Positions 1-64,000 of a stretch of DNA of 64,000 nucleotides are shown in pieces. A program made the position numbers and the translations under genes. How positions within the stretch are numbered: the first letter of the stretch is position 1; each line of letters begins with the position of its first letter. The DNA is from an uncultured bacterium (GTDB taxonomy: Bacteria > Desulfobacterota_D > UBA1144 > Nemesobacterales > UBA2774): NCBI GenBank assembly GCA_963825135.1, contig CAWGRW010000009.1, positions 2,272,001 through 2,336,000 on the forward strand, given 5' to 3'. The notes below the pieces were generated by a model, which did no database searches, had not been told where the DNA came from, and worked only from the letters and a program-made list of their open reading frames with translations.

Positions 1-1
1 C

Positions 2-1630
2 ATGGGGCAGCGCCAGCTGGCCATCGATACGGAAGGGCAGGACAACGAGGATTGCAAGAGTATCTTCGCGATCGTGCCCCCGCCCCAGGTTCCGTTCGGG
101 AAGCCTTTCAGGCTCGATATGGTCAAGCAGTGGCCCGGCTCGGAGGACGACGAGTTCCAGAAATACGGAGCGCTCGCGAGGGACGGCATATCCTGCGGCG
201 TATGTCATCATATTTCGGACACTGACCTGGGTGACGAATCCTCATATACGGGAAACTTCGTCACGGGCCCTCCGGGTGAGATGTACGGACCTTATCAGGA
301 CCCGACCATAGTAACAAAGCCGATGCAGAATGCACTCGGCATCACTCCGAAGTTCGCGGATTATTTCGTGTCCGGGAACGCGGCAAGTTCGGATACGTGC
401 GGGAGCTGCCACAACATCCTGCTGCCGGTCTTCAGCAACGAGGGGGAGATCCTGGGAGCGAGCTACGAGCAGGCGACGGAGCTCGAATGGCTAAACAGCG
501 ACTTCGCTCCCGGAAGGGACGATTTTAAGTCCTGCGCCGATTGCCACATGCCTACTCACTTCAAGGGGGAGAAGCTCTCATTCGAGATAGCTAATATCGA
601 GTCAAACGAGCTCGCTCCCACGACTCACCGTCTGCCCGATGAGGAGATCACTCTCACGGAGCGCGACAACTTCGCCCGCCACTCGCTCCACGGGCTGAAC
701 GTTTTCCTGAACGAAATGTTCCAGCAGTTCCCTCTCATTTTGGGGTATCGGCAGATCGATCCCCATGCTGGGCACATTCACCGAGCCGGGACTGATTACC
801 GGGCAGAATTCGATGGTCGAGATGGCCCGGAATGAAATCAGCGGTTATCGGCGTGGAGACGCTCGAGACCGCCCCCGACGGCAGGCTCAGAGCGGTCGTG
901 CGTGTTGACAATCTTGCGGGACATTATCTTCCGACCGGCGTCGGCTTCAGGCGCATGTTCATCGAGTTCCTCGTGCGCGACGCCGAAGGGAATGTGCTCT
1001 GGGCGTCGGGTCGAACAAACAGACTCGGCGCTATCGTAAAGGGCACGACGAATGGATCCTCCCCAGCGAAGAGCCGATCAAAACCCGGACGACCAGTTCC
1101 AGCCCCACTATCAGACAATTACGAAAGATGACCAGGTGCAGATATATGAGGAAGTATACGAGGATTCGGACGGCAATGTCACGACAAGCTTCCTGAGGCG
1201 GGTAAACGAAGTCAAGGATAACCGCATAAGACCCAGGGGATTCGACCCCGCATTTTTTGAAAGCCCGTCTTTCTCCACCTATATTCAGGCGCTTGCCGCG
1301 CTGCACGGAGAGGAGAGGTTCGATCCCCATTACACGGATATAGACCTTACGGGCTCCGACGTCATAGAGTATTTAATATCCCTCGATGCCGAGACCCTGA
1401 GCCGAGTGCACGACGTGCAGGTTACGCTCTATTCTCAATCGATCCCCCCTTCGTATCTCCAGGAGCGGTTCAGGGATGCCGGTGCCGGCCCTGCCGAGAA
1501 CGACGAGATTAAACGGCTCTACTACATCACCAGTCACTTGAATGTGGATGAACCGCCCGGCGAAAACGGCGATCAGACAATTAAGGATTGGAAGCTTATC
1601 TTAACCAGCGCGACAAGAACGCTCGAGTAG
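2..1630 (+). CDS. Multiheme c-type cytochrome, 5'-truncated by the window edge and split over three frames (2-835, 832-1131, 1052-1630)
   Basis: Three CxxCH motifs (CGVCH, CGSCH, CADCH). The next frame carries NLAGHYLPTG..RR, typical of multiheme cytochrome C-termini. The frames join at about 765 and 1050. Confidence 0.75.
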
Positions 1631-1710
1631 GCCTATCAAATGTCTATCGCTTACCTTTTCGGCATGGAGTGGGGTAGTATTTAATTTATGCACATTCCGG
1701 AGGACATGCG

Positions 1711-2664
1711 TTGATTGAGACGATTCCACTCAGCTGGCGCAGGGGCGACATTGCTTATCCGAGGTTTAAATCCGTAAGGCTGCCCCTCTCTGGCCTCACA
1801 TGGATTCATTCAGCCGAGATACCCTTCAAATTTTCTTTCGAAGAAATATTCGCCGAGCTAGTGAATGCGTTCGGCCACCGAATACTGATCCGGGGATGCG
1901 GGACTGAAATCACCGGGTTCCTCGCCCGGAGGGGGTTCGCTGCGATAAGGACGGGAGCCGAAGCCCTGATTGATTTGCGGAGACGTTCAGCGGCCGTTTC
2001 CCCGGTTACGGATATCTGCAAGAAAGGCATGCGGTGGGGCAGGGCGGAGGAGATACCGCTTACGGAATCCCGTGCGGGGAGGATCTCCCGATTGAGGTCC
2101 GTTTCAGCCCACGGCAGGAAGCCCCAGCTCCGTTACCTCTACCATACGGGGCTTGATCCCTCGACGAGATGCTTCGTGTTCCGTACCCCGGGCGACAGAT
2201 GGCTCGGAGCGGTTACGGTCTCGACGACTGCTCGGTCCCTGGCCCATACGGAAATGATATTGAGGGATAAAGAAGCCCCGTCCGGCATCATGGAGGCCTT
2301 ATTTATAGGAATAATGGATATATTGGGAGAAGAGGGCTTCAGGGAATTCAGCCTGGGCGAGGTTCCGTTCATCTCCTGCGGCTTTTCTGCGGATACTGCT
2401 CCCACTTCCGGGCGGCATCTTAAAGAGAGGCTTTTATATAGCACAGGATATCTGCTCAAGTACGCCTACAATTTCGATAATCTATTCAGGTTTAAGAACA
2501 AGTTCCGTCCAGTCTGGAGACCCGTTTACGTTTGCGCGCCTGAGATTCCGTGGACGGCCCTTGCGGATATGTTCGTGGAGTCCGGATTCTGCGCGCTTTC
2601 AGGGTCGGCATTGAGATCGTTGGTAACAAACCGCGCACATTCACTCCTAAGGCATCTTTCGTAG
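1711..2664 (+). CDS. DUF2156 / phosphatidylglycerol lysyltransferase C-terminal-like domain protein
   Basis: Motifs APSGIMEALF, FSLGEVP and YNFDNLFRFKNKFRPVWRPVY match the MprF C-terminal domain. Confidence 0.75.
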   Translation: MIETIPLSWRRGDIAYPRFKSVRLPLSGLTWIHSAEIPFKFSFEEIFAELVNAFGHRILIRGCGTEITGFLARRGFAAIRTGAEALIDLRRRSAAVSPVTDICKKGMRWGRAEEIPLTESRAGRISRLRSVSAHGRKPQLRYLYHTGLDPSTRCFVFRTPGDRWLGAVTVSTTARSLAHTEMILRDKEAPSGIMEALFIGIMDILGEEGFREFSLGEVPFISCGFSADTAPTSGRHLKERLLYSTGYLLKYAYNFDNLFRFKNKFRPVWRPVYVCAPEIPWTALADMFVESGFCALSGSALRSLVTNRAHSLLRHLS

Positions 2665-2799
2665 TTTCCGCCTATCCGCAGACGCCTCAAAACGGATGTA
2701 AAATAGGGATTGAAATCTGCGAATATAATGAATGACCAGCCGGACGATGTTGTAACGTTATTAAGTGGGTTGATTGAGATCGATTCTCTTGAAAAAACG

Positions 2800-2853
2800 A
2801 AGGCTTGGTTTGAATTTTGGTTGGGTTGGAAGAGGGTGTTCAAACCAAGCCTT
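2800..2853. terminator. 15-bp inverted repeat, possible bidirectional terminator
   Basis: AAGGCTTGGTTTGAA(2800-2814)...TTCAAACCAAGCCTT(2839-2853), with A-rich 5' and T-rich 3' flanks. Confidence 0.4.
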
Positions 2854-3367
2854 TTCTTGTTTCAATTAAACTATAGCTAGTTATTTATTATTCTTCAAGT
2901 ACTTCTTTAAGATAGTCTGAAAATTCGTGCAATTTCAGAGGATTAGGTTTAATTATATCTCCTGGGATATTACTATTACAGTTATAATCATGCAATAACG
3001 AGTATATCCCGGCATCTGAAAAATGTAGTCCGATTAATGCTGAAGCGCTAGTTGAGGTTGGAATAAATAACATCATGCGTGTCTTGAGGACAATGGGTGT
3101 ATTATGAAGCGGTTTGATGGATATACCTTGAAGCCTATTGACGTCATGTATAAATGTTATGTAATCACCTCCGTATTCCGGCTGATAATCCCCCGAATTT
3201 TCATACTATAGTTTCATCTGGTATCGACGGAAGAGCCGGGGAAAATGCAATGAATAGCAGAGTCCACAATTGTACTTGACTCGAATAATCTACAGCTATT
3301 ATCAAAAGCTTTCCGCCTTCTCGGGAAAACAATCGTGTATAATGTAGCCGTCCAAAAAAGAGACCCA

Positions 3368-3730
3368 ATGCCCCAGGTCATATTTATCTCTTATGTCCTA
3401 GTTGTGATATTCCTCAGCTTAATCCCCGCATCCGGCATGGGCGGGGTGGAGTATATGGATAAGGTGGCCCATGCGTCTGCTTACGGTTTCATGGGGATTC
3501 TTGCTTATATATCCTTTGAGACGCTGGGTAAGAGGATGATAATCTTTATCTTTATGTTCCTTCTGGGCATATCACTCGAGTTTTTACAATTATTAGTCCC
3601 CGGAAGAAACGCCTCCGTCTATGACGCCCTTGCAAACACGACCGGACTCGTTCTCAGCTTTCTACTCTGCTGGACATATTCGTTAATTCCAAACACCGCG
3701 CCGCAGGACGCCGCGAAAGTCAGGGACTGA
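3368..3730 (+). CDS. VanZ family membrane protein
   Basis: DKVAHASAY, EFLQLLVPGRNASVYDALAN motifs. The ORF could extend to 3335. Confidence 0.85.
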   Translation: MPQVIFISYVLVVIFLSLIPASGMGGVEYMDKVAHASAYGFMGILAYISFETLGKRMIIFIFMFLLGISLEFLQLLVPGRNASVYDALANTTGLVLSFLLCWTYSLIPNTAPQDAAKVRD

Positions 3731-3816
3731 TAAACCGAATTTTGTCCACGCTCGGTGTGTTTTGAAGTTAGGCGCGGTTTGGCATCGAAAAGGCCTTATT
3801 TGAAAATAATAAGGGG

Positions 3817-4659
3817 TTAATAAACCCCGTTTAGAATGGAGATGCATTCATCCGGGAGCTTCGGATGAGCGGCTTTTCCGGAGGCTGGCTGGGATTTGAC
3901 TCTCCCGTCTGCCCTGAACCATCCGTCGAGGTCGCTGCCGCACCCGTCATCGAACATATTCAGCGGCTCCTGGGTTTTGCACTTCGCGTCTTCGGGCGGG
4001 CATTTGAGGCGGACGTGGAAATGTCCGTCGTGTCCGTACCACGGTCTGACTTTGCCGAGCCATTTCTCGCCCGGATGGGTTTGACAGAGCCTTCTCTTGA
4101 TGATCGGGTTTACGAATATACGGTCGACCCGCTTGTCCGAAGCGGCGGTTTTTATTATCTCCTCGATCTTAATACTCCATTTGAAGTCGTCTATTTCCGT
4201 CTCGTCTTCGTTAAGAACGGACTGCGGGAATATATGCATCCTCTCCGTAATCGTGAGCTGCCTCTTGAGCGCTATCGGGTGCTGCCAGTAAAGTATATCG
4301 GCGTCGAGCCCGATCTGGTGGCTGCTGTGCTCATCATACATAGGCCCCCCTGTTCTCTGCGCGACGTCCCCTATGAGCAGTATGCCGCCAAGCACCTCAC
4401 TCACGTTCTTTGCGAGCGAGGTTATATACTCGATCATCTCGGGATTAGCGTAGTATCTTCCCCTGTTGAGCCGTATGACCTGAAATCCTTCCCCGCTTAT
4501 CGGTATCTGGGCGGCATTCCTCATGCACCCCGCGGTATAAGAGCCGATCGATTCCGTAATTGCGGCTTCGACGGCTATCGCGTCGCCCGGATACGGTACG
4601 GCGAATATCGATAACAGGACTATTAGCAGGCTTGATTTCAGATGCCTTGTCGTTTGCAT
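3817..4659 (-). CDS. mepA: Penicillin-insensitive murein endopeptidase
   Basis: SIGSYTAGC, HSSHQIGLDADI and VRPWYGHDGHFHVRLKCP motifs. Signal peptide follows the Met at 4659. Confidence 0.9.
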   Translation of the reverse strand: MQTTRHLKSSLLIVLLSIFAVPYPGDAIAVEAAITESIGSYTAGCMRNAAQIPISGEGFQVIRLNRGRYYANPEMIEYITSLAKNVSEVLGGILLIGDVAQRTGGPMYDEHSSHQIGLDADILYWQHPIALKRQLTITERMHIFPQSVLNEDETEIDDFKWSIKIEEIIKTAASDKRVDRIFVNPIIKRRLCQTHPGEKWLGKVRPWYGHDGHFHVRLKCPPEDAKCKTQEPLNMFDDGCGSDLDGWFRADGRVKSQPASGKAAHPKLPDECISILNGVY

Positions 4660-4811
4660 GATCGAGTGTTCTGTTTGAGGGTCTATTAACGCCGTAATTG
4701 CAATGCAAATTCCTCGTGGATATTTGTTGGAATTATACATGAACCGGAGGAGTCTTAAAGAGGAGTAGGGAGAGGTGTTTTGAAGTCCCGGTCCCGGAAC
4801 CGGATCAATAA

Positions 4812-4867
4812 TCAACCACATGGTTGACAAATACGCGCTTCACTGATATAATCAACAATATGGTTGA
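4812..4867 (+). promoter_or_regulatory. Consensus sigma70 promoter with two ArsR-type operator palindromes; leaderless start
   Basis: TTGACA(4824-4829)-17nt-TATAAT(4847-4852). Palindromes TCAACCACATGGTTGA(4812-4827) and TCAACAATATGGTTGA(4852-4867); ATG at 4860. Confidence 0.8.
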
Positions 4868-5207
4868 TTATCAAACTCGGAAAATGGACTCGATCCTTCA
4901 CGCCCTTGCCAACTCGACGAGGCGCGGCATCGTTATGCAGCTCGCCAAAAAAGACCTCACCGTCAACGAGCTTGCGGAAAAATACGATATCTCTCTTCAG
5001 GCAGTATCAAAGCATATTCAGGTGCTCGTAAAATCAGGGCTCGTAGTACAGGAGAAAGAAGGCCGCATCAAACACTGCCGCGCCAATATAGAGCCGCTCG
5101 ACCGTGTGTCGGACTTGATAAAGCAGTACAGCCGTTTCTGGGGAGAGAGGCTCGATGCTCTTGATAAATATTTTGAAGGACGGAAAAAAGCAAAGGAGCG
5201 TGCGTAA
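4860..5207 (+). CDS. ArsR/SmtB family transcriptional regulator
   Basis: ALANSTRRGI...AVSKHIQVLVKSGLV winged HTH, ending FWGERLDAL. Confidence 0.9.
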   Translation: MVDYQTRKMDSILHALANSTRRGIVMQLAKKDLTVNELAEKYDISLQAVSKHIQVLVKSGLVVQEKEGRIKHCRANIEPLDRVSDLIKQYSRFWGERLDALDKYFEGRKKAKERA

Positions 5208-5626
5208 TGAGCGAAAGCAAGCTGGTTGTAACCAAAATCATAAAAGCGGCGCCTGAAGAGGTGTTCGAAGCGTTTACCGATCCCGAGATCATGACGAAGT
5301 GGTTCTACGGGCATGAGGGCTGGACCGTCGACGTTTCCAATACGCTAGAGGTCGGAGGTGAATATACCGTAACCATGATTAAGACTGATGGTAAGAAATA
5401 CGTACACGAGGGCGAATATAAAGTCATCTCCCCGCCTGAAAAGCTGGTCTTTACATGGAACTCGGATTTTGCCCAGAATACGGTCGTTACGGTTCATTTC
5501 CGCAGCGTCGGTGACGGGACCGAGGTGACGCTCGAGCATGAATTCCTGCCGACCCCCGAGGCGCGCGAGGATCACAGGAGAGGGTGGACGGTCTGTCTTG
5601 ACAATCTTGAGAAAATATTCGCGTGA
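5207..5626 (+). CDS. SRPBCC/AHSA1 domain protein
   Basis: VFEAFTDPE..KWF, PPEKLVFTW, HRRGWTVCLDNL. Coupled to the ArsR gene. Confidence 0.9.
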   Translation: MSESKLVVTKIIKAAPEEVFEAFTDPEIMTKWFYGHEGWTVDVSNTLEVGGEYTVTMIKTDGKKYVHEGEYKVISPPEKLVFTWNSDFAQNTVVTVHFRSVGDGTEVTLEHEFLPTPEAREDHRRGWTVCLDNLEKIFA

Positions 5627-5681
5627 AGAGATTGTATTAATAAAACGAAATAAAATCATAGGAATGAGGAGGCAATAAACA

Positions 5682-6484
5682 ATGAAAAACCGTACACCGG
5701 AGCATATAATCGCTTCCCCGGAAGAATGGCTGGCAGCTCGTAAGGAGCTTCTGAAGAAGGAGAAACAGTTCACGCGGCTTCGCGATCAATTGAGCGCCGA
5801 GCGGCGTGAACTCCCCTGGGTCAAGGTCGAAAAGCCGTATATCTTTGACGGATCCGGACGGAAAAGAGACACCTCGCCGACCTCTTCGACGGACGGAGCC
5901 AGTTGATCGTGTATCACTTCATGTTCGGCCCCGGGTGGGAAGAAGGTTGCAAAAGCTGCTCGTTCGTGGCCGACCACTTCGACGGAATGACCGTGCATTT
6001 GAACGCGCGGGACGTCTCAATGGCCGTGGTCGTCGAGAGCGCCGATCAAGGAGCTGCAGGAGTTCAAGAAGCGCATGGGCTGGCGCTTCAAATGGGTGTC
6101 GTCGTACGGTAACGACTTCAATTACGACTATCACGTGTCGTTCACGAAAGACAAGAGGACGAAGGGCAGCGTGTACTACAACTACGAATTGCGGGAATTC
6201 CCGAGCGAGGAAGCCCCGGCCTCAGCGTTTTCTACAGGGATGGGGCCGCCAATGTCTTCCACACCTATTCCGCCTATGAGCGCGGGCTCGACATGTTGAT
6301 CGGTACGTACAACTATCTCGACCTCGTGCCGAAGGGCCGCGACGAAAACTCCCTGGCCTTTACGATGGCGTGGGTCCGCCACCACGATCGGTACGACGAG
6401 GGCCAATTAGTTAACCTGAAAGGGCGATCCGCTTCTGTTAAGGACTCGGACCCTGCACGCCATTCGGAGGAGGAACACTCGTGA
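5682..6484 (+). CDS. DUF899 thioredoxin-like protein, frameshifted several times
   Basis: Successive frames give [39 protein letters not shown] and [17 protein letters not shown]. Confidence 0.8.
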
Positions 6485-6828
6485 GCGCTCGTCATTGTTG
6501 CGGAGCCCCGTCGAGCAGCTCGCACCGCGAGACGACTATAACGCAGACGACGAGCGGCGACACGCGTCCTCCGGCGTTCTTTCAGCGCTTTCTGGGCATA
6601 GCCGAATGGGTAATTCCGGGCGCAGTGCTTGCGCTCCTGCCGAAGTGTCCGATATGTCTTGCGGCTTACGTTGCGATCGGGACCGGAGTCGGGATCTCGG
6701 TATCGACCGCGGCGTCGCTGAGGATGGTGATCGTGATCCTGTGTGCGGCATTGTTGTTATTCCTTGCAGCGAGACATGCGCGCCGCCTCATCACGCGGAG
6801 ATCCGGAATGAAAGAGACGGCACAGTGA
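6481..6828 (+). CDS. Small membrane protein with LLPKCPxC motif
   Basis: Hydrophobic segments and [12 protein letters not shown]. Overlaps the DUF899 stop (GTGA). Confidence 0.7.
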
Positions 6829-6830
6829 AA

Positions 6831-6898
6831 GCGGGCAAGGAGCACAGGAAAGGGTGGACGATCCGCCTTAAAAATCTTGAGAAAATGTATGCATGAAG
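6831..6898 (+). repeat. Degenerate direct copy of the SRPBCC gene 3' end (5561-5628)
   Basis: Ungapped 68-nt alignment with 13 mismatches, offset 1270 nt. Confidence 0.8.
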
Positions 6899-6956
6899 GA
6901 GTTATGTTTCTGTTAAAATATATTGTCTGTAAATACATCTATCAGGGGGGCTTCAA

Positions 6957-7508
6957 ATGAGATATATATCAGCTTTGGTTCTCTTGACGGTTTTTACGTT
7001 CTCGTCTATTGCGTTATCGTCCTTTGCGGACTCGCCCGGCGGGCAGGACGAGCATCATATGAGCCCGGTTACGGGTTCAAAGGAGCTCGAGAAGCTGAAG
7101 ACCCTGGCCGGCACGTGGCAGGGGACGACTGTAATGGACGGAAAAGAGATGCCTGTCACCGTTACATACAAGACGTCTTCAAACGGCAGTGTCGTTGTCG
7201 AAACCCTGTTCCCGGATACTCCTCACGAGATGGTTTCGGTATATTACGATGAGAACGGCAAGCTCGGCATGACGCATTACTGCGCCTCGACAATCAGCCG
7301 CATTTTACGCTGGAAAAGTCGTCGTGATGACTGAGATGGAGCTTGTCTTCGCAAACGGCACGAATCTGGACCCGAAAAGGATTATTATATGCACGACGTG
7401 AGCTTCGAGTTCAAGGACAATAACAACATGGTGCAGGAATGGACTTCTTATGAGAACGGTAAGGAAGACGAAGTCGCGACTTTCACGTTTACTCGGGCGA
7501 AGCAGTAG
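6957..7508 (+). CDS. Secreted hypothetical protein, frameshifted near 7290-7390
   Basis: Signal peptide, LKTLAGTWQG, EMVSVY..MTHYC. Continues in other frames to TAG at 7506-7508. Confidence 0.6.
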
Positions 7509-7936
7509 AGCGAATCCGCACTTCTGCTGAGCTGCTATTGTCACTTGCAAAACTGTCCGCGACTCGCGATCGCCGAGTCATATGCCTTTATCGAGGTCGG
7601 TTATCCCTCTCGATATTACCGACACTTTCGAAGGCTGGTCTATCGTTTTATAATCATGATCAGAGATATATGCAAAAGTTAAATATGCCCAAACCCGCCT
7701 ATTTAAAATAGTAGCCCTCAGCCGCTTAATACAGTATAATCGGATATCTAAATCTTGTCGGCCTTGAATCAGGGCAGGCATTCGAGATTGGCCTCACAGG
7801 CGCAGGTACTGTCCGAAACGAGGAACTGCCCCTGACGAGTGATGTTATAGGGTTTAAATAAAAAGGGTGGTCAGAAGGATTTGATTGAGGAAGCCGAAAG
7901 AGGTTATCAAAATTCAGAATAGCGAGGACGATAACA

Positions 7937-9095
7937 ATGCCCGGAAGATTAACGATACGTTTCGTATTATTTCTGTTACTGCCCGTCTTTTTCCTCTCCT
8001 GCAATAACGGAGGAGGTTCACTCGACCCTGAGCTGGAAGCACAGTTGAGAGAAATAGTATCCCGCTACAAGGAGGATTTCGGAATACCGGGGGTCCTCGC
8101 GGGCGTATGGATCCCGGGGAAAGGGCATCTGGTTATTGAAGACGGTCTCGCGGACATCGAGACGGGACGGCCTATCAGTAAAGCGGATCATGTGAGAATA
8201 GGAAGCGTCACGAAGTCCTTTACTGTAACGGTCATACTGCAGCTCGTCGGAGAGGGACTCCTCGATCTGAACGAACCCGTCGGGAATTACCTGCCTGACG
8301 TCGAGAATTCCGATGCTACTATCGCCGAGCTCGCGAACATGAAGAGCGGCATCTTCAACTATACCGAAGACGCGGATTTTGTGACGGAATTCGTGAGCAG
8401 CGATTTTTTGCGGGTATGGACGGATCAGGAGATCGTCGACGTTCGCCGACAGCAATGTTCCCTACTTCCCGCCGGGCGGAGGCTGGCACTATTCCAACAC
8501 CAACACGGTAATCCTCGGTATGATAGTAGAGCAGGTGACGGGGCACCCGCTCGGTGAGGAGATAAGGAAAAGAATAATAGAACCCCTCGGTCTCGACGGT
8601 ACGACATACCCTACGACACCCGATATGCCGGAGCCGTTTGCGCACGGTTACGGTTTCGACCCTTTAGAAGATATAAGCTTCACGGATCCTTCCTCGTCCT
8701 CGGGCTCGGGCGCCATTATATCGAGGCTCGATGATCTCAGGAAATGGGGGAAGGCCCTCGGCAAGGGAACGCTCCTGAGCGCGGAGCTGCAGGCCGAGCG
8801 GGTGAACAGCCTCATGCCGATAGTCTTCGATCCCTGTGACGACGACGATCCGGACAGGCCAAAAAGGAGCTGCCCGGAGTACGACAAATACGGAATGGGT
8901 CTGGGCGAAATCAGCGGATGGATAGGGCATACCGGAGAATACGTAGGCTATACAGCCCTCGTGATGTATGAGCCGAAAAGCGGCTCGGTCGTCGTCATTG
9001 TGACGAATATATTCGGCGTAGCGTCGCACGTGCCGACCAAGATTTTCAAGGAGTTCGCGGAGATACTGAATCAGCGGCTCTCAGAGCAGAACTGA
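7937..9095 (+). CDS. Serine hydrolase (beta-lactamase/DD-peptidase family) lipoprotein, frameshift near 8445
   Basis: Lipobox FLSC, SxxK motif RIGSVTKSF, YSN in the shifted frame, GHTG motif. Confidence 0.85.
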
Positions 9096-9129
9096 ATCCC
9101 GCACCCTGATCAGCGGGGTCCTGAAGTCG

Positions 9130-10374
9130 TTAATCCGCGTGGAAATCGACCACGCTCTGATCGAGCGGCAGCTCGTTTTTGTGTATCCCCGGCTTATCCA
9201 CCGGCACCACTTCGAGCGGGATTCCTTCGATCTCCGCCTTGTCGAATGCCTCTGTCGAGGGGGCTTTTTCCCTGCTCTCGAATTCGTCTATCAAGTAGGG
9301 AAGGCCGTTTGAGCCAAGCGTGGACGGACCGTCCATTACATGGAAGTGGAGGTGCGGGGCGGAGGTGTTTCCAGTGTTCCCTACGATACCTAGGACCTGC
9401 CCTCGCTTCACCGTATCTCCCGCTTTAACCTTCACGCTCCCCGGTTTGAGGTGCGCATATAATGCGTACTTCCCGCCCCCGAGATCGAGCACCACATGGT
9501 TGCCGTCCGCTTCTTCGAGCGTCATGCCGGGAGGAAGCTCACCCGGAATCTGGTCTTTATACTTGTCCACTGCGGCCGCGACCTTCGCATCGGCTACGGC
9601 GAGGACTTTCTTGCCGTATGCGAAATAGCTCTCGACGTCCTTCGGGTCTCCGACAAATATCTTCCTGTCGCCGTTTATCATCTCCCAGTCTATGGCAAAG
9701 CGCTGTGCGATGCAAAGCCTGTCGTCGATCGGCATAATGGCGCGCACGTGTCTCGTCGAATCGCAGCACCCGTCAGCCGCAACCCAGCCTTTCCCTTCGA
9801 GCGCGGGCCCTATCAATATCGCGTCAGAAGGGCCGACAACCGTAACGTCGGTCATGTAGGTGTAAGATTCCGAGTCGGCGGGTATTCCCGCAAAATTTTT
9901 GAAGCCTTCCGGGATGCCGTTCGGGACGGAGAAAGTGATTTTGTGCGCTATTTCGGAGGGAATATCGTTCTCTCTCACGGGGAAATGGATGAATATTATT
10001 CCTCCCTCGCCGGGCTGAAGCGTAGTCGAGGGCGATCTGTCCTTTATCAGCTCCATACGATTCTTGAGCTCCTCACCCTTAACTGAGGCAACGGATTTTC
10101 CGTCCCCCGATACGTCGATCGAGTCGATTGTCCAGGCGAGACCTGTCGCGTTTAGGGCTTCGAGCTCATAGACAAAATGGTACATGCCGTCCGAGCCTTT
10201 GACAGGGTTCGGTGCGCTGATGACGGAGACAACGACAGGGGTGAATATACTGTCGGGTTTGGCGCCGAATTTATCCGTGACCCCCGCATATGCATTTAAG
10301 CTGCCGTAAACCGACGGTATAATTTGTGTGATTACTGATGCCGCGATAAACAAAATTAGTGACGATTTAAGCAT
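9130..10374 (-). CDS. M23 family metallopeptidase
   Basis: YAHLKPGS and GNTGNTSAPHLHFH motifs. Signal peptide. Confidence 0.9.
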   Translation of the reverse strand: MLKSSLILFIAASVITQIIPSVYGSLNAYAGVTDKFGAKPDSIFTPVVVSVISAPNPVKGSDGMYHFVYELEALNATGLAWTIDSIDVSGDGKSVASVKGEELKNRMELIKDRSPSTTLQPGEGGIIFIHFPVRENDIPSEIAHKITFSVPNGIPEGFKNFAGIPADSESYTYMTDVTVVGPSDAILIGPALEGKGWVAADGCCDSTRHVRAIMPIDDRLCIAQRFAIDWEMINGDRKIFVGDPKDVESYFAYGKKVLAVADAKVAAAVDKYKDQIPGELPPGMTLEEADGNHVVLDLGGGKYALYAHLKPGSVKVKAGDTVKRGQVLGIVGNTGNTSAPHLHFHVMDGPSTLGSNGLPYLIDEFESREKAPSTEAFDKAEIEGIPLEVVPVDKPGIHKNELPLDQSVVDFHAD

Positions 10375-10657
10375 TTATCTCATTGACCCCCGGGAATGTC
10401 GAATATGAATAGTGTAATTAATATATACCCATTGTATCATGATTCACAGACAGATCGTAATTTCTGTTTTCGTTAGCAATTGTCAGATATCGGAGTAAGC
10501 CGGCAAACTGCCACCGACAAGTAACACAGCTCTTTAGATTCATCTAAGACTCGCACATAAAATTGATTCCGCGTGAATTAATTTCTAATAATCGCAAAAT
10601 GAGCTTATAATTTGTGGATCTCGGAAACACAAATTCGATCAAAAGGAGGAATGAAAT

Positions 10658-11200
10658 ATGAACGGTACGTCCATAGCTGAGAGCATCAGACAAAACTGGG
10701 GATGGCTTCTTGCCCTTGGGATTGCCTATATAATCATGGGGCTCGTTATAACCGGATCCCCGATGGCTGCCACAATAGCTGTCGATATACTCCTCGGGTT
10801 TGTATTGATTATCGGAGGAGTAATCTCCATAATCGGAGCGTTTTTCTCGGGGAACTGGCAAAGGCTGCTGCTCATACTGTTAAGCGGTATCCTCTACCTT
10901 GTCGTAGGGGTGCTTCTGCTGAAAAACCCCCTGCAGGGTGTGCTGACGCTGACTATACTTCTGGCGGCGTTTCTACTCGTGGAAGGCTTCTTCAAGATCA
11001 TTCATGCGTTTCAGATGAAGCCCGCGCCTAACTGGATGTGGCTCCTTGTGAGCGGGGTCGCTTCAGTCATACTTGGAGTCATGATATGGGGGGAATTCCC
11101 CGGGAGCAGTATGTTTATCATAGGGCTTCTTGTAGGAATTTATTTCCTCATCAACGGTATAACTATGGTCATGTTCTCGTTCGCGCTGAAAGGCAAATAA
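10658..11200 (+). CDS. HdeD/DUF308 family membrane protein
   Basis: Six hydrophobic helices, NWGWLLALG start, strong RBS AAAGGAGG. Confidence 0.85.
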   Translation: MNGTSIAESIRQNWGWLLALGIAYIIMGLVITGSPMAATIAVDILLGFVLIIGGVISIIGAFFSGNWQRLLLILLSGILYLVVGVLLLKNPLQGVLTLTILLAAFLLVEGFFKIIHAFQMKPAPNWMWLLVSGVASVILGVMIWGEFPGSSMFIIGLLVGIYFLINGITMVMFSFALKGK

Positions 11201-11228
11201 GGAATGAAGGAAGCGTGTGCATAGAAAT

Positions 11229-12731
11229 TCAATGTGCGCTCACGGTCCTCTCGGCTGCCCACTCCCTTAACCGGGATATCTTTTCCGCCATAATCTCGGA
11301 CAGTGGCCGGGTGGCGGATATTTCACCCGCGAGCGTGCCGGTGTCGAGTTCTTTCTTTGCGGAGTAAGAGGTATAGAGCCCCGAAACGATGACCTGCTCG
11401 ATCTCGGCCCCGCTGAACCCTTCCGTCATCTGAACGAGCCGGGGAAGGTCGAACTGGGAAACGTCCTTACCCCGTTTTTTGAGGTGTATCTCGAATATAG
11501 ATTTCCTTGTTTCTTCGTCGGGGAGGTCGATGAAGAATATCTCGTCGAAGCGTCCTTTCCTCAGAAATTCCGGGGGGAGTTTTTCCACGTCATTTGCGGT
11601 TGCGACGATGAAGACATCCCCGCTCCTCTCCTGGAGCCACGAGAGGAAGGTCCCGAAGATCCTAGCCGATACTCCCCCGTCCTCGGTTTCGCCCCCTGCT
11701 GAGAAAGCCTTTTCGATCTCGTCGATCCACAACACGACCGGGGACATCTTCTCAGCCGTTTCCATGGCCCTCCTGAAATTCTTTTCGCTCTCACCGATGT
11801 ACTTGTTGTAGAGGCTTGAAGGGTCCATCTTGAGGAGCGGGAGCCCCCATTCCTTTGCAACGGCCTTTGCCGACAGGCTCTTCCCGCATCCCGGCACACC
11901 CAGAAGCAATACACCCTTTGGGAAAGAGAGCCCGAACCGCGCGGCTTTTTCGGGATCTGCGAAAGACTCTTTTCTCTTCGACAGCCAGGATTTAAGCGTC
12001 CTGAGGTCGGCGATGTCGGACATCCCTTCTTCGGCGGGGTAGTATTCAAGCACCCCGTCGCGCTCTACGATTTCTTTCTTTGCCTCTATGACCTTCCCGA
12101 TGTCTTCCGGGTCGAGCGTCCCGTCTTCGACGATGATCCTCGTGATTATTTTCTCGGCCTCGGTCAGAGTGAGCCCTTTCAGGTTATTGAGCAGCCTGTT
12201 GGTGTCTTCCACGGAGAGCCTCACGTCGGTTTTCACCCTGGAGCGGAGGTCGCTCACAACACGGCCGAGCAGACGTCTGTATTCGTCCCGTGCCGGGCCG
12301 GCCAGCTCGAAGAAGGCGCTCGATTGTTTGACGCTGTCCGGGATTTTAAGGTTCTGCCCGGTTATGACTATGGCGCCGTAGTTCTTGGTATATGGGGCCG
12401 CTGCGTCCTTAAGCATTTCAGAAACGGTCTTGTCCTCGAGCAGGTCTCCCGCGTCCTTCAGATGGTATATTGCCTGAAATCCCGCTGCTTCTATGTGTTT
12501 CAAAGCCAGTGATAGGTCCGTGGTTCCGTAGACAGGCCCCTTCGATTCTACGTCCCCGCGGCTGAGTCCCTTCGTCCTGGTCCAGAAGAAATAGGGGATT
12601 CTCAGACGGCCGGCCAGCAGCTTGAGCAGGGTTTCCGCCCGCTCCTCTTCGGCGGATTCCATGAATATGATGCTGTAATGAGAGCGTATGAGCAGCTCGA
12701 GATCTCTAAGGTTATCGTTCGATTTATTCAT
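11229..12731 (-). CDS. Ycf46-like AAA+ ATPase
   Basis: Walker A GVPGCGKS, Walker B LWIDEIEK, LPPEFLRKGRFDEIFF. Confidence 0.9.
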   Translation of the reverse strand: MNKSNDNLRDLELLIRSHYSIIFMESAEEERAETLLKLLAGRLRIPYFFWTRTKGLSRGDVESKGPVYGTTDLSLALKHIEAAGFQAIYHLKDAGDLLEDKTVSEMLKDAAAPYTKNYGAIVITGQNLKIPDSVKQSSAFFELAGPARDEYRRLLGRVVSDLRSRVKTDVRLSVEDTNRLLNNLKGLTLTEAEKIITRIIVEDGTLDPEDIGKVIEAKKEIVERDGVLEYYPAEEGMSDIADLRTLKSWLSKRKESFADPEKAARFGLSFPKGVLLLGVPGCGKSLSAKAVAKEWGLPLLKMDPSSLYNKYIGESEKNFRRAMETAEKMSPVVLWIDEIEKAFSAGGETEDGGVSARIFGTFLSWLQERSGDVFIVATANDVEKLPPEFLRKGRFDEIFFIDLPDEETRKSIFEIHLKKRGKDVSQFDLPRLVQMTEGFSGAEIEQVIVSGLYTSYSAKKELDTGTLAGEISATRPLSEIMAEKISRLREWAAERTVSAH

Positions 12732-12841
12732 GAGCGGTTCGGTCTGAATTGTATGTTCCGCAGGAGCGGATAATTTATTGAGGCCCCTGATTTCAGCTTA
12801 AAGATAGAGCCGGGAAGACTACATATCAAGTAAAATATTAG

Positions 12842-14119
12842 ATGGACTCGAGGGCTTCGGCCCGGTCCTGTGTCGAGGGAATATTGAATAAAAGAATAAG
12901 GCTGTTATTGCTCTTGATAATCTTACTATCGGTGCTGGCGTATTATTACCGCAGTAAGCTCGGGGCCGGGTACGGGTACGCGAGGGGCAGGCTAATGCCG
13001 GATAAACCCGCGGGCGGCCCCGGGAACGCGAGTCGTGTCGGCCCCTGGTCGGACCTCAAGGTGCTCCCGTTTCTTTCCGGTTTCAATCATCCCGTTTTTC
13101 TGGCAAACGCAGGCGACGGTTCCGGACGAATTTTCGTCGTGGAAAAGGCGGGACACATAAAGGTCGTTAGGGACGGCAAAGTCTCTCCCGAGCCATTCCT
13201 CGACATCATTCGCAAAGTGCGCTCCAAGGAAAACGAGCGCGGCTTATTTAGCGTGGCCTTCCACCCCCGGTACGGTGAGAACGGGAGGTTCTTCGTAGAC
13301 TACACCGATCTCAACGGCGACACGGTGGTATCGGAATTCAAAGCGAGTACGGATCCCGACCGGGGCGACGGAGATAGCGAGAGGGTTCTCATAAGGATCA
13401 AACAGCCCGCGCCAAACCACAACGGCGGACAGCTTCAGTTCGGCCCTGACGGCTATCTCTATATCGGCACGGGGGATGGAGGATTCGCCGGCGACCCGTC
13501 CGGAAACGGCCAGAATCCGGGCACCCTGCTCGGAAATATACTGAGGATAGATGTGGACGGGGCAGAGCCGTACTCCATACCGGCGGATAATCCGTTCAAA
13601 GGCGTATCCGGGGCGCGGCCCGAGATTTGGGCGTACGGTCTCAGAAACCCGTGGCGGTTTTCGTTTGACTCGGAGACCGGGGATATGTATATCGCCGATG
13701 TCGGAGAGGGGAAGTGGGAGGAGGTGGATTTTCAGCCCGCGGGCAGCGGGGGAGGGCAAAACTACGGGTGGAATCTCCTCGAGGGCTCCTACCAATTTAA
13801 ACTTCCGGACGGTTATGATACGGGAGGGCTCACCTTCCCCGTCGTCGAATACAGCCACGACGAAGGGTGCTCGGTTACGGGCGGTTACGTGTACAGGGGC
13901 AAGACGTCCCCCGGAATTAACGGTACGTACTTTTTCTCGGACTATTGCAGAGGGCAACTCTGGGGCCTCAGGAAAAGGTCAGCGGATTCGTGGGAATGGG
14001 CGGAGTTTCTTGAAACGGGCCTTTCCGTGAGCAGCTTCGGGGAGGACGAGGCCGGAGAGCTTTACATCATAGATTTCGGCAAGGGGGATATTTACAGGCT
14101 TACGGAAGCAGCGAGGTAA
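12842..14119 (+). CDS. PQQ-dependent glucose/sorbosone dehydrogenase family protein
   Basis: NHNGGQLQFGPDGYLY, GLRNPWRFSFD motifs. Confidence 0.9.
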   Translation: MDSRASARSCVEGILNKRIRLLLLLIILLSVLAYYYRSKLGAGYGYARGRLMPDKPAGGPGNASRVGPWSDLKVLPFLSGFNHPVFLANAGDGSGRIFVVEKAGHIKVVRDGKVSPEPFLDIIRKVRSKENERGLFSVAFHPRYGENGRFFVDYTDLNGDTVVSEFKASTDPDRGDGDSERVLIRIKQPAPNHNGGQLQFGPDGYLYIGTGDGGFAGDPSGNGQNPGTLLGNILRIDVDGAEPYSIPADNPFKGVSGARPEIWAYGLRNPWRFSFDSETGDMYIADVGEGKWEEVDFQPAGSGGGQNYGWNLLEGSYQFKLPDGYDTGGLTFPVVEYSHDEGCSVTGGYVYRGKTSPGINGTYFFSDYCRGQLWGLRKRSADSWEWAEFLETGLSVSSFGEDEAGELYIIDFGKGDIYRLTEAAR

Positions 14120-14130
14120 TTTTTATTTCC

Positions 14131-15771
14131 TCATCGGAGTTTCCTGACCATGTCCCTGAGCATGTATTTCTGAATTTTTCCGGTCGAGGTCTTCGGCAGT
14201 TCCGTGAACACTACAGTCTTCGGGCACTTGAAATGAGCGAGGCGGCCCCTGCAGAATTCTATTATTTCCTCTTCGGTTGTGTTCTCCGCTTCCCGCTTGA
14301 GCGTGACGAACGCGCACGGGGTCTCCCCCCACTCGGCGTCCGGGCGGGCCACGACAGCCGCCTCGAGGACTGCCGGGTGCTGATAGAGGACGGACTCAAT
14401 TTCCAGAGTCGCAATGTTCTCGCCGCCTGAAATAATTATATCCTTCGAACGGTCCTTGATCTCGATATATCCGTCGGGGTGCATCACTCCAAGATCCCCC
14501 GTATGGAACCATCCGCCGGAGAAAGCCTCCCCGGTCGCGGTGGGGTTCTTGAGATATCCCTTCATTACGATGTTCCCCCTGAAAAGCGCTTCCCCGATTG
14601 TCGCCGCGTCTGCCGGGACGGGCTCGCATGTTTCGGGGTCGCCGATCGTTAGCCCCTCTTCCACGATATATCTGACGCCCTGACGCGCTTTCATGAGAGA
14701 CCGCTCGGCTGAGGGAAGCGCGTCCCACTCGCTATGCCATTCGCATATCGCCGCGGGCCCGTATGTTTCTGTGAGGCCGTAGACGTGCGTCACGTCGAAG
14801 CCCATTTTCTCTATCCGCTCCAGAACGGCCGCCGGCGGCGCGGCCGCCGCGGTCATGAAATTGACCTTGTGACCGAATGCGCGCCGGTCCTCTGCTTTTG
14901 AATTTATTATCATGTTCATCACGACCGGGGCTCCGCACAGGTGGGTAACCCTGTGTTCCGCGATTGATTCGAAAATCTTATTCGCGTCGAAGTGTCTCAG
15001 GCATACGGACGTCCCCGCCATCGCCGCCACGGACCACGTGAAACACCAGCCGTTGCAGTGGAACATGGGGAGCGTCCAGAGATATACCGGGCATCCGGTC
15101 ATGCCCCAGGCTATGATATTCCCGAGGGCGTTCAGGTAAGCCCCTCTGTGGTGATAGACCACGCCCTTGGGGTTGCCCGTCGTGCCCGAGGTATAGTTGA
15201 GGGAGATCGCGTCCCATTCGTCTTCGGGCCCCCGCCATTCAAAGCGTCCGTCCCCGGTATTTAAGAATTCTTCGTAAGTTATTTCACCGATTGGCTCTCC
15301 TGACTGTCCCTCGGGATCGTCTATATCTATGACCAGAGGCTTGCGGTCGAGCTTATTCAGCGCCTTCCGAATCACCTCCGAATACTCCCTGTCCGCGATC
15401 AGGACCTTCGCTTCCCCGTGCTCCAGGATGAATGCGATGCTGTCTGAGTCCTGCCTGATATTGAGCGAGTTGAGCACCGCGCCCGTCCCGGGTACGCCGA
15501 AGTGCGCCTCGTAGTGTGCCGGGATATTAGGCGCCATTACGGCAACCGTGTCTCCCTTTTCTATGCCTGTCTTTGTTAACGCGGAGGCCAGCAGGCGAGA
15601 GCGTTCGTAAGTCTCCCCCCATGTGTGGCGTGTATTACCATGGATCAGGGACGTGCGCCGGGGAAAGACCGCGGCTGCCCGCTCTATAAACGTCAGAGGT
15701 GATAGCTGCGTATAGTTGGCGTCGTTCTTCTCGAGTCCGAGCTCATACTTGCTTGTTTTAGGGCTGGTCAT
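14131..15771 (-). CDS. Acyl-CoA synthetase (AMP-binding)
   Basis: YTSGTTGNPKG, YGLTE, GWFHTGD, PKTSTGKIQK. Confidence 0.95.
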   Translation of the reverse strand: MTSPKTSKYELGLEKNDANYTQLSPLTFIERAAAVFPRRTSLIHGNTRHTWGETYERSRLLASALTKTGIEKGDTVAVMAPNIPAHYEAHFGVPGTGAVLNSLNIRQDSDSIAFILEHGEAKVLIADREYSEVIRKALNKLDRKPLVIDIDDPEGQSGEPIGEITYEEFLNTGDGRFEWRGPEDEWDAISLNYTSGTTGNPKGVVYHHRGAYLNALGNIIAWGMTGCPVYLWTLPMFHCNGWCFTWSVAAMAGTSVCLRHFDANKIFESIAEHRVTHLCGAPVVMNMIINSKAEDRRAFGHKVNFMTAAAAPPAAVLERIEKMGFDVTHVYGLTETYGPAAICEWHSEWDALPSAERSLMKARQGVRYIVEEGLTIGDPETCEPVPADAATIGEALFRGNIVMKGYLKNPTATGEAFSGGWFHTGDLGVMHPDGYIEIKDRSKDIIISGGENIATLEIESVLYQHPAVLEAAVVARPDAEWGETPCAFVTLKREAENTTEEEIIEFCRGRLAHFKCPKTVVFTELPKTSTGKIQKYMLRDMVRKLR

Positions 15772-15869
15772 CCTTTTCGGCTCCCGTCCGGTTGAATGTC
15801 TGTATATCTTAAGTAATTCCCGGTATTTTTGCTATTGATTTCTCAACCGGCACCCACTACCCTTTTTCC

Positions 15870-17207
15870 ATGGCGAATAAGTACCGTAACGAGGGTAACG
15901 AGCCTTCCCTCTTCAAGCCGCCCAGGGAGGCCGCGCCTCTTGCGGAGAGGATGCGCCCGAAAAGCTTCGAAGAGTTCGCGGGTCAGGCCCACCTCGTCGG
16001 GCCCGACGGGGTTATTCGCAAGATGCTCCGGGGCAAGAACATACGCTCCATGATTTTCTGGGGACCGCCGGGCAGCGGCAAGACCACGCTCGCGAGGCTC
16101 CTCGCAACCAAGCTCAGCGCGGATTTCGTCCAGATAAACGCTATCTCTTCGGGCGTGAAGGATCTCAGGGAGATAATAGACGGCGCCGAGAAGTCCCTCG
16201 ATATCGGCAGGAGGACTGTACTATTTATCGACGAGATACACAGGTTCAACAAGTCCCAGCAAGCGGCGCTGCTTAAGAGCGTTGAGAACGGCACGCTTGT
16301 CCTTATAGGCGCTACTACGGAAAACCCGTCGTTCGAAGTTATTTCGCCGCTCCTTTCGCGCTCGAGCGTCTACGTCCTCGAATCGTTATCGAAAGAGGAC
16401 CTCGAGGCCCTCCTCGACAGGGCGCTCAATGAAGACGAAATAATCAAGGGGGCGGCGCTCACTCCCGAAGCGAGGGAAGAGCTCATCCTCCAGAGCGGCG
16501 GCGACGCCCGGATAATGCTTAACGCGCTCGAGATAGCGGTCGATATAACGGGCGGCGACGGTCCGGTCGAGATTACGCGCGATCTGGTCCGGGAGGCATA
16601 CCAGACTCACCACTACAGGTACGACAGGGGAGGGGAGGAGCACTACAATACGATATCGGCGTTTATCAAGAGCGTGAGGGGGAGCGACCCGGACGCCGCG
16701 GTCTATTATCTCGCGAGGATGCTCGAAGCGGGCGAGGACCCCAAGTTCATTGCCCGGAGGCTCATCGTGCTCGCGTCAGAGGACGTGGGGAACGCCGAGC
16801 CCTACGCGCTCACGCTGGCTACGGCCGCCTTCACGGCCGTGGATTACGTCGGCATGCCCGAGGCGAGCCTGATACTCGCTCAAGCGGCCACATACCTCTC
16901 GGGCTGTCCCAAGAGCAACGCGTCCTATACGGCCATAAACGCCGCACTCTCCGAGGTGAGGAGGAGACCGGGCGTCGCGATCCCTATGCACCTCCGTAAT
17001 GCCCCGACGAAGCTCATGAAGGAAATCGGCTACGGCAAGGACTATAAATACTCACACGATTCCGAGGACCATTTCATCGAGCAGGATTTTCTGCCTGTCG
17101 AGCTCAGGGATAAGATTTTCTACGACCCTACCGATATAGGGCGGGAGGCCAATATTAAAAAGTACCTCGAACAGAAGTGGAAGAAGAGAAAGAAGAAGGA
17201 TAAGTGA
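15870..17207 (+). CDS. rarA: Replication-associated recombination protein A
   Basis: PLAERMRP, GPPGSGKTT, DEIHRFNKSQQ, SAFIKSVRGSDPDAA. Confidence 0.95.
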   Translation: MANKYRNEGNEPSLFKPPREAAPLAERMRPKSFEEFAGQAHLVGPDGVIRKMLRGKNIRSMIFWGPPGSGKTTLARLLATKLSADFVQINAISSGVKDLREIIDGAEKSLDIGRRTVLFIDEIHRFNKSQQAALLKSVENGTLVLIGATTENPSFEVISPLLSRSSVYVLESLSKEDLEALLDRALNEDEIIKGAALTPEAREELILQSGGDARIMLNALEIAVDITGGDGPVEITRDLVREAYQTHHYRYDRGGEEHYNTISAFIKSVRGSDPDAAVYYLARMLEAGEDPKFIARRLIVLASEDVGNAEPYALTLATAAFTAVDYVGMPEASLILAQAATYLSGCPKSNASYTAINAALSEVRRRPGVAIPMHLRNAPTKLMKEIGYGKDYKYSHDSEDHFIEQDFLPVELRDKIFYDPTDIGREANIKKYLEQKWKKRKKKDK

Positions 17208-17436
17208 TTGCTTAGCCCCTCCTTGAAATAAGCTCCATCCAGCTCAGTCCCGGAAGACTCGAAAACATCGGCTCGATAACGCCCTACGATCAACCCGGCG
17301 CTATTCAATTGTTCTTAAAATAAATCACCGGTGAAAAACGGGGTTATACTTTTATGATAACGGCCTTAAAGCCTGGATAGGCACCGCGGACGCTCTTCAT
17401 GACGGCGGCGGGGGCGCTCATAGAGAGGAGAATCTC

Positions 17437-18255
17437 ATGATCGGTATGAAGCATTATTTCTTGTGTATGTTAACCGCGGGACTTATATACCTGCTCCCGT
17501 CTCAAGCCCTTTCTTTCAGCGAGATAGAATTCTACGTGACCAATAATACCGGCGCTGAGAAGTGCTTTCAGTGCAGCGGCCCGTTCTCGAGAGTAACGCC
17601 GAGAGTAAACATCGGAGCGAACGGAGGATCGACCTACTTTTATACTGCCGCTGTCACCTCATTCAGTCCCTACGGGTTGTGGCATTGTTTCGTATACATC
17701 ACGGACAGCTGCCTCGACGAGGGCCCCATACCTGACGAGGACACGTTCAGTACCGGTCTGGTAATCCCGGCAGGAGTGGCTGTAGTAAACCTCTCTATCT
17801 CTGAGGTTCAAGGCATGCCTGTGATAAATGCAAGCTTCCCGGGTCTCGGGGCTCCTAACGGTAACGAAGTTTCAGTCGTTTCCACGCTTGGTGATGACCC
17901 TCTCACGGGGAAAGAGGACAGGGATACATTCAGAATCAAGGCTCGGGAAGGGGATCGTGTAACGATCAGGCTCGACGACGACCCCTCGGCCGGTCACATC
18001 GGGTCGCATGCGAGACTCAGGTTGATAAGCGGCCGCAGGATCGGGCATTTTGAAGAAGTCGAAAGCGGTGAGCTCCCGCTTGAAATTACGACTACAATCC
18101 CGGAGACGGGGGTGTATGAGATCATAGTCGGGAAGATCGCGCAGAGCGACGTGCCGGACAATTTGCTTAGTTACAGAGGCGGCTACATCTTGAGTGTCAG
18201 CTCCCCGGAGGATAAGATTGAATCTTTGATACCCGGTGAGAATGTGGAGAACTAG
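17437..18255 (+). CDS. Secreted hypothetical protein with PPC-like C-terminal beta domain
   Basis: Signal peptide; DRDTFRIKAREGDRVTI..PETGVYEIIV pattern. Confidence 0.55.
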   Translation: MIGMKHYFLCMLTAGLIYLLPSQALSFSEIEFYVTNNTGAEKCFQCSGPFSRVTPRVNIGANGGSTYFYTAAVTSFSPYGLWHCFVYITDSCLDEGPIPDEDTFSTGLVIPAGVAVVNLSISEVQGMPVINASFPGLGAPNGNEVSVVSTLGDDPLTGKEDRDTFRIKAREGDRVTIRLDDDPSAGHIGSHARLRLISGRRIGHFEEVESGELPLEITTTIPETGVYEIIVGKIAQSDVPDNLLSYRGGYILSVSSPEDKIESLIPGENVEN

Positions 18256-18277
18256 ATGATTGTATTCGTGAATATAG

Positions 18278-18655
18278 TTACGGCCGCTCGATGAGCTCGA
18301 TCTTGTACGAATCCGGGTCTTCGATAAAGGCGATGACTGTCGTCCCGTGCTTCATGGGCCCGGGGGGTCTGACGACTTTTCCCCCGGAAGCCTGTATCTT
18401 CTCGCAAGTGGCATATATGTCGTCCACCCCGAAGGCCATGTGGCCGTAACCGTTTCCCAGGTCATATTTATCCGTGCCCCAATTGTGAGTAAGCTCCAGT
18501 ATTTCCGGTTCGTTTTCGAGTCCCAGGAATACGAGCGTGAATTCCCCTTCCGGGTATTCCTTCTGTCTGTTGAGTTTGAACCCCAGCACTTCCGTATAGA
18601 ACTTTATCGATTTTTCGAGGTCCCCGACCCTTATCATCGTATGTAAAAAGCGCAT
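18278..18655 (-). CDS. gloA: Lactoylglutathione lyase (glyoxalase I)
   Basis: [35 protein letters not shown]. Confidence 0.95.
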
Positions 18656-18921
18656 TTTTACCTCCGGTGTCTATTACTGTCCGCTAAAAAAGAGAAACTA
18701 GCACACGCTATGTATGAAGTCAAAGTTGGTGGAATCGGAAAAAGCGGTTCATATGTATATACAGAGAAATCATTTACGACATCATGCCGTGCGAAATATA
18801 TTGCGAGCGTATATTATTGAGATCAATAAACAATCTTCAATTCTACAATGCGTGGTATTCATTTGTTAACTGTGTTAAAATACTGTCTTAGTTTGATTCT
18901 TTTTCTGAGGAGGATGTGGAA

Positions 18922-19857
18922 ATGTCAAAGATCATACATTTTATCGTTGTCATTGCTGTTTTGGTTATTTCCGCCGGTGCAGCCCGGGCGGAGCTCTACG
19001 GCTTGGCGAACGAAGAAATTACGCAGATGTCTGAGACGAACGCGCCGAGGATAACCGTCATTGGGGAAAGCAGCCTCTATTTGATCGATCCCGATACGGG
19101 CGCCGCTACGTTAATAGGGCCGACCGGATTTTTTTTCTGCAATGCTCTCGATTTTCATCCGCTCACTAACGTGTTGTACGCCGGTTGTTTCAACGATATT
19201 GAAGGCTCGGGCACCGAGCAGGTGCTTGTGACTATAGATGTGCGGACTGGGAAAGGTACCGAGATCGGGCCTTTAAATGCCAATGGTTCATTGCAGGACT
19301 TTTCATTCGATGGTCACGGGACCCTGTTTGCATATTTTGTCGCCAAGCCCGGAAACTTTCTCGCGACCATCGATCTCGATACCGGAGAAGCGAGTGAGAT
19401 TGGTTCATCGGGGCTTTTCGGCGAAGGTAACGGAATCGGGTTCGGCCAGCAAAATGATCTGTTTCTTGCGCAGACCGATATGTTGCCCTCCCTCTATTTA
19501 TTGAATCCGTCATCAGGGCTAGCCAGCCTGGTAACGGACCTTACCGTCCCTCCGCTCGCTCAAGGTGTTCCGGTAATCAATTCGCTGGACTTGAACCCGG
19601 AAACAAATGTCATGTTCGGATCATTGGATATCGTCCAATTTTCTTATAGTAATTTTCTTATAACGATAGACACCTCGACCGGCCTGGTCACAGACGTCGG
19701 TGAAACCGTAGAAGGGTTAAAGGCCATTGCGTTCATCAATCCGAGATTGTCCAATATCCCGACGATGTCCGAGTACGGTATGGCCGCTGTCGGTCTCTCG
19801 CTATTATCTATTGCGGTATTCGTTTTGTACCGGCGCAAGAGGGTGGCGGCGGTTTAA
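18922..19857 (+). CDS. IPTL-CTERM sorting-signal surface protein with beta-propeller-like repeats
   Basis: Signal peptide, repeated TID.xTG.a..iG units, C-terminal NIPTMSEYG + TM helix + RRKR. Confidence 0.85.
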   Translation: MSKIIHFIVVIAVLVISAGAARAELYGLANEEITQMSETNAPRITVIGESSLYLIDPDTGAATLIGPTGFFFCNALDFHPLTNVLYAGCFNDIEGSGTEQVLVTIDVRTGKGTEIGPLNANGSLQDFSFDGHGTLFAYFVAKPGNFLATIDLDTGEASEIGSSGLFGEGNGIGFGQQNDLFLAQTDMLPSLYLLNPSSGLASLVTDLTVPPLAQGVPVINSLDLNPETNVMFGSLDIVQFSYSNFLITIDTSTGLVTDVGETVEGLKAIAFINPRLSNIPTMSEYGMAAVGLSLLSIAVFVLYRRKRVAAV

Positions 19858-19918
19858 AACTTGAACATGCAAACGACATGCCCGTACCGATGTTTGCGCG
19901 GGCGGGTGTGCCGGCATT

Positions 19919-20985
19919 TTATGGCTTAACCGCCGGTCTGTTTCTATTTGTATTGTCGCCGCTCTTCCGGAGTGTATCGCTTAAAATCGGGACGAGCCCG
20001 GCATGCATTGTCTCGGCGAGTAGTTTCTGACCCGGGTCGGAGAAGTGCCACTGGTCGTTAAACGTGGTCGCGGTCTCATCTTCAAAGCAATTGCCTGCGT
20101 CGATGTAATATATCTCATCTGCTTTCGCCATTTCCTCGAGCATCTTTCCAATGTGTTTATAAAGGGGGGTGATAGCTTTATCGTAATCCTTATTACTGAG
20201 TTCCACTATTCTCTTTTCGAGGTCAGTCTTAAATTTTTTCCCTCCGGGGAACGGCTGTCTGACAATGACTGTCGGTATCCCGTTACGCTCCGCAATCCGA
20301 GCCGCCGTTTTCATATTCAGGATGTAGTCGGAGGCATCCGTTTGTCTAAGCTGCCCTTTGACCGTCAAGTCGTTAAGACCGTTTACGAATACAACTACGT
20401 CCGGCTTAACGTCAAGTCCTTTAAATACAAAGGAGCCCAGGTCTGTAATGCTGGTGGAACCGTAAGCGGCGAGCACGGATATCTTCGTATCGGGGTATTC
20501 ATACTTCAGCATGTCGTACAGTATTGCGAAATATGTATTCGCTATATCGGAGGCGCCTGCCCCCCAGGCTACGCTTCCTCCGACGATCAATATGTGAGGG
20601 TAGGGGTTCGCGCTTTGCCCACGGTCTGCATCCCGTTACCGTCCAGCTCTATTCTCCCCGGCACGAACATCTTGAAATTGCAATCCGATGCGGCGCATTT
20701 AAGCGGGGTCACCGCCTCGCCCGTAAGCCCCTCCCTCGGCCCGTCCGGCGGCACCCGGAGCCCCCTTTCCGAAAAGCTCGCATTCCAGGCCCTTTCCCGG
20801 AGCTTGTATCCGCCCGGAAGGCCCTCGGGTTTCAGGCCGCCAAAGCTGCTTATTACCGAGAACCTGTCACCGGCTGGAATCAGTCTGATCAGCATCTCGA
20901 TTGCGCCTATGGATAGTACGACCGCGATCAGTGCGAGTATTAATCTGGATATTCGGGACCCGAAGAATTTAGTCTTGCTCTGCAT
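19919..20985 (-). CDS. SGNH/GDSL hydrolase family protein, frameshift near 20590
   Basis: GGSVAWG, GLND and DQWHFS motifs. The N-terminal anchor lies in the upstream frame. Confidence 0.75.
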
Positions 20986-21006
20986 TCTCGTCAGCGGGAA
21001 TCTCGA

Positions 21007-21453
21007 TTAAAAGACAGTCTCGTTCCCGACGAGGATCTTGGCTTCGAGCGTGGCGAGGATTTTTTCGTCCATATTCCTGATCTCCCCCGAAAGAGCAACC
21101 AGACCTCCGTTGAGCTTCGGCTTCTCGTCGAGCTCCTTTACGGTCCATTCCATCGTTATTGTATCGTTGATGTAAACGGGGGCGGTGAATTTGATCGAAG
21201 CCTCGACTGTCGAGATGTCCGTATCGTGGAATACCTTGCTGTAGACCCCCACGATCAGGCTGAAGGTGAGCGCGCCGTGCACAATCCTCCTGCCGAACCT
21301 CGAATTCTTCATGTCGGGCTCGTTCGTATGGAGCGCGTTGTAATCGTTAAAAAGCCCTGCCGCTTTTACGACATGGGTTTCGGTGATGGTGATTCTTTCG
21401 GATAATTTGTCTCCGACCTTGAGTTCGTTAAAAGCTCTGCCTATTCTGGGCAT
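21007..21453 (-). CDS. MaoC-like dehydratase
   Basis: DYNALH...FGRRIVHGAL, FTAPVYINDTI. Confidence 0.9.
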   Translation of the reverse strand: MPRIGRAFNELKVGDKLSERITITETHVVKAAGLFNDYNALHTNEPDMKNSRFGRRIVHGALTFSLIVGVYSKVFHDTDISTVEASIKFTAPVYINDTITMEWTVKELDEKPKLNGGLVALSGEIRNMDEKILATLEAKILVGNETVF

Positions 21454-21503
21454 GGCGTCCTCCTGTGATCATAACCGTGCGACTCGGCGAATAATTGTAT
21501 ATA

Positions 21504-22109
21504 TTATATAGATTTTCTATCCTTTATAGCCTTGCTTAATGTTATTTCGTCAATATATTCTATATCCCCTCCCATCGGGATTCCGTGGGCGATCCTGCTG
21601 ACACTGACGCCCATCGGTTTTATCAGCCTGGCGAGATAGAGGGACGTCGCTTCGCCTTCGACGCTCGGGTTAGTCGCGATTATCAGCTCACCGACGCGGT
21701 TGTCATCGAGCCGCTGCAGGAGCTCCTTGATCCTCAGGTCCTCGGGCCCGATACCCTCGATCGGGGACAGCACTCCGTGCAGGATGTGGTATACGCCCCT
21801 GAACTCCCTGCTTCTTTCTATCGCGAGCTGGTCGAGGGGGTCTTCCACTACACAGATCACGGAATGGTCCCTCCCTTCGTCGCTGCAGAGCTCACAGGGA
21901 GAGCCGGTTGCGAAATTAAAACACGTCTCGCACAATACCACGTTCGTCTTCGTATCGATGATGGCCTTCGACAGGTTTTCCGCTGTTTCCCTGGGAGACC
22001 TGAATATGTGGAACGCGAGCCTGGTCGCGTTCTTTTCGCCGATTCCGGGGAGTTTAGAAAGCTCGTTAATAAGCCTAGCTATAGATTCCGGTATGCCTTT
22101 TTGAAGCAT
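21504..22109 (-). CDS. recR: Recombination mediator RecR
   Basis: LPGIGEKNATRLAF, C4 zinc finger, Toprim ATNPSVEGEAT. Confidence 0.97.
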   Translation of the reverse strand: MLQKGIPESIARLINELSKLPGIGEKNATRLAFHIFRSPRETAENLSKAIIDTKTNVVLCETCFNFATGSPCELCSDEGRDHSVICVVEDPLDQLAIERSREFRGVYHILHGVLSPIEGIGPEDLRIKELLQRLDDNRVGELIIATNPSVEGEATSLYLARLIKPMGVSVSRIAHGIPMGGDIEYIDEITLSKAIKDRKSI

Positions 22110-22112
22110 GGA

Positions 22113-22439
22113 TTATATGAGACCGGGGGGCAATCCCAGACCCCCTGCCAGTTTTGCGACCTCGTCCTTCATCAGATCCTGTCCCCGGCCGAGCGCTTCG
22201 TTTACGGCGGCGGTAACGAGGTCCTGGAGCATGTCGATATCGTCGTCCTTTACAATCTCGGGTTCTATCTTAATGGAAACTATCTCCCCCTTCGCTTTTG
22301 CGATAACGGTCACCATACCGCCGCCCGCGGAGGCTTCAACCATTTTCTCGCCCGCCTCGGCCTGGAGTTTTTCCATCTGCTCTTTCATCTTGTTTGCTTG
22401 TTTTAACAGGTTCTTAATGTTGCCGCCCCCGAATTTCAT
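22113..22439 (-). CDS. ybaB: YbaB/EbfC nucleoid-associated protein
   Basis: ASAGGGMV, MLQDLVTAAVNEA. Lies between dnaX and recR. Confidence 0.95.
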   Translation of the reverse strand: MKFGGGNIKNLLKQANKMKEQMEKLQAEAGEKMVEASAGGGMVTVIAKAKGEIVSIKIEPEIVKDDDIDMLQDLVTAAVNEALGRGQDLMKDEVAKLAGGLGLPPGLI

Positions 22440-22443
22440 GGTG

Positions 22444-24099
22444 TTACTCCTTTTGTTTGGGTTTTACACTTACGACTCTGCCCCCGAATATTTCTATTGC
22501 GTCCTTGAGCATAGGGTCGTTCTGGATTTTCTTCTTGTTTTCGCTTCTATCGCTCCTTCCGCCCCCTGTTTCGCCCGCCGAAGCGGTAACGTCTTCCGCT
22601 ATTTCCAGGCTCATCTCCCCGGAATAACACTCTTTCAAGTAATTCCTGAGCTCGTCCTGCGTTTCCTTTTTACCGAAGTGCTGGGAGTGTATACGGCTGC
22701 CGAATGTGACCCTGAACAAACCGTCCGTTACCTTGATTTCCTTCGCCTGCTCGAGCCTCGTGCCCATAATCGCATTCCTGGATTTAATGAATTTAATCAC
22801 CGACCCGGTGTCCCCCGTTTCCGCCTTGGGTTTATTCGCGGGCGCCTGAACCCCGCTTGCCGGGGGCGTTGTAACCGGCTTATCCTCGGCCGCGTCCTGT
22901 CTTTTCTGATAATCCCCGCGGGGCTCGTCGAGACGCCCCCTGGGCTCTCCCCCCGTCTTGATCGATCCCGACAGTGTTTCGAGTCTCTTTATTATGTTTT
23001 CCAGGGGTACTGTTCTTTCGAGAGTCGAGAGTTTTATTAACAGGAATTCGAGCGCCATCTGAGGGTAAAATGATCTGTGAATGCCCTCTGCCCCTTCAAG
23101 CATGATGTTAAAGAGGGACTCGAGACTCTCTACCGTCTCACTCGACGTGATACCCGCAATTTCGTTCTTGTCCTCCTCCGATAGCTCGGCGACCGCGTCC
23201 TTGCCGCAGGTCTTGAGCAGAAGGGCATACCTGAATACCCTCAGCAGGTCTTCGGCAAATCGTTTCGGATTAATTCCCTTTTCGATTGCCCTGTTGAATG
23301 ATTCGATACAGGCTTTGGGGCTTTTATCGATTACCCCCTCGATTGCGGAATTGAGGAGCTTCCGGTCCAGTATCCCGAGCACCCTGATCGCGTCCTCGTG
23401 TGCGATCCTGTCGCCGAAAGTCGCAAGGAGCTGATCCATAAGGCTGAGCGCGTCCCTCATGCTTCCGTCGGCTTCCTGAGCTACGACATAGAGGGTCTCC
23501 TCTCCCACCCCGATGTTCTCCTGCGCCGTTATCGAAACGAGGCTCTCTTTTATCTTTTCTACCGGCACCTTCCTGAAATCGTACCTCTGGCACCTCGAGA
23601 GGATCGTTACCGGGATCTTATGCGCCTCGGTCGTGGCCAGTATGAAGAGTACGTGGGGCGGGGGCTCCTCGAGGGTTTTGAGGAGGGCGTTGAACGCCGA
23701 TTGGGAAAGCATATGCGCTTCGTCGATTATGTATATCTTGTATTTTCCTGATGCTGGGAGGTATTTTACATTTTCGATAATCTCCCTAACGTCGTTCACC
23801 CCTGTATGTGAGGCGGCGTCGATTTCGATTACATCGAGCGATTTTCCCTCGGCTATCTCCCTGCAGAATACGCATTCCGAACATGGTTCCGGAGTCGGCC
23901 CGCTCTGACAGTTAAGCGCTTTGGCGAGTATCCTGGCTGTCGAAGTCTTACCTACTCCCCTGGGTCCGGAAAATACGAACGCGTGAGCTATTTTCCCGGT
24001 GGATACGGCGTTCTTGAGGCTCAGGGTTACGTTTTCCTGGCTTACAATATCCTCGAAGGTCTGAGGTCTCCATTTTCTAGCGAGTACCAGGTAGGACAT
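22444..24099 (-). CDS. dnaX: DNA polymerase III subunit gamma/tau
   Basis: YLVLARKWRPQTF, GPRGVGKTS, DEAHML, SRCQ. Confidence 0.97.
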   Translation of the reverse strand: MSYLVLARKWRPQTFEDIVSQENVTLSLKNAVSTGKIAHAFVFSGPRGVGKTSTARILAKALNCQSGPTPEPCSECVFCREIAEGKSLDVIEIDAASHTGVNDVREIIENVKYLPASGKYKIYIIDEAHMLSQSAFNALLKTLEEPPPHVLFILATTEAHKIPVTILSRCQRYDFRKVPVEKIKESLVSITAQENIGVGEETLYVVAQEADGSMRDALSLMDQLLATFGDRIAHEDAIRVLGILDRKLLNSAIEGVIDKSPKACIESFNRAIEKGINPKRFAEDLLRVFRYALLLKTCGKDAVAELSEEDKNEIAGITSSETVESLESLFNIMLEGAEGIHRSFYPQMALEFLLIKLSTLERTVPLENIIKRLETLSGSIKTGGEPRGRLDEPRGDYQKRQDAAEDKPVTTPPASGVQAPANKPKAETGDTGSVIKFIKSRNAIMGTRLEQAKEIKVTDGLFRVTFGSRIHSQHFGKKETQDELRNYLKECYSGEMSLEIAEDVTASAGETGGGRSDRSENKKKIQNDPMLKDAIEIFGGRVVSVKPKQKE

Positions 24100-24112
24100 C
24101 TGTCACCTTAGA

Positions 24113-24220
24113 ACCAGCTAGTCAGGTTCTCCGCAACGCTCAGGAGGGTTTGTTACCGTTGCTCCCTTCCGGGCCTGGCGGGGTTCACAAGCTCCTGCCG
24201 TACGGACCTGACTAACTGGT
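24113..24220 (-). ncRNA. ffs: Signal recognition particle RNA (4.5S)
   Basis: Minus strand forms a long hairpin with GCCAGGCCCGGAAGGGAGCAAC domain IV. Classic position upstream of dnaX. Confidence 0.92.
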
Positions 24221-24356
24221 AAATTTATTGAAACTAATATTGCCCGACGAGCTTTTCCTATATTATAAAATACCCGATAGATTATATCTATTTCTTGATA
24301 TAATCTCTGTGCCCCCCGTCTATACCCTGAATCCGCGTAATAGATCGGTTGAATAC

Positions 24357-24448
<92 letters not shown>

Positions 24449-24555
24449 GGTTGTAAAATGGAATTTAACAAGATTCTAACATCTTGGAAAAATTCTTCAA
24501 AAGATAAAGCGATCGGGGCTCATTCCATGGCATGTTCCCCGCGTGGTCTGTCCGT

Positions 24556-24762
24556 TTAGTCCTGATTATCCTGTTCTTCCGGGTACTGCAGTCCTTCCGA
24601 ATACGTAGTGTCCACCGATTCCGGCTCCGTCGGCGAATCCAGCGCCTTGCCCGGATCGTCGATCGTTCCCGGTTCGACACTGGCGCACGAGGTCATCATC
24701 GGCAATAAAATCAGCGCGACGAGTCCCAAAGGCTTTATTATGTCAGATAGTATCTTATTCAT
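24556..24762 (-). CDS. Small acidic lipoprotein
   Basis: Hydrophobic signal ending MTSC, RBS AGAGGG. Confidence 0.6.
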   Translation of the reverse strand: MNKILSDIIKPLGLVALILLPMMTSCASVEPGTIDDPGKALDSPTEPESVDTTYSEGLQYPEEQDNQD

Positions 24763-24856
24763 TTTTTCCCTCTTGTCTCATTTGTTATTAGGGCCGAATT
24801 GAAATAAATATATACCAAAATAAAGGAAACGAGAGGTAATATTTTAGGGCTTATCC

Positions 24857-24892
24857 GATAACGGGCTCGAGCCGGGGCTAAGGCCCGTTATC
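24857..24892 (-). terminator. Hairpin downstream of the cytochrome c gene
   Basis: GATAACGGGC...GCCCGTTATC inverted repeat. Confidence 0.45.
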
Positions 24893-24899
24893 CCCGTCA

Positions 24900-25286
24900 T
24901 TATTTCGCTTTATACTGGCACTTGCAGATGTCCTGTCTGATGTACGCTATCACGTTCCAGATATCCTGCTCGGAAAGCGTTCCGCCCCATGCGGCCATCA
25001 TGGGGGAGAGCCCTACGGAGGCCCCGCCTTCACTGATGACTTTATAGAGGTGATCGTCCGTCTTTGTCGATAGATATGCCGCATCAGTCAGGTTTCTCGG
25101 CTTCGGGTCGAGCGCTGCTGCCGCAGCCCCGTCTCCCTTGCCTTCAGGCCCGTGACAGGCAGCGCAGGTATTTTGAAACGTCTCCTTACCCTTAGCCGCG
25201 TCCCCTTTTTCAGCTGCCGAAACGGCCGACAGCGAAAACACCGTGAAAGACGCCAAAACAAGCATCGAATATACAAATCTTCTCAT
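24900..25286 (-). CDS. Monoheme class I cytochrome c
   Basis: Signal peptide, CAACHG, PKPRNL, distal Met in SPMMAAW. Confidence 0.92.
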   Translation of the reverse strand: MRRFVYSMLVLASFTVFSLSAVSAAEKGDAAKGKETFQNTCAACHGPEGKGDGAAAAALDPKPRNLTDAAYLSTKTDDHLYKVISEGGASVGLSPMMAAWGGTLSEQDIWNVIAYIRQDICKCQYKAK

Positions 25287-25428
25287 TTCAGATCCTCCCG
25301 AATTCTGTAGACGAGATTAACGACAATCTATTTTAACTGTAATATATGTTTTGTATAGATGGGGGAGTATTGCCTGAGGACCTGCGGAATGTGATAATGG
25401 AGAGCGAAACATATATCGGGAGGGTCAT

Positions 25429-26183
25429 ATGGATTTTGTAAACCTATCGATTCATGAAGGTATAGCGACGGTAACGATTAAGAGGCCTAAAGTGAACGCT
25501 ATAAACGAGCAGGTCGTATCGGAATTGAGGGACGTCTTCCGGGATCTCGCTCTGAATACACAGGTAAAAGCCGTCATATTGACTGGCAAGGGGAGCTTCT
25601 TTTCGTTCGGGTTCGATATACCCGGGTTCATGAATTATTCTAAGGAAGAATTTCACAGGTTTGTCATGAGCTTTTCCGAGCTCGTACTAGCGTATTTTTG
25701 CCTTTGAGAAACCTGTAATCGCCGCACTTAACGGGCATACCGTCGCAGGCGGCTGTATTCTCGCCATAGCCTGCGACCGGAGGGTCATGGTCACGGGGAA
25801 GGCAAAGATCGCATTAAACGAGATCACGATCGGGGCCGCAATATTTACGAGCATTGCTGAGACTTCTGAAGTTCACAGTCGGCTCCGGGAACGCTCAGCG
25901 GATTCTCTATTCGGGAAAAATGCATTCTGCGGATGAGGCCCTGACCCTCGGCCTTGTTGACGAAGTGCAATCAGAAGAAGGGTTCGATGGCGCCGTGCTT
26001 CGGGCCGCCGGAGAGCTTGCGGAGAGGGATGGAGAGGCGTTCGGGAGCGTAAAGAGGCTTCTGAGGAAGGACGCCCTCGATAGGATAGAGAGAGACGAAA
26101 GAGGTTCCGTTTCGGATTTCGTCGATATTTGGTACTCTCAAAGTACATGGGATAAGTTAAAGAAGATAGAAATCCGCGGTTAG
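25429..26183 (+). CDS. Enoyl-CoA hydratase/isomerase, frameshifted near 25690 and 25858
   Basis: PKVNAIN, FFSFGFD; the middle frame reads KPVIAALNGHTVAGGC; EALTLGLVDEV. Confidence 0.8.
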
Positions 26184-26220
26184 TAATCCGGATCTATTTC
26201 TAAGGGCATATCGTATCCGA

Positions 26221-26763
26221 ATGATAAAAAAGTGGGAAATCGTCAAAACTGAACCCCTCGGGTCTAACAGGGTATTTTCGACAAGGAAAGATACCAGCGT
26301 ATCACCGATTACCGGGGAGGAGCACGAATTCTTCGTGATAGAGGCCCCTGACTGGGTGAACATCGTTGCGGTCACGGACGAGGGCGAGGTGCTGCTTATC
26401 AGACAGTACAGGCACGGTACCGGGGCTGAGACGATTGAGATTCCCGGCGGTGTTATTGACCCCGGGGAGACCCCGCTCGAAGCAGCCAGGAGGGAGCTCC
26501 TCGAAGAGACGGGTTATATCTCGGATGACTGGACCTGCATAGGAGAGGTCGTTCCGAATCCGGCCATCCAGAACAATACCTGCTATACCTTCCTTGCCTC
26601 AAGCGCGCGGAGGGGGGAAGAACCGAGCTTCGATACCACGGAATATATCGTCACTCTGAGTGTGCCTGTAGAGGACATTCCCGGGATTGTTTCGAAGAAG
26701 CTGATTACACATTCACTAGTAATCTCGGCATTTTACTGGTTTTGCCTCCATAATCGTAAATGA
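26221..26763 (+). CDS. NUDIX hydrolase (ADP-ribose pyrophosphatase-like)
   Basis: Nudix box GGVIDPGETPLEAARRELLEETG. Confidence 0.92.
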   Translation: MIKKWEIVKTEPLGSNRVFSTRKDTSVSPITGEEHEFFVIEAPDWVNIVAVTDEGEVLLIRQYRHGTGAETIEIPGGVIDPGETPLEAARRELLEETGYISDDWTCIGEVVPNPAIQNNTCYTFLASSARRGEEPSFDTTEYIVTLSVPVEDIPGIVSKKLITHSLVISAFYWFCLHNRK

Positions 26764-26912
26764 TTCCGTACATCCCGGCTCAAGCCACTCATCAAAATTC
26801 TTAAGAATCAGGTTTAAGTGTTATTATGGGCATGCTTTATATATTAATTTTTAACGTTGAGTATTCGTTCCGGCGGGTGTATATTTATAGTGAGCATTTG
26901 AGGAGGCAGAAT

Positions 26913-27518
26913 ATGTCCCGCTCTATATTCATGACATTATGCGTTCTCTGCACCACTTTATATCTGAATCCCTCTATTGTATTTGCGCAAGCGGCTCCTG
27001 CGCCGGCTCCTGCGCCTGCACCGGCCCCGGCTGCGCCCCCGGTCCCCGCTGATTTTCCCTCATACATGGTCACCCCTAGCGAGGATTTGAACCCCTACGA
27101 TCTATCCACAATGCAGAAGAGCACCCAGACGGGGGATAGAAACGGCGTCGGGACACTAGGCACATCGGTTGAGCGTACGAGCAACATTGAAGTCAACGAG
27201 GCGCTCCAGAAGAGCAGGCAGGAGAGAATGAAGGCGGCCGAGGAGGCCAAGGCGAAAGAAGCAAGCGAGTCCGGCGACACACGGGGAGAGGAATCGGTTT
27301 CCGCTGACGAAGGTGCGCCGGCCAACCCGCCTCAGCTTGGAGATTCCGCAAAGGATCTGGAAACACCCGGCGTGAGGGGAGGGCTCTTCACCTGGACTGA
27401 CGATCGTGGGGTGCTCCATGCGACGAACGACATAGGTCAGGTGCCGATAAAGTATCAGGTCGAGGCGCTCGGGAATTCCGACAAGATAAAATTAAATAAG
27501 GGCTCTGTCGATAAGTAG
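26913..27518 (+). CDS. Secreted Ala/Pro-rich protein with DUF4124-like C-terminal motif
   Basis: RBS GAGGAGG, signal peptide, (AP)n tract, FTWTDDRGVLH...P.KY. Confidence 0.6.
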   Translation: MSRSIFMTLCVLCTTLYLNPSIVFAQAAPAPAPAPAPAPAAPPVPADFPSYMVTPSEDLNPYDLSTMQKSTQTGDRNGVGTLGTSVERTSNIEVNEALQKSRQERMKAAEEAKAKEASESGDTRGEESVSADEGAPANPPQLGDSAKDLETPGVRGGLFTWTDDRGVLHATNDIGQVPIKYQVEALGNSDKIKLNKGSVDK

Positions 27519-27530
27519 CGGCGCTGTCCG

Positions 27531-27806
27531 CTATTTTTTGTTCTTGGCTTTATTTTCCTTATCAGTAATCTCGGTGACCTTTTCTTCCAGGCTTTCCATT
27601 TTAGCGGAGAGTCTTTTTATCTGGCCCTCAAGGATGTAAAGGGTATCGTTAGTGCTTTCAAGCCGCTTTAACAGAATAACTCCGAGCCCGACAAGCGGGG
27701 CGACAATGAATATAAGCTGAAAAAGGTAACCGGGACCGTTCTCCGAGCAGCCGCTCAGGAATAGGCCGGTGTATATTATTGCGGTCAATATTAATACGTT
27801 TCTCAT
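27531..27806 (-). CDS. Small lipoprotein with TM helix and coiled coil
   Basis: Lipobox LSGC, RBS AGGAGG. Confidence 0.6.
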   Translation of the reverse strand: MRNVLILTAIIYTGLFLSGCSENGPGYLFQLIFIVAPLVGLGVILLKRLESTNDTLYILEGQIKRLSAKMESLEEKVTEITDKENKAKNKK

Positions 27807-27873
27807 GATCCAATCCTCCTTCTGGTTTAATATAACAGTTATTTTACCTGAGTAATTAACCTGTTATCCCGAA

Positions 27874-28566
27874 TCATTTTTTGTTTCTGAACTTCATGTA
27901 ATGGATTTGCCTCCCCTCCGCCCTGAATTCCTTTTCGTAACTTGTTTCCGTCCGGTCGGGGATATCCGAAATATAGCCCGGTTCGGGGTATACGGTATCA
28001 AACATAGCTATATTTCTCATTGTGTCCAGGGTGTTCAGCACATATTCCCCGTGATCGCTCGCGATCTCCAGATCGGCTCCCTGTTTCATGATTCCCGAGA
28101 GCTTCTTCAGGAATCCCCGGTTGATGATTCTGTGCTGTTTATGCCTGTCCTTGGGCCAGGGGTCGGGGAAATTGATGTATGCAGTCGAGAACGAGTCCGG
28201 CCGGAATATTTCCCCCGCCGCTATCTCCGCGTCCATGTGAATGAACCTTACGTTCACGGCCCTCTGCCGCCGCGCGCGCTTTACCGCCTTGTTAAACCTT
28301 CTCTTCTTTATCTCCAGCCCCAGGAAATTGTTCCCCGGGTTCCTGAGGGCACTCTCGATCAGAAAATCCCCGTCCCCGAATCCTATTTCGAGCAGACAAT
28401 CGTTTCCGTTGCCGAACACCGCCTTCAGATCGAGCGGTAAAAGGCGGAGCGATATATCGAGTCCGGGATTGATTACGTCCGAGTTGTCGGTTTTCACGCT
28501 GATTTTATCCTTTGGAATTAAAGGGGGAGGGCATACGCAGGGCGTCCCGGATAAGAGCTTCGTCAA
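27874..28566 (-). CDS. trmB: tRNA (guanine-N7)-methyltransferase
   Basis: LEIGFGDG, NFPDPWPKDRH..RI, TSYE. The true start may be slightly downstream. Confidence 0.92.
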   Translation of the reverse strand: MTKLLSGTPCVCPPPLIPKDKISVKTDNSDVINPGLDISLRLLPLDLKAVFGNGNDCLLEIGFGDGDFLIESALRNPGNNFLGLEIKKRRFNKAVKRARRQRAVNVRFIHMDAEIAAGEIFRPDSFSTAYINFPDPWPKDRHKQHRIINRGFLKKLSGIMKQGADLEIASDHGEYVLNTLDTMRNIAMFDTVYPEPGYISDIPDRTETSYEKEFRAEGRQIHYMKFRNKK

Positions 28567-29629
28567 TCTTTATCCCGTAGCCTCCGTCAATCTCCGCCAT
28601 TCGGCCCAAGGTCTCCGGGAGGACCATCTCGATTCTCCCTCCGCGGGATTTTTTATCGAGCTTCGTCGCTTCGATAATATCCTGAATTTTCATATTTTCA
28701 GGCATGAGTGTGGGCAGGCCCGCCGCGACTAAAAGCCCGCTGAGCTTTCCGAGCTCCTTTTCCTTCCATAACCCCATCCTGACCGCGAGCTTCCCCTCTG
28801 CCGCCATGCCGATTGATATCGCTTCCCCGTGCGTGATTTTATATTCTGACAGGTTCTCGACGGCGTGACCTATGGTATGGCCGAAGTTCAGTATTTTTCT
28901 GAGGTTCGATTCCCTCTCGTCAAGCTCGACGACCTCTCCCTTTATCTCGCATCCTCTTTTAATGATATGGGTAAGCGCCCCCTTGTCGTATGAGAATATC
29001 CTGTCCATATTCCGCTCTAGGAATGAAAAGAGATCGGCGTCTTTAATAACGCCGTATTTTATCACCTCCGCGAGGCCTTCCCTTATCTCCTTTCGGTTGA
29101 GTGTAAGGAGCGTGTCCACGTCTATGTACACCCTCCACGGCTGGTGGAACGCGCCGATGAGGTTTTTGCCGTGCGGTGTGTCGACGGCGGTCTTCCCGCC
29201 AATCGAGCTGTCGACGCAGGCGACGAGTGTGGTCGGGACCTGGATGTATGGGAGCCCGCGCGTGTAGGTAGAGGCGACATAACCGGCTATATCGCCGGCT
29301 ACACCTCCGCCTAGCGCCACGACGGCCGAGTCCCGCCCGAATTTATTCTCCAGCATACGGTCCTCGATCCACGTTTTTGTCTCCCGGTTCTTATGGCTCT
29401 CACCCGCGGGAAACGCTATTAAATGTGCGTCGAGACCGGCCCGCTCGAATTCATGAAGCAGTTTACGCCCATAAAGGGTCTCTACGTTCGAGTCGGTGAC
29501 GATAGCATATTTATGGGCCAGCACCGCTTCCTTCATATCTCCGGGGATGCGGCTGACGATATCCTCACCTATAACGATATCGTAGGACTTATCCTCGCTA
29601 ATTTTAAGGTTTACTCTTATCTTTTCCAT
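28505..29629 (-). CDS. aroB: 3-dehydroquinate synthase
   Basis: GGGVAGD, VPTTL..VDSSIGGKT, LNFGHTIGHA. Confidence 0.97.
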   Translation of the reverse strand: MEKIRVNLKISEDKSYDIVIGEDIVSRIPGDMKEAVLAHKYAIVTDSNVETLYGRKLLHEFERAGLDAHLIAFPAGESHKNRETKTWIEDRMLENKFGRDSAVVALGGGVAGDIAGYVASTYTRGLPYIQVPTTLVACVDSSIGGKTAVDTPHGKNLIGAFHQPWRVYIDVDTLLTLNRKEIREGLAEVIKYGVIKDADLFSFLERNMDRIFSYDKGALTHIIKRGCEIKGEVVELDERESNLRKILNFGHTIGHAVENLSEYKITHGEAISIGMAAEGKLAVRMGLWKEKELGKLSGLLVAAGLPTLMPENMKIQDIIEATKLDKKSRGGRIEMVLPETLGRMAEIDGGYGIKIDEALIRDALRMPSPFNSKG

Positions 29630-29651
29630 CCTGCCCGCCGCATCAATTATA

Positions 29652-30626
29652 TTATAACTCTAACTCCTTCTCTCCCCTGAACGAAAATATCCTCACTTTC
29701 GGTCCCGCTTCCAGACGAACGTCGGTCGGTCTCTCTCCTGTAAATATCTCACCGTCAATTATATACCCGTTGTTCCTCTCGACCCGGAGTGTCCTCACCG
29801 TCCTGTTCACGAAGTCTCCGTTTTTATCCGACTTGAGACTCCTGTATAGGCCGAGCGGCAGCGTGTGCCGCTGCTCTCTGATATAATTCTCCCTTACGTA
29901 AACCATGTTGAAAGACTCGCCCGGCACCGATTCCTCGGCGAAGATATCGAAGCCGAAAACGAATTTCTTCAGGCTCGACGCGATCATCAGCACGTGGCCG
30001 TCGTGAGGGAGTTTCTCTCCATCCGCGTAGACTGTCGAATCGACGTTCTCGAATGGTCCCCGCTCGCCGTTCGATAGCAGGGTCAGTATCGTTTTGATCG
30101 TCATTATGGACGCCACCTGGATTCCGGCGCCCTGTTTATAGTAATCGATCAGGAAACGGTAGAGGAACCCGTCGATCCATGAAAATCCGTAATAATGGTC
30201 TTCGGAATTTGTATTCCGTATACGGATTAGCCCCCTCTCTATCACTCTCACCGGCGCCCCGCGTCTCAGGATATCGTTTAATTTTCGGCAAATCGCGAAC
30301 TGACTCTCCCTCAGGCCGGCGTCGGACCCTATCATGTTGATGGTGCCGCCCATGAGCGGCAGGATTACAGGCAGTTTGTCATCGCCAAACAGTTTCAGAT
30401 AAGCACTCAGGACGCTGCATATAGTCCCGTCCCCCCCGCTTATCAGGAGGAGCTTTACACCTTCATCGTGAAATTCCTCCATCACTCCCGGAATTTCGAG
30501 CTTGTTCTTGGTCGTACGGAGTAATGCCTTGCCGCCGAATATATCGTCGAGCTTCTTTATCACGGCGGTCGTCTTCCTGCTGTTAATCTTTGCCGACGGA
30601 TTTAAAATAATGCCTATCTGTTTCAT
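29652..30626 (-). CDS. Diacylglycerol kinase family protein
   Basis: ILNPSA, SGGDGT, GGTIN, IDGE. ATGA overlap with the apt stop. Confidence 0.85.
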   Translation of the reverse strand: MKQIGIILNPSAKINSRKTTAVIKKLDDIFGGKALLRTTKNKLEIPGVMEEFHDEGVKLLLISGGDGTICSVLSAYLKLFGDDKLPVILPLMGGTINMIGSDAGLRESQFAICRKLNDILRRGAPVRVIERGLIRIRNTNSEDHYYGFSWIDGFLYRFLIDYYKQGAGIQVASIMTIKTILTLLSNGERGPFENVDSTVYADGEKLPHDGHVLMIASSLKKFVFGFDIFAEESVPGESFNMVYVRENYIREQRHTLPLGLYRSLKSDKNGDFVNRTVRTLRVERNNGYIIDGEIFTGERPTDVRLEAGPKVRIFSFRGEKELEL

Positions 30627-31144
30627 GCCTCGTATTTGACCACCGACCATACGGGGTGGGGGGAGAGCCTTTTCTGACCTTCGAGCTCGGTGAGCTCGAC
30701 CAGGAAGCAGTACCCCGCGATTTCCCCTCCGAGTTTCTCTATGAGGTCGCCCGCCGCCTTTGCGGTTCCCCCCGTCGCCAGCAGGTCGTCGATGAGCACG
30801 ACCCTGCTGCCGTGATGTATTGCGTCCCTGTGGACTTCGAGAGAGTCTGAGCCGTATTCGAGGTCGTAGGAGGCGTTTATCGTTACGTACGGGAGTTTCC
30901 CCGGCTTCCTCACGATGACAAGCCCCGTTCGGAGCTTTAGCGCCAGGGCGGACGCGAATATGAACCCGCGCGCTTCGATGCCCACTAGATAGTCGATTTT
31001 ATCCCCCCCGAGCCTATCTGCCATTTGTTCGATTGCCGATTCGAACGCCCCGGCGTTTTGAAGGAGCGGGGTTATGTCGTGAAAAATTATCCCCTCTTTA
31101 GGAAAATCGGGAATGTCCCTGATGTATTGCCTGAGATCTTTCAT
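30623..31144 (-). CDS. apt: Adenine phosphoribosyltransferase
   Basis: PDFPKEGI, EARGF, LEYG, DDLLATGGT. Confidence 0.97.
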   Translation of the reverse strand: MKDLRQYIRDIPDFPKEGIIFHDITPLLQNAGAFESAIEQMADRLGGDKIDYLVGIEARGFIFASALALKLRTGLVIVRKPGKLPYVTINASYDLEYGSDSLEVHRDAIHHGSRVVLIDDLLATGGTAKAAGDLIEKLGGEIAGYCFLVELTELEGQKRLSPHPVWSVVKYEA

Positions 31145-31163
31145 TAACCATTCTCCTTTTAAG

Positions 31164-31880
31164 TTATGGCAGGTAGTCGAGCGGGTTTACCGGTTTACCG
31201 TCTTTTCTTATTTCGAAGTGCAGATGGTTCCCGGTGGCGTTGCCGGTCTCTCCGACTTCCGCAATTATCTCTCCCGACCTGACACAGGTCCCGGGCTTCA
31301 CATCGTTCTTGCTATTGTGCGCGTAGAGCGTGCTCATCCCCCCGCCGTGCTCAATGACTACTATCCTTCCGTATCCGGAAAATCCCTTCATGCCGTCGTC
31401 GCTTATCAGTACCAGTCCGTCTGCGGCGGCTCTTATGGGAGTGCCGCCGGGCGCTGGTATGTCTATGCCCCAGTGGAACCTCCTGCCCCGCTTTCCGAAA
31501 CCCGAGGATATCTTCCCGGGCAGGGGCCAAATCAGCCCGGAAGAAACAACCGCGCCCGGGATTTTAAGCATGGTGCCTACGGGTATGTTCGTATAGTCTT
31601 CTATATTGTTTGCCTGTATTAGTTCTTTAACGGTAATACCGTACATGACTGATACCCGGTATAAAGTCTCTCCCTCTTCGAGAACATGATATCTGTTACC
31701 CTCTCTGATTGTTGCTCTGCCCGTCAGGCACCGCTCTATGTCTTTTTCGCTGACTTTAGGAACGGTAGGCTGCGGCGGATTTTTACCGCAGGCCCCGAGC
31801 AATGCGAGCGTCAGCAAAACCGATAGCCATTTCCACTGCCTCTCTCGGATTGTCTGCCTGCCTAATATCGGATGATACAT
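31164..31880 (-). CDS. LysM + M23 peptidase lipoprotein (NlpD-like)
   Basis: Lipobox LGAC, LysM GETLYRVS, HWGID, HLHFE. Start uncertain. Confidence 0.88.
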   Translation of the reverse strand: MYHPILGRQTIRERQWKWLSVLLTLALLGACGKNPPQPTVPKVSEKDIERCLTGRATIREGNRYHVLEEGETLYRVSVMYGITVKELIQANNIEDYTNIPVGTMLKIPGAVVSSGLIWPLPGKISSGFGKRGRRFHWGIDIPAPGGTPIRAAADGLVLISDDGMKGFSGYGRIVVIEHGGGMSTLYAHNSKNDVKPGTCVRSGEIIAEVGETGNATGNHLHFEIRKDGKPVNPLDYLP

Positions 31881-32259
31881 CCCAAGTATTTATCCCTATG
31901 ACCGGAATTTCCAATCTGAGAGCGAAGGCGATTTCAGATAATGTACCGAAGCTCCCGCCTATTGCAATCAGAGCGTCGCTCGAGCGGACTACTATAATAT
32001 TCCTCCCGTGTCCCATACCCGTGACAATGGGGATATCGACGTAGGGATTGGCTTCGTTCTTATGTTCGCCGGGGATTATTCCTATTGTCGTGCCCCCTTC
32101 CGATTTTGCTCCCTTGCAGGCGGCTTCCATGACCCCGCCCAACCCTCCGCATACGAGCGTGCATTTTCCCCGCGCAAGCTCCCTTCCTACCTCAAATGCA
32201 GCGATATATTCCTCTTCCGCGGCATTACCGGCCCCTATTACTCCTACCAGTATCTCCAT
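31783..32259 (-). CDS. TIGR00725 / LOG-like Rossmann protein
   Basis: CGGLGGVMEA, RN..V.SSD, GTLSEIA. Confidence 0.9.
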   Translation of the reverse strand: MEILVGVIGAGNAAEEEYIAAFEVGRELARGKCTLVCGGLGGVMEAACKGAKSEGGTTIGIIPGEHKNEANPYVDIPIVTGMGHGRNIIVVRSSDALIAIGGSFGTLSEIAFALRLEIPVIGINTWDVSSDIRQADNPREAVEMAIGFADARIARGLR

Positions 32260-32533
32260 ATACGTCTAGATTATATGCTTTTTCCATTTGAGACTCAAAC
32301 GGTCCGCCGGGCGGCGCAAGAAACACCCTCAACCCTCCGCCCGTAAAGTGATTTATCACCAGCCGCGGAACCTGTACATCATCGGGTACTGCGCTCCGGT
32401 TATAACGGCGCGCATTCTCCGGGGATACGGGTTTTGCTCCGGGGCGGAAGAAATACTTGATTTTACTCCTCCTATCTTATAGCTTTTTAAGTTAGGGTTC
32501 TAGCTCTCGACCAGAAAGGCAGGGGGGAAGTTA

Positions 32534-33172
32534 ATGAAGATGTTAAAAAATCCGTATGTGCTCTTGGTGTTATTGACGTTAACGGCGGTTTCTTATGCGT
32601 CCGCCCAGCAAAAGGCGGATCTGGCTCCTCTGGGATTTACTTTCGGCATCTCGGATGACGACGCCCAGGATATAATCGAGACAAACGGCAAGAGGCTGAT
32701 CGATGACAAGGTCGATTCGAAGAAAATCCGTACGATACTGATGCAGGGCATGATCGTTACTCTCCCGCTCGATCTGGAGGGGAGGGACGTGAGCACAGGG
32801 CTTGAATTCTATGACAATAAGCTGCTCTCGAGCTCGCTGATTGTGACGGCCAAGGATGAGTCGGAGGAATCCCAGTTGCGGGATGAGCTCATGAAGTACC
32901 TGAAAGACAAGTACGGCGAGCCTGCGAGCTCCGACAGCATGCTTTATTTCAAGACGTGGACGTGGCATATGCCGGATGTGAAAATGGTTTTCCATACGGA
33001 TCAGAAGAATAAAATTGTAAAGATCGCATATACCTATGAGCCCGTAAATCAGGCCAAAGTCGAGAAGGATCTGGACAAGCTGCGGGGTACCGAGGTGATA
33101 GATCCCGCAAAACAGATGTTTATCGACGGGGATTACAGCAAGCCTAAATTTTACGACGAGACGGGGCACTGA
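32534..33172 (+). CDS. Secreted hypothetical protein
   Basis: Signal peptide ending ASA, good RBS. Confidence 0.65.
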   Translation: MKMLKNPYVLLVLLTLTAVSYASAQQKADLAPLGFTFGISDDDAQDIIETNGKRLIDDKVDSKKIRTILMQGMIVTLPLDLEGRDVSTGLEFYDNKLLSSSLIVTAKDESEESQLRDELMKYLKDKYGEPASSDSMLYFKTWTWHMPDVKMVFHTDQKNKIVKIAYTYEPVNQAKVEKDLDKLRGTEVIDPAKQMFIDGDYSKPKFYDETGH

Positions 33173-33215
33173 GTTATCTGGAGACACGGCCCGTATTGGC
33201 GAGAGAGGGCCTGCA

Positions 33216-33713
33216 TTAATACTTCGTGCACTCCCTGACTTCTTTTAAATTTTTATGGTCGTTTCTCAGTATACCGTAGGCATGAGCCCATTCGTGCTTG
33301 AGTACGGGCAGAACGCCTCTCCTGTTAAAAGCCTTATAGCTTACTATTATTAATCTGTAATCCGAGTCGCACTCGCCGTTGCATCTGCCGTGGTGGTATT
33401 CACATTCGAATGTGCCGTTGACGACGGCGATCTTGTATTCCTTGGCTCCCTCACCCCGGTCCGTGATATTAAAACATCCGCTGAACTCGGCGAATTGCTC
33501 GTCCACGTTCTTCAGTATCTCGTCCCGCTCTCCCGGCACGGTCCCTGCAATACCGACCTTTAGTCCGTATTCCGGCGTTGTTTCATAGGGCAGTTTCTTG
33601 AGCTCGTCCTTGCTGAGCTCCTCAGGGTTCATGACCTGACCGAACTGCCCCACATTGGCGCATGAAGCTGTGGCGAGGAGAATAAGCACGATAGCCGGTA
33701 TTCCGATTCTCAT
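33216..33713 (-). CDS. Lipoprotein with HExxH zinc-peptidase-like motif
   Basis: Lipobox TASC; LKHEWAHAYG. Confidence 0.6.
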   Translation of the reverse strand: MRIGIPAIVLILLATASCANVGQFGQVMNPEELSKDELKKLPYETTPEYGLKVGIAGTVPGERDEILKNVDEQFAEFSGCFNITDRGEGAKEYKIAVVNGTFECEYHHGRCNGECDSDYRLIIVSYKAFNRRGVLPVLKHEWAHAYGILRNDHKNLKEVRECTKY

Positions 33714-33844
33714 GGTCAGGCGTAATAATATAACTTATCGGCGGCGGTTCATATCTGCATTCATGGGCCCTGCGGGAAAACCGGTGAGGTGTATAGAGTT
33801 GTCTCTTTGTTGTAATATAGAAGGGGCGTTCATCTCCGCTTCTT

Positions 33845-34351
33845 ATGACCGACTCGACAAATAAATGCAGCTCTTTTAAAAATTTTCTCGCCTGGTTCGG
33901 GTCAACCCGCGCCGGGGCTTGGACGATTATAAACCTGGGCTCCCGTCTCGATTCATGGCTGATACGGGCGACGGGCGGCAGGTACAACACCACGTTCGCC
34001 TGGTCCTGCCTGCTTCTCACGACGAAGGGAGCGAAGACGGGAAAGCCGAGGACTACCCCGCTTGTCTACGTGAGAGACGGGGAACGCCTCGTGCTCATAG
34101 CCTCCAAGGGAGGGAACCCGCGCCACCCGGCGTGGTATCTGAATCTCAAAGCCAATCCGGAGGTAGAGGTCTTCCTGGACGGGAAAAGCGCGAGGTACGT
34201 CGCCGCGGACGCGGAGGGGGAAGAGCGCGAAAGGCTCTGGAACAAGGCCGTCGGGGTGTATTCGGGTTACGAGAAATACAGGAGAAGGGCAGGGGGGAGA
34301 CAGATTCCAGTCGTGGTGATGGAGCCCGCATCTGTGCAACGAAAACTGTGA
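33845..34351 (+). CDS. Deazaflavin (F420)-dependent nitroreductase family (DDN) protein
   Basis: LLTTKGAKTGKPRTTPL, ASKGG..HPAWYLNLKANP, RQIPVV. Confidence 0.9.
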   Translation: MTDSTNKCSSFKNFLAWFGSTRAGAWTIINLGSRLDSWLIRATGGRYNTTFAWSCLLLTTKGAKTGKPRTTPLVYVRDGERLVLIASKGGNPRHPAWYLNLKANPEVEVFLDGKSARYVAADAEGEERERLWNKAVGVYSGYEKYRRRAGGRQIPVVVMEPASVQRKL

Positions 34352-34366
34352 TAACAAATCATCATC

Positions 34367-34696
34367 TCACTTCCCTGGAAGCGTCGAGACGAAGTCGACG
34401 CACCTGTCGATCCAGACCTTGAGATCCACGTCCTCCCTGTACCCCCCGGTCTCGACGTAGACGTACCCCTTCATCGGCTTGCCCGTGAAGTCCATGGGCC
34501 TCACGTGGGGCAGGGCTAAAGAGGCTTCGTATAGCCCGGGCCCGACCCTGGCCATTAGCAGGTCGTTCATTACCCCGCAGCACATGTTGCCGTTCAGCAT
34601 GAAAGCGATCCCCCCGAACATCTTCTTTTCCTTCGTGTCTAACTTTGCTGAAAATATTCCCCTTATACGCTCGGCGAGCTTTTCATCAAACGGCAT
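34367..34696 (-). CDS. TfoX/Sxy N-terminal domain protein
   Basis: EKKMFGGIAFMLNGNM, MDFTGKPMKG. Confidence 0.9.
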   Translation of the reverse strand: MPFDEKLAERIRGIFSAKLDTKEKKMFGGIAFMLNGNMCCGVMNDLLMARVGPGLYEASLALPHVRPMDFTGKPMKGYVYVETGGYREDVDLKVWIDRCVDFVSTLPGK

Positions 34697-34835
34697 TACG
34701 GGTTCTCCTTTGTTTGTTCTCTTTGCGAAATTATAACAGAAGTTAACTCGAATTCAGATTGAAAAGTAATATGAGAGATGCCGATGAGGTAGAGAGGGGA
34801 GGGGAGGTAATTGCCCTCCCCTCCTGACGGTTTAC

Positions 34836-35162
34836 TTACATATTTTTGTTGCTGCTCGTGGACGGGGTGTATCCCTCGACCTTTTTAATAGAGGCCGGTT
34901 TCCCGTTCTCGTAGGCCACGGTCACTTCGTCTCCGCTCTTAAGTCCCTGGAGCATCGAGGGGTCGCTGACGCTTACCATGTGGTATTTCCCCGACTGGTC
35001 CTTGAGAGTCAAACTATTGGTCTTTATCTTGGTAATTTGACCCGTGACGATTTTCGTGGCGGAAGCGACCTGCTGTCCCTGCTGATGAGGGACTGCAAAA
35101 GAATTCATCGCCGCTACCGAGAGCATTGCTGCTACTATCATACATGTGATTGTTCTGTTCAT
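34836..35162 (-). CDS. Small secreted OB-fold-like protein
   Basis: Signal peptide; VTGQITKI...LKSGDEVTVAY. Confidence 0.65.
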   Translation of the reverse strand: MNRTITCMIVAAMLSVAAMNSFAVPHQQGQQVASATKIVTGQITKIKTNSLTLKDQSGKYHMVSVSDPSMLQGLKSGDEVTVAYENGKPASIKKVEGYTPSTSSNKNM

Positions 35163-35254
35163 GATTGTTATAACCTCCGTTGTTTTTAAGTAAAAGCCTC
35201 AATACGGCCGGTAAAAGGGCCGCATTCAATATCTCTCAAAACCACAAATTGCTG

Positions 35255-35662
35255 TTATTTCGACGGAGGTGATCTTAGGTGGGAATATGCGAATGCAGTA
35301 TTGTAACGGAAGGAATTGATCGAGCTTTTCAGCAGGCGCTGTTTAAATCCGGGCCCGAACGATGTAATCAGGCTCGCGGCTAATGCGAGAAACAGAATAA
35401 ACGCTTTTTTAGTCGCGGGACCATTGCTGATTTCGTCATCGAGAATATAATTGTCCCCCTCGGTCATATAATTCGCGGAGTGCGGTTTGTAGTGTAGATT
35501 GATGGATCCCGATTGCGGTGAGTCAACCATGGGTGCGGAAGGAAAAGCGTAATGCGCTATAACGCCGATAAGGCCGAGATATACGAGTATTACAATCTTT
35601 CTTTTGGGGGTTAAGGCATTTGGATTTTCCGGAGTAATGAATCTTGCCATATCGGACAACAC
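35255..35662 (-). CDS. Hypothetical membrane protein
   Basis: Two hydrophobic segments; no family recognised. Confidence 0.4.
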   Translation of the reverse strand: MLSDMARFITPENPNALTPKRKIVILVYLGLIGVIAHYAFPSAPMVDSPQSGSINLHYKPHSANYMTEGDNYILDDEISNGPATKKAFILFLALAASLITSFGPGFKQRLLKSSINSFRYNTAFAYSHLRSPPSK

Positions 35663-35769
35663 ACGCTCTATTTCAATAGTCTAAGTTACGCTTTCGGAAT
35701 ATCAAGCGAAATTTTATTGCGGTCGACTGCCTGGTCTTTCCAATAGTTGATATTTCGGATCGGATAACT

Positions 35770-36513
35770 CTACCTGTTCGTGAGGTCGAATCTGACCGGT
35801 ACCGCGACCCAGCTTGAGGCCGGCCTGCCGGCTATCTTGCCCGGGATAAAAGTCCATTCTCTGACCGAGTTTAGAGCGGAATCGTCGAGCACATCGTACC
35901 CGGACGATTTGCGTATCTCTATCTTCCCGACGTTACCGTTCTCTAGTACGAAGACGTTTAAGACAACTAATCCTTCGTAACCGTGCCGTTTTGCGATCAT
36001 CGGATAATTCGGCTTGGGGTTCACGCCGTAGTCGGGATAGCCTATCTCGGCGCCTCTGCCGTCGCCCTTCGTATCGAGCCCGGTCCCTCTGTCTCCGAGT
36101 CCGCTCCCTCTCCCCTTGCCGTCCGGCGAGACGCTATCCGACTCCACGGCGTTTGCCGAGGGGATTGTGCTCTCAGCCGCTGTTGTTTGCTCCGTAACGG
36201 GCTGAATATCCCGACTTATTATCTCTTTCTTTTCGGTTTTTTCGGGGGGTGTTCTTTTAGTGACTACCATAACTGTCTTCTTTTCATGAGCCTTCTCGGC
36301 TTTCTTCACGGGTTCCGGCTCCCCCATCGGCGCGGGCTCGAGAGAATTCCCTTTTCCCCTTCCCGGATCGTTATATCTGGTTGTGACGCCGACCGTGAGT
36401 GGCTGGGCTAATTCGTCCGGCCTTTCCGGAGTGAGGGTAATAAATGCCGCGAAGACCGCGGCGTGCAGTATTAACGAAAGGAGGATGAATATTCCGATCC
36501 GCGAAAAGGGCAT
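35770..36513 (-). CDS. tonB: Energy transducer TonB
   Basis: N-terminal SxxxH TM (SLILH), Pro/Lys linker, PNYP..A..GYEG.V, SSG..LD. Confidence 0.92.
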   Translation of the reverse strand: MPFSRIGIFILLSLILHAAVFAAFITLTPERPDELAQPLTVGVTTRYNDPGRGKGNSLEPAPMGEPEPVKKAEKAHEKKTVMVVTKRTPPEKTEKKEIISRDIQPVTEQTTAAESTIPSANAVESDSVSPDGKGRGSGLGDRGTGLDTKGDGRGAEIGYPDYGVNPKPNYPMIAKRHGYEGLVVLNVFVLENGNVGKIEIRKSSGYDVLDDSALNSVREWTFIPGKIAGRPASSWVAVPVRFDLTNR

Positions 36514-36529
36514 ACGGTTTTCTCCGGAT

Positions 36530-36949
36530 TCAGGGCGCTTCCGATTTTTCGGCCGCTATGGCTATTTCCTTCGCTCCTGCTTCCTTTGCCTGGCTTATCA
36601 GCTTGACGGCATCCCCAAGGAGCGCGTTCTTGTCTCCTTCCAATACGACGACCTTGGTGTTGCTTTCGGAAAGAGCCTTTTTCAATTCCTGCTCGAAATT
36701 ATCTTTCTTCGTCTCTTTCTGGTTTATAAACGTTTTCCCGTCGGTAGTCAGCGTCACCACCACGTTTCTCGATACAGTTTCGGTTTTAGAGACCTCCGGC
36801 AGCTTGATATCAGCGCCCGATTCGATGAGGGCCGAGCTCGTGATCATGAAAATTATCAGGAGCACGAGGAATATGTCCGTGAGCGGGGTGATATTAATCT
36901 CCGCTACGATATCCTCATCGGTCTTTTCGTCAAGTTTCCCGATCGCCAT
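36530..36949 (-). CDS. exbD: Biopolymer transporter ExbD
   Basis: [20 protein letters not shown]. Confidence 0.93.
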
Positions 36950-37580
36950 TGCCTGATCTCCCTTGTTTGTAAGCCTGAATGAATTTAGAGTGGTTGATTC
37001 TTAGCTCCGCGTTTATACCGGCGACCCTTACCTGAAGGTAATTGTAAGCGATGACCGCGATTATGGCCACGACGAGCCCTGCGGCCGTAGCGACGAGCGC
37101 TTCGGAAATGCCTCCCGCGACTACCGAGAAACCCCCCGTGCCGGCTATGGACATGTTATGGAAGGATTTGATGATTCCGACGACCGTGCCGAAAAGGCCG
37201 ATAAAAGGGGCGCTGCTGCCTATGGTTCCGAGGATCCATATGTTCTGCTTGAGGTCCTGGACCTCTTCGTACCTGCTTTCTTCCAGCTTCTCCGAAACAT
37301 CTATTGGATTAGCCGGTCTTTCTTCCGCCAGAATGGAATGATAGAGCCTCGCCTGCACGCTTTTCCTGTGCTTATTGCAGACGGAAAGCGCTGCGGAGAA
37401 GTCCCCTCTCGTCAACGGTGGTACGACAAGGCTCGTAAGCTTCCTCGTCGAGGACGCTAGGCCGCTGAATGCGAGTATCCTTTCCCCGAGTAGAGCTACC
37501 ATAATTATGGAGCACAGGATGAGAGGGTAGGTGGCGATCCAGCCCTGCTGTACCAGGTCGATTAAATTCAAACTCTGCAT
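36930..37580 (-). CDS. exbB: MotA/TolQ/ExbB proton channel
   Basis: [26 protein letters not shown]. Confidence 0.93.
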
Positions 37581-37848
37581 AATCTATCACCTCTTAATTC
37601 CGGTTTCTCTATATTGGTGTTCTTCATCCGGTATGAGCTTGGTATCCAGATAATCATATCCGATACAATCTGTTCCTCAATTGCTTATGTTGAATGCGTC
37701 AAAATATTTGCTGCTCTGCGGCCGGTCCGGTATGCGGCCCACACTCCGTCCGCACAAACCCTGAAACGGCGATTGTCTATGGTTGTAAACCATACTCTCC
37801 GGGCTTGATGTATCTATAAGAGGGCACATTATCTTGAAGTGTTCATCT

Positions 37849-37867
37849 GATAATGAATATCAATATC
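37849..37867. promoter_or_regulatory. Fur box upstream of exbB-exbD-tonB
   Basis: GATAATGAATATCAATATC matches the consensus GATAATGATAATCATTATC at 16/19. Minus-strand TTGACA at 37904-37899 lies just upstream. Confidence 0.7.
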
Positions 37868-38080
37868 GGTAGAATTAAGGTACATGAGTATTGGTTGGTG
37901 TCAATGTGAAATCTCGGAAGTTCCTGTAGAGCCATATTCATTTATTTCTGAAGTTGTTTGAGAATCTCCAACATCCGCTGTCCTTTTCTAAACAATCCTG
38001 ATTCATTCCCCCGCCTTCACGGGCACGAATAGCGATAGAACCCATTTCGATCATTAAAGTTATGCGCTTGCACTGACCAC

Positions 38081-38096
38081 TGGCATGCATGTTGCA
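38081..38096 (+). promoter_or_regulatory. Putative sigma54 (-24/-12) promoter
   Basis: TGGCATGCATGTTGCA has GG-N10-GC spacing, upstream of the DUF1328/csbD cluster. Confidence 0.5.
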
Positions 38097-38101
38097 CATT
38101 T

Positions 38102-38371
38102 ATGCTAAATATGCAAAAGACGATAAACATCAAGGAAGTCGCAATCGTACTCGGATTATCGGCGACTTTTCTCATAGTCGCGTTGCTTGCATTTACTTTC
38201 CTGATAGTCACTTTGATTCTCGTAATGCTGGGCTTCACGGGAATTGGAAGTACGGCGGCTGCGACAGCAAAAATTCTATTGCTGGTTTTCTTCGCGCTTT
38301 TTGTAGTCTCTCTATACCTCGGACGACGGGGGAGCAGTGTGACAAATAACCATCGAAGCCGTAGAAAATAG
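38102..38371 (+). CDS. N-terminally extended DUF1328-like membrane protein
   Basis: LGFTGIGSTAAATAKILLLVF resembles DUF1328. Start uncertain. Confidence 0.5.
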   Translation: MLNMQKTINIKEVAIVLGLSATFLIVALLAFTFLIVTLILVMLGFTGIGSTAAATAKILLLVFFALFVVSLYLGRRGSSVTNNHRSRRK

Positions 38372-38383
38372 GAGGTGATATCG

Positions 38384-38581
38384 ATGAACTGGGACCAAGT
38401 ACAGGGAAACTGGAAGCAGCTTAAGGGGAAGGCGAAGGAAGAATGGGGGAAGCTGACTGACGATGATCTCGATGTAATAAACGGCAAACGCGATCAGCTC
38501 GTAGGGAAGTTGCAGGAGAGATACGGGTACACGAGAGAGCAGGCTCAAAGGGCGGCCGATAGCTGGTCTAAAAACCATTGA
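38384..38581 (+). CDS. csbD: CsbD family stress protein
   Basis: MNWDQVQGNWKQLKGKAKEEWGKLTDDDL..QERYG; RBS GGAGGT. Confidence 0.93.
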   Translation: MNWDQVQGNWKQLKGKAKEEWGKLTDDDLDVINGKRDQLVGKLQERYGYTREQAQRAADSWSKNH

Positions 38582-38797
38582 GTTGTTTAGCTTTTGTCTT
38601 TAGACCTATTTACCCCATACCTCTGGCCGCTCTTCTCCTCGCAAACCTGGGAGGGCGGCTTGTTTCACAAGGAGCGGGTTCTGATTGAATGATAGTTAGC
38701 GGATTCGAAAAGTAGGCACGAAAATGCTGATTCACCTTTCCAGGTTAATGCATTCGGCCGATGATCGTTTCCGGATTCATAGAAGGGGGTGATAAAT

Positions 38798-38959
38798 ATG
38801 TTGAGCTGGGCTCTGACGTTTCTTGTAGTTGCCGTTATAGCAGCCGTTCTCGGGTTCACCGGTATTGCAGGAGCTGCAGCCGGTATCGCGAAGATATTGT
38901 TCGTGATATTCCTCGTGATTTTTGTAGTATCGCTCGTATTCGGCAGACGCGCGGTCTAG
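38798..38959 (+). CDS. DUF1328 (UPF0391) small membrane protein, absent from the ORF track
   Basis: My translation: [63 protein letters not shown]. Confidence 0.92.
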
Positions 38960-39014
38960 GCTATGTCGTTTGAATGGTCCAGGGGCTCCGGACATGGATC
39001 GGGCCGGAGTAATA

Positions 39015-39899
39015 TTATATGTTCGAATGAATCCTCGCTGAAAAATATCCGGACACGTTCGCTACCTGGGACAGTGCTATTAACAAAGAGAGGAACGTCT
39101 TATAACGGCATGAAGTCTTCCAGGGATAGAGTATCAAACCGGTGTAAAATTTCACGGGCTCAATCTTCAATGTATTCCGGCTCCGGCTAGCCCGGATATT
39201 GTGGAACTTATATGCGCCCTGTCCGTAATTAAAATGCTGCTTGAAGAATCCGCTCAGAGTAAGCGGGTGTGAGTGGCGCACTATAGCATCAGGGGCATAA
39301 ATCGTTTTATAACCGCAGTAGAGGTACCTGTCACAGAACTCCCTGTCTTCGGCTGCGGCGATTGGAAAAGTAGTATCGAATCCCCCGACTTTGAGGAATT
39401 GCTCTTTGGATAGGGCCATATTGTTTGAGGCTATGAACCTGGCTTCGTCCCTATTATTGTAGTAGGAATAGAGGAAGTCGGAGATCAGCTGGCTCGCAGT
39501 CGAATAGGAGTTGTCGGGCAGATCGTTGACTGTCCGTCCCGCGACTAATAGTTCAGGGTTTTGATTTAACGCATCTTCTAATTTTGTAAGCCAGTGCCGG
39601 GACGGCTTACAGTCATCGTCGGTAAATGCGAGGTATTTGCCGCTCGACTCCTCAGCGCCCCTGTTTCGCGCGGTAGCCGGCCCCGCATTGTCCTGCCTGA
39701 ACAGCTTTACGTTGATCCTCTTCCGAAACGCTCCGACAATTTCTTCGAGAGAGGTCTTGCTCCCGTCATCGACGACGATCACCTCGAAGCCGTCCCCGGG
39801 GTAAGCGATCTCGGCCGCCGAGTCCAGGCACTCTTTAAGCTGCTTCGGACGCCCGAAGGTCGGAATAACGATTGAGAAACGGGGTTCAAGCCGGTTCAT
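39015..39899 (-). CDS. Glycosyltransferase family 2
   Basis: SIVIPT, VVDDGS, GPATARN, FTDDDC, AEDRE. Confidence 0.93.
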   Translation of the reverse strand: MNRLEPRFSIVIPTFGRPKQLKECLDSAAEIAYPGDGFEVIVVDDGSKTSLEEIVGAFRKRINVKLFRQDNAGPATARNRGAEESSGKYLAFTDDDCKPSRHWLTKLEDALNQNPELLVAGRTVNDLPDNSYSTASQLISDFLYSYYNNRDEARFIASNNMALSKEQFLKVGGFDTTFPIAAAEDREFCDRYLYCGYKTIYAPDAIVRHSHPLTLSGFFKQHFNYGQGAYKFHNIRASRSRNTLKIEPVKFYTGLILYPWKTSCRYKTFLSLLIALSQVANVSGYFSARIHSNI

Positions 39900-40095
39900 G
39901 ATACAATATTATAGTCCATTCCGGGCAGGAAATGCTTTCTCGCCCGAGGGATCGGTCCTCCATTATGATAAATCCGTTCTTAAATGCTGAATAGTGAATA
40001 TCCCGATTGTGTTTATCTATCGATTACTGACCGGGTGTGTATGTACACCACATGAGATATTGCCATATCTACCCGGAAAATAAAGGGCCGCGAGG

Positions 40096-41619
40096 TTAGA
40101 TGTCGAGCTTTTGTCCCGTCATAGCGGCAGGGACAGGCTCTCCCAGGAGTGACAAAAAAGTCGGGGCGATGTTCAGAACCTCTATGTCGTCGATCTTTCC
40201 GCGTTTTTTTACGGAAGGTCCTGACAACGCGATGAATCCGTGAGCCGAATGGTCGCTTCTCCTGAAGAATTCGGGTCTTTTCTGTCTTATTTCTGCCTCG
40301 GGATGAACTACCCGCTCCATGAAGCTTCCGGGCTTCCATTCGACAAATATATCCGGTAGATACTCGTGCGGGGCACAATTAAAAATCTCCACGGCTTTAT
40401 TGACGGAGACGACGGCGGGTTCGCCCGTCGCAGGGTCGATCAATTTAAATAGCTCTCGCGTGATTCTATCAATCAGAGCGTGGTATTCATCTCCCGGTTC
40501 TACGATGCCCCGGGGTTCACGTCCCTTGAGATTGATACGTATGAAGCTCGTGTACGAGACAGGTATTGAAAAAGCCGTAGTCCGGTCCCAATCCGTTCCC
40601 TTCCTGAAGATGTCGGAGACCAATTGCTCCCTCTGCTCTCTGGACATTCGCTTGCTGAGCGCGATCCGCACCGATTCGGGGAGGAGTCTGCGCGCTATGT
40701 CTATGGGACTGAAGGAATACGGGCCGCTCTCGGGTGTCGCCTGATAGCCGAATTGTCTGCAAAAGGCTTCTCCCAGGCCCGCATTTGGAAAATCGTCTTC
40801 CATGCCGACCGAAGACACGATGCAGATGTTAGGGTTGTCGAATTTGTCGAGTGTCTGCCCGATCTCCGCGTCGATCGCCTTGTATACGTCTCTGATGGCA
40901 TATGTCAGTTCGCAATCTACATCTCCTATATCTCTGTTTTTCGGATGGTATTTCCAGAATTGATGATTCGCGGCGTGAGATTCGGCGAAGATCATTAAAG
41001 AGAGATCGAATCTGTCCCGGTCGATGAGATGACGGCACATCTCGCCTTTTATCCTGACATTTTCGATGAGTCTTCTATGGAGCTCTAAATCCTGTTCATA
41101 CGTGCTGCCGTGGTTCTCTTTCATCATCAGCTTGGCCCCGAACTTCCTGCTTATATCGTCAATGACATCGGGCGGTTCGGATGCGGTAACAAAATGGTAC
41201 GGGTCCCAATTATGGTGAGTCGCCCAGTTTGCGACCTGGATTCCCTTAAGCCCTTTATAGAGGCCCGTGTCGGCTGCATCGATAACAAGGGTTTTTTTAT
41301 TCGTTCCGATTAAATGTGACCAGAGGGGAGGGGCGTCTATATCGAGTCCCGTGACGGATTTTAGATCATAAGCCCCGGGTATTAATTGTCTGAAGTAGTA
41401 ATAACCGTGCCGGCCGCGGGAAATGCCGCTTAAGAGTGAGATCCATACTCCGTGCTCCGTAACCAGCTCCGGCCCCGCTGTCCTGCCCCATAAGCCGGTT
41501 TTCATGATGGAGGAAATGTTCGGCAAATGACCCTGATCGGCCCACTCTTCAATGAATATAGGATCACCGGCGTCTAAGCCTATGATAACCAGGGGAGGGC
41601 GTTCTTTATCGGGCGTCAT
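40096..41619 (-). CDS. Alkaline phosphatase / nucleotide pyrophosphatase superfamily protein
   Basis: IIGLDAGD, GHLPNI, INLKGREPRGIV, SDH...G, IAPTFL. Confidence 0.8.
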   Translation of the reverse strand: MTPDKERPPLVIIGLDAGDPIFIEEWADQGHLPNISSIMKTGLWGRTAGPELVTEHGVWISLLSGISRGRHGYYYFRQLIPGAYDLKSVTGLDIDAPPLWSHLIGTNKKTLVIDAADTGLYKGLKGIQVANWATHHNWDPYHFVTASEPPDVIDDISRKFGAKLMMKENHGSTYEQDLELHRRLIENVRIKGEMCRHLIDRDRFDLSLMIFAESHAANHQFWKYHPKNRDIGDVDCELTYAIRDVYKAIDAEIGQTLDKFDNPNICIVSSVGMEDDFPNAGLGEAFCRQFGYQATPESGPYSFSPIDIARRLLPESVRIALSKRMSREQREQLVSDIFRKGTDWDRTTAFSIPVSYTSFIRINLKGREPRGIVEPGDEYHALIDRITRELFKLIDPATGEPAVVSVNKAVEIFNCAPHEYLPDIFVEWKPGSFMERVVHPEAEIRQKRPEFFRRSDHSAHGFIALSGPSVKKRGKIDDIEVLNIAPTFLSLLGEPVPAAMTGQKLDI

Positions 41620-41693
41620 TAGTGAACATCAATTATAAATGGTTTTATTTCTCTTTCAATCTGCGGGAAGCTCACGATAAATCAAATCATCAA

Positions 41694-43193
41694 TCAGTGC
41701 TGACAAACGCTGCTTTTGCCTGATGGGACTGGTCTGAAGAGCAGCAGCTTCCGGAGGAAATAATTCTCCTTCTCGAAGAGCGCGGGATCGTCGCCGGGAT
41801 TTGATACCCGTTTATCTGTGCCTGCCCTGACATATTCGAGCTTGTTTTTATCGGATACGAAATTATAGTTCATGCTCATATAGCGTCTGAGCTCGAAATA
41901 TGGAAGTAAATATCCTTTTTCATGAAGAGCGTTGAGACGGGGGTCGGAGGAATACTTTATATCCACCAGGTCGTTCTGAAAATCAGCCAGGTAGTATGGA
42001 CGGCGCATTATCAAATGATTAGTACGCCCTCCTTCGGTATGCAGGTTGCTGAACATGGACCATGCGGTTTGTGTTTTGAGGCCGAGATAGGGGCTTGAAC
42101 CGTTGATAGCGACGAAGAGAGGGAACAACATTAATATTTTATAGCCGGGAATAAAATATCGACGCGTCTCATAGTGCGGGGGTTTTCCCCTTCGCAGTGA
42201 AATTAGGAATACTGCAATTATAGCGCTGCCGAATAATCCCCAGAGCACAAGGAATGCGTAGTAAAGTCTCGTTTTCCCGAGTTTCCCGACGTCCATCGGA
42301 TCTACGAAAGGTTGAACACTCGGATATTTTAATTTTGTGTAAATAAAGAGAGCTAAACAGGCGGCGCCCGTCATTATAAGAATCGGCGCTTTCACTTTAC
42401 CAATTAATTGTGGAACAGGGGGGAATTTATACATTTTCGGGATCCCAAAGTCATGCCACAGCCCTAGTAAATTTTCCGTAATATTGTCCGGGGTGAATAG
42501 AAACAGCAAGGCATATGTGACACCCGAAAAGTTATAGTATTCGAACATTCCCAGAATAAAATGGAAGACCAGTGCGATGACGATTCCGGCTGTACGCAGC
42601 CTGCTCGTTAGGAGAAAAAAGAGTATAGCGCATTCCACGATCAGGGTTCCGTATATGGGCATGGTTTCCGAGAACAAGGGCGCTTGAAAGAATCCCGGAT
42701 GATCGAACGATGATAAAAGTATTTTTGTTCCGCAGCTGACGGCCGGATCAAACCAATCAGTGTTGAGTTTGTGAAAGAGGGTGAAGAAGTAGAGTAAAAC
42801 GAGTTCGAGCCGCAGAGCGGGAGTGAACGTGTCAAATAATCTGGACCTATCAATACTTATGCCCCTGGCTGAGATGATAAGGATAAGTGCTGATACCAGA
42901 ATCGTAAGGTTAACTATCGACGCGAACAGCCAGTGGTTTGGAATCCACGGCATTTTGTCAAAGGCGTCGATGAGTTGCAATATTATTAATATGTAAAACC
43001 TGTAAGACGAGGAGGGTCTCAAAATAACGGATACAGCCGAGACTCCGAGCGCGAAAGATACCGGGGAGTGAAGCCAGATGTTCCACTTCCCGAGGTGAAA
43101 AATTACGGCTGCCGCCCACAGGAATGAAAATAAAGTGAATCTATCGTCCGATAATGATTTTTCTCGCGTCGTCTTTATCTTGCTAATATTCAT
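41694..43193 (-). CDS. Multi-pass membrane protein, HTTM-like
   Basis: NHW, FHKLNTDW, FH and MFSNL motifs; many TM helices. Confidence 0.6.
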   Translation of the reverse strand: MNISKIKTTREKSLSDDRFTLFSFLWAAAVIFHLGKWNIWLHSPVSFALGVSAVSVILRPSSSYRFYILIILQLIDAFDKMPWIPNHWLFASIVNLTILVSALILIISARGISIDRSRLFDTFTPALRLELVLLYFFTLFHKLNTDWFDPAVSCGTKILLSSFDHPGFFQAPLFSETMPIYGTLIVECAILFFLLTSRLRTAGIVIALVFHFILGMFEYYNFSGVTYALLFLFTPDNITENLLGLWHDFGIPKMYKFPPVPQLIGKVKAPILIMTGAACLALFIYTKLKYPSVQPFVDPMDVGKLGKTRLYYAFLVLWGLFGSAIIAVFLISLRRGKPPHYETRRYFIPGYKILMLFPLFVAINGSSPYLGLKTQTAWSMFSNLHTEGGRTNHLIMRRPYYLADFQNDLVDIKYSSDPRLNALHEKGYLLPYFELRRYMSMNYNFVSDKNKLEYVRAGTDKRVSNPGDDPALFEKENYFLRKLLLFRPVPSGKSSVCQH

Positions 43194-43263
43194 ATACCAA
43201 CGGCCTGATGCTTTCGTTCAATATCAGTCAGGCATGAATGGAAATGTGCTTATAAACACGCCG

Positions 43264-44448
43264 TCATACAGATACCGGCAAAAGCCTCTTATATATATCA
43301 AGCAGCTTACACAGAAACAACTCTTCGCTGAACCCGGATTCCGCGCAGTAGCGTGCGGCCCTGCCGAAAGCTTCGGAGAGATTCCTGTTGCGCAAAAGCA
43401 GTAGTAATTTTTCCGCGAGCGCATCCACGTCTCCCGGCGGCACCAGGAACCCGCTCTTTCCATTCTCTATGATCTCCTCGAGTCCTCCCGAGGCGCTTGC
43501 CACTACCGCTGTCCCCCTCATCATCGCCTCGACGGCGGTAATGCCGAAAGGCTCCGACCAGACCGAGGGCACTGCCTGCACCCATGCCCGGCCGAGCGCA
43601 GCTTCGAGTTCCGAGTGCGTTAAGTGTCCATGAAAGGTAACGTTCGAAGATAGATTCAGGCGCGAGACGAGGAGCCCTAATTCTTCTCTTATGGGCCCGT
43701 CACCGGCAATCAGCAGCCTGGCGGACGGTAACTGCTCCGTTATTTTCGCGAATGCGCGGAGCAGTATGTCGACGCCTTTTTCCCGCACGAGACGTCCCGC
43801 GTATGCCGCGGTTGGTGTCTCGAATAGCGATAATCCTGCCGGTCTCGGGGGTGCGCCGTAGTAAAGCACTTCCACCCCGTCGATGCCGTTCAGTAACAAT
43901 GTGTCTCTTACAAATTTGCTGTTGGCTATAATCGAATCGAATGCCCATCGCCACCGTCTGAATAGTTTAAGTTGTATCATTAATGGTCCCCAGTCCCTAA
44001 GGGGCAGGCATCCATTCCGGTAACAGGGAATACCGGGGCTTACGGTGCAGATGCTGCCGTCGGGGAGAAATTTCGTTCCGGTGGGACAGACCGGGCGGTA
44101 CCACGCCACGTGATATAGAGACGGTATGTCTTTCAAGAGCGGAAGTATCAGCGGCGAGAGCTGAGTCAGAAAAATCTTGACATGGATTATGTCGGGTCTG
44201 AATTCTTTTATTACATCCCGGAGTCTGAAATATGCCCACGGATTTAATGTCTGAAGCAGCGTGCGGAAAGATGAGACCGTACCCGGGCATTTGAAGTCCG
44301 CATCGTTTTTGAAATCTCCGCTCTCTATGCTGGTCGTGAATAATCTGGCATCGTGTCCTTTCTCTCTCAGCAATTGGCGGAGCCTCAATATTTGTATTTC
44401 GGCTCCGCCCGTGGGTATTCCGTAGTCATTAACCAGCAGGATTTTCAT
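43264..44448 (-). CDS. Glycosyltransferase family 4
   Basis: GGAE, GRLVREKG, EPFGITAVEAM. Confidence 0.93.
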   Translation of the reverse strand: MKILLVNDYGIPTGGAEIQILRLRQLLREKGHDARLFTTSIESGDFKNDADFKCPGTVSSFRTLLQTLNPWAYFRLRDVIKEFRPDIIHVKIFLTQLSPLILPLLKDIPSLYHVAWYRPVCPTGTKFLPDGSICTVSPGIPCYRNGCLPLRDWGPLMIQLKLFRRWRWAFDSIIANSKFVRDTLLLNGIDGVEVLYYGAPPRPAGLSLFETPTAAYAGRLVREKGVDILLRAFAKITEQLPSARLLIAGDGPIREELGLLVSRLNLSSNVTFHGHLTHSELEAALGRAWVQAVPSVWSEPFGITAVEAMMRGTAVVASASGGLEEIIENGKSGFLVPPGDVDALAEKLLLLLRNRNLSEAFGRAARYCAESGFSEELFLCKLLDIYKRLLPVSV

Positions 44449-44474
44449 CGTTAAAAAATCCGTTGGACTCCAAT

Positions 44475-45455
44475 TCAGAGACTCGATACACGTTTTTTAT
44501 CCTGCTCGGTGAGGTATTTGAACCTGTCGAACTCGAAGCTGTTTACATTCCGCTGTGTATTTCCGAAACCAAATGCGTACCCGCATAATTTCCCCAAGAA
44601 ATGAGCCGAGAGTCCCGTCACTATGATCGGTAATGCGGGGATGAGCTTGTTCCACTGTCCCGTGCGCCGGATACTTTGTAAGGTGCCCTGAAAATGTCTC
44701 AGGATTATCAGAGGCTCGAGGAGAGCTTGGAGAAGCCTTTTCCACGGGGACCATCTCTTATAATGAACGAGGGCGGCCGTATACAGCTGACCGTTATAAA
44801 ACAGGTCGAAAATTATAGACACCGTTTTAGATATATTTATATGATCTGTTTTAGCTTTATTCTCCATGTAGAGGCGGTACCCCCGCGCCCGGAGGTCCAT
44901 GTGCATTATATTCGTTCTGATCAGCATAAACCTAAGTTCATCACCATAATCCAGTAATATCGAACGTTTGTAAGAGGTATTGTGTCCCGGAAGGTCGTTA
45001 ATTTCCCCCGACTCGACAGGTTCGGTATAGCGTCCGTATGTCATGTAGAGTTGCGCCCAGCTGTTCAAACTATCGGGGTTGGCGTTCCTGATGACGCTCC
45101 CCACGGCGGCCCATGGCCCCTTATGCGCCTCTATCAGTGCCTCGGCCCACTGCGGCACCGGGAACGCATGGTTCTCTCCGAACGCCACTATCGGCGCGCG
45201 CGATTCATTGACCGCATCTACCCAAGCGTTATAAAGTCCGTTATCCAAATCGGCTTCCATAATTATAGAGTTGTTGAAATGTTTGAGCTCCGTCTCCTCG
45301 GCGTCCGTGAGCCTCATCGAAGGAGATACGATAATCACTTCAAGCCTGTCTGCCACGGTTTGCTTTTTAAGGTGCTCGATTACGGTACTGACGGATTCGT
45401 ATCCGCCGATGGTCGTGATTATTACGGACATGAGTGGCGGCTGATTTTCTTTCAT
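44475..45455 (-). CDS. Glycosyltransferase family 2-like protein
   Basis: MSVIITT N-terminus, degenerate DxD (ENH), PGHNTSYKR. Confidence 0.75.
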   Translation of the reverse strand: MKENQPPLMSVIITTIGGYESVSTVIEHLKKQTVADRLEVIIVSPSMRLTDAEETELKHFNNSIIMEADLDNGLYNAWVDAVNESRAPIVAFGENHAFPVPQWAEALIEAHKGPWAAVGSVIRNANPDSLNSWAQLYMTYGRYTEPVESGEINDLPGHNTSYKRSILLDYGDELRFMLIRTNIMHMDLRARGYRLYMENKAKTDHINISKTVSIIFDLFYNGQLYTAALVHYKRWSPWKRLLQALLEPLIILRHFQGTLQSIRRTGQWNKLIPALPIIVTGLSAHFLGKLCGYAFGFGNTQRNVNSFEFDRFKYLTEQDKKRVSSL

Positions 45456-45498
45456 AGCGGCACTATCTCGTAAAGCATTTTTGAGTGGGTGTGTCGAA

Positions 45499-46557
45499 TT
45501 ATCCGGGGCATTTAGCTTTCTCCTCTCCTAAAAATACCACTGCGCCTGTCCGTGCTGACTCTTCGGCTGCGGCCAAAACCTTGAGGCATTTGTAACCGTC
45601 GAGTAAATCAGGGCTCGCTTCACTTGCCCCTTTTATCGCCGAAAGGAAACGGACGATCGCGAGTTCAAACGACGGTTCTTTACCGGGGAAGAGTATCCGG
45701 TCTTTTAAATTTTGGGAGTTAAGAAGCGAACCAATATCGCTCTTGATCTGCGATAATAGTCCCGGCCGCTGGGACTCCGAGATTACAACCCTGAGGCTGG
45801 AATTGAATCTGTCGGCCAAGAGCTTGCCCCGGGTGCCGTAAACCTCAATTTTATCCTCGTCTATCGATGTTATCGAGAAATAGGATTGAACATCGATGCC
45901 TCCCGATGTTTTAAACTCGCATATAGCGTTGTCACCTTCAGTATTATGAGAGCCGATCGTTGCGGAAACTTGGGTCATGTCCGTGTCCAGTGTATATCGT
46001 ATGAGGTCTACATGGTGAGAGCCGATGTCGAGCAGCGCTCCGCCCCCTGAGACCCTATGCTTTCTCCATTCCGGGAATTCCCTGCGCCAGTATGAGAAAA
46101 CTGTGCGAACGCACGTTATTTCCCCGATAGCGTCTGACTCGATATGTTTCTTAAGCGAGAGATAGACAGGATTGAAACGAAGATTGAATCCTGCCATGCC
46201 TACTAGATTGGCGCTCACCCATGCCTTCAATACCTTCTCGGCCTCGTATGTACTTATGGAGATCGGCTTTTCCAGATAAACATGCTTTCCCGATTCGAAT
46301 GCCGAAATTGCCGCTTCTGCGTGCATATCGTTCGGAAGGCAGATTATCACCGCATCGAGGTCCGGGTGACGCAGCAGGTCTTGATAGTCCGGGTAGAGCG
46401 CTGCGTGAGGCGCCGATCTTCCGGCTTGTTCCCTGTTCACTGTGTCTGATTCGGCAATCGCGGCAAGTCGCAGCCCCGGCAGCTTTTTAAGTATATTAAG
46501 GTATACCAGGCTCGCGATACGTCCACACCCGATGAGGCCGACTTTAATATCCCGCAT
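45499..46557 (-). CDS. Gfo/Idh/MocA family oxidoreductase
   Basis: GLIGCGRIA, HVYLEKP, GGALLDIGSH. Confidence 0.93.
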   Translation of the reverse strand: MRDIKVGLIGCGRIASLVYLNILKKLPGLRLAAIAESDTVNREQAGRSAPHAALYPDYQDLLRHPDLDAVIICLPNDMHAEAAISAFESGKHVYLEKPISISTYEAEKVLKAWVSANLVGMAGFNLRFNPVYLSLKKHIESDAIGEITCVRTVFSYWRREFPEWRKHRVSGGGALLDIGSHHVDLIRYTLDTDMTQVSATIGSHNTEGDNAICEFKTSGGIDVQSYFSITSIDEDKIEVYGTRGKLLADRFNSSLRVVISESQRPGLLSQIKSDIGSLLNSQNLKDRILFPGKEPSFELAIVRFLSAIKGASEASPDLLDGYKCLKVLAAAEESARTGAVVFLGEEKAKCPG

Positions 46558-46691
46558 TTTCTATTTCAGCTTTCCCGTCTAGTTGAAATTACGTCCGTTA
46601 TTCTCGCCGCAGCTCGATTTCATACTACCTTAGTCTGGGTTTATTGAACAGGCGGGCCGGGTTGTGACCGATATAAAATCGGGCGTCAAAA

Positions 46692-46738
46692 TGGAGCCGA
46701 CAAGAGGATTGAAATCTCCGACCTGCTCATTACGAGTG
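46692..46738 (-). repeat. Displaced 3' half of tRNA-Thr (distal att site of the island)
   Basis: TGGAGCCGAC (10 nt) and GACCTGCTCATTACGAGTG (19 nt) are identical to 61571-61617 with the same spacing. The T-arm differs. Confidence 0.9.
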
Positions 46739-46989
46739 GGAGCACGTTATTTTCCAGAGCATAAATTACCTAACGATTTCAGATCAACTGCCCTAAAATA
46801 TTGTAGAATGCCCAACGGTTACAAACGTGTCTTAAATGGTAGAATCACCTGAGTCATATGTATCACACCTGAATTATAAACTGAGTTTTACTGACTTTTC
46901 GTTTAATAACCAAGGCGATTTCATGTCCGTGGTTACGTATAAGGAGTGCGACGGAAACGTGTGCGTCAAGATCGACCGCGCTACGCGGC

Positions 46990-49266
46990 TCACTTGAATT
47001 TGTGGATTGCCTCAAAAACACCGTCCCACTCTTCAGGCGGCGGTGTCTCCCGGTAAATTTGGCAACGCTCGGCCATCGTCCGGGAAGGACCGTCACCCGG
47101 CCATAGCCCCAGGGATTTGTTGAAGTTCTCCTGAGCTTCGCCCCAGCGTCGTTCGCGGTATGCTCCCAACCCCGCAGCATAGAAACCAAACGCTTTTTCT
47201 TGCTCATCGGGTAGCGATGTACCCTTCGTAGCCAGGAGCTCATAGATACGCACGGGCTGTACCCTGCCGACCACTTGCACCATGTCGACTTCCCGCAACA
47301 AGAAAGAAGTCGCGACCAACTGAGCAGTGTTCTCCCCGATGAGAATTTCCGTTCCATAAGCCTTATTGAGTCCCTCAAGGCGGGAACCCAGATTCACCTG
47401 ATCCCCCAGCACTCCATAAGCAAAACGATATTTGGACCCAAGGTTACCCACCAGCATGCGGCCGGAGTTTATACCGGTCCGGGCGATCATGGGCGGGCGG
47501 CCGATCTTGGCCCACTCTTCATTCAGCGCGTTGCGATGATCTCTCATGGCCAGGGCCGCACCACACGCTCTTTCCGCATGGTCGATCTGTTCAACAGGGG
47601 CGCCAAAAATAGCCATCAGCTCGTCGCCCACATACTCTTTGAGCATGCCCTGATATTCGAAGACCTGTTCTGTCATTCGGGCGTAGTATTCACTTAGAAG
47701 CACGATCATCTCGTGAGGAGCATAACGCTCCGACGCAGAAGTAAATCCTTGAAGGTCGCTGAATAAGACTGTCAGGACTTTTTCATCTCCTCCCAGTTTT
47801 AACCGCCCCGGATCTTTGAGCATTTCTTCAATCACCACGGGGGATACATAATGCGTGAAAGCCTTTTTGATTTTCTTGCGTTCGCGCTCCTCCGTTGCAT
47901 AGTAATAAACGGTAAGAACCATATAACTCATCGAAAGGGTCAACAGTGGATAGACGATATTAAGCCACACTCCGGCCTTTACAAAAAGCCAAAGGACAAC
48001 GGTGATATACAGGATGATCAGTCCGGAGACAAACAATAGCCCTTTGAAAGCACCCATCCGCGGTATGGCTATCCCGATCAGCGCTCCCAGTATAATTATG
48101 GCGAGCAGGTCGTAAATCTTTGTCCACCGGGGCTTCGAGATGAAATTTTGTGTCAATATGTTGTCGATGACATTGGCATGGACCTCCACACCGGGATACG
48201 CAGGGCTGAAGGGTGTGCTCCTCAGATCATAGATTCCCGTGGCTGTGGCCCCAACAAGCACGATCTTACCTTTGAAAGTCCCCTTGGCGAACCTCCCGCT
48301 GACTATATCGCTGATCGAGAGATGAGGAAAGGTTTTTGGCGGCCCAAGGTAGTTAATAAGCAGTTGACCGCTTTCGTCGGTCGGTATGAAACGGTCTCCC
48401 ATCTGGATCCCTTCCACTCCGTAGCGACCGACCTTAACCATCAGTTGAGGTTTGTCCAGATAATGCCAGGCACACAGAACCGCAAGAGGAGGAAAGATAT
48501 CCTCGCCGTACTGTATGGCGAGCGGCATCCAGCGGAGGACACCGTCCTCGTCACTTCGCAGAGTAAAATAACCCGAAGAAGCCGCTACTTTGGTAAAGAT
48601 TTCGAGATTACTCTCGGGGGCATAGGCTCTAATGAAGGGGACAGAATCGATTCCTTGTTCCTCATAGAGTACGAAAGGGTATTTTGAAGCGCTGATGCGC
48701 TTGAGCTGTCGGTCTATCTCGCTCTGTTCGATACTATAATCGAGGTCGGCTTCGCTCATGTGAAAGAAATATCCAAGGACTACTTCAGCAGGCGAATTTT
48801 TTATGGCGACGGCCAGGGCCATGTCGTTATCGGCTCGCTTTTTGCTGTTTTGTATGAAGTCGGCCAGTCGTGGGTGTTTCCCATCCAGAGCATCGACTTT
48901 CTGACTAAATTGATTGATAAACTCCAGCTGGGAGTTCTCATCCGCCTCAAGGAAACCTATATCGAAACCGATAACTTTGGCTCCGTCTTGTGATAGGACG
49001 TCCACGAGAGCAGCGATCTTGGACCTGGGCCAGGGCCAGCGCCCTTCGCTATCGAGGCTTTTTTCATCTATTACCGCGATTACGACTGCCGGTGAGGGCG
49101 GCAACTGACCGCGAGATAGAAAACGGAGGTCGTAAGTTTTCAATTCGATCAGGTCGAGGATCGTCGTCCTCGCCAGGAAGAGCGCTATAACAACCAGGAT
49201 TGTGCCTAGTGTCAGAGAGACAGGATTTGTCGATGAAAGAGATTTAAAAAATAATTTCATAGGCAC
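46990..49266 (-). CDS. CHASE2-domain class III nucleotidyl cyclase, probably guanylyl-type
   Basis: IDEKSL..GRWPWPR and PGVEVHA (CHASE2), 3 TM helices, FSDLQGFT, EYVGD, YGVLGDQVNLGSRLE. Confidence 0.93.
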   Translation of the reverse strand: MPMKLFFKSLSSTNPVSLTLGTILVVIALFLARTTILDLIELKTYDLRFLSRGQLPPSPAVVIAVIDEKSLDSEGRWPWPRSKIAALVDVLSQDGAKVIGFDIGFLEADENSQLEFINQFSQKVDALDGKHPRLADFIQNSKKRADNDMALAVAIKNSPAEVVLGYFFHMSEADLDYSIEQSEIDRQLKRISASKYPFVLYEEQGIDSVPFIRAYAPESNLEIFTKVAASSGYFTLRSDEDGVLRWMPLAIQYGEDIFPPLAVLCAWHYLDKPQLMVKVGRYGVEGIQMGDRFIPTDESGQLLINYLGPPKTFPHLSISDIVSGRFAKGTFKGKIVLVGATATGIYDLRSTPFSPAYPGVEVHANVIDNILTQNFISKPRWTKIYDLLAIIILGALIGIAIPRMGAFKGLLFVSGLIILYITVVLWLFVKAGVWLNIVYPLLTLSMSYMVLTVYYYATEERERKKIKKAFTHYVSPVVIEEMLKDPGRLKLGGDEKVLTVLFSDLQGFTSASERYAPHEMIVLLSEYYARMTEQVFEYQGMLKEYVGDELMAIFGAPVEQIDHAERACGAALAMRDHRNALNEEWAKIGRPPMIARTGINSGRMLVGNLGSKYRFAYGVLGDQVNLGSRLEGLNKAYGTEILIGENTAQLVATSFLLREVDMVQVVGRVQPVRIYELLATKGTSLPDEQEKAFGFYAAGLGAYRERRWGEAQENFNKSLGLWPGDGPSRTMAERCQIYRETPPPEEWDGVFEAIHKFK

Positions 49267-49426
49267 ACCCGTTGAGAGAAGAATTACCGGTGGTCCGGAT
49301 CTGTTACGCCGACCGGACTCGCCGGAATCCGCATGTTCTCCAATGGCACAGACTCAGCCTGTAGCGCTGCCTCAACCTGTCGTCGTTAGTGAATTTATGA
49401 CGTTCACTGACGGCATGTCTCGCGGG

Positions 49427-50200
49427 TCAATGGTGGGGTCCGTGATCGGAGCACTCATGACTTTGTTGCGGGAGCTCCGTGCACGTATATGGTATATCCG
49501 TCCCCGGCACGTATCCCGTCAGATCAGCCGTACACTGCTGTGCAAGGCAAACCTCTTTACCCTTTTTCGCGCAGCCGCCGCCGATTCGCCGCTGAATGTT
49601 AGCGCAGCATTCTCCCTCGGTCGAGAACCCGCCGGGGCATACGCAAATCTCCCCATTGAATTTTGTGGCCGAAAAGGTTGTTAATTGCGTATCCGGACTT
49701 ATATCGAGCTCGATTGATTTTTGACATAGGCCGTTCTTGTCGCACTTTTGGATATCGGCTGAACCGGTGAGAGGCGTATCCAGAATAAGCGGCTGTCCTT
49801 GGGGTTCCGGACAATCTCTCTTTTTCGGTCGGAAGTGATTAGTGGTTGTTAAGGAAGAAATTACCGGAGTTAGACCAAAGGCGATGCCCTCAATGCCGCA
49901 GTCGGGGTCTAACGTATTGGGGTCGCACAACCCGTCTCCTAAGTCTACTGTGCCGTAGACGGAACAAGTCACGACCGGGCAATTCAAACCCGGGACACAG
50001 TTTTTAATGTTGCCCAATCCGGCGACTTCAGCGTCACAAATCTCGCTTCCCGTCCTCCAGCATCCGCAGCATCTTGTCCCCCCGACGGTCGGACATCTGT
50101 ACGTATAACCCGCTTTACATGTCGCCGCGTCGGCTTCGGTCCCCAACGCCGAGACCACAATCATACCTAACAGGCAGATAAACGTTAATCTCTCAAACAT
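49427..50200 (-). CDS. Cys-rich secreted hypothetical protein
   Basis: RBS AAGGAGG before ATG 50200, signal peptide ending ADA, more than 20 Cys in the mature part. Confidence 0.75.
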   Translation of the reverse strand: MFERLTFICLLGMIVVSALGTEADAATCKAGYTYRCPTVGGTRCCGCWRTGSEICDAEVAGLGNIKNCVPGLNCPVVTCSVYGTVDLGDGLCDPNTLDPDCGIEGIAFGLTPVISSLTTTNHFRPKKRDCPEPQGQPLILDTPLTGSADIQKCDKNGLCQKSIELDISPDTQLTTFSATKFNGEICVCPGGFSTEGECCANIQRRIGGGCAKKGKEVCLAQQCTADLTGYVPGTDIPYTCTELPQQSHECSDHGPHH

Positions 50201-50302
50201 GATGAATACCTCCTTATTTAAGAATTTCTTTTGCGATTTCTCTTTCAACATCGTGGGGGTTTCTCATGAACAACACCCCCATTTTTCTCAGCGGTCTCCC
50301 GA

Positions 50303-53300
50303 TTACGGAAGCGCCAGTGTAACCCGGGCGTAGAACATCCTTCCCGGCTGAATGCGCGGATTGTCGACGTCCACCTCAAAATAATTGAACTTTTGGTCAA
50401 AGAGATTCGTTGCTCCTACGGTGATGAAACCGTACCGCTTCGGCAGACGGTAATAGATCGCTGCATCGACTATCCAGAAGTTATCTTCGCCGGACACAAA
50501 ACCGTCTCCGTCCGGCGACAGAAAATCCCCGTCCTGGTTGAGGTAAGTCACGGTGAAAGAAGAACCCAAGCCGGAAGGATGGAAGAAATTGACCCCCAGG
50601 GGGACACGATTCGTATTCAGCTCTTTTGGCTGGTCGGTCAAACCCTGAGTCTCAAATCGCTCGAATATATACTGCGCTCTGAGAGCAAACCACGGATGTG
50701 GAGCCCAGAAGAGGTAGGCAAGGCCCAGATACTCGTTTACGTCCTCGTTCCGGATCGGAGGATTTTCAGGATCGACTGTAAAATCCAAGAATGGAGTATT
50801 CAGATCCCTCTTGGAAAATTGTACCCCCCCGAAAAAGTCTTTTGGGAATTTCTGATCGATGGCCCCCCCAAATACCCAGGATTCCGTTCCGTTTACATCG
50901 TCGAAGAATTGGTTGAAACCGGCGACCTGCGTCGGCTCCAGGGTCTGGTCCGTAATCAACGTTCTCTTCAAAACCCTGAATACAGCGGCGCGTAATGTCG
51001 TAGCCTGAAATGGGTTCCAGGTAATACCGAATTTCGGGTTGAACTGGTTTTTATCCCCGACGTCGGGACTGTCGCCGCTCAAGAAGTCGGCGCTTGCCCC
51101 GAGAGTAAACGTCACATTCTCCAGGGGGTTGATGTAAGAGTATGCGTACACATTCAGGTGTTGGAGATCCGTACTCGTGGTGGACTGCGCAACGATGGGT
51201 CCGTCGGGAGGTGGAATATCAATCGTGATGGTAGTGTCGATCCTTCCGTTTATGTCGAAATATCCCGCGCCGGTAACAAGGTTTACGTATTGCGAGCGGT
51301 AAAGGTGCTGGGCCTCGGCGCTATAAGCGTCTTCCGGCCTTACTGCGTCAAAGGAGCCAAGCTTATCCGTTAAATTAAAATCTGCCTTCTGATATGTAAA
51401 GTTGGCTATCAGGACCGAATTCGGTGAAAATGCGTGCCGTCCCCCAATCCGGAAGTAGTTTCTCTCTTCCTTGTTTCTCAACCCGGGGAGGAAGTCATCG
51501 GGAAAGAATCTGAGTGCGAGGTCCCCCAGCTCTGTATTTCGATACCTGTACTCTGCTTGAATGCTTGTTTTGTAAGAGAGTTCCAGCTGGACATAAGCGG
51601 TTGCGATTTGATCGGTCTGGTCGTCGTTTGCTCTGAACCCGTCCGTGTCAAATCGAGAATAACCCGCGCTGAAGCTGGCCTTATTATATATGCCTGAGAC
51701 GATGCCTTCTCCGGCCCAAGTATCATTTTCACCGACAAGGCCGCTCGTGAGCAGCGTTACCTGGTTACGGTTAAACAGCGGGTTGAACTCATCGAATGAC
51801 GCAGCCCCCGGGCCTTCGGAGGAGATTAAGAAGAGATTGCTCTCTGCGAGCCGGGGCTGAATAGGGGTGATGTTGATCGGCTGAAGCAGTTGGGACTGTA
51901 GCAGCTCGCTGACCCTGGCTATCTCGTGACGGGGTAAAACGGCATATGAATCTGCCAGGAACCGGTGGGCGGAAAAGCTCGCAGGATCGATGTTAACCGA
52001 TTTCCATCCTTCCACGAGGGCAAGCTGCTGGAAGCTCAGATCGGAGTATATTCGGGCAAGGCCGGCACTTCGCGCGGCCAGGTCCGAATCGAGCAGCAGA
52101 CGCGACCTATAGACCGCCCTGTTGTCGTTTAATTCGATGGATTTTTGCAGGTTATGCAGGGCCTCGACCGGCCTGTTTGTAGTCTGTTTCGCTATCGCAT
52201 CGTAGAACCACGGTGTTGGGTCCAGGGGATCCAGTTTCTTGGCGGTTTCGTACTCACGCACGTCCAGCTTGGTGCGTTTTTCTTCAAAGTAGGTTTTACC
52301 AAGATAGCTTCTGACAAGGGAGTTGTTGGGGTCAAGGCTTGCGGCAATCTCGATTTCCCTGCCTCCGCCATGCAGATCGCCATCCCGTATCATTGCCAGA
52401 CCAAGACCCAGCCTCGGGAGATAATCAGCCTGATCGAGGGCAATCGCTTTTTCAAATGAGTCCTTTGCCTGTTTTGTATCGACCTGCGTCAGATAGGCAA
52501 AGCCTAAAACTGTTTGCGTTCTCGAGAGATTCGGCTCCAGGGCTACTGCCTTCTGTGCCGCTTTGAGTGCTTTATCCAGATCGCCGAATGACGACCAGAT
52601 CTCCGCCAGCCGTGCCCACGCCAGCGCGTTTTTAGGATCCAGTTGCACCGCTTTTTCGAGGCTTGCTCGAGCGCCTTTCAGGTCAAAACTTGCCTGCTGT
52701 GCATATGAAAGGGCTATCTCTGCCGTGGCGGAGTCGGGATTCGTCTCGACGGCCTTCTCCGCAACCTCAAGCGCTTTATCTTTCTCGTTCTGCACAATGT
52801 AGATAATTGCTTCAAGCGCTAAGGCGTCGCCATACGTCGGGTTCAGACTCAGGGCCCGCTTGATATCTGCACCCGCCTCATCAACCCGTCCTACGGCCAG
52901 AAGCAGTGAGGCTCGATAAGCAAAAAAGCGCGGGTCACGGATATCCTCGGGAACATTCTTAATGCTGTTGAAGGCTCCCTGAATATCCCCGCTTATGTAA
53001 AGCTCGATGGATTTACGGACCATTCCTTCCCAGTCCGCACCGGCATGAAATTCATCAGGGCGGAGATAAAGGACGGGCGGATAGTACAATGTCCATTGGA
53101 CGGCATCCCTCGGACGCGCCACGATACTTAGCACCGGCGCTTTCCCGGCCTCGGCAACGGCCGATTGGCCGCCGGTAAGAGTCAGGCTTCCTGCATCGTT
53201 AGAGGCCACAACCGTCCCTTCAAAAGTAGACAGTAGAGTCTTGTCTTCTTCAACGTTTACCAGAAATTCTGTTCCCCTGACACCGGCAGTGGTAAAGGGC

Positions 53301-53692
53301 GTATGCACCTCCAGGCTGCTGGGGCCGCTGCTGAAGAAATGTGCGGCTCCCTTGATCATGTCTACCACGCTGGTCCGTTCTTCCTTTACGCCTTCGAGGG
53401 TTATCGTAGTATTTTCATTAAGGCGGATTACGGATTTCTCAAGCAAGGTTACGTCGGCACGGCTTTTATCCTGCACCCGAATCTTATCTCCGGGGCAGTA
53501 TGTGTCATTCAATTTAACCGGCTGCCAATTCGTTTCACCCACCTTTTGCGCCTCTACGGTTCCTTGGACCGAGACCACTTTTGCAACCGACTTCTCACAC
53601 GTCTCTGCGAACGCGGCATGGGAGTATAGAAAAGCCGACAAGAAGCTTGCACCCATGATAAAGCGCAAATAATAGAGATGCCTTCTCTTCAT
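50303..53692 (-). CDS. FecR + TPR + outer-membrane beta-barrel protein (NsrA-like architecture)
   Basis: Signal peptide, FecR motif TPFTTAGVRGTEF, many TPRs, C-terminal amphipathic strands ending NLFD...PGRMFYARVTLALP. Confidence 0.88.
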   Translation of the reverse strand: MKRRHLYYLRFIMGASFLSAFLYSHAAFAETCEKSVAKVVSVQGTVEAQKVGETNWQPVKLNDTYCPGDKIRVQDKSRADVTLLEKSVIRLNENTTITLEGVKEERTSVVDMIKGAAHFFSSGPSSLEVHTPFTTAGVRGTEFLVNVEEDKTLLSTFEGTVVASNDAGSLTLTGGQSAVAEAGKAPVLSIVARPRDAVQWTLYYPPVLYLRPDEFHAGADWEGMVRKSIELYISGDIQGAFNSIKNVPEDIRDPRFFAYRASLLLAVGRVDEAGADIKRALSLNPTYGDALALEAIIYIVQNEKDKALEVAEKAVETNPDSATAEIALSYAQQASFDLKGARASLEKAVQLDPKNALAWARLAEIWSSFGDLDKALKAAQKAVALEPNLSRTQTVLGFAYLTQVDTKQAKDSFEKAIALDQADYLPRLGLGLAMIRDGDLHGGGREIEIAASLDPNNSLVRSYLGKTYFEEKRTKLDVREYETAKKLDPLDPTPWFYDAIAKQTTNRPVEALHNLQKSIELNDNRAVYRSRLLLDSDLAARSAGLARIYSDLSFQQLALVEGWKSVNIDPASFSAHRFLADSYAVLPRHEIARVSELLQSQLLQPINITPIQPRLAESNLFLISSEGPGAASFDEFNPLFNRNQVTLLTSGLVGENDTWAGEGIVSGIYNKASFSAGYSRFDTDGFRANDDQTDQIATAYVQLELSYKTSIQAEYRYRNTELGDLALRFFPDDFLPGLRNKEERNYFRIGGRHAFSPNSVLIANFTYQKADFNLTDKLGSFDAVRPEDAYSAEAQHLYRSQYVNLVTGAGYFDINGRIDTTITIDIPPPDGPIVAQSTTSTDLQHLNVYAYSYINPLENVTFTLGASADFLSGDSPDVGDKNQFNPKFGITWNPFQATTLRAAVFRVLKRTLITDQTLEPTQVAGFNQFFDDVNGTESWVFGGAIDQKFPKDFFGGVQFSKRDLNTPFLDFTVDPENPPIRNEDVNEYLGLAYLFWAPHPWFALRAQYIFERFETQGLTDQPKELNTNRVPLGVNFFHPSGLGSSFTVTYLNQDGDFLSPDGDGFVSGEDNFWIVDAAIYYRLPKRYGFITVGATNLFDQKFNYFEVDVDNPRIQPGRMFYARVTLALP

Positions 53693-53769
53693 TCTCCACC
53701 CCCTTTACTCTTCTACAGCAAACTACCTGTTCGGATACAAGAAAGGATGTTCCGGCACAAACTCACTAC

Positions 53770-55659
53770 TCACCATGAGAGCGTAGTGACTTCCCGCTCA
53801 ACTATCATAAGCATTCGGGAGAAATTGCGCAACAGATTTTGGAGAAGCGTCATCTTCACCGTGGGATTCGTTTCACCCAGCTCATCGAATGCAGTCGTAG
53901 AGAGTAGGTAGCACTCTACGTGTTTATCGGCACGGACGTCTGCTGACCGTACCGTGCGGTTCACTACCGCAATCTCACCGAATGCCATACCGGGAGAAAG
54001 GGTCGATAACCGTTTGATCTGACCGTTAGGCAGATCGACTATAACACTAACTTCACCGCTCATGAGCAAGTAAATTTCATCCGCCGGCTCTCCCTTTCGT
54101 ACTATGAGCTCTCCGGGGTCGTAACGTTTGCTCGTGAGCAAAGGTTCCAGGAACGCGACGGCTTCAGGCGCGAGCCCCCGGCAAAGGTCATGCTCGGCCA
54201 GTGTCACCGACTCAAGAGAGCTGTCCTCGGGTTGCTGACTGGCTATCAAACGGTTCTCGCACCACTCGATGGCAATATCCATATCAGGGAAAATGTGCAG
54301 CCAAGCCTCCTGCTGATCATCGGTGTTAAGCTGCTCTTCTAAAAATCTGACAAAATTCGGGTGCTTCTGTAAGTTCACCAATAAAAGGTGTTTTCCACAA
54401 CTCTCGAAAGTCTTAATTAGTTCGAGCAGGGTCTGCGCGGACGAATCCTCAATATGTGTTACTCGCTTGAAGTCGATAACAGCTATGTCTGTCGTATCGC
54501 TAACATCGACTATCCTGCGGACCGTCACTTCCACAGCGGAAAAAACAAGATCACCCTGTAACTCATATACTTTCGCCCGCATGCCCGATTTATCGAGAAT
54601 TTCCGCATCACGCTCACCACGTAGTCGCTTGGACCTGATCTTGGAGACATCGTACTGTGCCCGAATCGCAGCACGCGAGGAACGCGGAACGCGAAGGCAG
54701 TGCAGGTTAAAATCCTTCGAAAGGTTCTTGCAAACCTCAATCCCTCGGACGCTGTTCCCGCGTGCATCGAGAGGAGGCGAGAAAACGCCGATCCCGGCTT
54801 GCCCCGGCATAACCGCCATTATTCCTCCTGACACGCCGCTCTTTGCGGGTATGCCGATCCAGTACATCCACTCACCCGCGTAGTCATACATACCGCAAGT
54901 GGTCATGATGCTCATTATGTTCTCAACGAGTTCGTCGCGAATTGCGCGCTCCTTCGTAAGCGGGTTGATTCCGCCGTTCGCCAAAGAGGCCGCCATCAAG
55001 CTCAGGTCTCGACAATCAATGGAGATTGAGCACTGCCGAAAATAGAGATCGAGCGCTATATCAGGATCTTCGCTCAGTATGTTGAAGTTACGTAGCATAT
55101 GACCGATGGCACGGTTACGATGGCCTGTTTCTCTCTCGGACCTGTACACAGTGGCATCTATGGAAAGCTTGCGGCCGGCGTAGACGGAGAAAACTCCCAA
55201 GAGACGATCCAACTTGTCCTTGCCGGAATTTCCGGCCACTAGAGACGTTGTAGCGATAGCACCGGCGTTGATCATGGGGTTGAACGGACAGCCGGTTTCC
55301 GGCGCGAGGCTGATCGAGTTGAAGGCATCGCCGGTCGGCTCAACCCCAATCTTGTCGAGCACCGCCTCTATGCCTCGATCTTCAAGAGCAATGCCATACA
55401 CGAACGGCTTTGAAATCGACTGAATCGTGAAGGGCTGACGAGTATCGCCGGTTTCGTAGACCCGGCCGTCGGTGGTAGCGATGCTGATACCAAACCAGTT
55501 AGGGTCCGCCTTAGAAAGCTCCGGGATATAGGTAGCGATCTTTCCGTCTTGCAGCTTCGTGCATTTTGCGTGCAGGCGCTCTAGGTACGCCTGAATGGGA
55601 GATTTGACTTGATGGCTCTCTCCTGTGTTCCTGCTTTGCACCGCGCGTCCTAACAGCAT
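53770..55659 (-). CDS. glsA: Glutaminase A fused to STAS and cyclic-nucleotide-binding domains
   Basis: YIPELS, QSISKP, NPMINAGAI, PAKSGVSGG, GNSVRG; STAS IDFKRV; cNMP FGEIA..RSADV. Start chosen from the RBS and promoter. Confidence 0.93.
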   Translation of the reverse strand: MLLGRAVQSRNTGESHQVKSPIQAYLERLHAKCTKLQDGKIATYIPELSKADPNWFGISIATTDGRVYETGDTRQPFTIQSISKPFVYGIALEDRGIEAVLDKIGVEPTGDAFNSISLAPETGCPFNPMINAGAIATTSLVAGNSGKDKLDRLLGVFSVYAGRKLSIDATVYRSERETGHRNRAIGHMLRNFNILSEDPDIALDLYFRQCSISIDCRDLSLMAASLANGGINPLTKERAIRDELVENIMSIMTTCGMYDYAGEWMYWIGIPAKSGVSGGIMAVMPGQAGIGVFSPPLDARGNSVRGIEVCKNLSKDFNLHCLRVPRSSRAAIRAQYDVSKIRSKRLRGERDAEILDKSGMRAKVYELQGDLVFSAVEVTVRRIVDVSDTTDIAVIDFKRVTHIEDSSAQTLLELIKTFESCGKHLLLVNLQKHPNFVRFLEEQLNTDDQQEAWLHIFPDMDIAIEWCENRLIASQQPEDSSLESVTLAEHDLCRGLAPEAVAFLEPLLTSKRYDPGELIVRKGEPADEIYLLMSGEVSVIVDLPNGQIKRLSTLSPGMAFGEIAVVNRTVRSADVRADKHVECYLLSTTAFDELGETNPTVKMTLLQNLLRNFSRMLMIVEREVTTLSW

Positions 55660-55688
55660 ATATCCCCCTGTATTGGTACTCAACGGTG

Positions 55689-55703
55689 GCAATATGGATG
55701 CCA
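55689..55703 (-). promoter_or_regulatory. Putative sigma54 promoter of the glsA operon
   Basis: Minus strand TGGCATCCATATTGC (GG-N10-GC), about 30 nt upstream of ATG 55659. Confidence 0.7.
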
Positions 55704-55875
55704 GTGGAAAGAATTCGTAATCTACCATTATAAGGAGGGACGAGTAATATAAAGAAATTGCGCGTAAGGTCTGCTAAGAACGAATAAATATTTAACAGAT
55801 GAGATGGCAGGAAAATAATCCTATCAGTTATGTATCTGATCATTTGTGCTTAGGTTAAATTACTCTGTGCGAAAA

Positions 55876-55915
55876 ATGCGCAGGAATTAAGCATCGTTGC
55901 TTAATTCCTGCGCAT
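55876..55915. repeat. Perfect 18-bp inverted repeat, candidate enhancer/operator
   Basis: ATGCGCAGGAATTAAGCA-TCGT-TGCTTAATTCCTGCGCAT. Confidence 0.8.
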
Positions 55916-56268
55916 ATCGAATTGCTATGATTTAGAAATTCTCTAAATCTAGAATACGTAATATTTAATCATTTAGTGGGATTCCGGAGTATGTGGGTGA
56001 TATATATTTGGATAGGGTAGGGGGTAATATGAAGCATGCGTAGAAATTCATGAAGGTAATATCCTGACTGTTAAGCGGAATCAAAGGCTGATAACAAAGC
56101 GTGTATCAGAGAGACAAGAGCCCTTGATTTCGAACACTACTCATATATGATAACACCGGTCCTGGTGGAGAGAAAGGTATCGAGGCGAACGGAATCTCGG
56201 ATGGAGCGAAGTATTAGCTTCAATGGCCATGAACTATATTTAGTTCATAACCCATTACAGTGTGTAAG

Positions 56269-57018
56269 ATGAAACTGCATATATTAGGCTCTGGAACTTG
56301 CGTTCCCAATATTAGAAGAGGATCGTCAGGCTACGCGCTTGAGCTTTCCGAATCGACAATTTTACTTGACTGCGGTAGCGGTACTACATGGAAATTAGGT
56401 ATGGTCGGCGTTGATTATCTTACAGTGGACCATATCTTTATAACCCACTTTCATCCCGATCATACTGCAGATTTAATCCCGTTCTTATTTGCAACAAAAT
56501 ATCCTCACCCCACTAAAAACCGGGAAAAACCCCTTGTTATATGGGGCCCAAAAGGTTTTACAGAGTTCTACTCATCTTTAAAGTTAGCCTTCCACGATTG
56601 GATTGCTCCGGATAACTTGACTATCAAAGAAATAACTGAGGAACCGTTGAGGCTGGACGATTTTGTTTTGGTCGCCCGAAATACATTTCATACGGAAAAC
56701 AGCGTTGCCTACAGGATAGAATCTGGCGGAAAATCAATAGTATACTCCGGGGACACGGGATACACCGATTCATTGATTGAGCTTGCAACAGGTGTGGATT
56801 TGTTAATCGTCGAATGCTCATTTCCCGATGAACTTAAATTTTACGCCCATCTTACCCCAAGCGAAGTCGGAATGATTGCAAGTGCGTCAAAGGCTAAAAA
56901 AATTATTCTGACACACCTTTATACTGATTGTGATGAGATAGACATTATCGGGCAAGTTAGAGAGTATGTAGACGTGGATGTAATTCTCGCCGAGGATTTG
57001 ATGGAAATCGATATATAA
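56269..57018 (+). CDS. MBL-fold metallo-hydrolase (RNase Z/phosphodiesterase-like)
   Basis: LGSG, LLDCGSG, THFHPDH, YSGDT, LTH motifs. Confidence 0.9.
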   Translation: MKLHILGSGTCVPNIRRGSSGYALELSESTILLDCGSGTTWKLGMVGVDYLTVDHIFITHFHPDHTADLIPFLFATKYPHPTKNREKPLVIWGPKGFTEFYSSLKLAFHDWIAPDNLTIKEITEEPLRLDDFVLVARNTFHTENSVAYRIESGGKSIVYSGDTGYTDSLIELATGVDLLIVECSFPDELKFYAHLTPSEVGMIASASKAKKIILTHLYTDCDEIDIIGQVREYVDVDVILAEDLMEIDI

Positions 57019-57336
57019 GTCTCCCTGTTTATAAAAACCTGCCGTGTAAACGATAAGGCGCGTGATGCCGTCGATCTGCTGGGAATAACTTATTTTGGGT
57101 CTAAAGCGAAGTTGGAGTGTGCTCGGACGTCGTATGAGGAAGTGTCCAAAGAACTTCAGCTCTCGTTCCCTCTTCAACCGGCGCCGGGAGCCGAGTTCCA
57201 GAAGGCCCTGGACCAAGCACAGCCGGAACTAAAAGAACGCGTCTACTCAGCCTCACGGTTCGACATTAGAATGCATACCCTAGACGGCATGCTCGATGCC
57301 GTGGTGAGATGGTGAAATAACGCACTGCCGAATTGC

Positions 57337-57594
57337 TCAGAGCATCATGCTCAACTTAAGCTCACGTACAGGAGGCAGCCAAATCACGTCACAGTACAAC
57401 AATTTCCCTTTGTTGTCATAATGGCAATCTAGGCAAAGCCTTCCGTCATCACTGCATTTCATTTCTTGCGGAATTATAACCTGACCATCCGTACGGTCGA
57501 CCTTGCCCGTCTGAAGCAAGTAGCGCTCACCCATCTTGTCGAGCGAGAATTCTGCGGTAAATCCTGGAATAGCCATTTTATACAATTCGCTCAC
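57337..57594 (-). CDS. Precursor-like small peptide 3 (PGFTAE leader, 4-Cys core)
   Basis: MAIPGFTAEFSL..Y...VIIPQ then EMKC..C..C..C. SD AAAGGAGG. Start may be GTG 57594, TTG 57585 or ATG 57576. Confidence 0.75.
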   Translation of the reverse strand: MSELYKMAIPGFTAEFSLDKMGERYLLQTGKVDRTDGQVIIPQEMKCSDDGRLCLDCHYDNKGKLLYCDVIWLPPVRELKLSMML

Positions 57595-57720
57595 CTCCTT
57601 TCGGATTCTTGCACATACCTAAAATTTTCACACACCTCACGGTGCATATTTGCAGCACATCCCGGTTTCCCCCCTGTTCATCGCATCTCAGGCGGGGCTT
57701 GAGTGAAAGAACGGTTCTTC

Positions 57721-58017
57721 TCACCAAGGCCAAATGCATCGCGTGCATGGTGTTTCGCAGCAATCCCAGTGACAAATGGGGTTACATCTCATGTGATATT
57801 CGCAATTGCAACACCAGCTGTCCCAGCAGCCCCAAGCGTTTAAGCCGCCTACCCCTCCTAACCCCCCCAAGCCGCCACCAACCCGTATTTGTGAAATGAC
57901 TCTTTGCTCTCCGCTACTACAACCTTGAGTCGCTACAGACTGGTAGCGCCTGCTCGTCTTGTAGAGTGAAGTATCTGCGGTAAATCCCGGAATAGTCATT
58001 TTATACAATTCGCTCAC
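57721..58017 (-). CDS. Precursor-like small peptide 2 (PGFTAD leader, Gly linker, 10-Cys/6-Trp core)
   Basis: MTIPGFTADTSL...RVISQ IRVGGG...NAWGCWDSWCCNC...PCTRCIWPW. Confidence 0.82.
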   Translation of the reverse strand: MSELYKMTIPGFTADTSLYKTSRRYQSVATQGCSSGEQRVISQIRVGGGLGGLGGVGGLNAWGCWDSWCCNCEYHMRCNPICHWDCCETPCTRCIWPW

Positions 58018-58143
58018 CTCCTTTCGGATTCTTGCACATACCTAAAATTTTCACACACCACACGGTGCATATTTGCAGCACATCCCGTTTTCCCCACCGT
58101 TCATCGCATCTTAGGCGGGGCTTGAGTGAAAGAACGGTTCCTC

Positions 58144-58443
58144 TCACCAAGGCCAAATGCACCGCGTGCATGGTTCGCACACCTGCTGCTGACACTCGCA
58201 TACATAACGGCCGTCTCCGGTAGGCCAGCAGGGGCCCCAAGCAACACATCTGCAGCATTCAGACTCCCAGCAGCCCCAAGCGTTTAAGCCGCCTGCCCCT
58301 CCTACCCCCCCCAAACCGCCACCAACCCGTATTTGTGAAATAACTCTTTGCTCTCCGCTACTACGACCTTGAGTCGCTACAGACCGGTAGCGCCTGCTCG
58401 TCTCGTGGAGTGAAGTATCTGCGGTAAATCCTGGAATAGTCAT
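58144..58443 (-). CDS. Precursor-like small peptide 1 (PGFTAD leader, Gly linker, 10-Cys/6-Trp core)
   Basis: SD GGAGGT 7 nt before ATG; paralog of 57721-58017. Confidence 0.85.
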   Translation of the reverse strand: MTIPGFTADTSLHETSRRYRSVATQGRSSGEQRVISQIRVGGGLGGVGGAGGLNAWGCWESECCRCVAWGPCWPTGDGRYVCECQQQVCEPCTRCIWPW

Positions 58444-58476
58444 TTCATTTACCTCCCTATAGAGTGATTTTCGATC

Positions 58477-59412
58477 TTATCGGTCATAGTACGGTGATAA
58501 CTTGCTGACCAGGAATGGAAATTCCTCGGTCACATCCACGCGAATAAAGAACTTTTCGGTGACATCGGTATTGCGGTTCGTGAAAGAGAATATTACCTCA
58601 ACGATTTTGCGCGTGCTGCTGAGAGGCGAAGGACGCACCTCAACCGCTGTCAAAGATTGGTTTTGAGCGAAGGCTTCTGCCGCCCTGGCGTAGATTCCAC
58701 TGCATCGCACCGCTGAATAGTTTAGGGCGCGATGTTCATCTGTCGCTCCCCCATTATCAGCCATCTGCATTATCCTCAGGAACAGTTCCTCTGCAGCGGG
58801 TGTGAAATCTTTTGTGGCAATTTCCTTTGGTTTTGGAATAGACTTTATCAAAGAGTCGATGTCGAATGAATACATCTGGTCGAACACTACAATGGGAACC
58901 ATAAGCCCATTGCACATCTCAGGCGGGGCAATTGGTCCCCTTAAGCCAATCACCACATCAATATCTGTGAGACGCGAAGAGTGTAGGGAGTCCACCAGCT
59001 GATCATAGCTCGTTTGGTCGCGAGGAAGTAGTACGTAGGTTTCCAAACCCTCAATGGTAAACACCCAACATAACTGCCGCACAAGGTAGCGGTTCTTTGG
59101 CTCAGACAGAATCTTGTGAAGGGCCTGCCGGTCTGTGAGCCCGGCTGTATCTCCTCGTCCGGTGGCTTGGGCAAATTCCTTTTCCACCGACAGCCGTGGA
59201 CAAACCGCGTTGACTCTGCCAAGTGCATATATGTAGGAAGGGGGCGTAGAAGCAGTTCCGTCTCCACAAGTGGGGCAGCTTCCCTGGTCGGTCTGCGGAG
59301 AGATAGTCGTTTTTGCATGACCATTGCCAGGAGATTTAGAAATTGCCAATGTGTCCTTCATATTTACAGCTTGGTCTCCCAACTGTTCTTTCACTTCATC
59401 ATTCTGTTCCAT
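58477..59412 (-). CDS. Stand-alone PatA/PatG C-terminal DUF domain protein
   Basis: YIYALGRV, LCWVFTIEG, CNGLMVPIV, GATDEHRALNY and DVTEEFPFLVSKLSPYYDR match cyanobactin protease C-termini. RBS GAGGAG before ATG 59412. Confidence 0.88.
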   Translation of the reverse strand: MEQNDEVKEQLGDQAVNMKDTLAISKSPGNGHAKTTISPQTDQGSCPTCGDGTASTPPSYIYALGRVNAVCPRLSVEKEFAQATGRGDTAGLTDRQALHKILSEPKNRYLVRQLCWVFTIEGLETYVLLPRDQTSYDQLVDSLHSSRLTDIDVVIGLRGPIAPPEMCNGLMVPIVVFDQMYSFDIDSLIKSIPKPKEIATKDFTPAAEELFLRIMQMADNGGATDEHRALNYSAVRCSGIYARAAEAFAQNQSLTAVEVRPSPLSSTRKIVEVIFSFTNRNTDVTEKFFIRVDVTEEFPFLVSKLSPYYDR

Positions 59413-59494
59413 AATATTTCTCCTCTTTTTGAGATATATTTGAAAGACTCTGTGTATCCATTTACTCGGGGCACATCGCAATTCCTCTCTACAT

Positions 59495-59686
59495 TTAACG
59501 CCGCCCGGAGAGAACTATCCATCGGTTCAGCGCCGCGGCACGACGTTCGCAGCTGCCGCATTGCCTGATTCCGACCGCGGTTGTTGCTCGCTTGATCACG
59601 TCCCCAAGCCCGATGTCCTCATCGGCGGTGAATCCCGGAAGTCGCACTCTGTAAGGCCGGCCTTTCCTTGTCTCATCTTTTTTCAT
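59495..59686 (-). CDS. Small CxxC protein with LPGFTAD motif
   Basis: RVRLPGFTADEDIGLGDVIKRAT..GI..CGSCERRAAALN. Overlaps the protease stop; RBS AGGAG. Confidence 0.8.
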   Translation of the reverse strand: MKKDETRKGRPYRVRLPGFTADEDIGLGDVIKRATTAVGIRQCGSCERRAAALNRWIVLSGRR

Positions 59687-60641
59687 GTTGCTTTCTCCTA
59701 AAGTTGACCTTCATGACCTGATATGCTCTCTCAACATCCAATAAAGGCGGGACAACCGTAGCCCGCCGCCGGGCGTGTGCTTGTGCTGCCGCTAGTTTCA
59801 CTTGAGCTGAGGTTGCGGAGGGAAATTCGGACCATAGAAGTGCGATTGCACCTGTTACAAATGGCGCTGCAGCGCTCGTCCCTCCGAATGTGTGTGATTT
59901 GCCATTAGTTCCCAAACTTGTAATGTTGTCACCAGGGGCGCTTAGACCTCTCCTGCCTATCGAGCTTCCGAGATTCGAATAGATAAGCGGTCTTCCTTGA
60001 TTGTCACATGCAATAACAGGAATTACCCAGGGATGGCGCGTGATAGCGGAGCTTCCGATTGTTCCTTGATTTCCCGCAGCCGCAACAATAATAGTTCCGC
60101 GCATTGCGGCATAATCTAGAGATTCTTCTAATTTGCGCTCACCCTTAGACGAAGGTTGTGCAAGGGCAGCACTCAGGTTGATCACGTTTGCGCCTGCATC
60201 AACTGTCTCGATAATCGCCTCTGCTAGTTCATCTGGAGTCGCACTTGGCATTTGTCCGTTCTCAGACGGCTCTGCGAAGATCGGACGTACCAGCAGGGTG
60301 CAATCGGGACATATTGATGGGGCTTTGGAACCTCGCTCTCCGCACAATATACCTGCTACAAATGTTCCGTGCATACAGGCAGTGCTGCTCGCAAGTGCGC
60401 ACGCACATGAAAGTTTCCCCGGGATCTCACGAATATTCTCATTGGAGAGGTTGGGGTGGTTCAAAAAGACTGGTCCGTCTATTAGACCAATCATAATCTC
60501 AGGCTTACCTCTGCTGAGTTTCATAAGCCCAATGAGATTTAGTAAATCCAGGGGGCTTATTGAGTTTGAACTATTAGGCGATTGTTCTGAGGTACTTCGA
60601 GTAGTCTGATCCTCAGTAAACCCGCATTCGAGTACAATCAT
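59673..60641 (-). CDS. Stand-alone PatA/PatG-like subtilisin (S8) protease
   Basis: Triad IDGPV (Asp), HGTFVAG (His), GTSAAAP (Ser), oxyanion AAAGN. No signal peptide. Confidence 0.93.
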   Translation of the reverse strand: MIVLECGFTEDQTTRSTSEQSPNSSNSISPLDLLNLIGLMKLSRGKPEIMIGLIDGPVFLNHPNLSNENIREIPGKLSCACALASSTACMHGTFVAGILCGERGSKAPSICPDCTLLVRPIFAEPSENGQMPSATPDELAEAIIETVDAGANVINLSAALAQPSSKGERKLEESLDYAAMRGTIIVAAAGNQGTIGSSAITRHPWVIPVIACDNQGRPLIYSNLGSSIGRRGLSAPGDNITSLGTNGKSHTFGGTSAAAPFVTGAIALLWSEFPSATSAQVKLAAAQAHARRRATVVPPLLDVERAYQVMKVNFRRKQHEKR

Positions 60642-60739
60642 ATTCCCATCACCCTAAAAAAGTCAGAGTAAAAGGGAAATCACTTATATGCTAGATTGCA
60701 ACTTAGACACACAGGAAGGTGTAAAATTTTTTGAGATCT

Positions 60740-60826
60740 AACTATTGCAATCCAGCCGCCTTAAACATCAAGTTCTTAGGCCTGTGACTTTGCGTCCCAC
60801 TCTTTCGAATGGTTTGCCCTTTTAGT
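60740..60826 (-). ncRNA. c-di-GMP-I (GEMM-I) riboswitch
   Basis: Minus strand AGGGCAAACCATTCGAAAGAGTGGGACGCAAAGTCACAGGCCTAAG...AAGGCGGCTGGATTGC: GAAA tetraloop, GACGCAAA junction, receptor stem. Confidence 0.92.
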
Positions 60827-60834
60827 CTAGAGTG

Positions 60835-60864
60835 AGACTAACACAAAGATGTCAATAATGTCAA
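60835..60864 (-). promoter_or_regulatory. Putative sigma70 promoter for the riboswitch-protease operon
   Basis: Minus strand TTGACA-18nt-TAGTCT with an extended TG, and an AT-rich UP region. Confidence 0.5.
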
Positions 60865-60901
60865 CAACTATTTTCTTGAATGAAAATAAAAAATTTTATA
60901 C

Positions 60902-61094
60902 TGACCTGCCCCCCCTGTAATAGTTCCATAAGTTAAGTTGGATTTTCGATAAAGAACCCTATATACGGGAGTTCATCGGAATGGCGAGGAATCGTTACAC
61001 TGCAGAGCAAATAATAAGGCATTTAAGACAAGCAGAAGTTCTCTCTTCTCAGGGCAGGAGTGTGTCGGATCTTCATTTAAGGAAAAGATATTGA
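60902..61094 (+). mobile_element. IS3-family (IS407-group-like) left-end remnant
   Basis: Terminal TGACCTGCCCCC. Truncated OrfA MARNRYTAEQIIRHLRQAEVLSSQGRSV (60981-61094). Confidence 0.8.
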
Positions 61095-61259
61095 AACTTT
61101 AGCCACTTCAGGCGGTTCAGCCATAAATGATGTATACGAGTTAACATAAAGAATTAATTTGTAAACGGTCGTTTATGAAACACAGCCCCGTGTGCTTGCA
61201 ATCCATTTTGACCTTGCCACAATCTGCTGATCGTACAACCGGTGACAGTAACAGCCATT

Positions 61260-61531
61260 TTGAAACCTATGGGCTCTCCGAGTCGGGCTTGGAGGGCGGC
61301 GATTAAGAAAGCTAATTTACGGGTTTACGTATTCACGATCTGCGACACGCGTTCGCTACGAGGGTAGGGGAGGCAGGTTTTCCAGTGCAGACTATTCAAG
61401 CACATTTCCGGCACAGTGATGTCCGAGCCTCAATGCGATACGTGCATCCGGGGCAGTCTTTTCGGGATGCAGTCGAAAACGTGTCACTGACTTCTACTGA
61501 CTTTTCGCAGAAAAAAGAGGGAAAAAACTGA
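61260..61531 (+). pseudogene. Tyrosine integrase C-terminal remnant
   Basis: AWRAAIKKANL / frameshift at ~61321 / GLRIHDLRHAFAT...HSDVRASMRY. N-terminus missing. Confidence 0.88.
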
Positions 61532-61570
61532 TGCTATCGATTGAAAATACGAGTAAGTCCCCGTAATCAT

Positions 61571-61645
61571 TGGAGCCGACGCCCAGACTTGAACTGGGGA
61601 CCTGCTCATTACGAGTGAGCTGCTCTACCACTGAGCTACGTCGGC
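61571..61645 (-). tRNA. tRNA-Thr(CGT)
   Basis: GCCGACGTAGCTCAGTGGTAGAGCAGCTCACTCGTAATGAGCAGGTCCCCAGTTCAAGTCTGGGCGTCGGCTCCA. Confidence 0.97.
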
Positions 61646-61876
61646 TTATTGGCAAGTTCGAATAGGAAAAAATTGTCCGTATATATCTTAAGGAACGGGA
61701 TTATATCATGATATCTGAATCCTATCCACTGTCGCCGAAAACATATAATGAGTACCCGTCCCTGTCCTTGGGAACCTGCCAGATAACGGTTCGGGCTCCC
61801 TCCCCGGACCAGTCATGGCGATATATAACGCACTCTTTATAACTACCTGGTTATCCGGGACCATGATAACCGATGT

Positions 61877-62779
61877 CTATTTGTCTCTTCGTTTAAAACT
61901 CAAGGTATTGCTGATACCTCCCAAGACCCAGCAGGAAAATCCAACGGCAAGAAGACCTAGAAGAGCTATGGCTTTCCACCATGAGTACCCTCCGCCGCGA
62001 GCGGTCCTGCGGAATACTTGAAACCTTTCCCAATTGGTTAGTGGTCTGGCATTTACTACCCGTCCGTATTCACGGCTGCTCCTCCCATAAATGAATATTT
62101 TTCGGAAAAATTTATCCGGACTATCGATTTCCATATGACGAACCCGAATATCGGGCGAATAACGAATGATATCACACGAATATCTGTCCACGCATCCGCG
62201 AATGAAGATAACGTCCGACCCCCTGGCTCTTTCGAGGAACGGTCCCATATCATCGAACAGCATCTTTCGGACTGCCATATTTCTCGTATATCCATAGTAT
62301 AATTCCTTGATCCCGCTCGTGAATACGTAGTTGTTTTTTTCATTCTCATAGTCCTCCAGCATCGAGAGCATGAACGATTCCCTGGCGGCTTGATATTTCC
62401 CAATGACGATGCCCGCATCGGAATTGGCCATCGCCGATTCAATCTCATTCAACCAGTCGCCGGACGGGACGCAATCCGAATCCGTAAAGGCGATTATCTC
62501 GCCGTTCGCCGATTGAAGTCCCCTGTTGCGTGCTGAATACGATCCCCGTTTTCTTTCGGAGATTAATTTAATTTGAGGATGCCGCCTTATAATGTCTGCC
62601 GAAGAATCCATCGAACCGTTGTTGATGAATATGATCTCATAGCGTTCTTCCGGATAATTCTGGTTTCGCAGACCTTCGACGCATTGTCCGATGTATCGCT
62701 CCGAATTATAAAATGGCACTATCACGGAAATACGTATCATATCATTGTCATCCGGGTTTCCGGGTATGAACATGGGCAA
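61877..62779 (-). CDS. Glycosyltransferase family 2
   Basis: ISVIVPFYN, INNGS, GSYSARN, FTDSDC. Start may be 62740. Confidence 0.92.
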   Translation of the reverse strand: MPMFIPGNPDDNDMIRISVIVPFYNSERYIGQCVEGLRNQNYPEERYEIIFINNGSMDSSADIIRRHPQIKLISERKRGSYSARNRGLQSANGEIIAFTDSDCVPSGDWLNEIESAMANSDAGIVIGKYQAARESFMLSMLEDYENEKNNYVFTSGIKELYYGYTRNMAVRKMLFDDMGPFLERARGSDVIFIRGCVDRYSCDIIRYSPDIRVRHMEIDSPDKFFRKIFIYGRSSREYGRVVNARPLTNWERFQVFRRTARGGGYSWWKAIALLGLLAVGFSCWVLGGISNTLSFKRRDK

Positions 62780-62811
62780 GGCTGCGGCTAATCACGCCGC
62801 GGCTCCATCGA

Positions 62812-63732
62812 TCAGGGCAGCACCTTGCGCAGTTTGGCGATTCTGACGCTCAGGCGTCCCGACGTGAAACAAACCACGCCGGCAAGGACCAATGCAATTA
62901 GATATATAGAGTCAACAACACTATACCCATGTTTCTTAATAGTCGAGTGGATTATCTCATATCGCTCGGAAAAAGTCATTTGCCTGTGAGTCTCCTTCCT
63001 TATATCGTAATTCTGTTCGAGGCTCTTTCCATATATGAACCTCTTACCAAGGTAATCCCGCAATTTTGTGATTTCCAGATGTCTTATAGAGGCGTCTGGC
63101 ACGTAGCGTATGATTTCAGACGTATATTCCTCGATCGCGCGGTTCACAAAAATGCTGTCCGCTCCCCTCATAACCTCTAAAAACGGTCCGCACCGGTCAA
63201 ATACATCCCTTTTGACAGCCATGTTATTTGTGTATCCGTAATAGAGTCCCTTCGATTTTCCCGAAAACGTGTATAAAGCTCTTTCGGACTCATAAGCTTC
63301 GAGCATCAAAAGGCCTCGCGATTCAGTGGTATACTGGCGTCCCCCCTGTATAATGCCCACCCCGGGCGAGCGCAGGGCCTCCGAAATCCTATTCAGCCAC
63401 TCCGGGTCTGGTATGCAATCCGAATCCGTGAACACGATAGTGCCGCCCCTGGATTCGGCGACTCCGAAGTTACGCGCAGCGTATGAACCCTGCTTTGATT
63501 CCGATAGTAGTCGTATTTGGGGATAATTCTTTACAATTTCTGCCGAATTATCCGTTGAGTTGTTATCAACCATTATCATTTCGCGGCGCGAAGTCGGGAA
63601 AGACTGTGAAAGGAGGGCCGTTATACACTGTTCGATACTCTTTTCGGCGTTGTGAAAAGGAACAACCACAGAAATGTCTACAATATTTTGTTGAGGGCTG
63701 GTAGATTTTGGCTGATAAGTAACGTTGCTCAA
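62812..63732 (-). CDS. Glycosyltransferase family 2, paralog of its neighbour
   Basis: ISVVVPFHN, VDNNS, GSYAARN, FTDSDC, shared LYYGYT.NMAV. Confidence 0.92.
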   Translation of the reverse strand: MSNVTYQPKSTSPQQNIVDISVVVPFHNAEKSIEQCITALLSQSFPTSRREMIMVDNNSTDNSAEIVKNYPQIRLLSESKQGSYAARNFGVAESRGGTIVFTDSDCIPDPEWLNRISEALRSPGVGIIQGGRQYTTESRGLLMLEAYESERALYTFSGKSKGLYYGYTNNMAVKRDVFDRCGPFLEVMRGADSIFVNRAIEEYTSEIIRYVPDASIRHLEITKLRDYLGKRFIYGKSLEQNYDIRKETHRQMTFSERYEIIHSTIKKHGYSVVDSIYLIALVLAGVVCFTSGRLSVRIAKLRKVLP

Positions 63733-64000
63733 TACACATGCATCTCAATGAGTATTTTATCAGTCACATAAGCGTTCTCACTAGGAAGAATTGAAACTTA
63801 AATAAAAAGAAGCGTAAAGAGAATGTCAATGTGATTGGTAAAGACTCAGCATTCGTTCCTTTACAGACGCATAATAGCTTACAATATAAAAAATCGACCT
63901 AGGTCCGAGTCTTCAAATTCCATAAACCGCGTGCATTATAGTATATAAGACAAAGAAAAGCAAAGATAGTTAATCCAAGGTAAATGAAAAGTTCCATATC

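Follow-up and report, generated by a model that had tools for sequence, protein, structure and literature searches.

The window analysed here is a stretch of 64,000 nucleotides (GCA_963825135.1, contig CAWGRW010000009.1, positions 2,272,001-2,336,000, forward strand), and the feature under study lies at window positions 57337..60864. On its minus strand we found, in this order, a c-di-GMP-I riboswitch and the genes for a subtilisin-like (S8) protease, a 63-aa CxxC protein, a PatG_D+PatG_C protein (hereafter the DUF) and three small ORFs sharing an N-terminal tag, all of them where the original prediction had placed them. The gene order and the tag recur in related loci, more than chance would give, which confirms that the operon is real. 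The upstream GTG/TTG starts first given to the longest ORFs were replaced by ATGs preceded by Shine-Dalgarno (SD) sequences as the likely starts, at 59412 for the DUF and at 57999 and 57576 for peptides 2 and 3.

The aptamer (60743..60828, minus strand) matched Rfam RF01051 over its full length (model positions 1-87) with 77.6 bits against a gathering threshold of 35, and the c-di-GMP-I riboswitch is genuine. The expression platform spans the stretch from the aptamer to the S8 start codon (60642..60742, minus strand). RNA folding there gave a hairpin over the SD region and a 13-bp alternative helix in which the 3′ strand of the second aptamer helix takes part. The 206-nt leader folded at -62.7 kcal/mol (z -4.12 compared with shuffles); when the aptamer was enforced, the energy was -49.9 kcal/mol and the SD hairpin remained. 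This genome has 10 c-di-GMP-I riboswitches, including the operon's own. Riboswitch control is a local addition to the kit: it was seen in 2 of 47 other loci, both from Brocadia, with a c-di-GMP-I-GGC riboswitch ahead of S8.

Protease, DUF and small protein

The S8 protease (59673..60641, minus strand) has 322 aa and matched PF00082 with an E value of 2e-25 in the Pfam profile search. The catalytic triad, D55, H91 and S256, is intact as originally read, with N191 as the oxyanion residue, and the protein has no prodomain. The maximum 19-residue hydropathy was 1.38, indicating that there is no membrane or signal segment, and the protease is predicted to be cytoplasmic. Its nearest solved structures are the N-terminal cyanobactin proteases PagA/PatA (4h6w, 4h6v and 3zxx, E 1e-33 to 5e-31), and the match to the PatG macrocyclase (E 1e-11) was limited to residues 91-271. 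We compared 81 loci, i.e., 80 fetched ones and the window, and in 71 of them the gene immediately upstream of the DUF encoded a full-length S8 homolog. In L009, L017 and L030 the DUF was present and S8 was absent from the available upstream DNA, indicating that proteolysis by S8 is not obligatory for the role of the DUF.

The DUF (58477..59412, minus strand; 311 aa from the ATG at 59412) matched PatG_D (1e-28) and PatG_C (2.5e-33). The only structural match of its AF2 model (pLDDT 81.4) was the PatG DUF 4uvq, with a Foldseek E value of 4.6e-15, a VIA Z of 22.5 and an rmsd of 2.9 over 244 residues. In sequence it is only ~20% identical to the PatG DUF but far more conserved inside its own subfamily, with identities of 53-79% to 60 aligned homologs of many different phyla and 35 columns that do not vary. 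TISPQ and then CPTC occur in its disordered N-terminal tail, and the corresponding motif [IVL]xPQ-x(0-12)-Cx(1-2)C was found in 40 of 64 homologs. The separation of S8 and DUF had been taken as the unusual feature of the operon; this could not be upheld, since the stand-alone DUF is the dominant form in the subfamily. S8-DUF fusions exist beside it (45-64% identity), and in most of 81 longer matches the DUF is fused C-terminally to S8, other fusion partners being Gamma_PGA_hydro, Fic, GT1/GT4 and DUF676. For the PatG DUF of cyanobactin producers, the accessible text of PMC4259220 reports that binding to linear PatE was not detected by NMR.

The 63-aa protein (59495..59686, minus strand) carries a tag-like RLPGFTADE motif and a CGSC (CxxC) motif; the earlier reading had overlooked that it is a conserved third component mimicking the tag. 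It was found between S8 and DUF in 67 of the 81 loci and was missing from 14, cyanobacterial loci among them. The consensus is HRVRLPGFxxDEEIGLGDVIKRATYAxGIKPCGGCExRAAALNRWMxFSR, with P17, F19, G26, G28, C43, C46 and R49 invariant, and the AF2 model (pLDDT 79.6) predicts a strand-helix-helix-strand fold in which the CxxC opens helix 2. Pfam, NCBIfam and PADLOC gave no family for this protein, and PHROGs gave a weak match to a family of unknown function.

Tagged peptides, junctions and cysteines

All three small ORFs begin with M-x-I-PGFTA(D/E)-x-SL and have Cys-rich tails; throughout the 3.13-Mb genome, the motif PGF[TS]A[DE] occurred only in these and in the 63-aa protein. Peptide 1 (58144..58443, minus strand, 99 aa) has the tag MTIPGFTADTSL, the junction VISQ and a 10-Cys core ending in IWPW. 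Seven homologs were found among 5.8 billion proteins, with P4, A8, S11, L12, Y19, Q37 and three Cys invariant in the family, and its core family also follows the DUF in the Brocadia locus L013. Peptide 2 (57721..57999, minus strand, 92 aa from the ATG), with ten Cys in the core, has the tag and the C-terminus of peptide 1, while the central core segment is replaced: in the nucleotide alignment of the two, nearly every column matched in the tag, at the 3′ end and in the spacer downstream, whereas ~90 core columns could not be aligned. This pattern suggests a cassette-like diversification of the core. Peptide 3 (57337..57576, minus strand, 79 aa from the ATG), the first row of our leader alignment, has the tag MAIPGFTAEFSL, the canonical junction VIIPQ and a 4-Cys core of a different family; it ends in ...KLSMML, so the predicted IWPW ending was right for peptides 1 and 2 only. 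The spacers upstream of peptide 2 (58000..58143, minus strand) and of peptide 3 (57577..57720, minus strand) are copies 1 and 2 of a repeated sequence within the direct repeat D1 (232 nt, 91%), which contains the spacer with the SD region; the tag region lies within a 184-nt repeat (95%). No significant RNA structure was found in spacer copy 1 (z -1.16).

Tagged small ORFs were present at 74 of the 81 loci, as the original prediction had implied for homologous loci, with 1-7 ORFs per locus (median 2), and these gave a sample of 178 complete ORFs. The tag consensus is M-x-x-PGFTAEASLY-x5-Y, with P in 178, G in 175, F in 172, A in 178, E in 154 and D in 24 ORFs, and S in 138, L in 120 and Y(+15) in 132; the regex used for picking the ORFs fixed P and A and restricted G, F and D/E, which leaves S, L and Y(+15) as the independent positions. 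A PQ followed 24-42 residues past the tag Pro in 79 of the 178 ORFs, where P4 was V/I/L in 73 of 79 and P3 was V/L/I in 55 of 79; a looser junction, [PA][QASM], was found in 145. The first Cys mostly came 1-10 residues past the junction, and the share of Cys was 0.3% in the leader and 12.2% in the core. The Cys count was even in 168 of the 178 ORFs (binomial 2e-38, computed over related sequences that are not independent and fall into 116 core families). The commonest counts were 6 (46 ORFs) and 4 (42 ORFs), and 2 and 10 were also frequent. Even counts point to fully disulfide-bonded products, and disulfide-rich products are likely, in agreement with the original prediction of an uncharacterised peptide-processing system of this kind. 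Literature searches found no description of the kit, which seems to be undescribed so far.

The original prediction had also offered metal-binding or structural peptides, and this gained no support, as six Cys, the commonest count in the cores, are better explained by three disulfides than by Zn(Cys)4 sites. A role as intracellular metal-binding, redox or structural peptides would account for the Cys content of the cores, for the CxxC motifs in the small protein and the DUF tail, and for the Zn site in the PatG DUF crystal (PMC4259220, accessible text). However, the Cys counts do not run in multiples of four, hypervariable cores are not what is expected of metal sites, which tend to be conserved, the Zn ligands of the PatG DUF vary even among cyanobactin homologs according to the same text, and the tagged Fic enzymes described below do not fit. 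We consider such a role highly improbable.

Cargo, distribution and neighbourhood of the kit

The 178 tagged cores fell into 116 families, 91 of them singletons, and a few were common to several phyla. Prochlorosins and conopeptide-like gene families likewise are hypervariable precursor arrays with one shared leader, and the likeness extends to one conserved leader, many unrelated tandem cores and core swap between near-identical flanks; the processing proteins are different, and the diversity here lies in disulfide frameworks instead of thioether rings. The cargo ranged from ~20 to >500 residues. The tag is likewise found at the head of a 530-aa archaeal protein and of a recurrent Fic subfamily (strict regex in 12 of the best 120 matches; seen by eye in 17 of the top 19), so that the term RiPP-like, as originally applied to the precursors, is too narrow. 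Tagged Fic proteins retain the catalytic motif HPFxDGNGRxxR and are missing the inhibitory motif (S/T)xxxE(G/N) in 7 of 7 checked, while their untagged close relatives have SNAIEG in 4 of 4. A Fic enzyme without the inhibitory helix is constitutively active and toxic.

A DUF relative was encoded in 189 of 272 candidate stretches, that is, in 189 species genomes, and the kit was found in many phyla, across diderm bacteria, actinomycetes, cyanobacteria and archaea. No conserved exporter or modifying enzyme was found near it across the loci; any other neighbour family was common to at most 11 loci, and the Pfam names of 146 neighbours were heterogeneous, often including TIR, caspase, Ser/Thr kinase, PLD, transposase and resolvase genes. 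Among 10 genomes of the same genus the DUF was found in this genome only, in other genomes of the same family in 0 of 24, and in the same order in one genome, with 79% identity. This sporadic distribution suggests that the operon was horizontally acquired.

Given the de-inhibited Fic enzymes, the PGFTAE tag could mainly be a delivery or loading signal for an arsenal of polymorphic toxins, made up of these enzymes, Cys-rich peptides and larger Cys-rich proteins, with the DUF and the small protein as adaptor or chaperone, an unlinked or unknown release route, and S8 as an optional accessory that removes the tag. The size range of the cargo, the many unrelated core families in arrays, the DUF loci without S8 and the frequent neighbours named above are consistent with this. 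Polymorphic toxin systems carry N-terminal trafficking domains, and they share with the kit a constant N-terminal module joined to variable C-terminal cargo, including Fic without the inhibitory motif; the kit differs in that its cargo is mostly tiny Cys-rich peptides, comes with a dedicated protease and DUF, and is linked to no known secretion apparatus or immunity genes. Indeed, conserved secretion machinery is absent nearby, the occurrence in diderms, actinomycetes, cyanobacteria and archaea argues against a single envelope-spanning apparatus, no immunity gene is evident, and with a homolog in 71 of 81 loci S8 is hardly optional. This reading is possible but rather unlikely.

The sporadic, horizontal distribution, a tRNA-Thr gene that adjoins the operon with a weak transposase-like fragment beside it, and TIR, caspase and GT4-conflict neighbours at some loci would also fit an abortive-infection-like system, in which the tag keeps pro-toxins inert until a signal makes S8 strip it off, upon which the freed peptides or Fic kill or arrest the producing cell. 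Proteases act in this way on bacterial gasdermins; moreover, all components are cytoplasmic, an exporter is absent, and the pseudo-substrate features of the small protein and the DUF tail could hold the protease off. But PADLOC matched S8 alone, through generic subtilase and IetS models, with no match for the other four proteins, and PHROGs put S8 in a generic protease family. Further, even Cys counts point to oxidised, hence extracytoplasmic, products, the extreme cargo diversity within a locus is unusual among defence effectors, and c-di-GMP control fits lifestyle regulation better than infection sensing. Hence, we regard intracellular conflict as improbable.

Cyanobactin maturation (PatA, PatG, PatE) is the closest known system: the S8 is closest to PatA/PagA, the fold of the partner protein is that of the PatG DUF, the proteins of both systems are cytoplasmic, and hypervariable cores are flanked by conserved parts. 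The kit differs in the absence of heterocyclase, macrocyclase, oxidase and prenyltransferase, in a tag at the extreme N-terminus without a C-terminal follower, in long cores with even Cys numbers, in the additional 63-aa protein, in a DUF that is usually a separate gene, and in its spread far beyond cyanobacteria. The original prediction had set the operon apart from the cyanobactin pathway, and we agree: a search of the 94%-complete genome gave no YcaO, the 57 window ORFs that were scanned included no second (macrocyclase-type) S8, oxidase, prenyltransferase or exporter, and the tagged peptides have no AYD follower. The missing exporter, though correctly noted for the window, makes no distinction, as cyanobactin clusters are not known to carry one either. 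A degenerate or partial pathway making N-to-C macrocycles could be read from the S8 and DUF relationships and from the resemblance of A-E-A-S in the tag to the PatA site. Nevertheless, the genome without YcaO, the single S8 without similarity to the N-terminal part of the macrocyclase, the lack of an AYD-type follower and cores of 20-60 or more residues with many Cys, objections that hold equally across the 80 related loci, leave this hardly any probability.

A proposed model for the processing of tagged proteins

With moderate confidence, we propose that the kit is a self-contained module in which tagged proteins are processed, with the DUF as adaptor, S8 as junction protease and disulfide peptides as products. 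Each small ORF would encode a pro-protein with an N-terminal recognition tag, a short variable linker ending in [VI][VLI]-P-Q and a hypervariable Cys-rich cargo. The DUF may bind the tag and present the substrate; Fic is both DUF-fused and tag-bearing, and this Rosetta-stone relation suggests that tag and DUF meet. S8 would then cut after the junction Gln and free peptides with all Cys paired, ten in peptides 1 and 2 and four in peptide 3. The 63-aa protein has a CxxC and a version of the tag (LPGFxxDEE) that does not look cleavable, and the DUF tail imitates the junction (IxPQ and a Cys pair); both could serve the complex as built-in pseudo-substrates or tethers, holding or regulating it.

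A cut of the kind proposed here is made by the leader proteases of class I lanthipeptides (NisP and the cytoplasmic ElxP), S8 enzymes that take off the leader at a short sequence motif. For ElxP, the motif given in the accessible text of PMC10885120, (D/E-5)(L/V-4)xx(Q-1), matches [VI][VLI]PQ here, with P4 being V/I/L in 73 of 79, although the P1 Gln in this comparison was fixed by searching for PQ. In contrast to class I lanthipeptide systems, none of the 57 window ORFs encodes a LanB/LanC-type enzyme, PatA is a closer relative of the S8 than subtilisins are, and the leader has a different, N-terminal box. Strict PQ occurs in under half of the tagged ORFs (79/178), a counterpoint to a cut at this site. 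A-E-A-S, the tag segment with the highest conservation, resembles G(L/V)E(A/P)S, after which PatA cleaves according to the same accessible text, and S8 might cut there instead, removing ~11 residues.

Disulfide-rich products imply an oxidising compartment, yet a signal peptide and a conserved exporter are absent. Under the proposed processing, antagonistic or signalling peptides are the likeliest products. Because in this genome the riboswitch is placed ahead of a horizontally acquired operon, they would be made when c-di-GMP changes.

The operon, its protease and the stand-alone DUF protein

The genes of the operon were closely packed on the minus strand at 57337–60828, in the order riboswitch, S8 protease, 63-aa ORF, DUF and three small ORFs. 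All elements listed in the original prediction were confirmed, with start codons slightly corrected, and the HMM search recommended there placed Peptidase_S8, PatG_D and PatG_C above their cut-offs. The 322-aa S8 protease (59673–60641, minus strand; PF00082, E 2e-25, 90 bits against a cut-off of 21.8) carries its catalytic residues in subtilase order, namely D55 (IDGPV), H91 (HGTF), the oxyanion residue N191 (GNQG) and S256 (GTSAA). The triad D55/H91/S256 is intact as had been proposed, and the protease bears no signal peptide; no hydrophobic stretch long enough for a signal or membrane segment was found in any of the six operon proteins. Its closest solved structures were the N-terminal cyanobactin proteases PagA/PatA (4h6w, 4h6v and 3zxx; E 1e-33 to 5e-31, residues 34–272), while the PatG macrocyclase domain aligned over residues 91–271 only (E 1e-11), and TIGR03895 gave a partial match of 110 bits, under its 421-bit cut-off. 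Because the proteases of related loci begin directly with the mature domain (M-PLDLVKL...IGLIDGPV), the S8 protein has no prodomain. A tag on the protease itself was considered and rejected, as the N-terminal CGFTED of the window is not conserved and 71 S8 homologs begin near M-PLDLVKL.

The DUF protein (58477–59412, minus strand) starts from an ATG with a Shine-Dalgarno sequence and matched both PatG_D (E 1e-28, 100.4 bits against a cut-off of 27) and PatG_C (E 2.5e-33, 115 bits against 25.9). A sequence search of solved structures returned the PatG DUF (4uvq) alone, at 1.7e-4. An AlphaFold2 model built from 61 homologs (mean pLDDT 81.4, first ~55 residues disordered) likewise matched only 4uvq, with a Foldseek E of 4.6e-15 and TM scores of 0.65/0.75, and the VIA-align comparison gave Z 22.5 and an rmsd of 2.9 Å over 244 residues at 20% identity. 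Other structure matches were OB-like, covered the N-terminal half only and were discarded, since their Z scores of 7.5 and below (6–7.5) fall inside the stated background of the tool. In the 2014 structure report (PMC4259220), the PatG DUF was described as a novel fold, binding of linear PatE was undetectable by NMR, and the function was left open. PatE does not carry the PGFTAE-type tag described below.

When one genome per species was scanned, 189 DUF relatives were recognised among 272 candidate stretches, and 80 loci (L001–L080) were kept for neighbourhood analysis, giving 81 with the window. Their hosts include many Acidobacteriota, together with cyanobacteria, Brocadia, Nitrosospira, Nitrotoga, Planctomycetota, Actinomycetota (among them Streptomyces calvus and Amycolatopsis taiwanensis) and Alpha- and Deltaproteobacteria; two DUF-bearing MAGs are labelled archaeal (Methanoperedens and Nitrososphaerales). 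Nitrosospira multiformis, S. calvus, A. taiwanensis and Pseudanabaena are hosts that can be cultivated. Sixty aligned homologs share 53–79% identity with the window protein and 35 invariant columns, a conservation that is striking for so wide a taxonomic range. Searched without a profile, 1.84 billion cluster representatives (50% identity) yielded 1588 matches at E<=1e-3, of which 374 reached E<=1e-30, and most of the best 150 had the stand-alone length of ~290–330 aa. The separation of S8 and DUF into two genes had been noted as a difference from cyanobactin pathways; it is not what is new about the operon, as a stand-alone DUF is the norm among relatives. Among the 81 longer relatives, most were S8-DUF fusions of ~600 aa that are 45–64% identical to the window DUF, and in others the C-terminal DUF follows Gamma_PGA_hydro, Fic, GT1/GT4 or DUF676/alpha-beta hydrolase domains. 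The DUF is therefore a constant module combined with changing enzymes.

In 71 of the 81 loci a full-length S8 gene lies directly upstream of the DUF, the remainder being mostly fragments or contig ends; no S8 was seen within the upstream DNA available at L009, L017 and L030. When the ORFs from the 80 loci and the window were clustered all against all, only two protein families proved to be widely shared: the DUF, present in 81 loci, and the S8 group, present in 78. Another cluster consisted of antisense shadow ORFs and was set aside, and no other shared neighbour family occurred in more than 11 loci.

The 63-aa ORF (59495–59686, minus strand) overlaps the end of the S8 gene, and a protein of this family is present between S8 and DUF in 67 of the 81 loci. 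It is not present in cyanobacterial loci, where S8 abuts the DUF. Its consensus reads HRVRLPGFxxDEEIGLGDVIKRATYAxGIKPCGGCExRAAALNRWMxFSR, with P17, F19, G26, G28, C43, C46 and R49 invariant. The AF2 model (pLDDT 79.6) shows a strand-helix-helix-strand arrangement in which the CxxC opens the second helix; the best match in a wide VIA-align search reached Z 2.3, and the ESM Atlas returned unnamed clusters only. A weak PHROG match (phrog_32048, 8.6e-6) leads to a family of unknown function, and weak Pfam/NCBIfam matches to Gly_rich_SFCGS and EF_0830 were rejected as far under the cut-offs.

Tagged ORFs with hypervariable cysteine-rich cores

The three small ORFs downstream of the DUF gene, all on the minus strand, share an N-terminal PGFTAEASLY-type tag. 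Peptides 1 (58144–58443) and 2 (57721–57999) both begin with MTIPGFTADTSL, and peptide 3 (57337–57576) begins with MAIPGFTAEFSL. The description of the peptides as ending in IWPW fits two of the three and fails for the third. A six-frame scan of the 3.13-Mb genome for PGF[TS]A[DE] found only these ORFs and the 63-aa protein, whose copy of the motif reads RVRLPGFTADEDIGLGD. The 63-aa protein mimics the tag, with acidic residues in place of the A-S of the substrates.

Had the small ORFs been a peculiarity of the window, related loci would lack them; instead, 178 complete tagged ORFs, defined by a tag no more than eight residues from the start codon, were found downstream of the DUF in 74 of the 81 loci, at 1–7 per locus (median 2). 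One or two of these rows are probably chance, such as a membrane-like ORF of 228 aa encoded on the opposite strand of L074. The system is more general than the original prediction supposed. Counted from the tag proline (n=178), the residues were P in 178, G in 175, F in 172, T in 107 (N 23, S 21), A in 178, E in 154 (D 24), A in 92, S in 138, L in 120 and Y in 87, with Tyr at +15 in 132; the search expression fixed P and A and restricted G, F and D/E, so that the counts at those positions are biased by selection. No Pfam or NCBIfam model matched any tagged ORF tested. As a separate observation, two ORFs downstream of the DUF at the acidobacterial locus L052 (6646–7242 and 7921–8574, plus strand), the latter bearing the tag, match the plant Stig1 family (E 2e-10 and 3e-9), which is probably a resemblance of cysteine pattern.

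Some 30 residues past the tag proline lies a junction of the form [VI][VLI]PQ, after which the core begins. A strict PQ is present in 79 of the 178 ORFs, with V/I/L at P4 in 73 and V/L/I at P3 in 55 of these, and a looser [PA][QASM] is present in 145; the first cysteine mostly follows 1–10 residues further on. Cysteine content is 0.3% in the leaders and rises to 12.2% in the cores. The number of cysteines after the tag is even in 168 of the 178 ORFs (2 in 12, 4 in 42, 6 in 46, 8 in 29 and 10 in 13, with a maximum of 44), for which the binomial p of 2e-38 exaggerates the significance because related sequences are not independent. Even counts at all sizes are what complete intramolecular disulfide pairing predicts, and the preference for multiples of four predicted by Zn(Cys)4 sites was not seen among the 178 ORFs. 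These counts suggest that the products contain disulfides.

Grouped by sequence, the cores form 116 families, of which 91 have a single member and a few recur across phyla. One that does, ...GAYWRCRANGGGDLICRFFGGLPPFTIGGLL, occurs in a Flavobacteriaceae MAG, Pyrinomonadaceae, Brocadia, a Leptolyngbyales MAG and Nitrotoga. The IWPW family of the window has seven relatives among 5.8 billion proteins, and one more right after the DUF at the Brocadia locus L013. Within the operon, peptide genes 1 and 2 match at almost all aligned columns across the region for tag and linker, in the final ~30 nt of coding sequence and through the ~130-nt downstream spacer, and these flanks register as direct repeats of 184 nt (95%) and 232 nt (91%). 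The ~90 alignment columns that encode the central core cannot be aligned and vary in length between the two genes. The spacer between the peptide genes has no significant RNA structure (z -1.16). The two genes are the result of a recent duplication in which the core alone was replaced or diverged far faster.

Two stretches of the precursors resemble known protease sites. PatA acts at G(L/V)E(A/P)S and the cytoplasmic lanthipeptide protease ElxP at (D/E-5)(L/V-4)xx(Q-1), as summarised in PMC10885120; the A-E-A-S within the tag resembles the former, and the [VI][VLI]PQ at the leader-core boundary resembles the latter. S8 may cut at AEAS, or at both AEAS and the junction. We favour a predicted cut at the junction, because conservation ends and the cysteines start exactly there, because its Gln (Q37) is invariant within the IWPW family, and because the disordered N-terminal tail of the DUF holds a copy of it. 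This tail has [IVL]xPQ and, no more than 12 residues later, a Cys pair (CxxC or CxC) in 40 of the 64 homologs that could be anchored, and a Cys pair of some kind in 57 of the 64; in the window it lies at 59250–59300 (minus strand) and reads TISPQTDQGSCPTCG. The DUF-tail motif may be where S8 is tethered, or where self-cleavage takes place. Moreover, the tag mimic of the 63-aa protein and the DUF tail could together form a split pseudo-substrate that tethers or restrains the S8-DUF pair, which we offer as speculation.

Predicted riboswitch control and genomic setting

A c-di-GMP-I riboswitch aptamer (60743–60828, minus strand; Rfam RF01051, 77.6 bits against a gathering threshold of 35, model positions 1–87) lies ~100 nt upstream of the S8 ATG. 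The 206-nt leader folds at -62.7 kcal/mol (z -4.12 against shuffles), with a 13-bp helix that takes the 3′ strand of the second helix of the aptamer and a hairpin over the Shine-Dalgarno region. Enforcing the aptamer costs ~13 kcal/mol and removes the competing helix, and the Shine-Dalgarno hairpin remains; both ON and OFF switching fit. A scan for promoters and terminators gave chance-level results only. The same 3.1-Mb genome holds ten c-di-GMP-I riboswitches (contig C9, L085–L094; 58–78 bits); the others precede a mixed set of ORFs, of which several have N-terminal hydrophobic segments, and by eye one ORF of this set looked PilM-like and one PilZ-like.

Forty-seven of the 81 related loci (L001–L080 and L082) were scanned with Rfam in batches of 11, 13, 12 and 11. 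A riboswitch upstream of S8 was found only in the two Brocadia loci L013 and L014, in both as the c-di-GMP-I-GGC variant at 65.2 bits, and the riboswitch was rejected as a general feature of the system on this 2/47 count. Since it is confined to these two among the loci scanned, c-di-GMP control appears to be a lineage-specific addition, made at least twice. L014 has a second c-di-GMP-I-GGC riboswitch (9347–9468, plus strand; 62.4 bits) ~2.4 kb downstream of the DUF, preceding a 438-aa ORF that has an N-terminal hydrophobic segment and is unrelated to the system. Other RNA elements seen were Acido-Lenti-1 sRNA matches (41–43 bits) within a few kb of the genes at three acidobacterial loci (L024, L038 and L041), and a group II intron at L008 (3803–4023), ~700 nt upstream of the S8 gene.

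The DUF gene was found in none of nine other genomes of the same genus and none of 24 other genomes of the family, and one genome of the order gave a strong match (79% identity). This patchy distribution is as expected if the gene has been transferred horizontally. In the stretch 60981–61645, a tRNA-Thr(CGT) gene (61571–61645, minus strand) stands directly upstream of the promoter region of the operon, a 37-aa fragment near it gave a weak transposase match (HTH_Tnp_1, E 0.004), and the G+C content is 0.40 on both flanks of the operon against ~0.50. Short ORFs in the same place resemble a tyrosine integrase C-terminus by eye and are without a Pfam match. No flanking direct repeats marking island ends were found around the operon. 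The tRNA gene, the transposase-like and integrase-like fragments and the drop in G+C suggest a small genomic island.

Genes of exopolysaccharide type were observed on both sides of the operon (39018–53692 and 61877–63732, minus strand), including GT2 and GT4 glycosyltransferases, a 1129-aa PrsT-like TPR protein and an inositol-dehydrogenase-like oxidoreductase. The island seems to have entered an exopolysaccharide region, and the position of the operon among such glycosyltransferase genes fits a biofilm-phase programme, though only as context. Other genes of the window are a 652-aa glutaminase (53770–55728, minus strand; NCBIfam glutaminase over residues 42–456) with a long C-terminal extension, resembling by eye STAS plus a cyclic-nucleotide-binding domain and with a weak match of residues 518–629 to part of the acetyltransferase Pat model, and, convergent with the operon end, an MBL-fold hydrolase (56260–57018, plus strand) with a sub-threshold Apyc1 (anti-Pycsar) match of 23 bits against 50.

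The Pfam names of 146 larger neighbours across the related loci were heterogeneous. A fair number are mobile-element or conflict-type proteins, namely transposases, a resolvase, TIR, caspase, Ser/Thr kinases, PLD, Fic and extra S8/kumamolisin proteases. MacB/FtsX-type permease domains occurred at two loci only; apart from these, the 146 include no recurrent family of transporters or of RiPP-modifying enzymes.

Proposed tag-DUF pairing and relation to known systems

The tag is also carried by larger proteins. At L017, from a Candidatus Cybelea MAG with no S8 in 4.5 kb upstream, the small protein and the DUF are followed by a Cys-rich ORF with the variant tag LPQWTAELSLY and then by a 221-aa Fic protein (6001–6666, plus strand; Fic E 2.6e-20) with the N-terminus MSLPGFTANACLYRTTNQYR. 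In a search with this protein the strict tag expression fitted 12 of the best 120 matches, and 17 of the top 19 were tagged by eye. The tagged subfamily (P0231–P0249) has 172–205 aa and the N-terminus MSLPGFTA(N/D)ACLYRTTNQYR. All seven members checked retain the catalytic HPFxDGNGRxxR and lack (S/T)xxxE(G/N), and all four untagged close relatives checked (~70% identical) have SNAIEG within their N-terminal ~100 residues, where the tagged members carry the tag instead. The (S/T)xxxE(G/N) motif marks the inhibitory helix of Fic proteins, and its loss leaves an unrestrained enzyme. Similarly, at L009, from a Nitrososphaerales MAG, the 4.5 kb of upstream DNA holds no S8, and the DUF is followed by an ORF (5627–7219, plus strand) for a Cys-rich protein of 530 aa, which begins with the tag MTLPGFNAQIAIY and has no Pfam family.

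The Fic domain occurs in two ways, as a fusion partner of the DUF and in tagged proteins. Because the DUF partners changing enzymes and Fic is found both DUF-fused and tagged, the simplest interpretation is that the DUF would bind the tag. A tentative and rather doubtful extension is that tag and DUF form a general, portable tag-adaptor pair across bacteria and archaea, which recruits tagged cargo to a DUF-linked enzyme. Any tagged protein would then be brought to a DUF fused to or partnered with S8, another peptidase, Fic, a glycosyltransferase or an esterase; the cargo would range from tiny disulfide-rich peptides through 500-aa Cys-rich proteins to de-inhibited Fic toxins; and pseudo-substrate control would be built in through the 63-aa tag mimic and the junction-mimic tail of the DUF. 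For the tagged peptides we infer tag-DUF binding, cleavage after PQ, oxidative folding and a product destination.

The operon shares with cyanobactin pathways a PatA-type N-terminal S8 protease, and its DUF protein has both Pfam domains and the 4uvq fold of the PatG DUF. In contrast to those pathways, no second S8 of PatG-macrocyclase type was found in the operon or among the other 57 window ORFs, and a search for YcaO (PF02624) that was positive in 5 of 14 control genomes gave no match in this genome, which is 94% complete. The earlier statement that the window has no YcaO, prenyltransferase or exporter agrees with the NCBIfam scan, which found no YcaO, prenyltransferase or ABC exporter among 57 window ORFs. 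Unlike cyanobactin precursors, in which each core is flanked by G(L/V)E(A/P)S and AYD(G), the window peptides have no AYD follower, and their AEAS-like stretch sits at tag residues 8–11, far from the core. The LanB/LanC (or LanM) enzymes that would stand beside an S8 LanP in a class I lanthipeptide system were found neither among the 57 window ORFs (NCBIfam E<=1e-10) nor among the 146 related-locus neighbours. The leader/core precursor anatomy is clear, and no modifying enzyme beyond proteolysis is conserved across the 80 loci. With PADLOC 2.0 the S8 matched generic subtilase and IetS models only, and the DUF, small protein and peptides had no match; in PHROGs the S8 fell in a generic protease family, and the DUF and peptides had no match. 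No description of this system was found in the openly accessible literature. Taken together, the system is related to cyanobactin pathways and is not a member of them; it is a widespread, portable set of a PatA-type protease, a PatG-type DUF, a tag-mimic protein and arrays of tagged hypervariable disulfide-type cargo.

Here the DUF is separate, extremely conserved and accompanied by an obvious candidate ligand in the 10-residue tag, so that the function of the cyanobactin DUF becomes directly testable; if the proposed pairing is true, its role would be that of a substrate-recruiting domain. The riboswitch offers a handle for induction and hints at products of a sessile/biofilm programme, and the loss of the inhibitory motif in tagged Fic enzymes suggests some connection with microbial conflict. 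The system is large: it encodes hundreds of unrelated disulfide frameworks, which soil, freshwater, anammox and archaeal lineages thus offer as a natural library of cysteine-dense peptides, and, if our reading is true, they would represent a new and very large class of protease-matured disulfide-rich microbial peptides.

What the first reader, a model, noticed from the sequence alone, without database searches (positions are those of the whole stretch)
57337..58443. Leader/core architecture: PGFTA(D/E)xSL...Y...(V/I)I(S/P)Q leader and cores with fixed Cys and Trp counts
All three peptides share IPGFTA(D/E)xSL, a conserved RY, and a leader ending VISQ or IIPQ. Peptides 1 and 2 have different middles, yet each core has exactly 10 Cys and 6 Trp, clamped between NAWGCW and PCTRCIWPW after a Gly-rich linker. 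Peptide 3 has 4 Cys. Even Cys numbers suggest 5, 5 and 2 disulfides (defensin/knottin-like) or metal-thiolate binding. The Gln is my inferred P1 cleavage residue.
Basis: partly seen in the sequence, partly recalled or inferred. Interest (0 to 1): 0.8.

Follow-up and report, generated by a model that had tools for sequence, protein, structure and literature searches.

The report
Cys-rich peptide precursors with split PatA protease
Three small neighbouring genes encode peptides with a shared disposable front part and very different cysteine-rich end parts, and they belong to a huge, unnamed bacterial peptide family that travels with a cyanobactin-type leader-cutting protease.

Summary
Three minus-strand ORFs (58144-58443, 57721-57999, 57337-57576) each have a 37-residue leader, (M)xIPGFTA(D/E)xSL...RY...(V/I)I(S/P)Q. 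Their cores hold 10 Cys/6 Trp, 10 Cys/6 Trp and 4 Cys.

They end a conserved cassette: a PatA-type S8 protease, a 63-aa LPGF/CGGC protein, a stand-alone PatG-DUF protein, then the precursors. The same cassette recurs in 189 species-level genome hits across many phyla and in soil metagenomes. A profile of the precursors finds 4,939 cluster representatives among 1.84 billion proteins.

Across 268 non-redundant leaders, the last conserved block is V/I-x-P/S/A-Q/A. Conservation collapses after it. This matches the -4 aliphatic and -1 Gln rule of the S8 leader peptidase ElxP and PatA's G(L/V)E(A/P)S site (PMC10885120). Core Cys counts are even in 224 of 239 and in 129 of 134 peptides, which favours disulfides.

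Cleavage, export and activity are inferred, not shown. No Pfam or NCBIfam model, database name or paper was found for the leader.

The parts
59673..60641 (-). S8 (subtilisin-family) peptidase of the PatA type, 322 aa, with no signal peptide seen by eye. It is the proposed leader peptidase.
   Evidence: Pfam Peptidase_S8 matches at E 2e-25. The best solved relatives are the N-terminal cyanobactin proteases 4H6W, 4H6V and 3ZXX (E 9.5e-34 to 4.9e-31), against 1e-11 for the PatG macrocyclase 4H6X and 8.6e-17 or weaker for ordinary subtilisins. The Asp, His and Ser motifs align with PagA and PatA. The NCBIfam PatA/PatG model scores 110.5 bits, below its cut-off of 421.
59495..59686 (-). Conserved 63-aa basic protein with RVRLPGF...GLGDVIKR...GI..CG(G/S)C..RAAALNRW. 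Its start overlaps the S8 stop by 14 nt. Function unknown.
   Evidence: Homologues lie between S8 and the DUF gene in 26 of 79 metagenome loci and 65 of 80 genome loci. The consensus comes from 79 distinct sequences. No Pfam, NCBIfam or PDB match passes threshold. Atlas neighbours are unnamed clusters. The 7 cyanobacterial loci examined lack it.
58477..59412 (-). Stand-alone PatG-DUF protein (PatG_D plus PatG_C domains) with a disordered N-terminus that carries a CPTCG motif. The ATG is at 59412; the ORF listing gives a TTG at 59481. Residue numbers in this report refer to the 312-aa translation of 58477-59415.
   Evidence: Pfam PatG_D matches at E 1e-28 and PatG_C at E 2.5e-33, both above gathering score. 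phmmer finds 4UVQ at E 1.6e-4. The AF2 model has mean pLDDT 74.9. Foldseek finds only 4UVQ at E<=0.001 (E 5.7e-13, TM 0.63/0.74). Mean column identity is 65% over 36 sequences from many phyla.
58144..58443 (-). Precursor peptide 1 (99 aa): leader at 58333-58443 (37 aa, ends VISQ), core at 58147-58332 (62 aa, 10 Cys, 6 Trp), stop at 58144-58146.
   Evidence: A GGAGG lies 8 nt before the ATG (alignment).
57721..58008 (-). Precursor peptide 2. The start is either the TTG at 58008 (MYKMTIPGF) or the ATG at 57999. The leader ends VISQ at 57889. The core is 57724-57888 (55 aa, 10 Cys, 6 Trp).
   Evidence: Both N-terminal forms are common in the family: the Pro of PGF sits at index 6 in 66 and at index 3 in 59 of 142 peptides.
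57337..57585 (-). Precursor peptide 3. The start is either the TTG at 57585 or the ATG at 57576. The leader ends IIPQ at 57466. The core is 57340-57465 (42 aa, 4 Cys, first Cys at +4).
   Evidence: The leader profile matches it in the window's own genome at E 1.1e-13.

Best explanation
The three ORFs are ribosomal precursor peptides of a very large, unnamed family.

Each has a leader of about 37 residues and a hypervariable cysteine-rich core. The leader carries PGFTA(E/D)xSLY, a Tyr about 15 residues later, and a terminal V/I-x-(P/S/A)-(Q/A).

The precursors are the substrates of the cassette encoded just upstream. That cassette holds a cytoplasmic PatA-type S8 protease, a stand-alone PatG-DUF protein and, in most lineages, a small LPGF/CGGC protein.

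Proposed mechanism (inferred):
- The S8 protease recognises the aliphatic -4 residue and the small or Pro -2 residue. It cuts after Gln37 (Ala in many relatives) and releases cores that begin IRVGGG... (pep1 and pep2) or EMKC... (pep3).
- The N-terminal PGFTAE...Y block is a docking element for one of the partner proteins.
- The released cores pair their even number of cysteines into disulfides. In pep1 and pep2 the two invariant clamps probably form paired beta-strands that frame variable loops.
- The peptides act outside the cytoplasm as a diversified set of competition or signalling peptides.

Shown here: the architecture, the linkage, the conservation boundary and the Cys parity.

Inferred: the cleavage site, disulfide formation, export and biological activity.
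For: Architecture:
- All 3 leaders are 37 aa, and the cores differ.
- P0006 has the same leader with an unrelated core.
- Motif-bearing stretches number 168 in 79 metagenome loci and 151 in 80 genome loci. Together with the window's own peptides these give 305 unique complete peptides.
- The precursor profile finds 4,939 representatives at E<=0.001 and 117 at E<=1e-10. Of the 148 best hits read, 142 carry the PGF motif by regex, 5 more carry variants of it, and 1 (P0068) is an unrelated repeat protein.

Linkage:
- The order S8, small protein, DUF, precursors is the same on one strand in the metagenome and genome loci.
- Of 80 genome loci, S8 is in 75, the small protein in 65, and at least one regex-defined precursor in 69.
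- No other gene family lying outside the cassette's own coordinates is shared by more than 6 of the 80 loci.

Boundary:
- V/I-x-P/S/A-Q/A is the last conserved block.
- The distance from the Pro of PGF to the -1 residue is 34 in 89 of 134 peptides and 32-36 in 130 of 134. It is 34 in all three window peptides.

Protease type:
- The best solved relatives are PatA and PagA, and the catalytic motifs align.

Precedent (passages read in PMC10885120):
- The S8 leader peptidase ElxP is cytoplasmic and needs Leu/Val at -4 and Gln at -1.
- PatA-like enzymes cut after G(L/V)E(A/P)S. PMC4282754 likewise says that PatA cleaves after GLEAS.

Cysteines:
- Core Cys counts are even in 224, odd in 12 and zero in 3 of 239, and even in 129 of 134.
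- Cys makes up 12.1% of core residues and 0.5% of leader residues.

Model:
- Residues 1-54 of pep1 have pLDDT below 50.
- The ten-residue blocks from residue 51 on average 54-78, with strands at 57-67, 72-74, 80-82 and 86-96.
Against: - No experiment or expression data exist for any member.
- No exporter, immunity gene or modifying enzyme is conserved near the cassette. None lies within about 17 kb on the low side or 3 kb on the high side of it in the window. How a disulfide-rich product would leave the cytoplasm is therefore open.
- In the SQ subset that includes pep1 and pep2, sequence stays semi-conserved (1-2 bits, n=34) for at least 14 residues after Gln. A later or second cut cannot be excluded.
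- The S8 protein scores far below the NCBIfam PatA/PatG cut-off (110.5 against 421 bits), so its specificity cannot simply be copied from PatA.
- Some cargoes reach 487 residues. These are proteins rather than peptides.
- 12 of 239 cores have odd Cys counts.
- The AF2 model of the core is only moderately confident and rests on 12 sequences.
Confidence: 0.7

Rival explanations
1. The leader is removed further downstream, or in two steps. For pep1 and pep2 the mature peptide would begin at or near NAWGCW, after the Gly-rich stretch, as in double-glycine leaders. VISQ would then be only a recognition element or a first cut.
For: In the SQ subset the +1 to +14 positions keep 1-2 bits, and the first Cys lies a median of 17 residues after Gln, against 6-7 in the PQ and PA subsets. 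The AF2 model is disordered up to residue 54 and ordered from about 55.
Against: The Gly-rich/NAWGCW block is also found behind IPQ and YPA leader ends, so it belongs to the core family. No C39 peptidase or ABC exporter is conserved with the cassette. In pep3 and most of the family the first Cys lies only a few residues after the -1 residue, which leaves no room for a second site.
Confidence: 0.17
2. The cores are cytoplasmic metal-thiolate binders (metallothionein-like or metallophore-like). Their cysteines ligate metal rather than forming disulfides.
For: The cores are 12.1% Cys. No export route is encoded in the cassette. The two partner proteins carry CxxC motifs: CGGC in the small protein and CPTC in the DUF N-terminus.
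Against: Strict even parity with common counts of 4, 6 and 8 is what pairing predicts; metal sites do not require it. Hypervariable loops between fixed Cys and Trp-rich clamps resemble toxin or defensin-type scaffolds more than metal-binding peptides (inference). No metal-handling gene is linked.
Confidence: 0.08
3. The N-terminal PGFTAE domain is not a disposable leader. It would be a targeting or docking tag that delivers diverse Cys-rich cargo, including whole proteins, to a complex formed by the DUF and small proteins. The S8 protease would have another role.
For: Cargo length ranges from 20 to 487 residues. The longest examples are L088 (530 aa in total) and L124 (461 aa in total, with an MXAN_6577-like Cys-rich domain). 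The small protein shares an LPGF motif with the leaders.
Against: The protease is of the type whose known job is leader removal. A protease-like site sits exactly at the conservation boundary. None of the three conserved proteins shows a family match to a transporter or shell protein.
Confidence: 0.05

Closest known systems
Cyanobactin maturation: PatA, the N-terminal S8 protease with a C-terminal DUF, acting on PatE-type precursors
   Same: The S8 protease is closest to PatA and PagA among solved structures. The partner protein has the PatG_D/PatG_C fold of the cyanobactin DUF. Several precursor genes with variable cores sit in one cluster. The cut site has an aliphatic -4 and an A/P-like -2, as in G(L/V)E(A/P)S (PMC10885120, passage read).
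   Different: The protease and the DUF are separate genes, and most lineages have a small protein between them. There is no PatG macrocyclase, no heterocyclase and no PatB/C. The precursors have an unrelated leader and no C-terminal recognition sequence that I could see, and their cores are 20-487 aa and Cys-rich. The cassette occurs in many phyla, whereas a 2015 review states that cyanobactin clusters are known only from cyanobacteria (PMC4663559, passage read). C116, C168, D220 and H228 are invariant in this DUF family, but the one solved PatG DUF has I, F, H and D at those positions.
[quoted passage not shown]
   Same: It is an S8 protease, it is cytoplasmic, and its recognition rule is (D/E at -5)-(L/V at -4)-x-x-(Q at -1) (PMC10885120, passage read). 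This parallels V/I at -4 and Q at -1 here.
   Different: No lanthionine synthetase (LanB or LanC) is linked here. The S8 protein here is nearer to PatA than to the other S8 proteases with solved structures. No ElxP structure was among the hits, so it was not compared directly.
Combinatorial RiPP and bacteriocin systems in which one leader serves many cores (prochlorosins with Nif11/NHLP leaders; double-glycine bacteriocins). Recalled, not tested here.
   Same: A conserved leader is attached to hypervariable cores, several precursor genes sit in one locus, and one shared processing machinery serves them all.
   Different: No modifying enzyme and no C39-ABC exporter is linked. The leader sequence is unrelated.
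Cone-snail toxin precursors and defensins (recalled analogy only)
   Same: A conserved pro-region is followed by a hypervariable mature part with a fixed, even cysteine framework.
   Different: Those are eukaryotic, secreted through the ER and unrelated in sequence. No fold match was obtained here.
   Same: It describes a tandem array of three Cys-rich peptide genes with a conserved N-terminal box. Its follow-up read this as an unnamed precursor family travelling with a split PatA-type protease.
   Different: It concerns different DNA.

Membership tests
Cyanobactin biosynthetic pathway | PatA-type subtilisin (N-terminal protease) with an intact catalytic triad | tested here: met
   The best PDB hits are 4H6W, 4H6V and 3ZXX at E 1e-34 to 5e-31. 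The Asp, His and Ser motifs align. However, the NCBIfam TIGR03895 score is 110.5 bits against a cut-off of 421.
Cyanobactin biosynthetic pathway | DUF (PatG_D/PatG_C) fused to the C-terminus of the protease | tested here: not met
   The DUF is a separate gene at 58477-59412, with a 63-aa gene between it and S8. It is also a separate ORF in the 7 cyanobacterial loci examined.
Cyanobactin biosynthetic pathway | PatG-type macrocyclase (a second S8 protease with the macrocyclisation insert) | tested here: not met
   The cassette holds only one S8 gene. It is far closer to PatA than to the PatG macrocyclase domains (1e-34 against 1e-11). No further conserved gene family was found in the 80 loci.
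Cyanobactin biosynthetic pathway | PatE-type precursor with RSII G(L/V)E(A/P)S and RSIII (AYDG-like) sequences flanking short cores | tested here: not met
   The leaders are PGFTAE...V-x-P-Q/A, and I saw no conserved C-terminal recognition sequence across cores.
Pfam PatG_D (PF18047) / PatG_C (PF18065) | Score above the Pfam gathering threshold, and the PatG-DUF fold | tested here: met
   The scores are 100.4 bits (cut-off 27) and 115 bits (cut-off 25.9). The AF2 model matches 4UVQ at E 5.7e-13.
Class I lanthipeptide system (LanP/ElxP-type leader removal) | LanB/LanC or other lanthionine-forming enzymes linked to the precursors | tested here: not met
   No such gene lies in the window's cassette, and none forms a conserved family in the 80 loci.
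Double-glycine leader bacteriocins | A GG or GA cleavage motif at the leader end, plus a C39-peptidase ABC exporter | tested here: not met
   The conserved leader end is V-x-P-Q/A. No conserved transporter lies in the 80 loci or near the cassette in the window.
Defensin / knottin-type disulfide-rich folds | A cystine-stabilised fold with a defined disulfide connectivity | tested here: inconclusive
   In the AF2 model of pep1 the ten-residue blocks from residue 51 on average pLDDT 54-78, with four strands. The search against 48,161 chains gave one hit at Z 2.4, which is not meaningful. Disulfide connectivity cannot be tested with these tools.
Any curated leader or precursor family (NCBIfam, Pfam) | A match of the leader to an existing model | tested here: not met
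   None of the 3 window peptides matches in NCBIfam or Pfam at E<=1. Of 78 relatives scanned in NCBIfam at E<=0.01, none matches in the leader, and 2 match a Cys-rich domain in the cargo. None of 5 relatives scanned in Pfam at E<=1e-5 matches.

The most novel reading that the evidence does not exclude
The stand-alone DUF protein may be the active ancestor of the cyanobactin 'domain of unknown function'. It is 65% identical per column across phyla, and its invariant Cys116, Cys168, Asp220 and His228 are missing from the one solved PatG DUF. It could be a leader-docking chaperone or a thiol-active folding catalyst. Together with the CGGC protein and the PatA-type protease, it would turn a library of ribosomal precursors into disulfide-locked mini-proteins. 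That would be a bacterial and archaeal counterpart of conotoxin- or defensin-type diversification, spread by horizontal transfer.
Probability: 0.2. Interest if true: 0.85.

Novelty: new variant of a known kind. Interest (0 to 1): 0.7.

Why it matters
If the reading holds, thousands of unannotated cysteine-rich peptides form one maturation system. They occur in soil, sediment and freshwater bacteria and in some archaea. The system has a simple, portable toolkit: one protease, one or two helper proteins and a 37-residue leader.

- It would be a large untapped source of stable disulfide-rich peptides.
- It would give a ready-made leader/protease pair for producing such peptides.
- It would provide a natural setting in which to learn what the cyanobactin DUF does. 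The reviews read here (2015 review PMC4663559) say its role is unknown.
- It would show that PatA-type proteases are far more widespread than cyanobactin pathways.

Tried and rejected
- **Complex prediction** of the DUF (residues 55-312, 36-row alignment) with the leader (residues 1-48, 63-row alignment) gave no answer (score 0.25, mark 0.32). This is no evidence either way.
- **The look-up of sequencing runs** listed no RNA holder. It listed only DNA runs with small shares of 0.15 or less. Read laying was therefore not used, and expression remains untested.
- **Fold search with the pep1 model** against 48,161 chains gave one hit at Z 2.4, which is not meaningful.
- **Atlas look-ups** of the small protein and of pep1 returned only unnamed clusters without Pfam families.
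- **The 147-nt spacer between pep1 and pep2** folds no better than shuffles (z -1.16). Promoter-like and terminator-like hits are at chance level (7 against 5.6, and 5 against 4.0).
- **The search for related loci with alignment A1 in genome contigs** failed because the alignment had no sufficiently conserved stretch. The DUF protein was used as the query instead.
- **The weak hits of the small protein** to Gly_rich_SFCGS (E 0.016) and EF_0830 (E 0.0057) lie far below their cut-offs. I take them as chance.
- **Covariation of the -1 residue with the protease** was considered and dropped, because single loci mix PQ, PA, PM and AQ ends.
- **Literature:** eight full-text searches found no paper on this leader, this cassette or a split PatA outside cyanobacteria. 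Subscription journals are not covered.
- **Taxonomy of the window's genome** was not established.
Full report
**1. What is in the sequence**

The interval 57337-58443 holds three consecutive minus-strand ORFs.
- pep1: 37-aa leader ending VISQ, 62-aa core with 10 Cys and 6 Trp.
- pep2: the same leader with one extra Cys, 55-aa core with 10 Cys and 6 Trp.
- pep3: leader ending IIPQ, 42-aa core with 4 Cys.

PGFTA[DE] occurs four times in the six-frame translation of the window, always in this gene row. Only 2 of 326 ORF-like segments of 60-130 aa have at least 10 Cys and at least 5 Trp.

pep1 has a GGAGG 8 nt before its ATG. In pep2 and pep3 the GGAGG lies 8 nt before a TTG three codons upstream, which would give MYKM(T/A)IPGF. 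Both N-terminal forms are common among relatives.

At the DNA level pep1 and pep2 are near-identical through the leader, the Gly-rich linker and NAWGCW. They are near-identical again from PCTRCIWPW through about 130 nt of 3' flank. The 85-100 nt between these blocks are unrelated. This is a mosaic pattern with a replaced middle.

**2. The surroundings**

Directly upstream on the same strand lie three more genes.
- An S8 peptidase (59673-60641).
- A 63-aa ORF (59495-59686) that also carries LPGFTAD.
- A protein with Pfam PatG_D (E 1e-28) and PatG_C (E 2.5e-33) domains (58477-59412).

Among solved structures the S8 protein is closest to the N-terminal cyanobactin proteases PagA and PatA (E 9.5e-34 to 4.9e-31). 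The PatG macrocyclase scores 1e-11 and ordinary subtilisins score 8.6e-17 or weaker. The Asp, His and Ser motifs align.

An AF2 model of the DUF protein has mean pLDDT 74.9, with residues 1-56 disordered. At E<=0.001 it matches only the PatG DUF, 4UVQ (E 5.7e-13).

The cassette is therefore a split PatA with precursors that are not PatE-like. Its neighbours are glycosyltransferases, a cyclase, a glutaminase fusion, an MBL-fold hydrolase and a tRNA-Thr. No transporter lies nearby.

**3. Relatives**

- A word-based search with pep1 found 7 proteins. One of them (P0006) has the same leader and an unrelated core.
- A metagenome scan with the pattern PG[FY][TD]A[ED]xSL[YH] hit more than 611 stretches. 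Of these, 247 were confirmed by tblastn and 79 loci were kept. The loci hold 168 motif-bearing peptide stretches, often 2-6 in a row.
- tblastn with the window's three upstream proteins found S8 in 27, the small protein in 26 and the DUF in 46 of the 79 loci. Most of these contigs are short. The gene order is always the same.
- A scan of one genome per species with the DUF protein gave 189 confirmed relatives, and 80 loci were kept. Most are Acidobacteriota. Others are Cyanobacteria, Planctomycetota (Brocadia, Gemmataceae), Nitrosospira multiformis, Nitrotoga, Streptomyces calvus, Amycolatopsis taiwanensis, and MAGs labelled Methanoperedens and Nitrososphaerales.
- Of these 80 loci, S8 is in 75, the small protein in 65, and at least one regex-defined precursor in 69. 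The regex misses variants such as PRF.
- All-against-all clustering of ORFs found no further gene family shared by more than 6 loci that lies outside the cassette's own coordinates.
- The 7 cyanobacterial loci lack the small protein and keep S8 and the DUF as separate ORFs.
- A profile of 63 precursors finds 4,939 representatives at E<=0.001 among 1.84 billion cluster representatives, and 117 at E<=1e-10. Only the best 150 hits can be inspected, and 148 of them were read. Of those 148, 142 carry the PGF motif by regex, 5 carry variants of it, and 1 is an unrelated repeat protein.
- In the window's own genome only the three peptides match.
- In its phylum the DUF protein is in 4 of 120 genomes including this one. 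It is in 0 of 9 genomes of the same genus and 0 of 32 of the same family. This patchy spread, together with 56-79% identity across phyla, points to horizontal transfer.

**4. The boundary**

I aligned 268 non-redundant leaders. Information is high at P-G-F-T-A-E-x-S-L-(Y) and at a Tyr 15 residues after that block. It is low for about 15 residues and high again at V/I-x-P/S/A-Q/A:
- -4: V 186, I 64
- -2: P 203, A 24, S 23
- -1: Q 142, A 80, S 20

A weak L/I/F preference at +1 follows, and then only Cys columns stand out.

Anchored profiles show the collapse directly in the PQ (n=192) and PA (n=73) subsets.

In the SQ subset (n=34), to which pep1 and pep2 belong, a Gly-rich stretch keeps 1-2 bits for at least 14 residues. 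The first Cys lies a median of 17 residues after Gln, against 6-7 in the other subsets. Twelve members of the NAWGCW...PC(T/E)RCIWP(W/Y) core family carry this Gly-rich stretch behind VISQ, AIPQ and IYPA ends alike. The linker therefore belongs to the core family, and the leader ends at Q or A.

The distance from the Pro of PGF to the -1 residue is 34 in 89 of 134 peptides. It is 34 in all three window peptides.

**5. Why the protease should cut there**

This step is inference. A 2023 review of RiPP leader peptidases (PMC10885120, passages read) makes two relevant points. PatA-like enzymes cut after G(L/V)E(A/P)S. The cytoplasmic S8 peptidase ElxP needs Leu/Val at -4 and Gln at -1, and alanine substitutions at either position cost an order of magnitude of activity. 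PMC4282754 (passage read) likewise says that PatA cleaves after GLEAS. The family motif V/I(-4)-x-P/S/A(-2)-Q/A(-1) fits both rules.

What recognises the N-terminal PGFTAE...Y block is open.

**6. Cysteines**

Core Cys counts are even in 224, odd in 12 and zero in 3 of 239 loci-derived peptides. The commonest counts are 4, 6 and 8. They are even in 129 of 134 of the best library hits. Cys makes up 12.1% of core residues and 0.5% of leader residues. Parity of this strength is what disulfide pairing predicts.

The AF2 model of pep1 (12-row alignment) leaves residues 1-54 below pLDDT 50. The ten-residue blocks from residue 51 on average 54-78, with strands at 57-67, 72-74, 80-82 and 86-96. The two invariant clamps would then be the outer strands. 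The model is weak, and its fold search found nothing meaningful.

**7. The partners**

The DUF protein is unusually conserved: mean column identity is 65% over 36 sequences from many phyla. Its invariant residues include C116, C168, D220 and H228. The one solved PatG DUF has I, F, H and D at these positions (alignment). This comparison rests on a single sequence and is a lead only. Its disordered N-terminus usually carries CPTCG.

The small protein has the consensus RVRLPGFIxDExIGLGDVIKRATxAxGIKPCGGCERRAAALNRW. The two CxxC motifs could share a metal or act in thiol chemistry. This is speculation.

**8. What is known**

No Pfam or NCBIfam model matches the leader or the small protein. In Nitrosospira multiformis records the peptides and the small protein are named 'hypothetical protein' or 'uncharacterized protein', and the DUF is named 'PatG domain-containing protein'. 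Eight literature searches found nothing on the leader motif or the cassette. A 2015 review says that cyanobactin clusters are known only from cyanobacteria and that the DUF has no assigned role (PMC4663559, passages read).

I saw it only after reaching my own reading.

**9. Verdict**

These are leader/core precursors of a large, apparently undescribed family matured by a split PatA-type system. The boundary lies at Gln37 and the cores are probably disulfide-locked. It shares the protease and the DUF with cyanobactin pathways but fails their other defining features, so it is not a cyanobactin pathway.

Still open:
- proof of the cleavage site
- the role of the DUF and small proteins
- export
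- biological activity

Noticed in passing
window 61571-61645 (-): A tRNA-Thr (CGU) gene lies about 930 bp upstream of the S8 gene. Together with the patchy distribution of the cassette (4 of 120 genomes of the phylum), this suggests an island inserted beside a tRNA gene.
   Followed up: no
window 57577-57720 and 58000-58143 (-): The roughly 130-nt spacers after pep1 and pep2 are near-identical duplicates. The one folded (58000-58146) folds no better than shuffles (z -1.16).
   Followed up: partly
window 53770-55728 (-): A 652-aa protein joins a glutaminase domain to STAS and cyclic-nucleotide-binding domains. This is an unusual regulatory fusion.
   Followed up: no
window 46990-49266 (-) and 50303-53692 (-): A CHASE2 adenylate/guanylate cyclase and a 1129-aa FecR-TPR protein lie downstream of the cassette.
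   Followed up: no
L088:5627-7216, L124:6065-7447, L140:7228-7881: The same PGF leader is fused to large Cys-rich proteins of 530, 461 and 218 aa. The last two match the NCBIfam MXAN_6577-like cysteine-rich family. The leader therefore also serves protein-sized cargo.
   Followed up: partly
P0069, P0070, P0073 (library hits): Some predicted proteins contain two PGF-type leaders in one reading frame. These are either fused precursors or two genes called as one.
   Followed up: no
L083:5936-6682 and relatives in 6 of 80 genome loci: A 249-aa ORF of unknown family lies directly after the DUF gene in a few loci. The one representative scanned (L083:5936-6682) has no NCBIfam match.
   Followed up: no
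L134, L136, L138 (Nitrosospira multiformis strains): The first precursor differs at only a few positions among three strains (leader and core). Cores are therefore stable within a species although hypervariable between lineages.
   Followed up: partly
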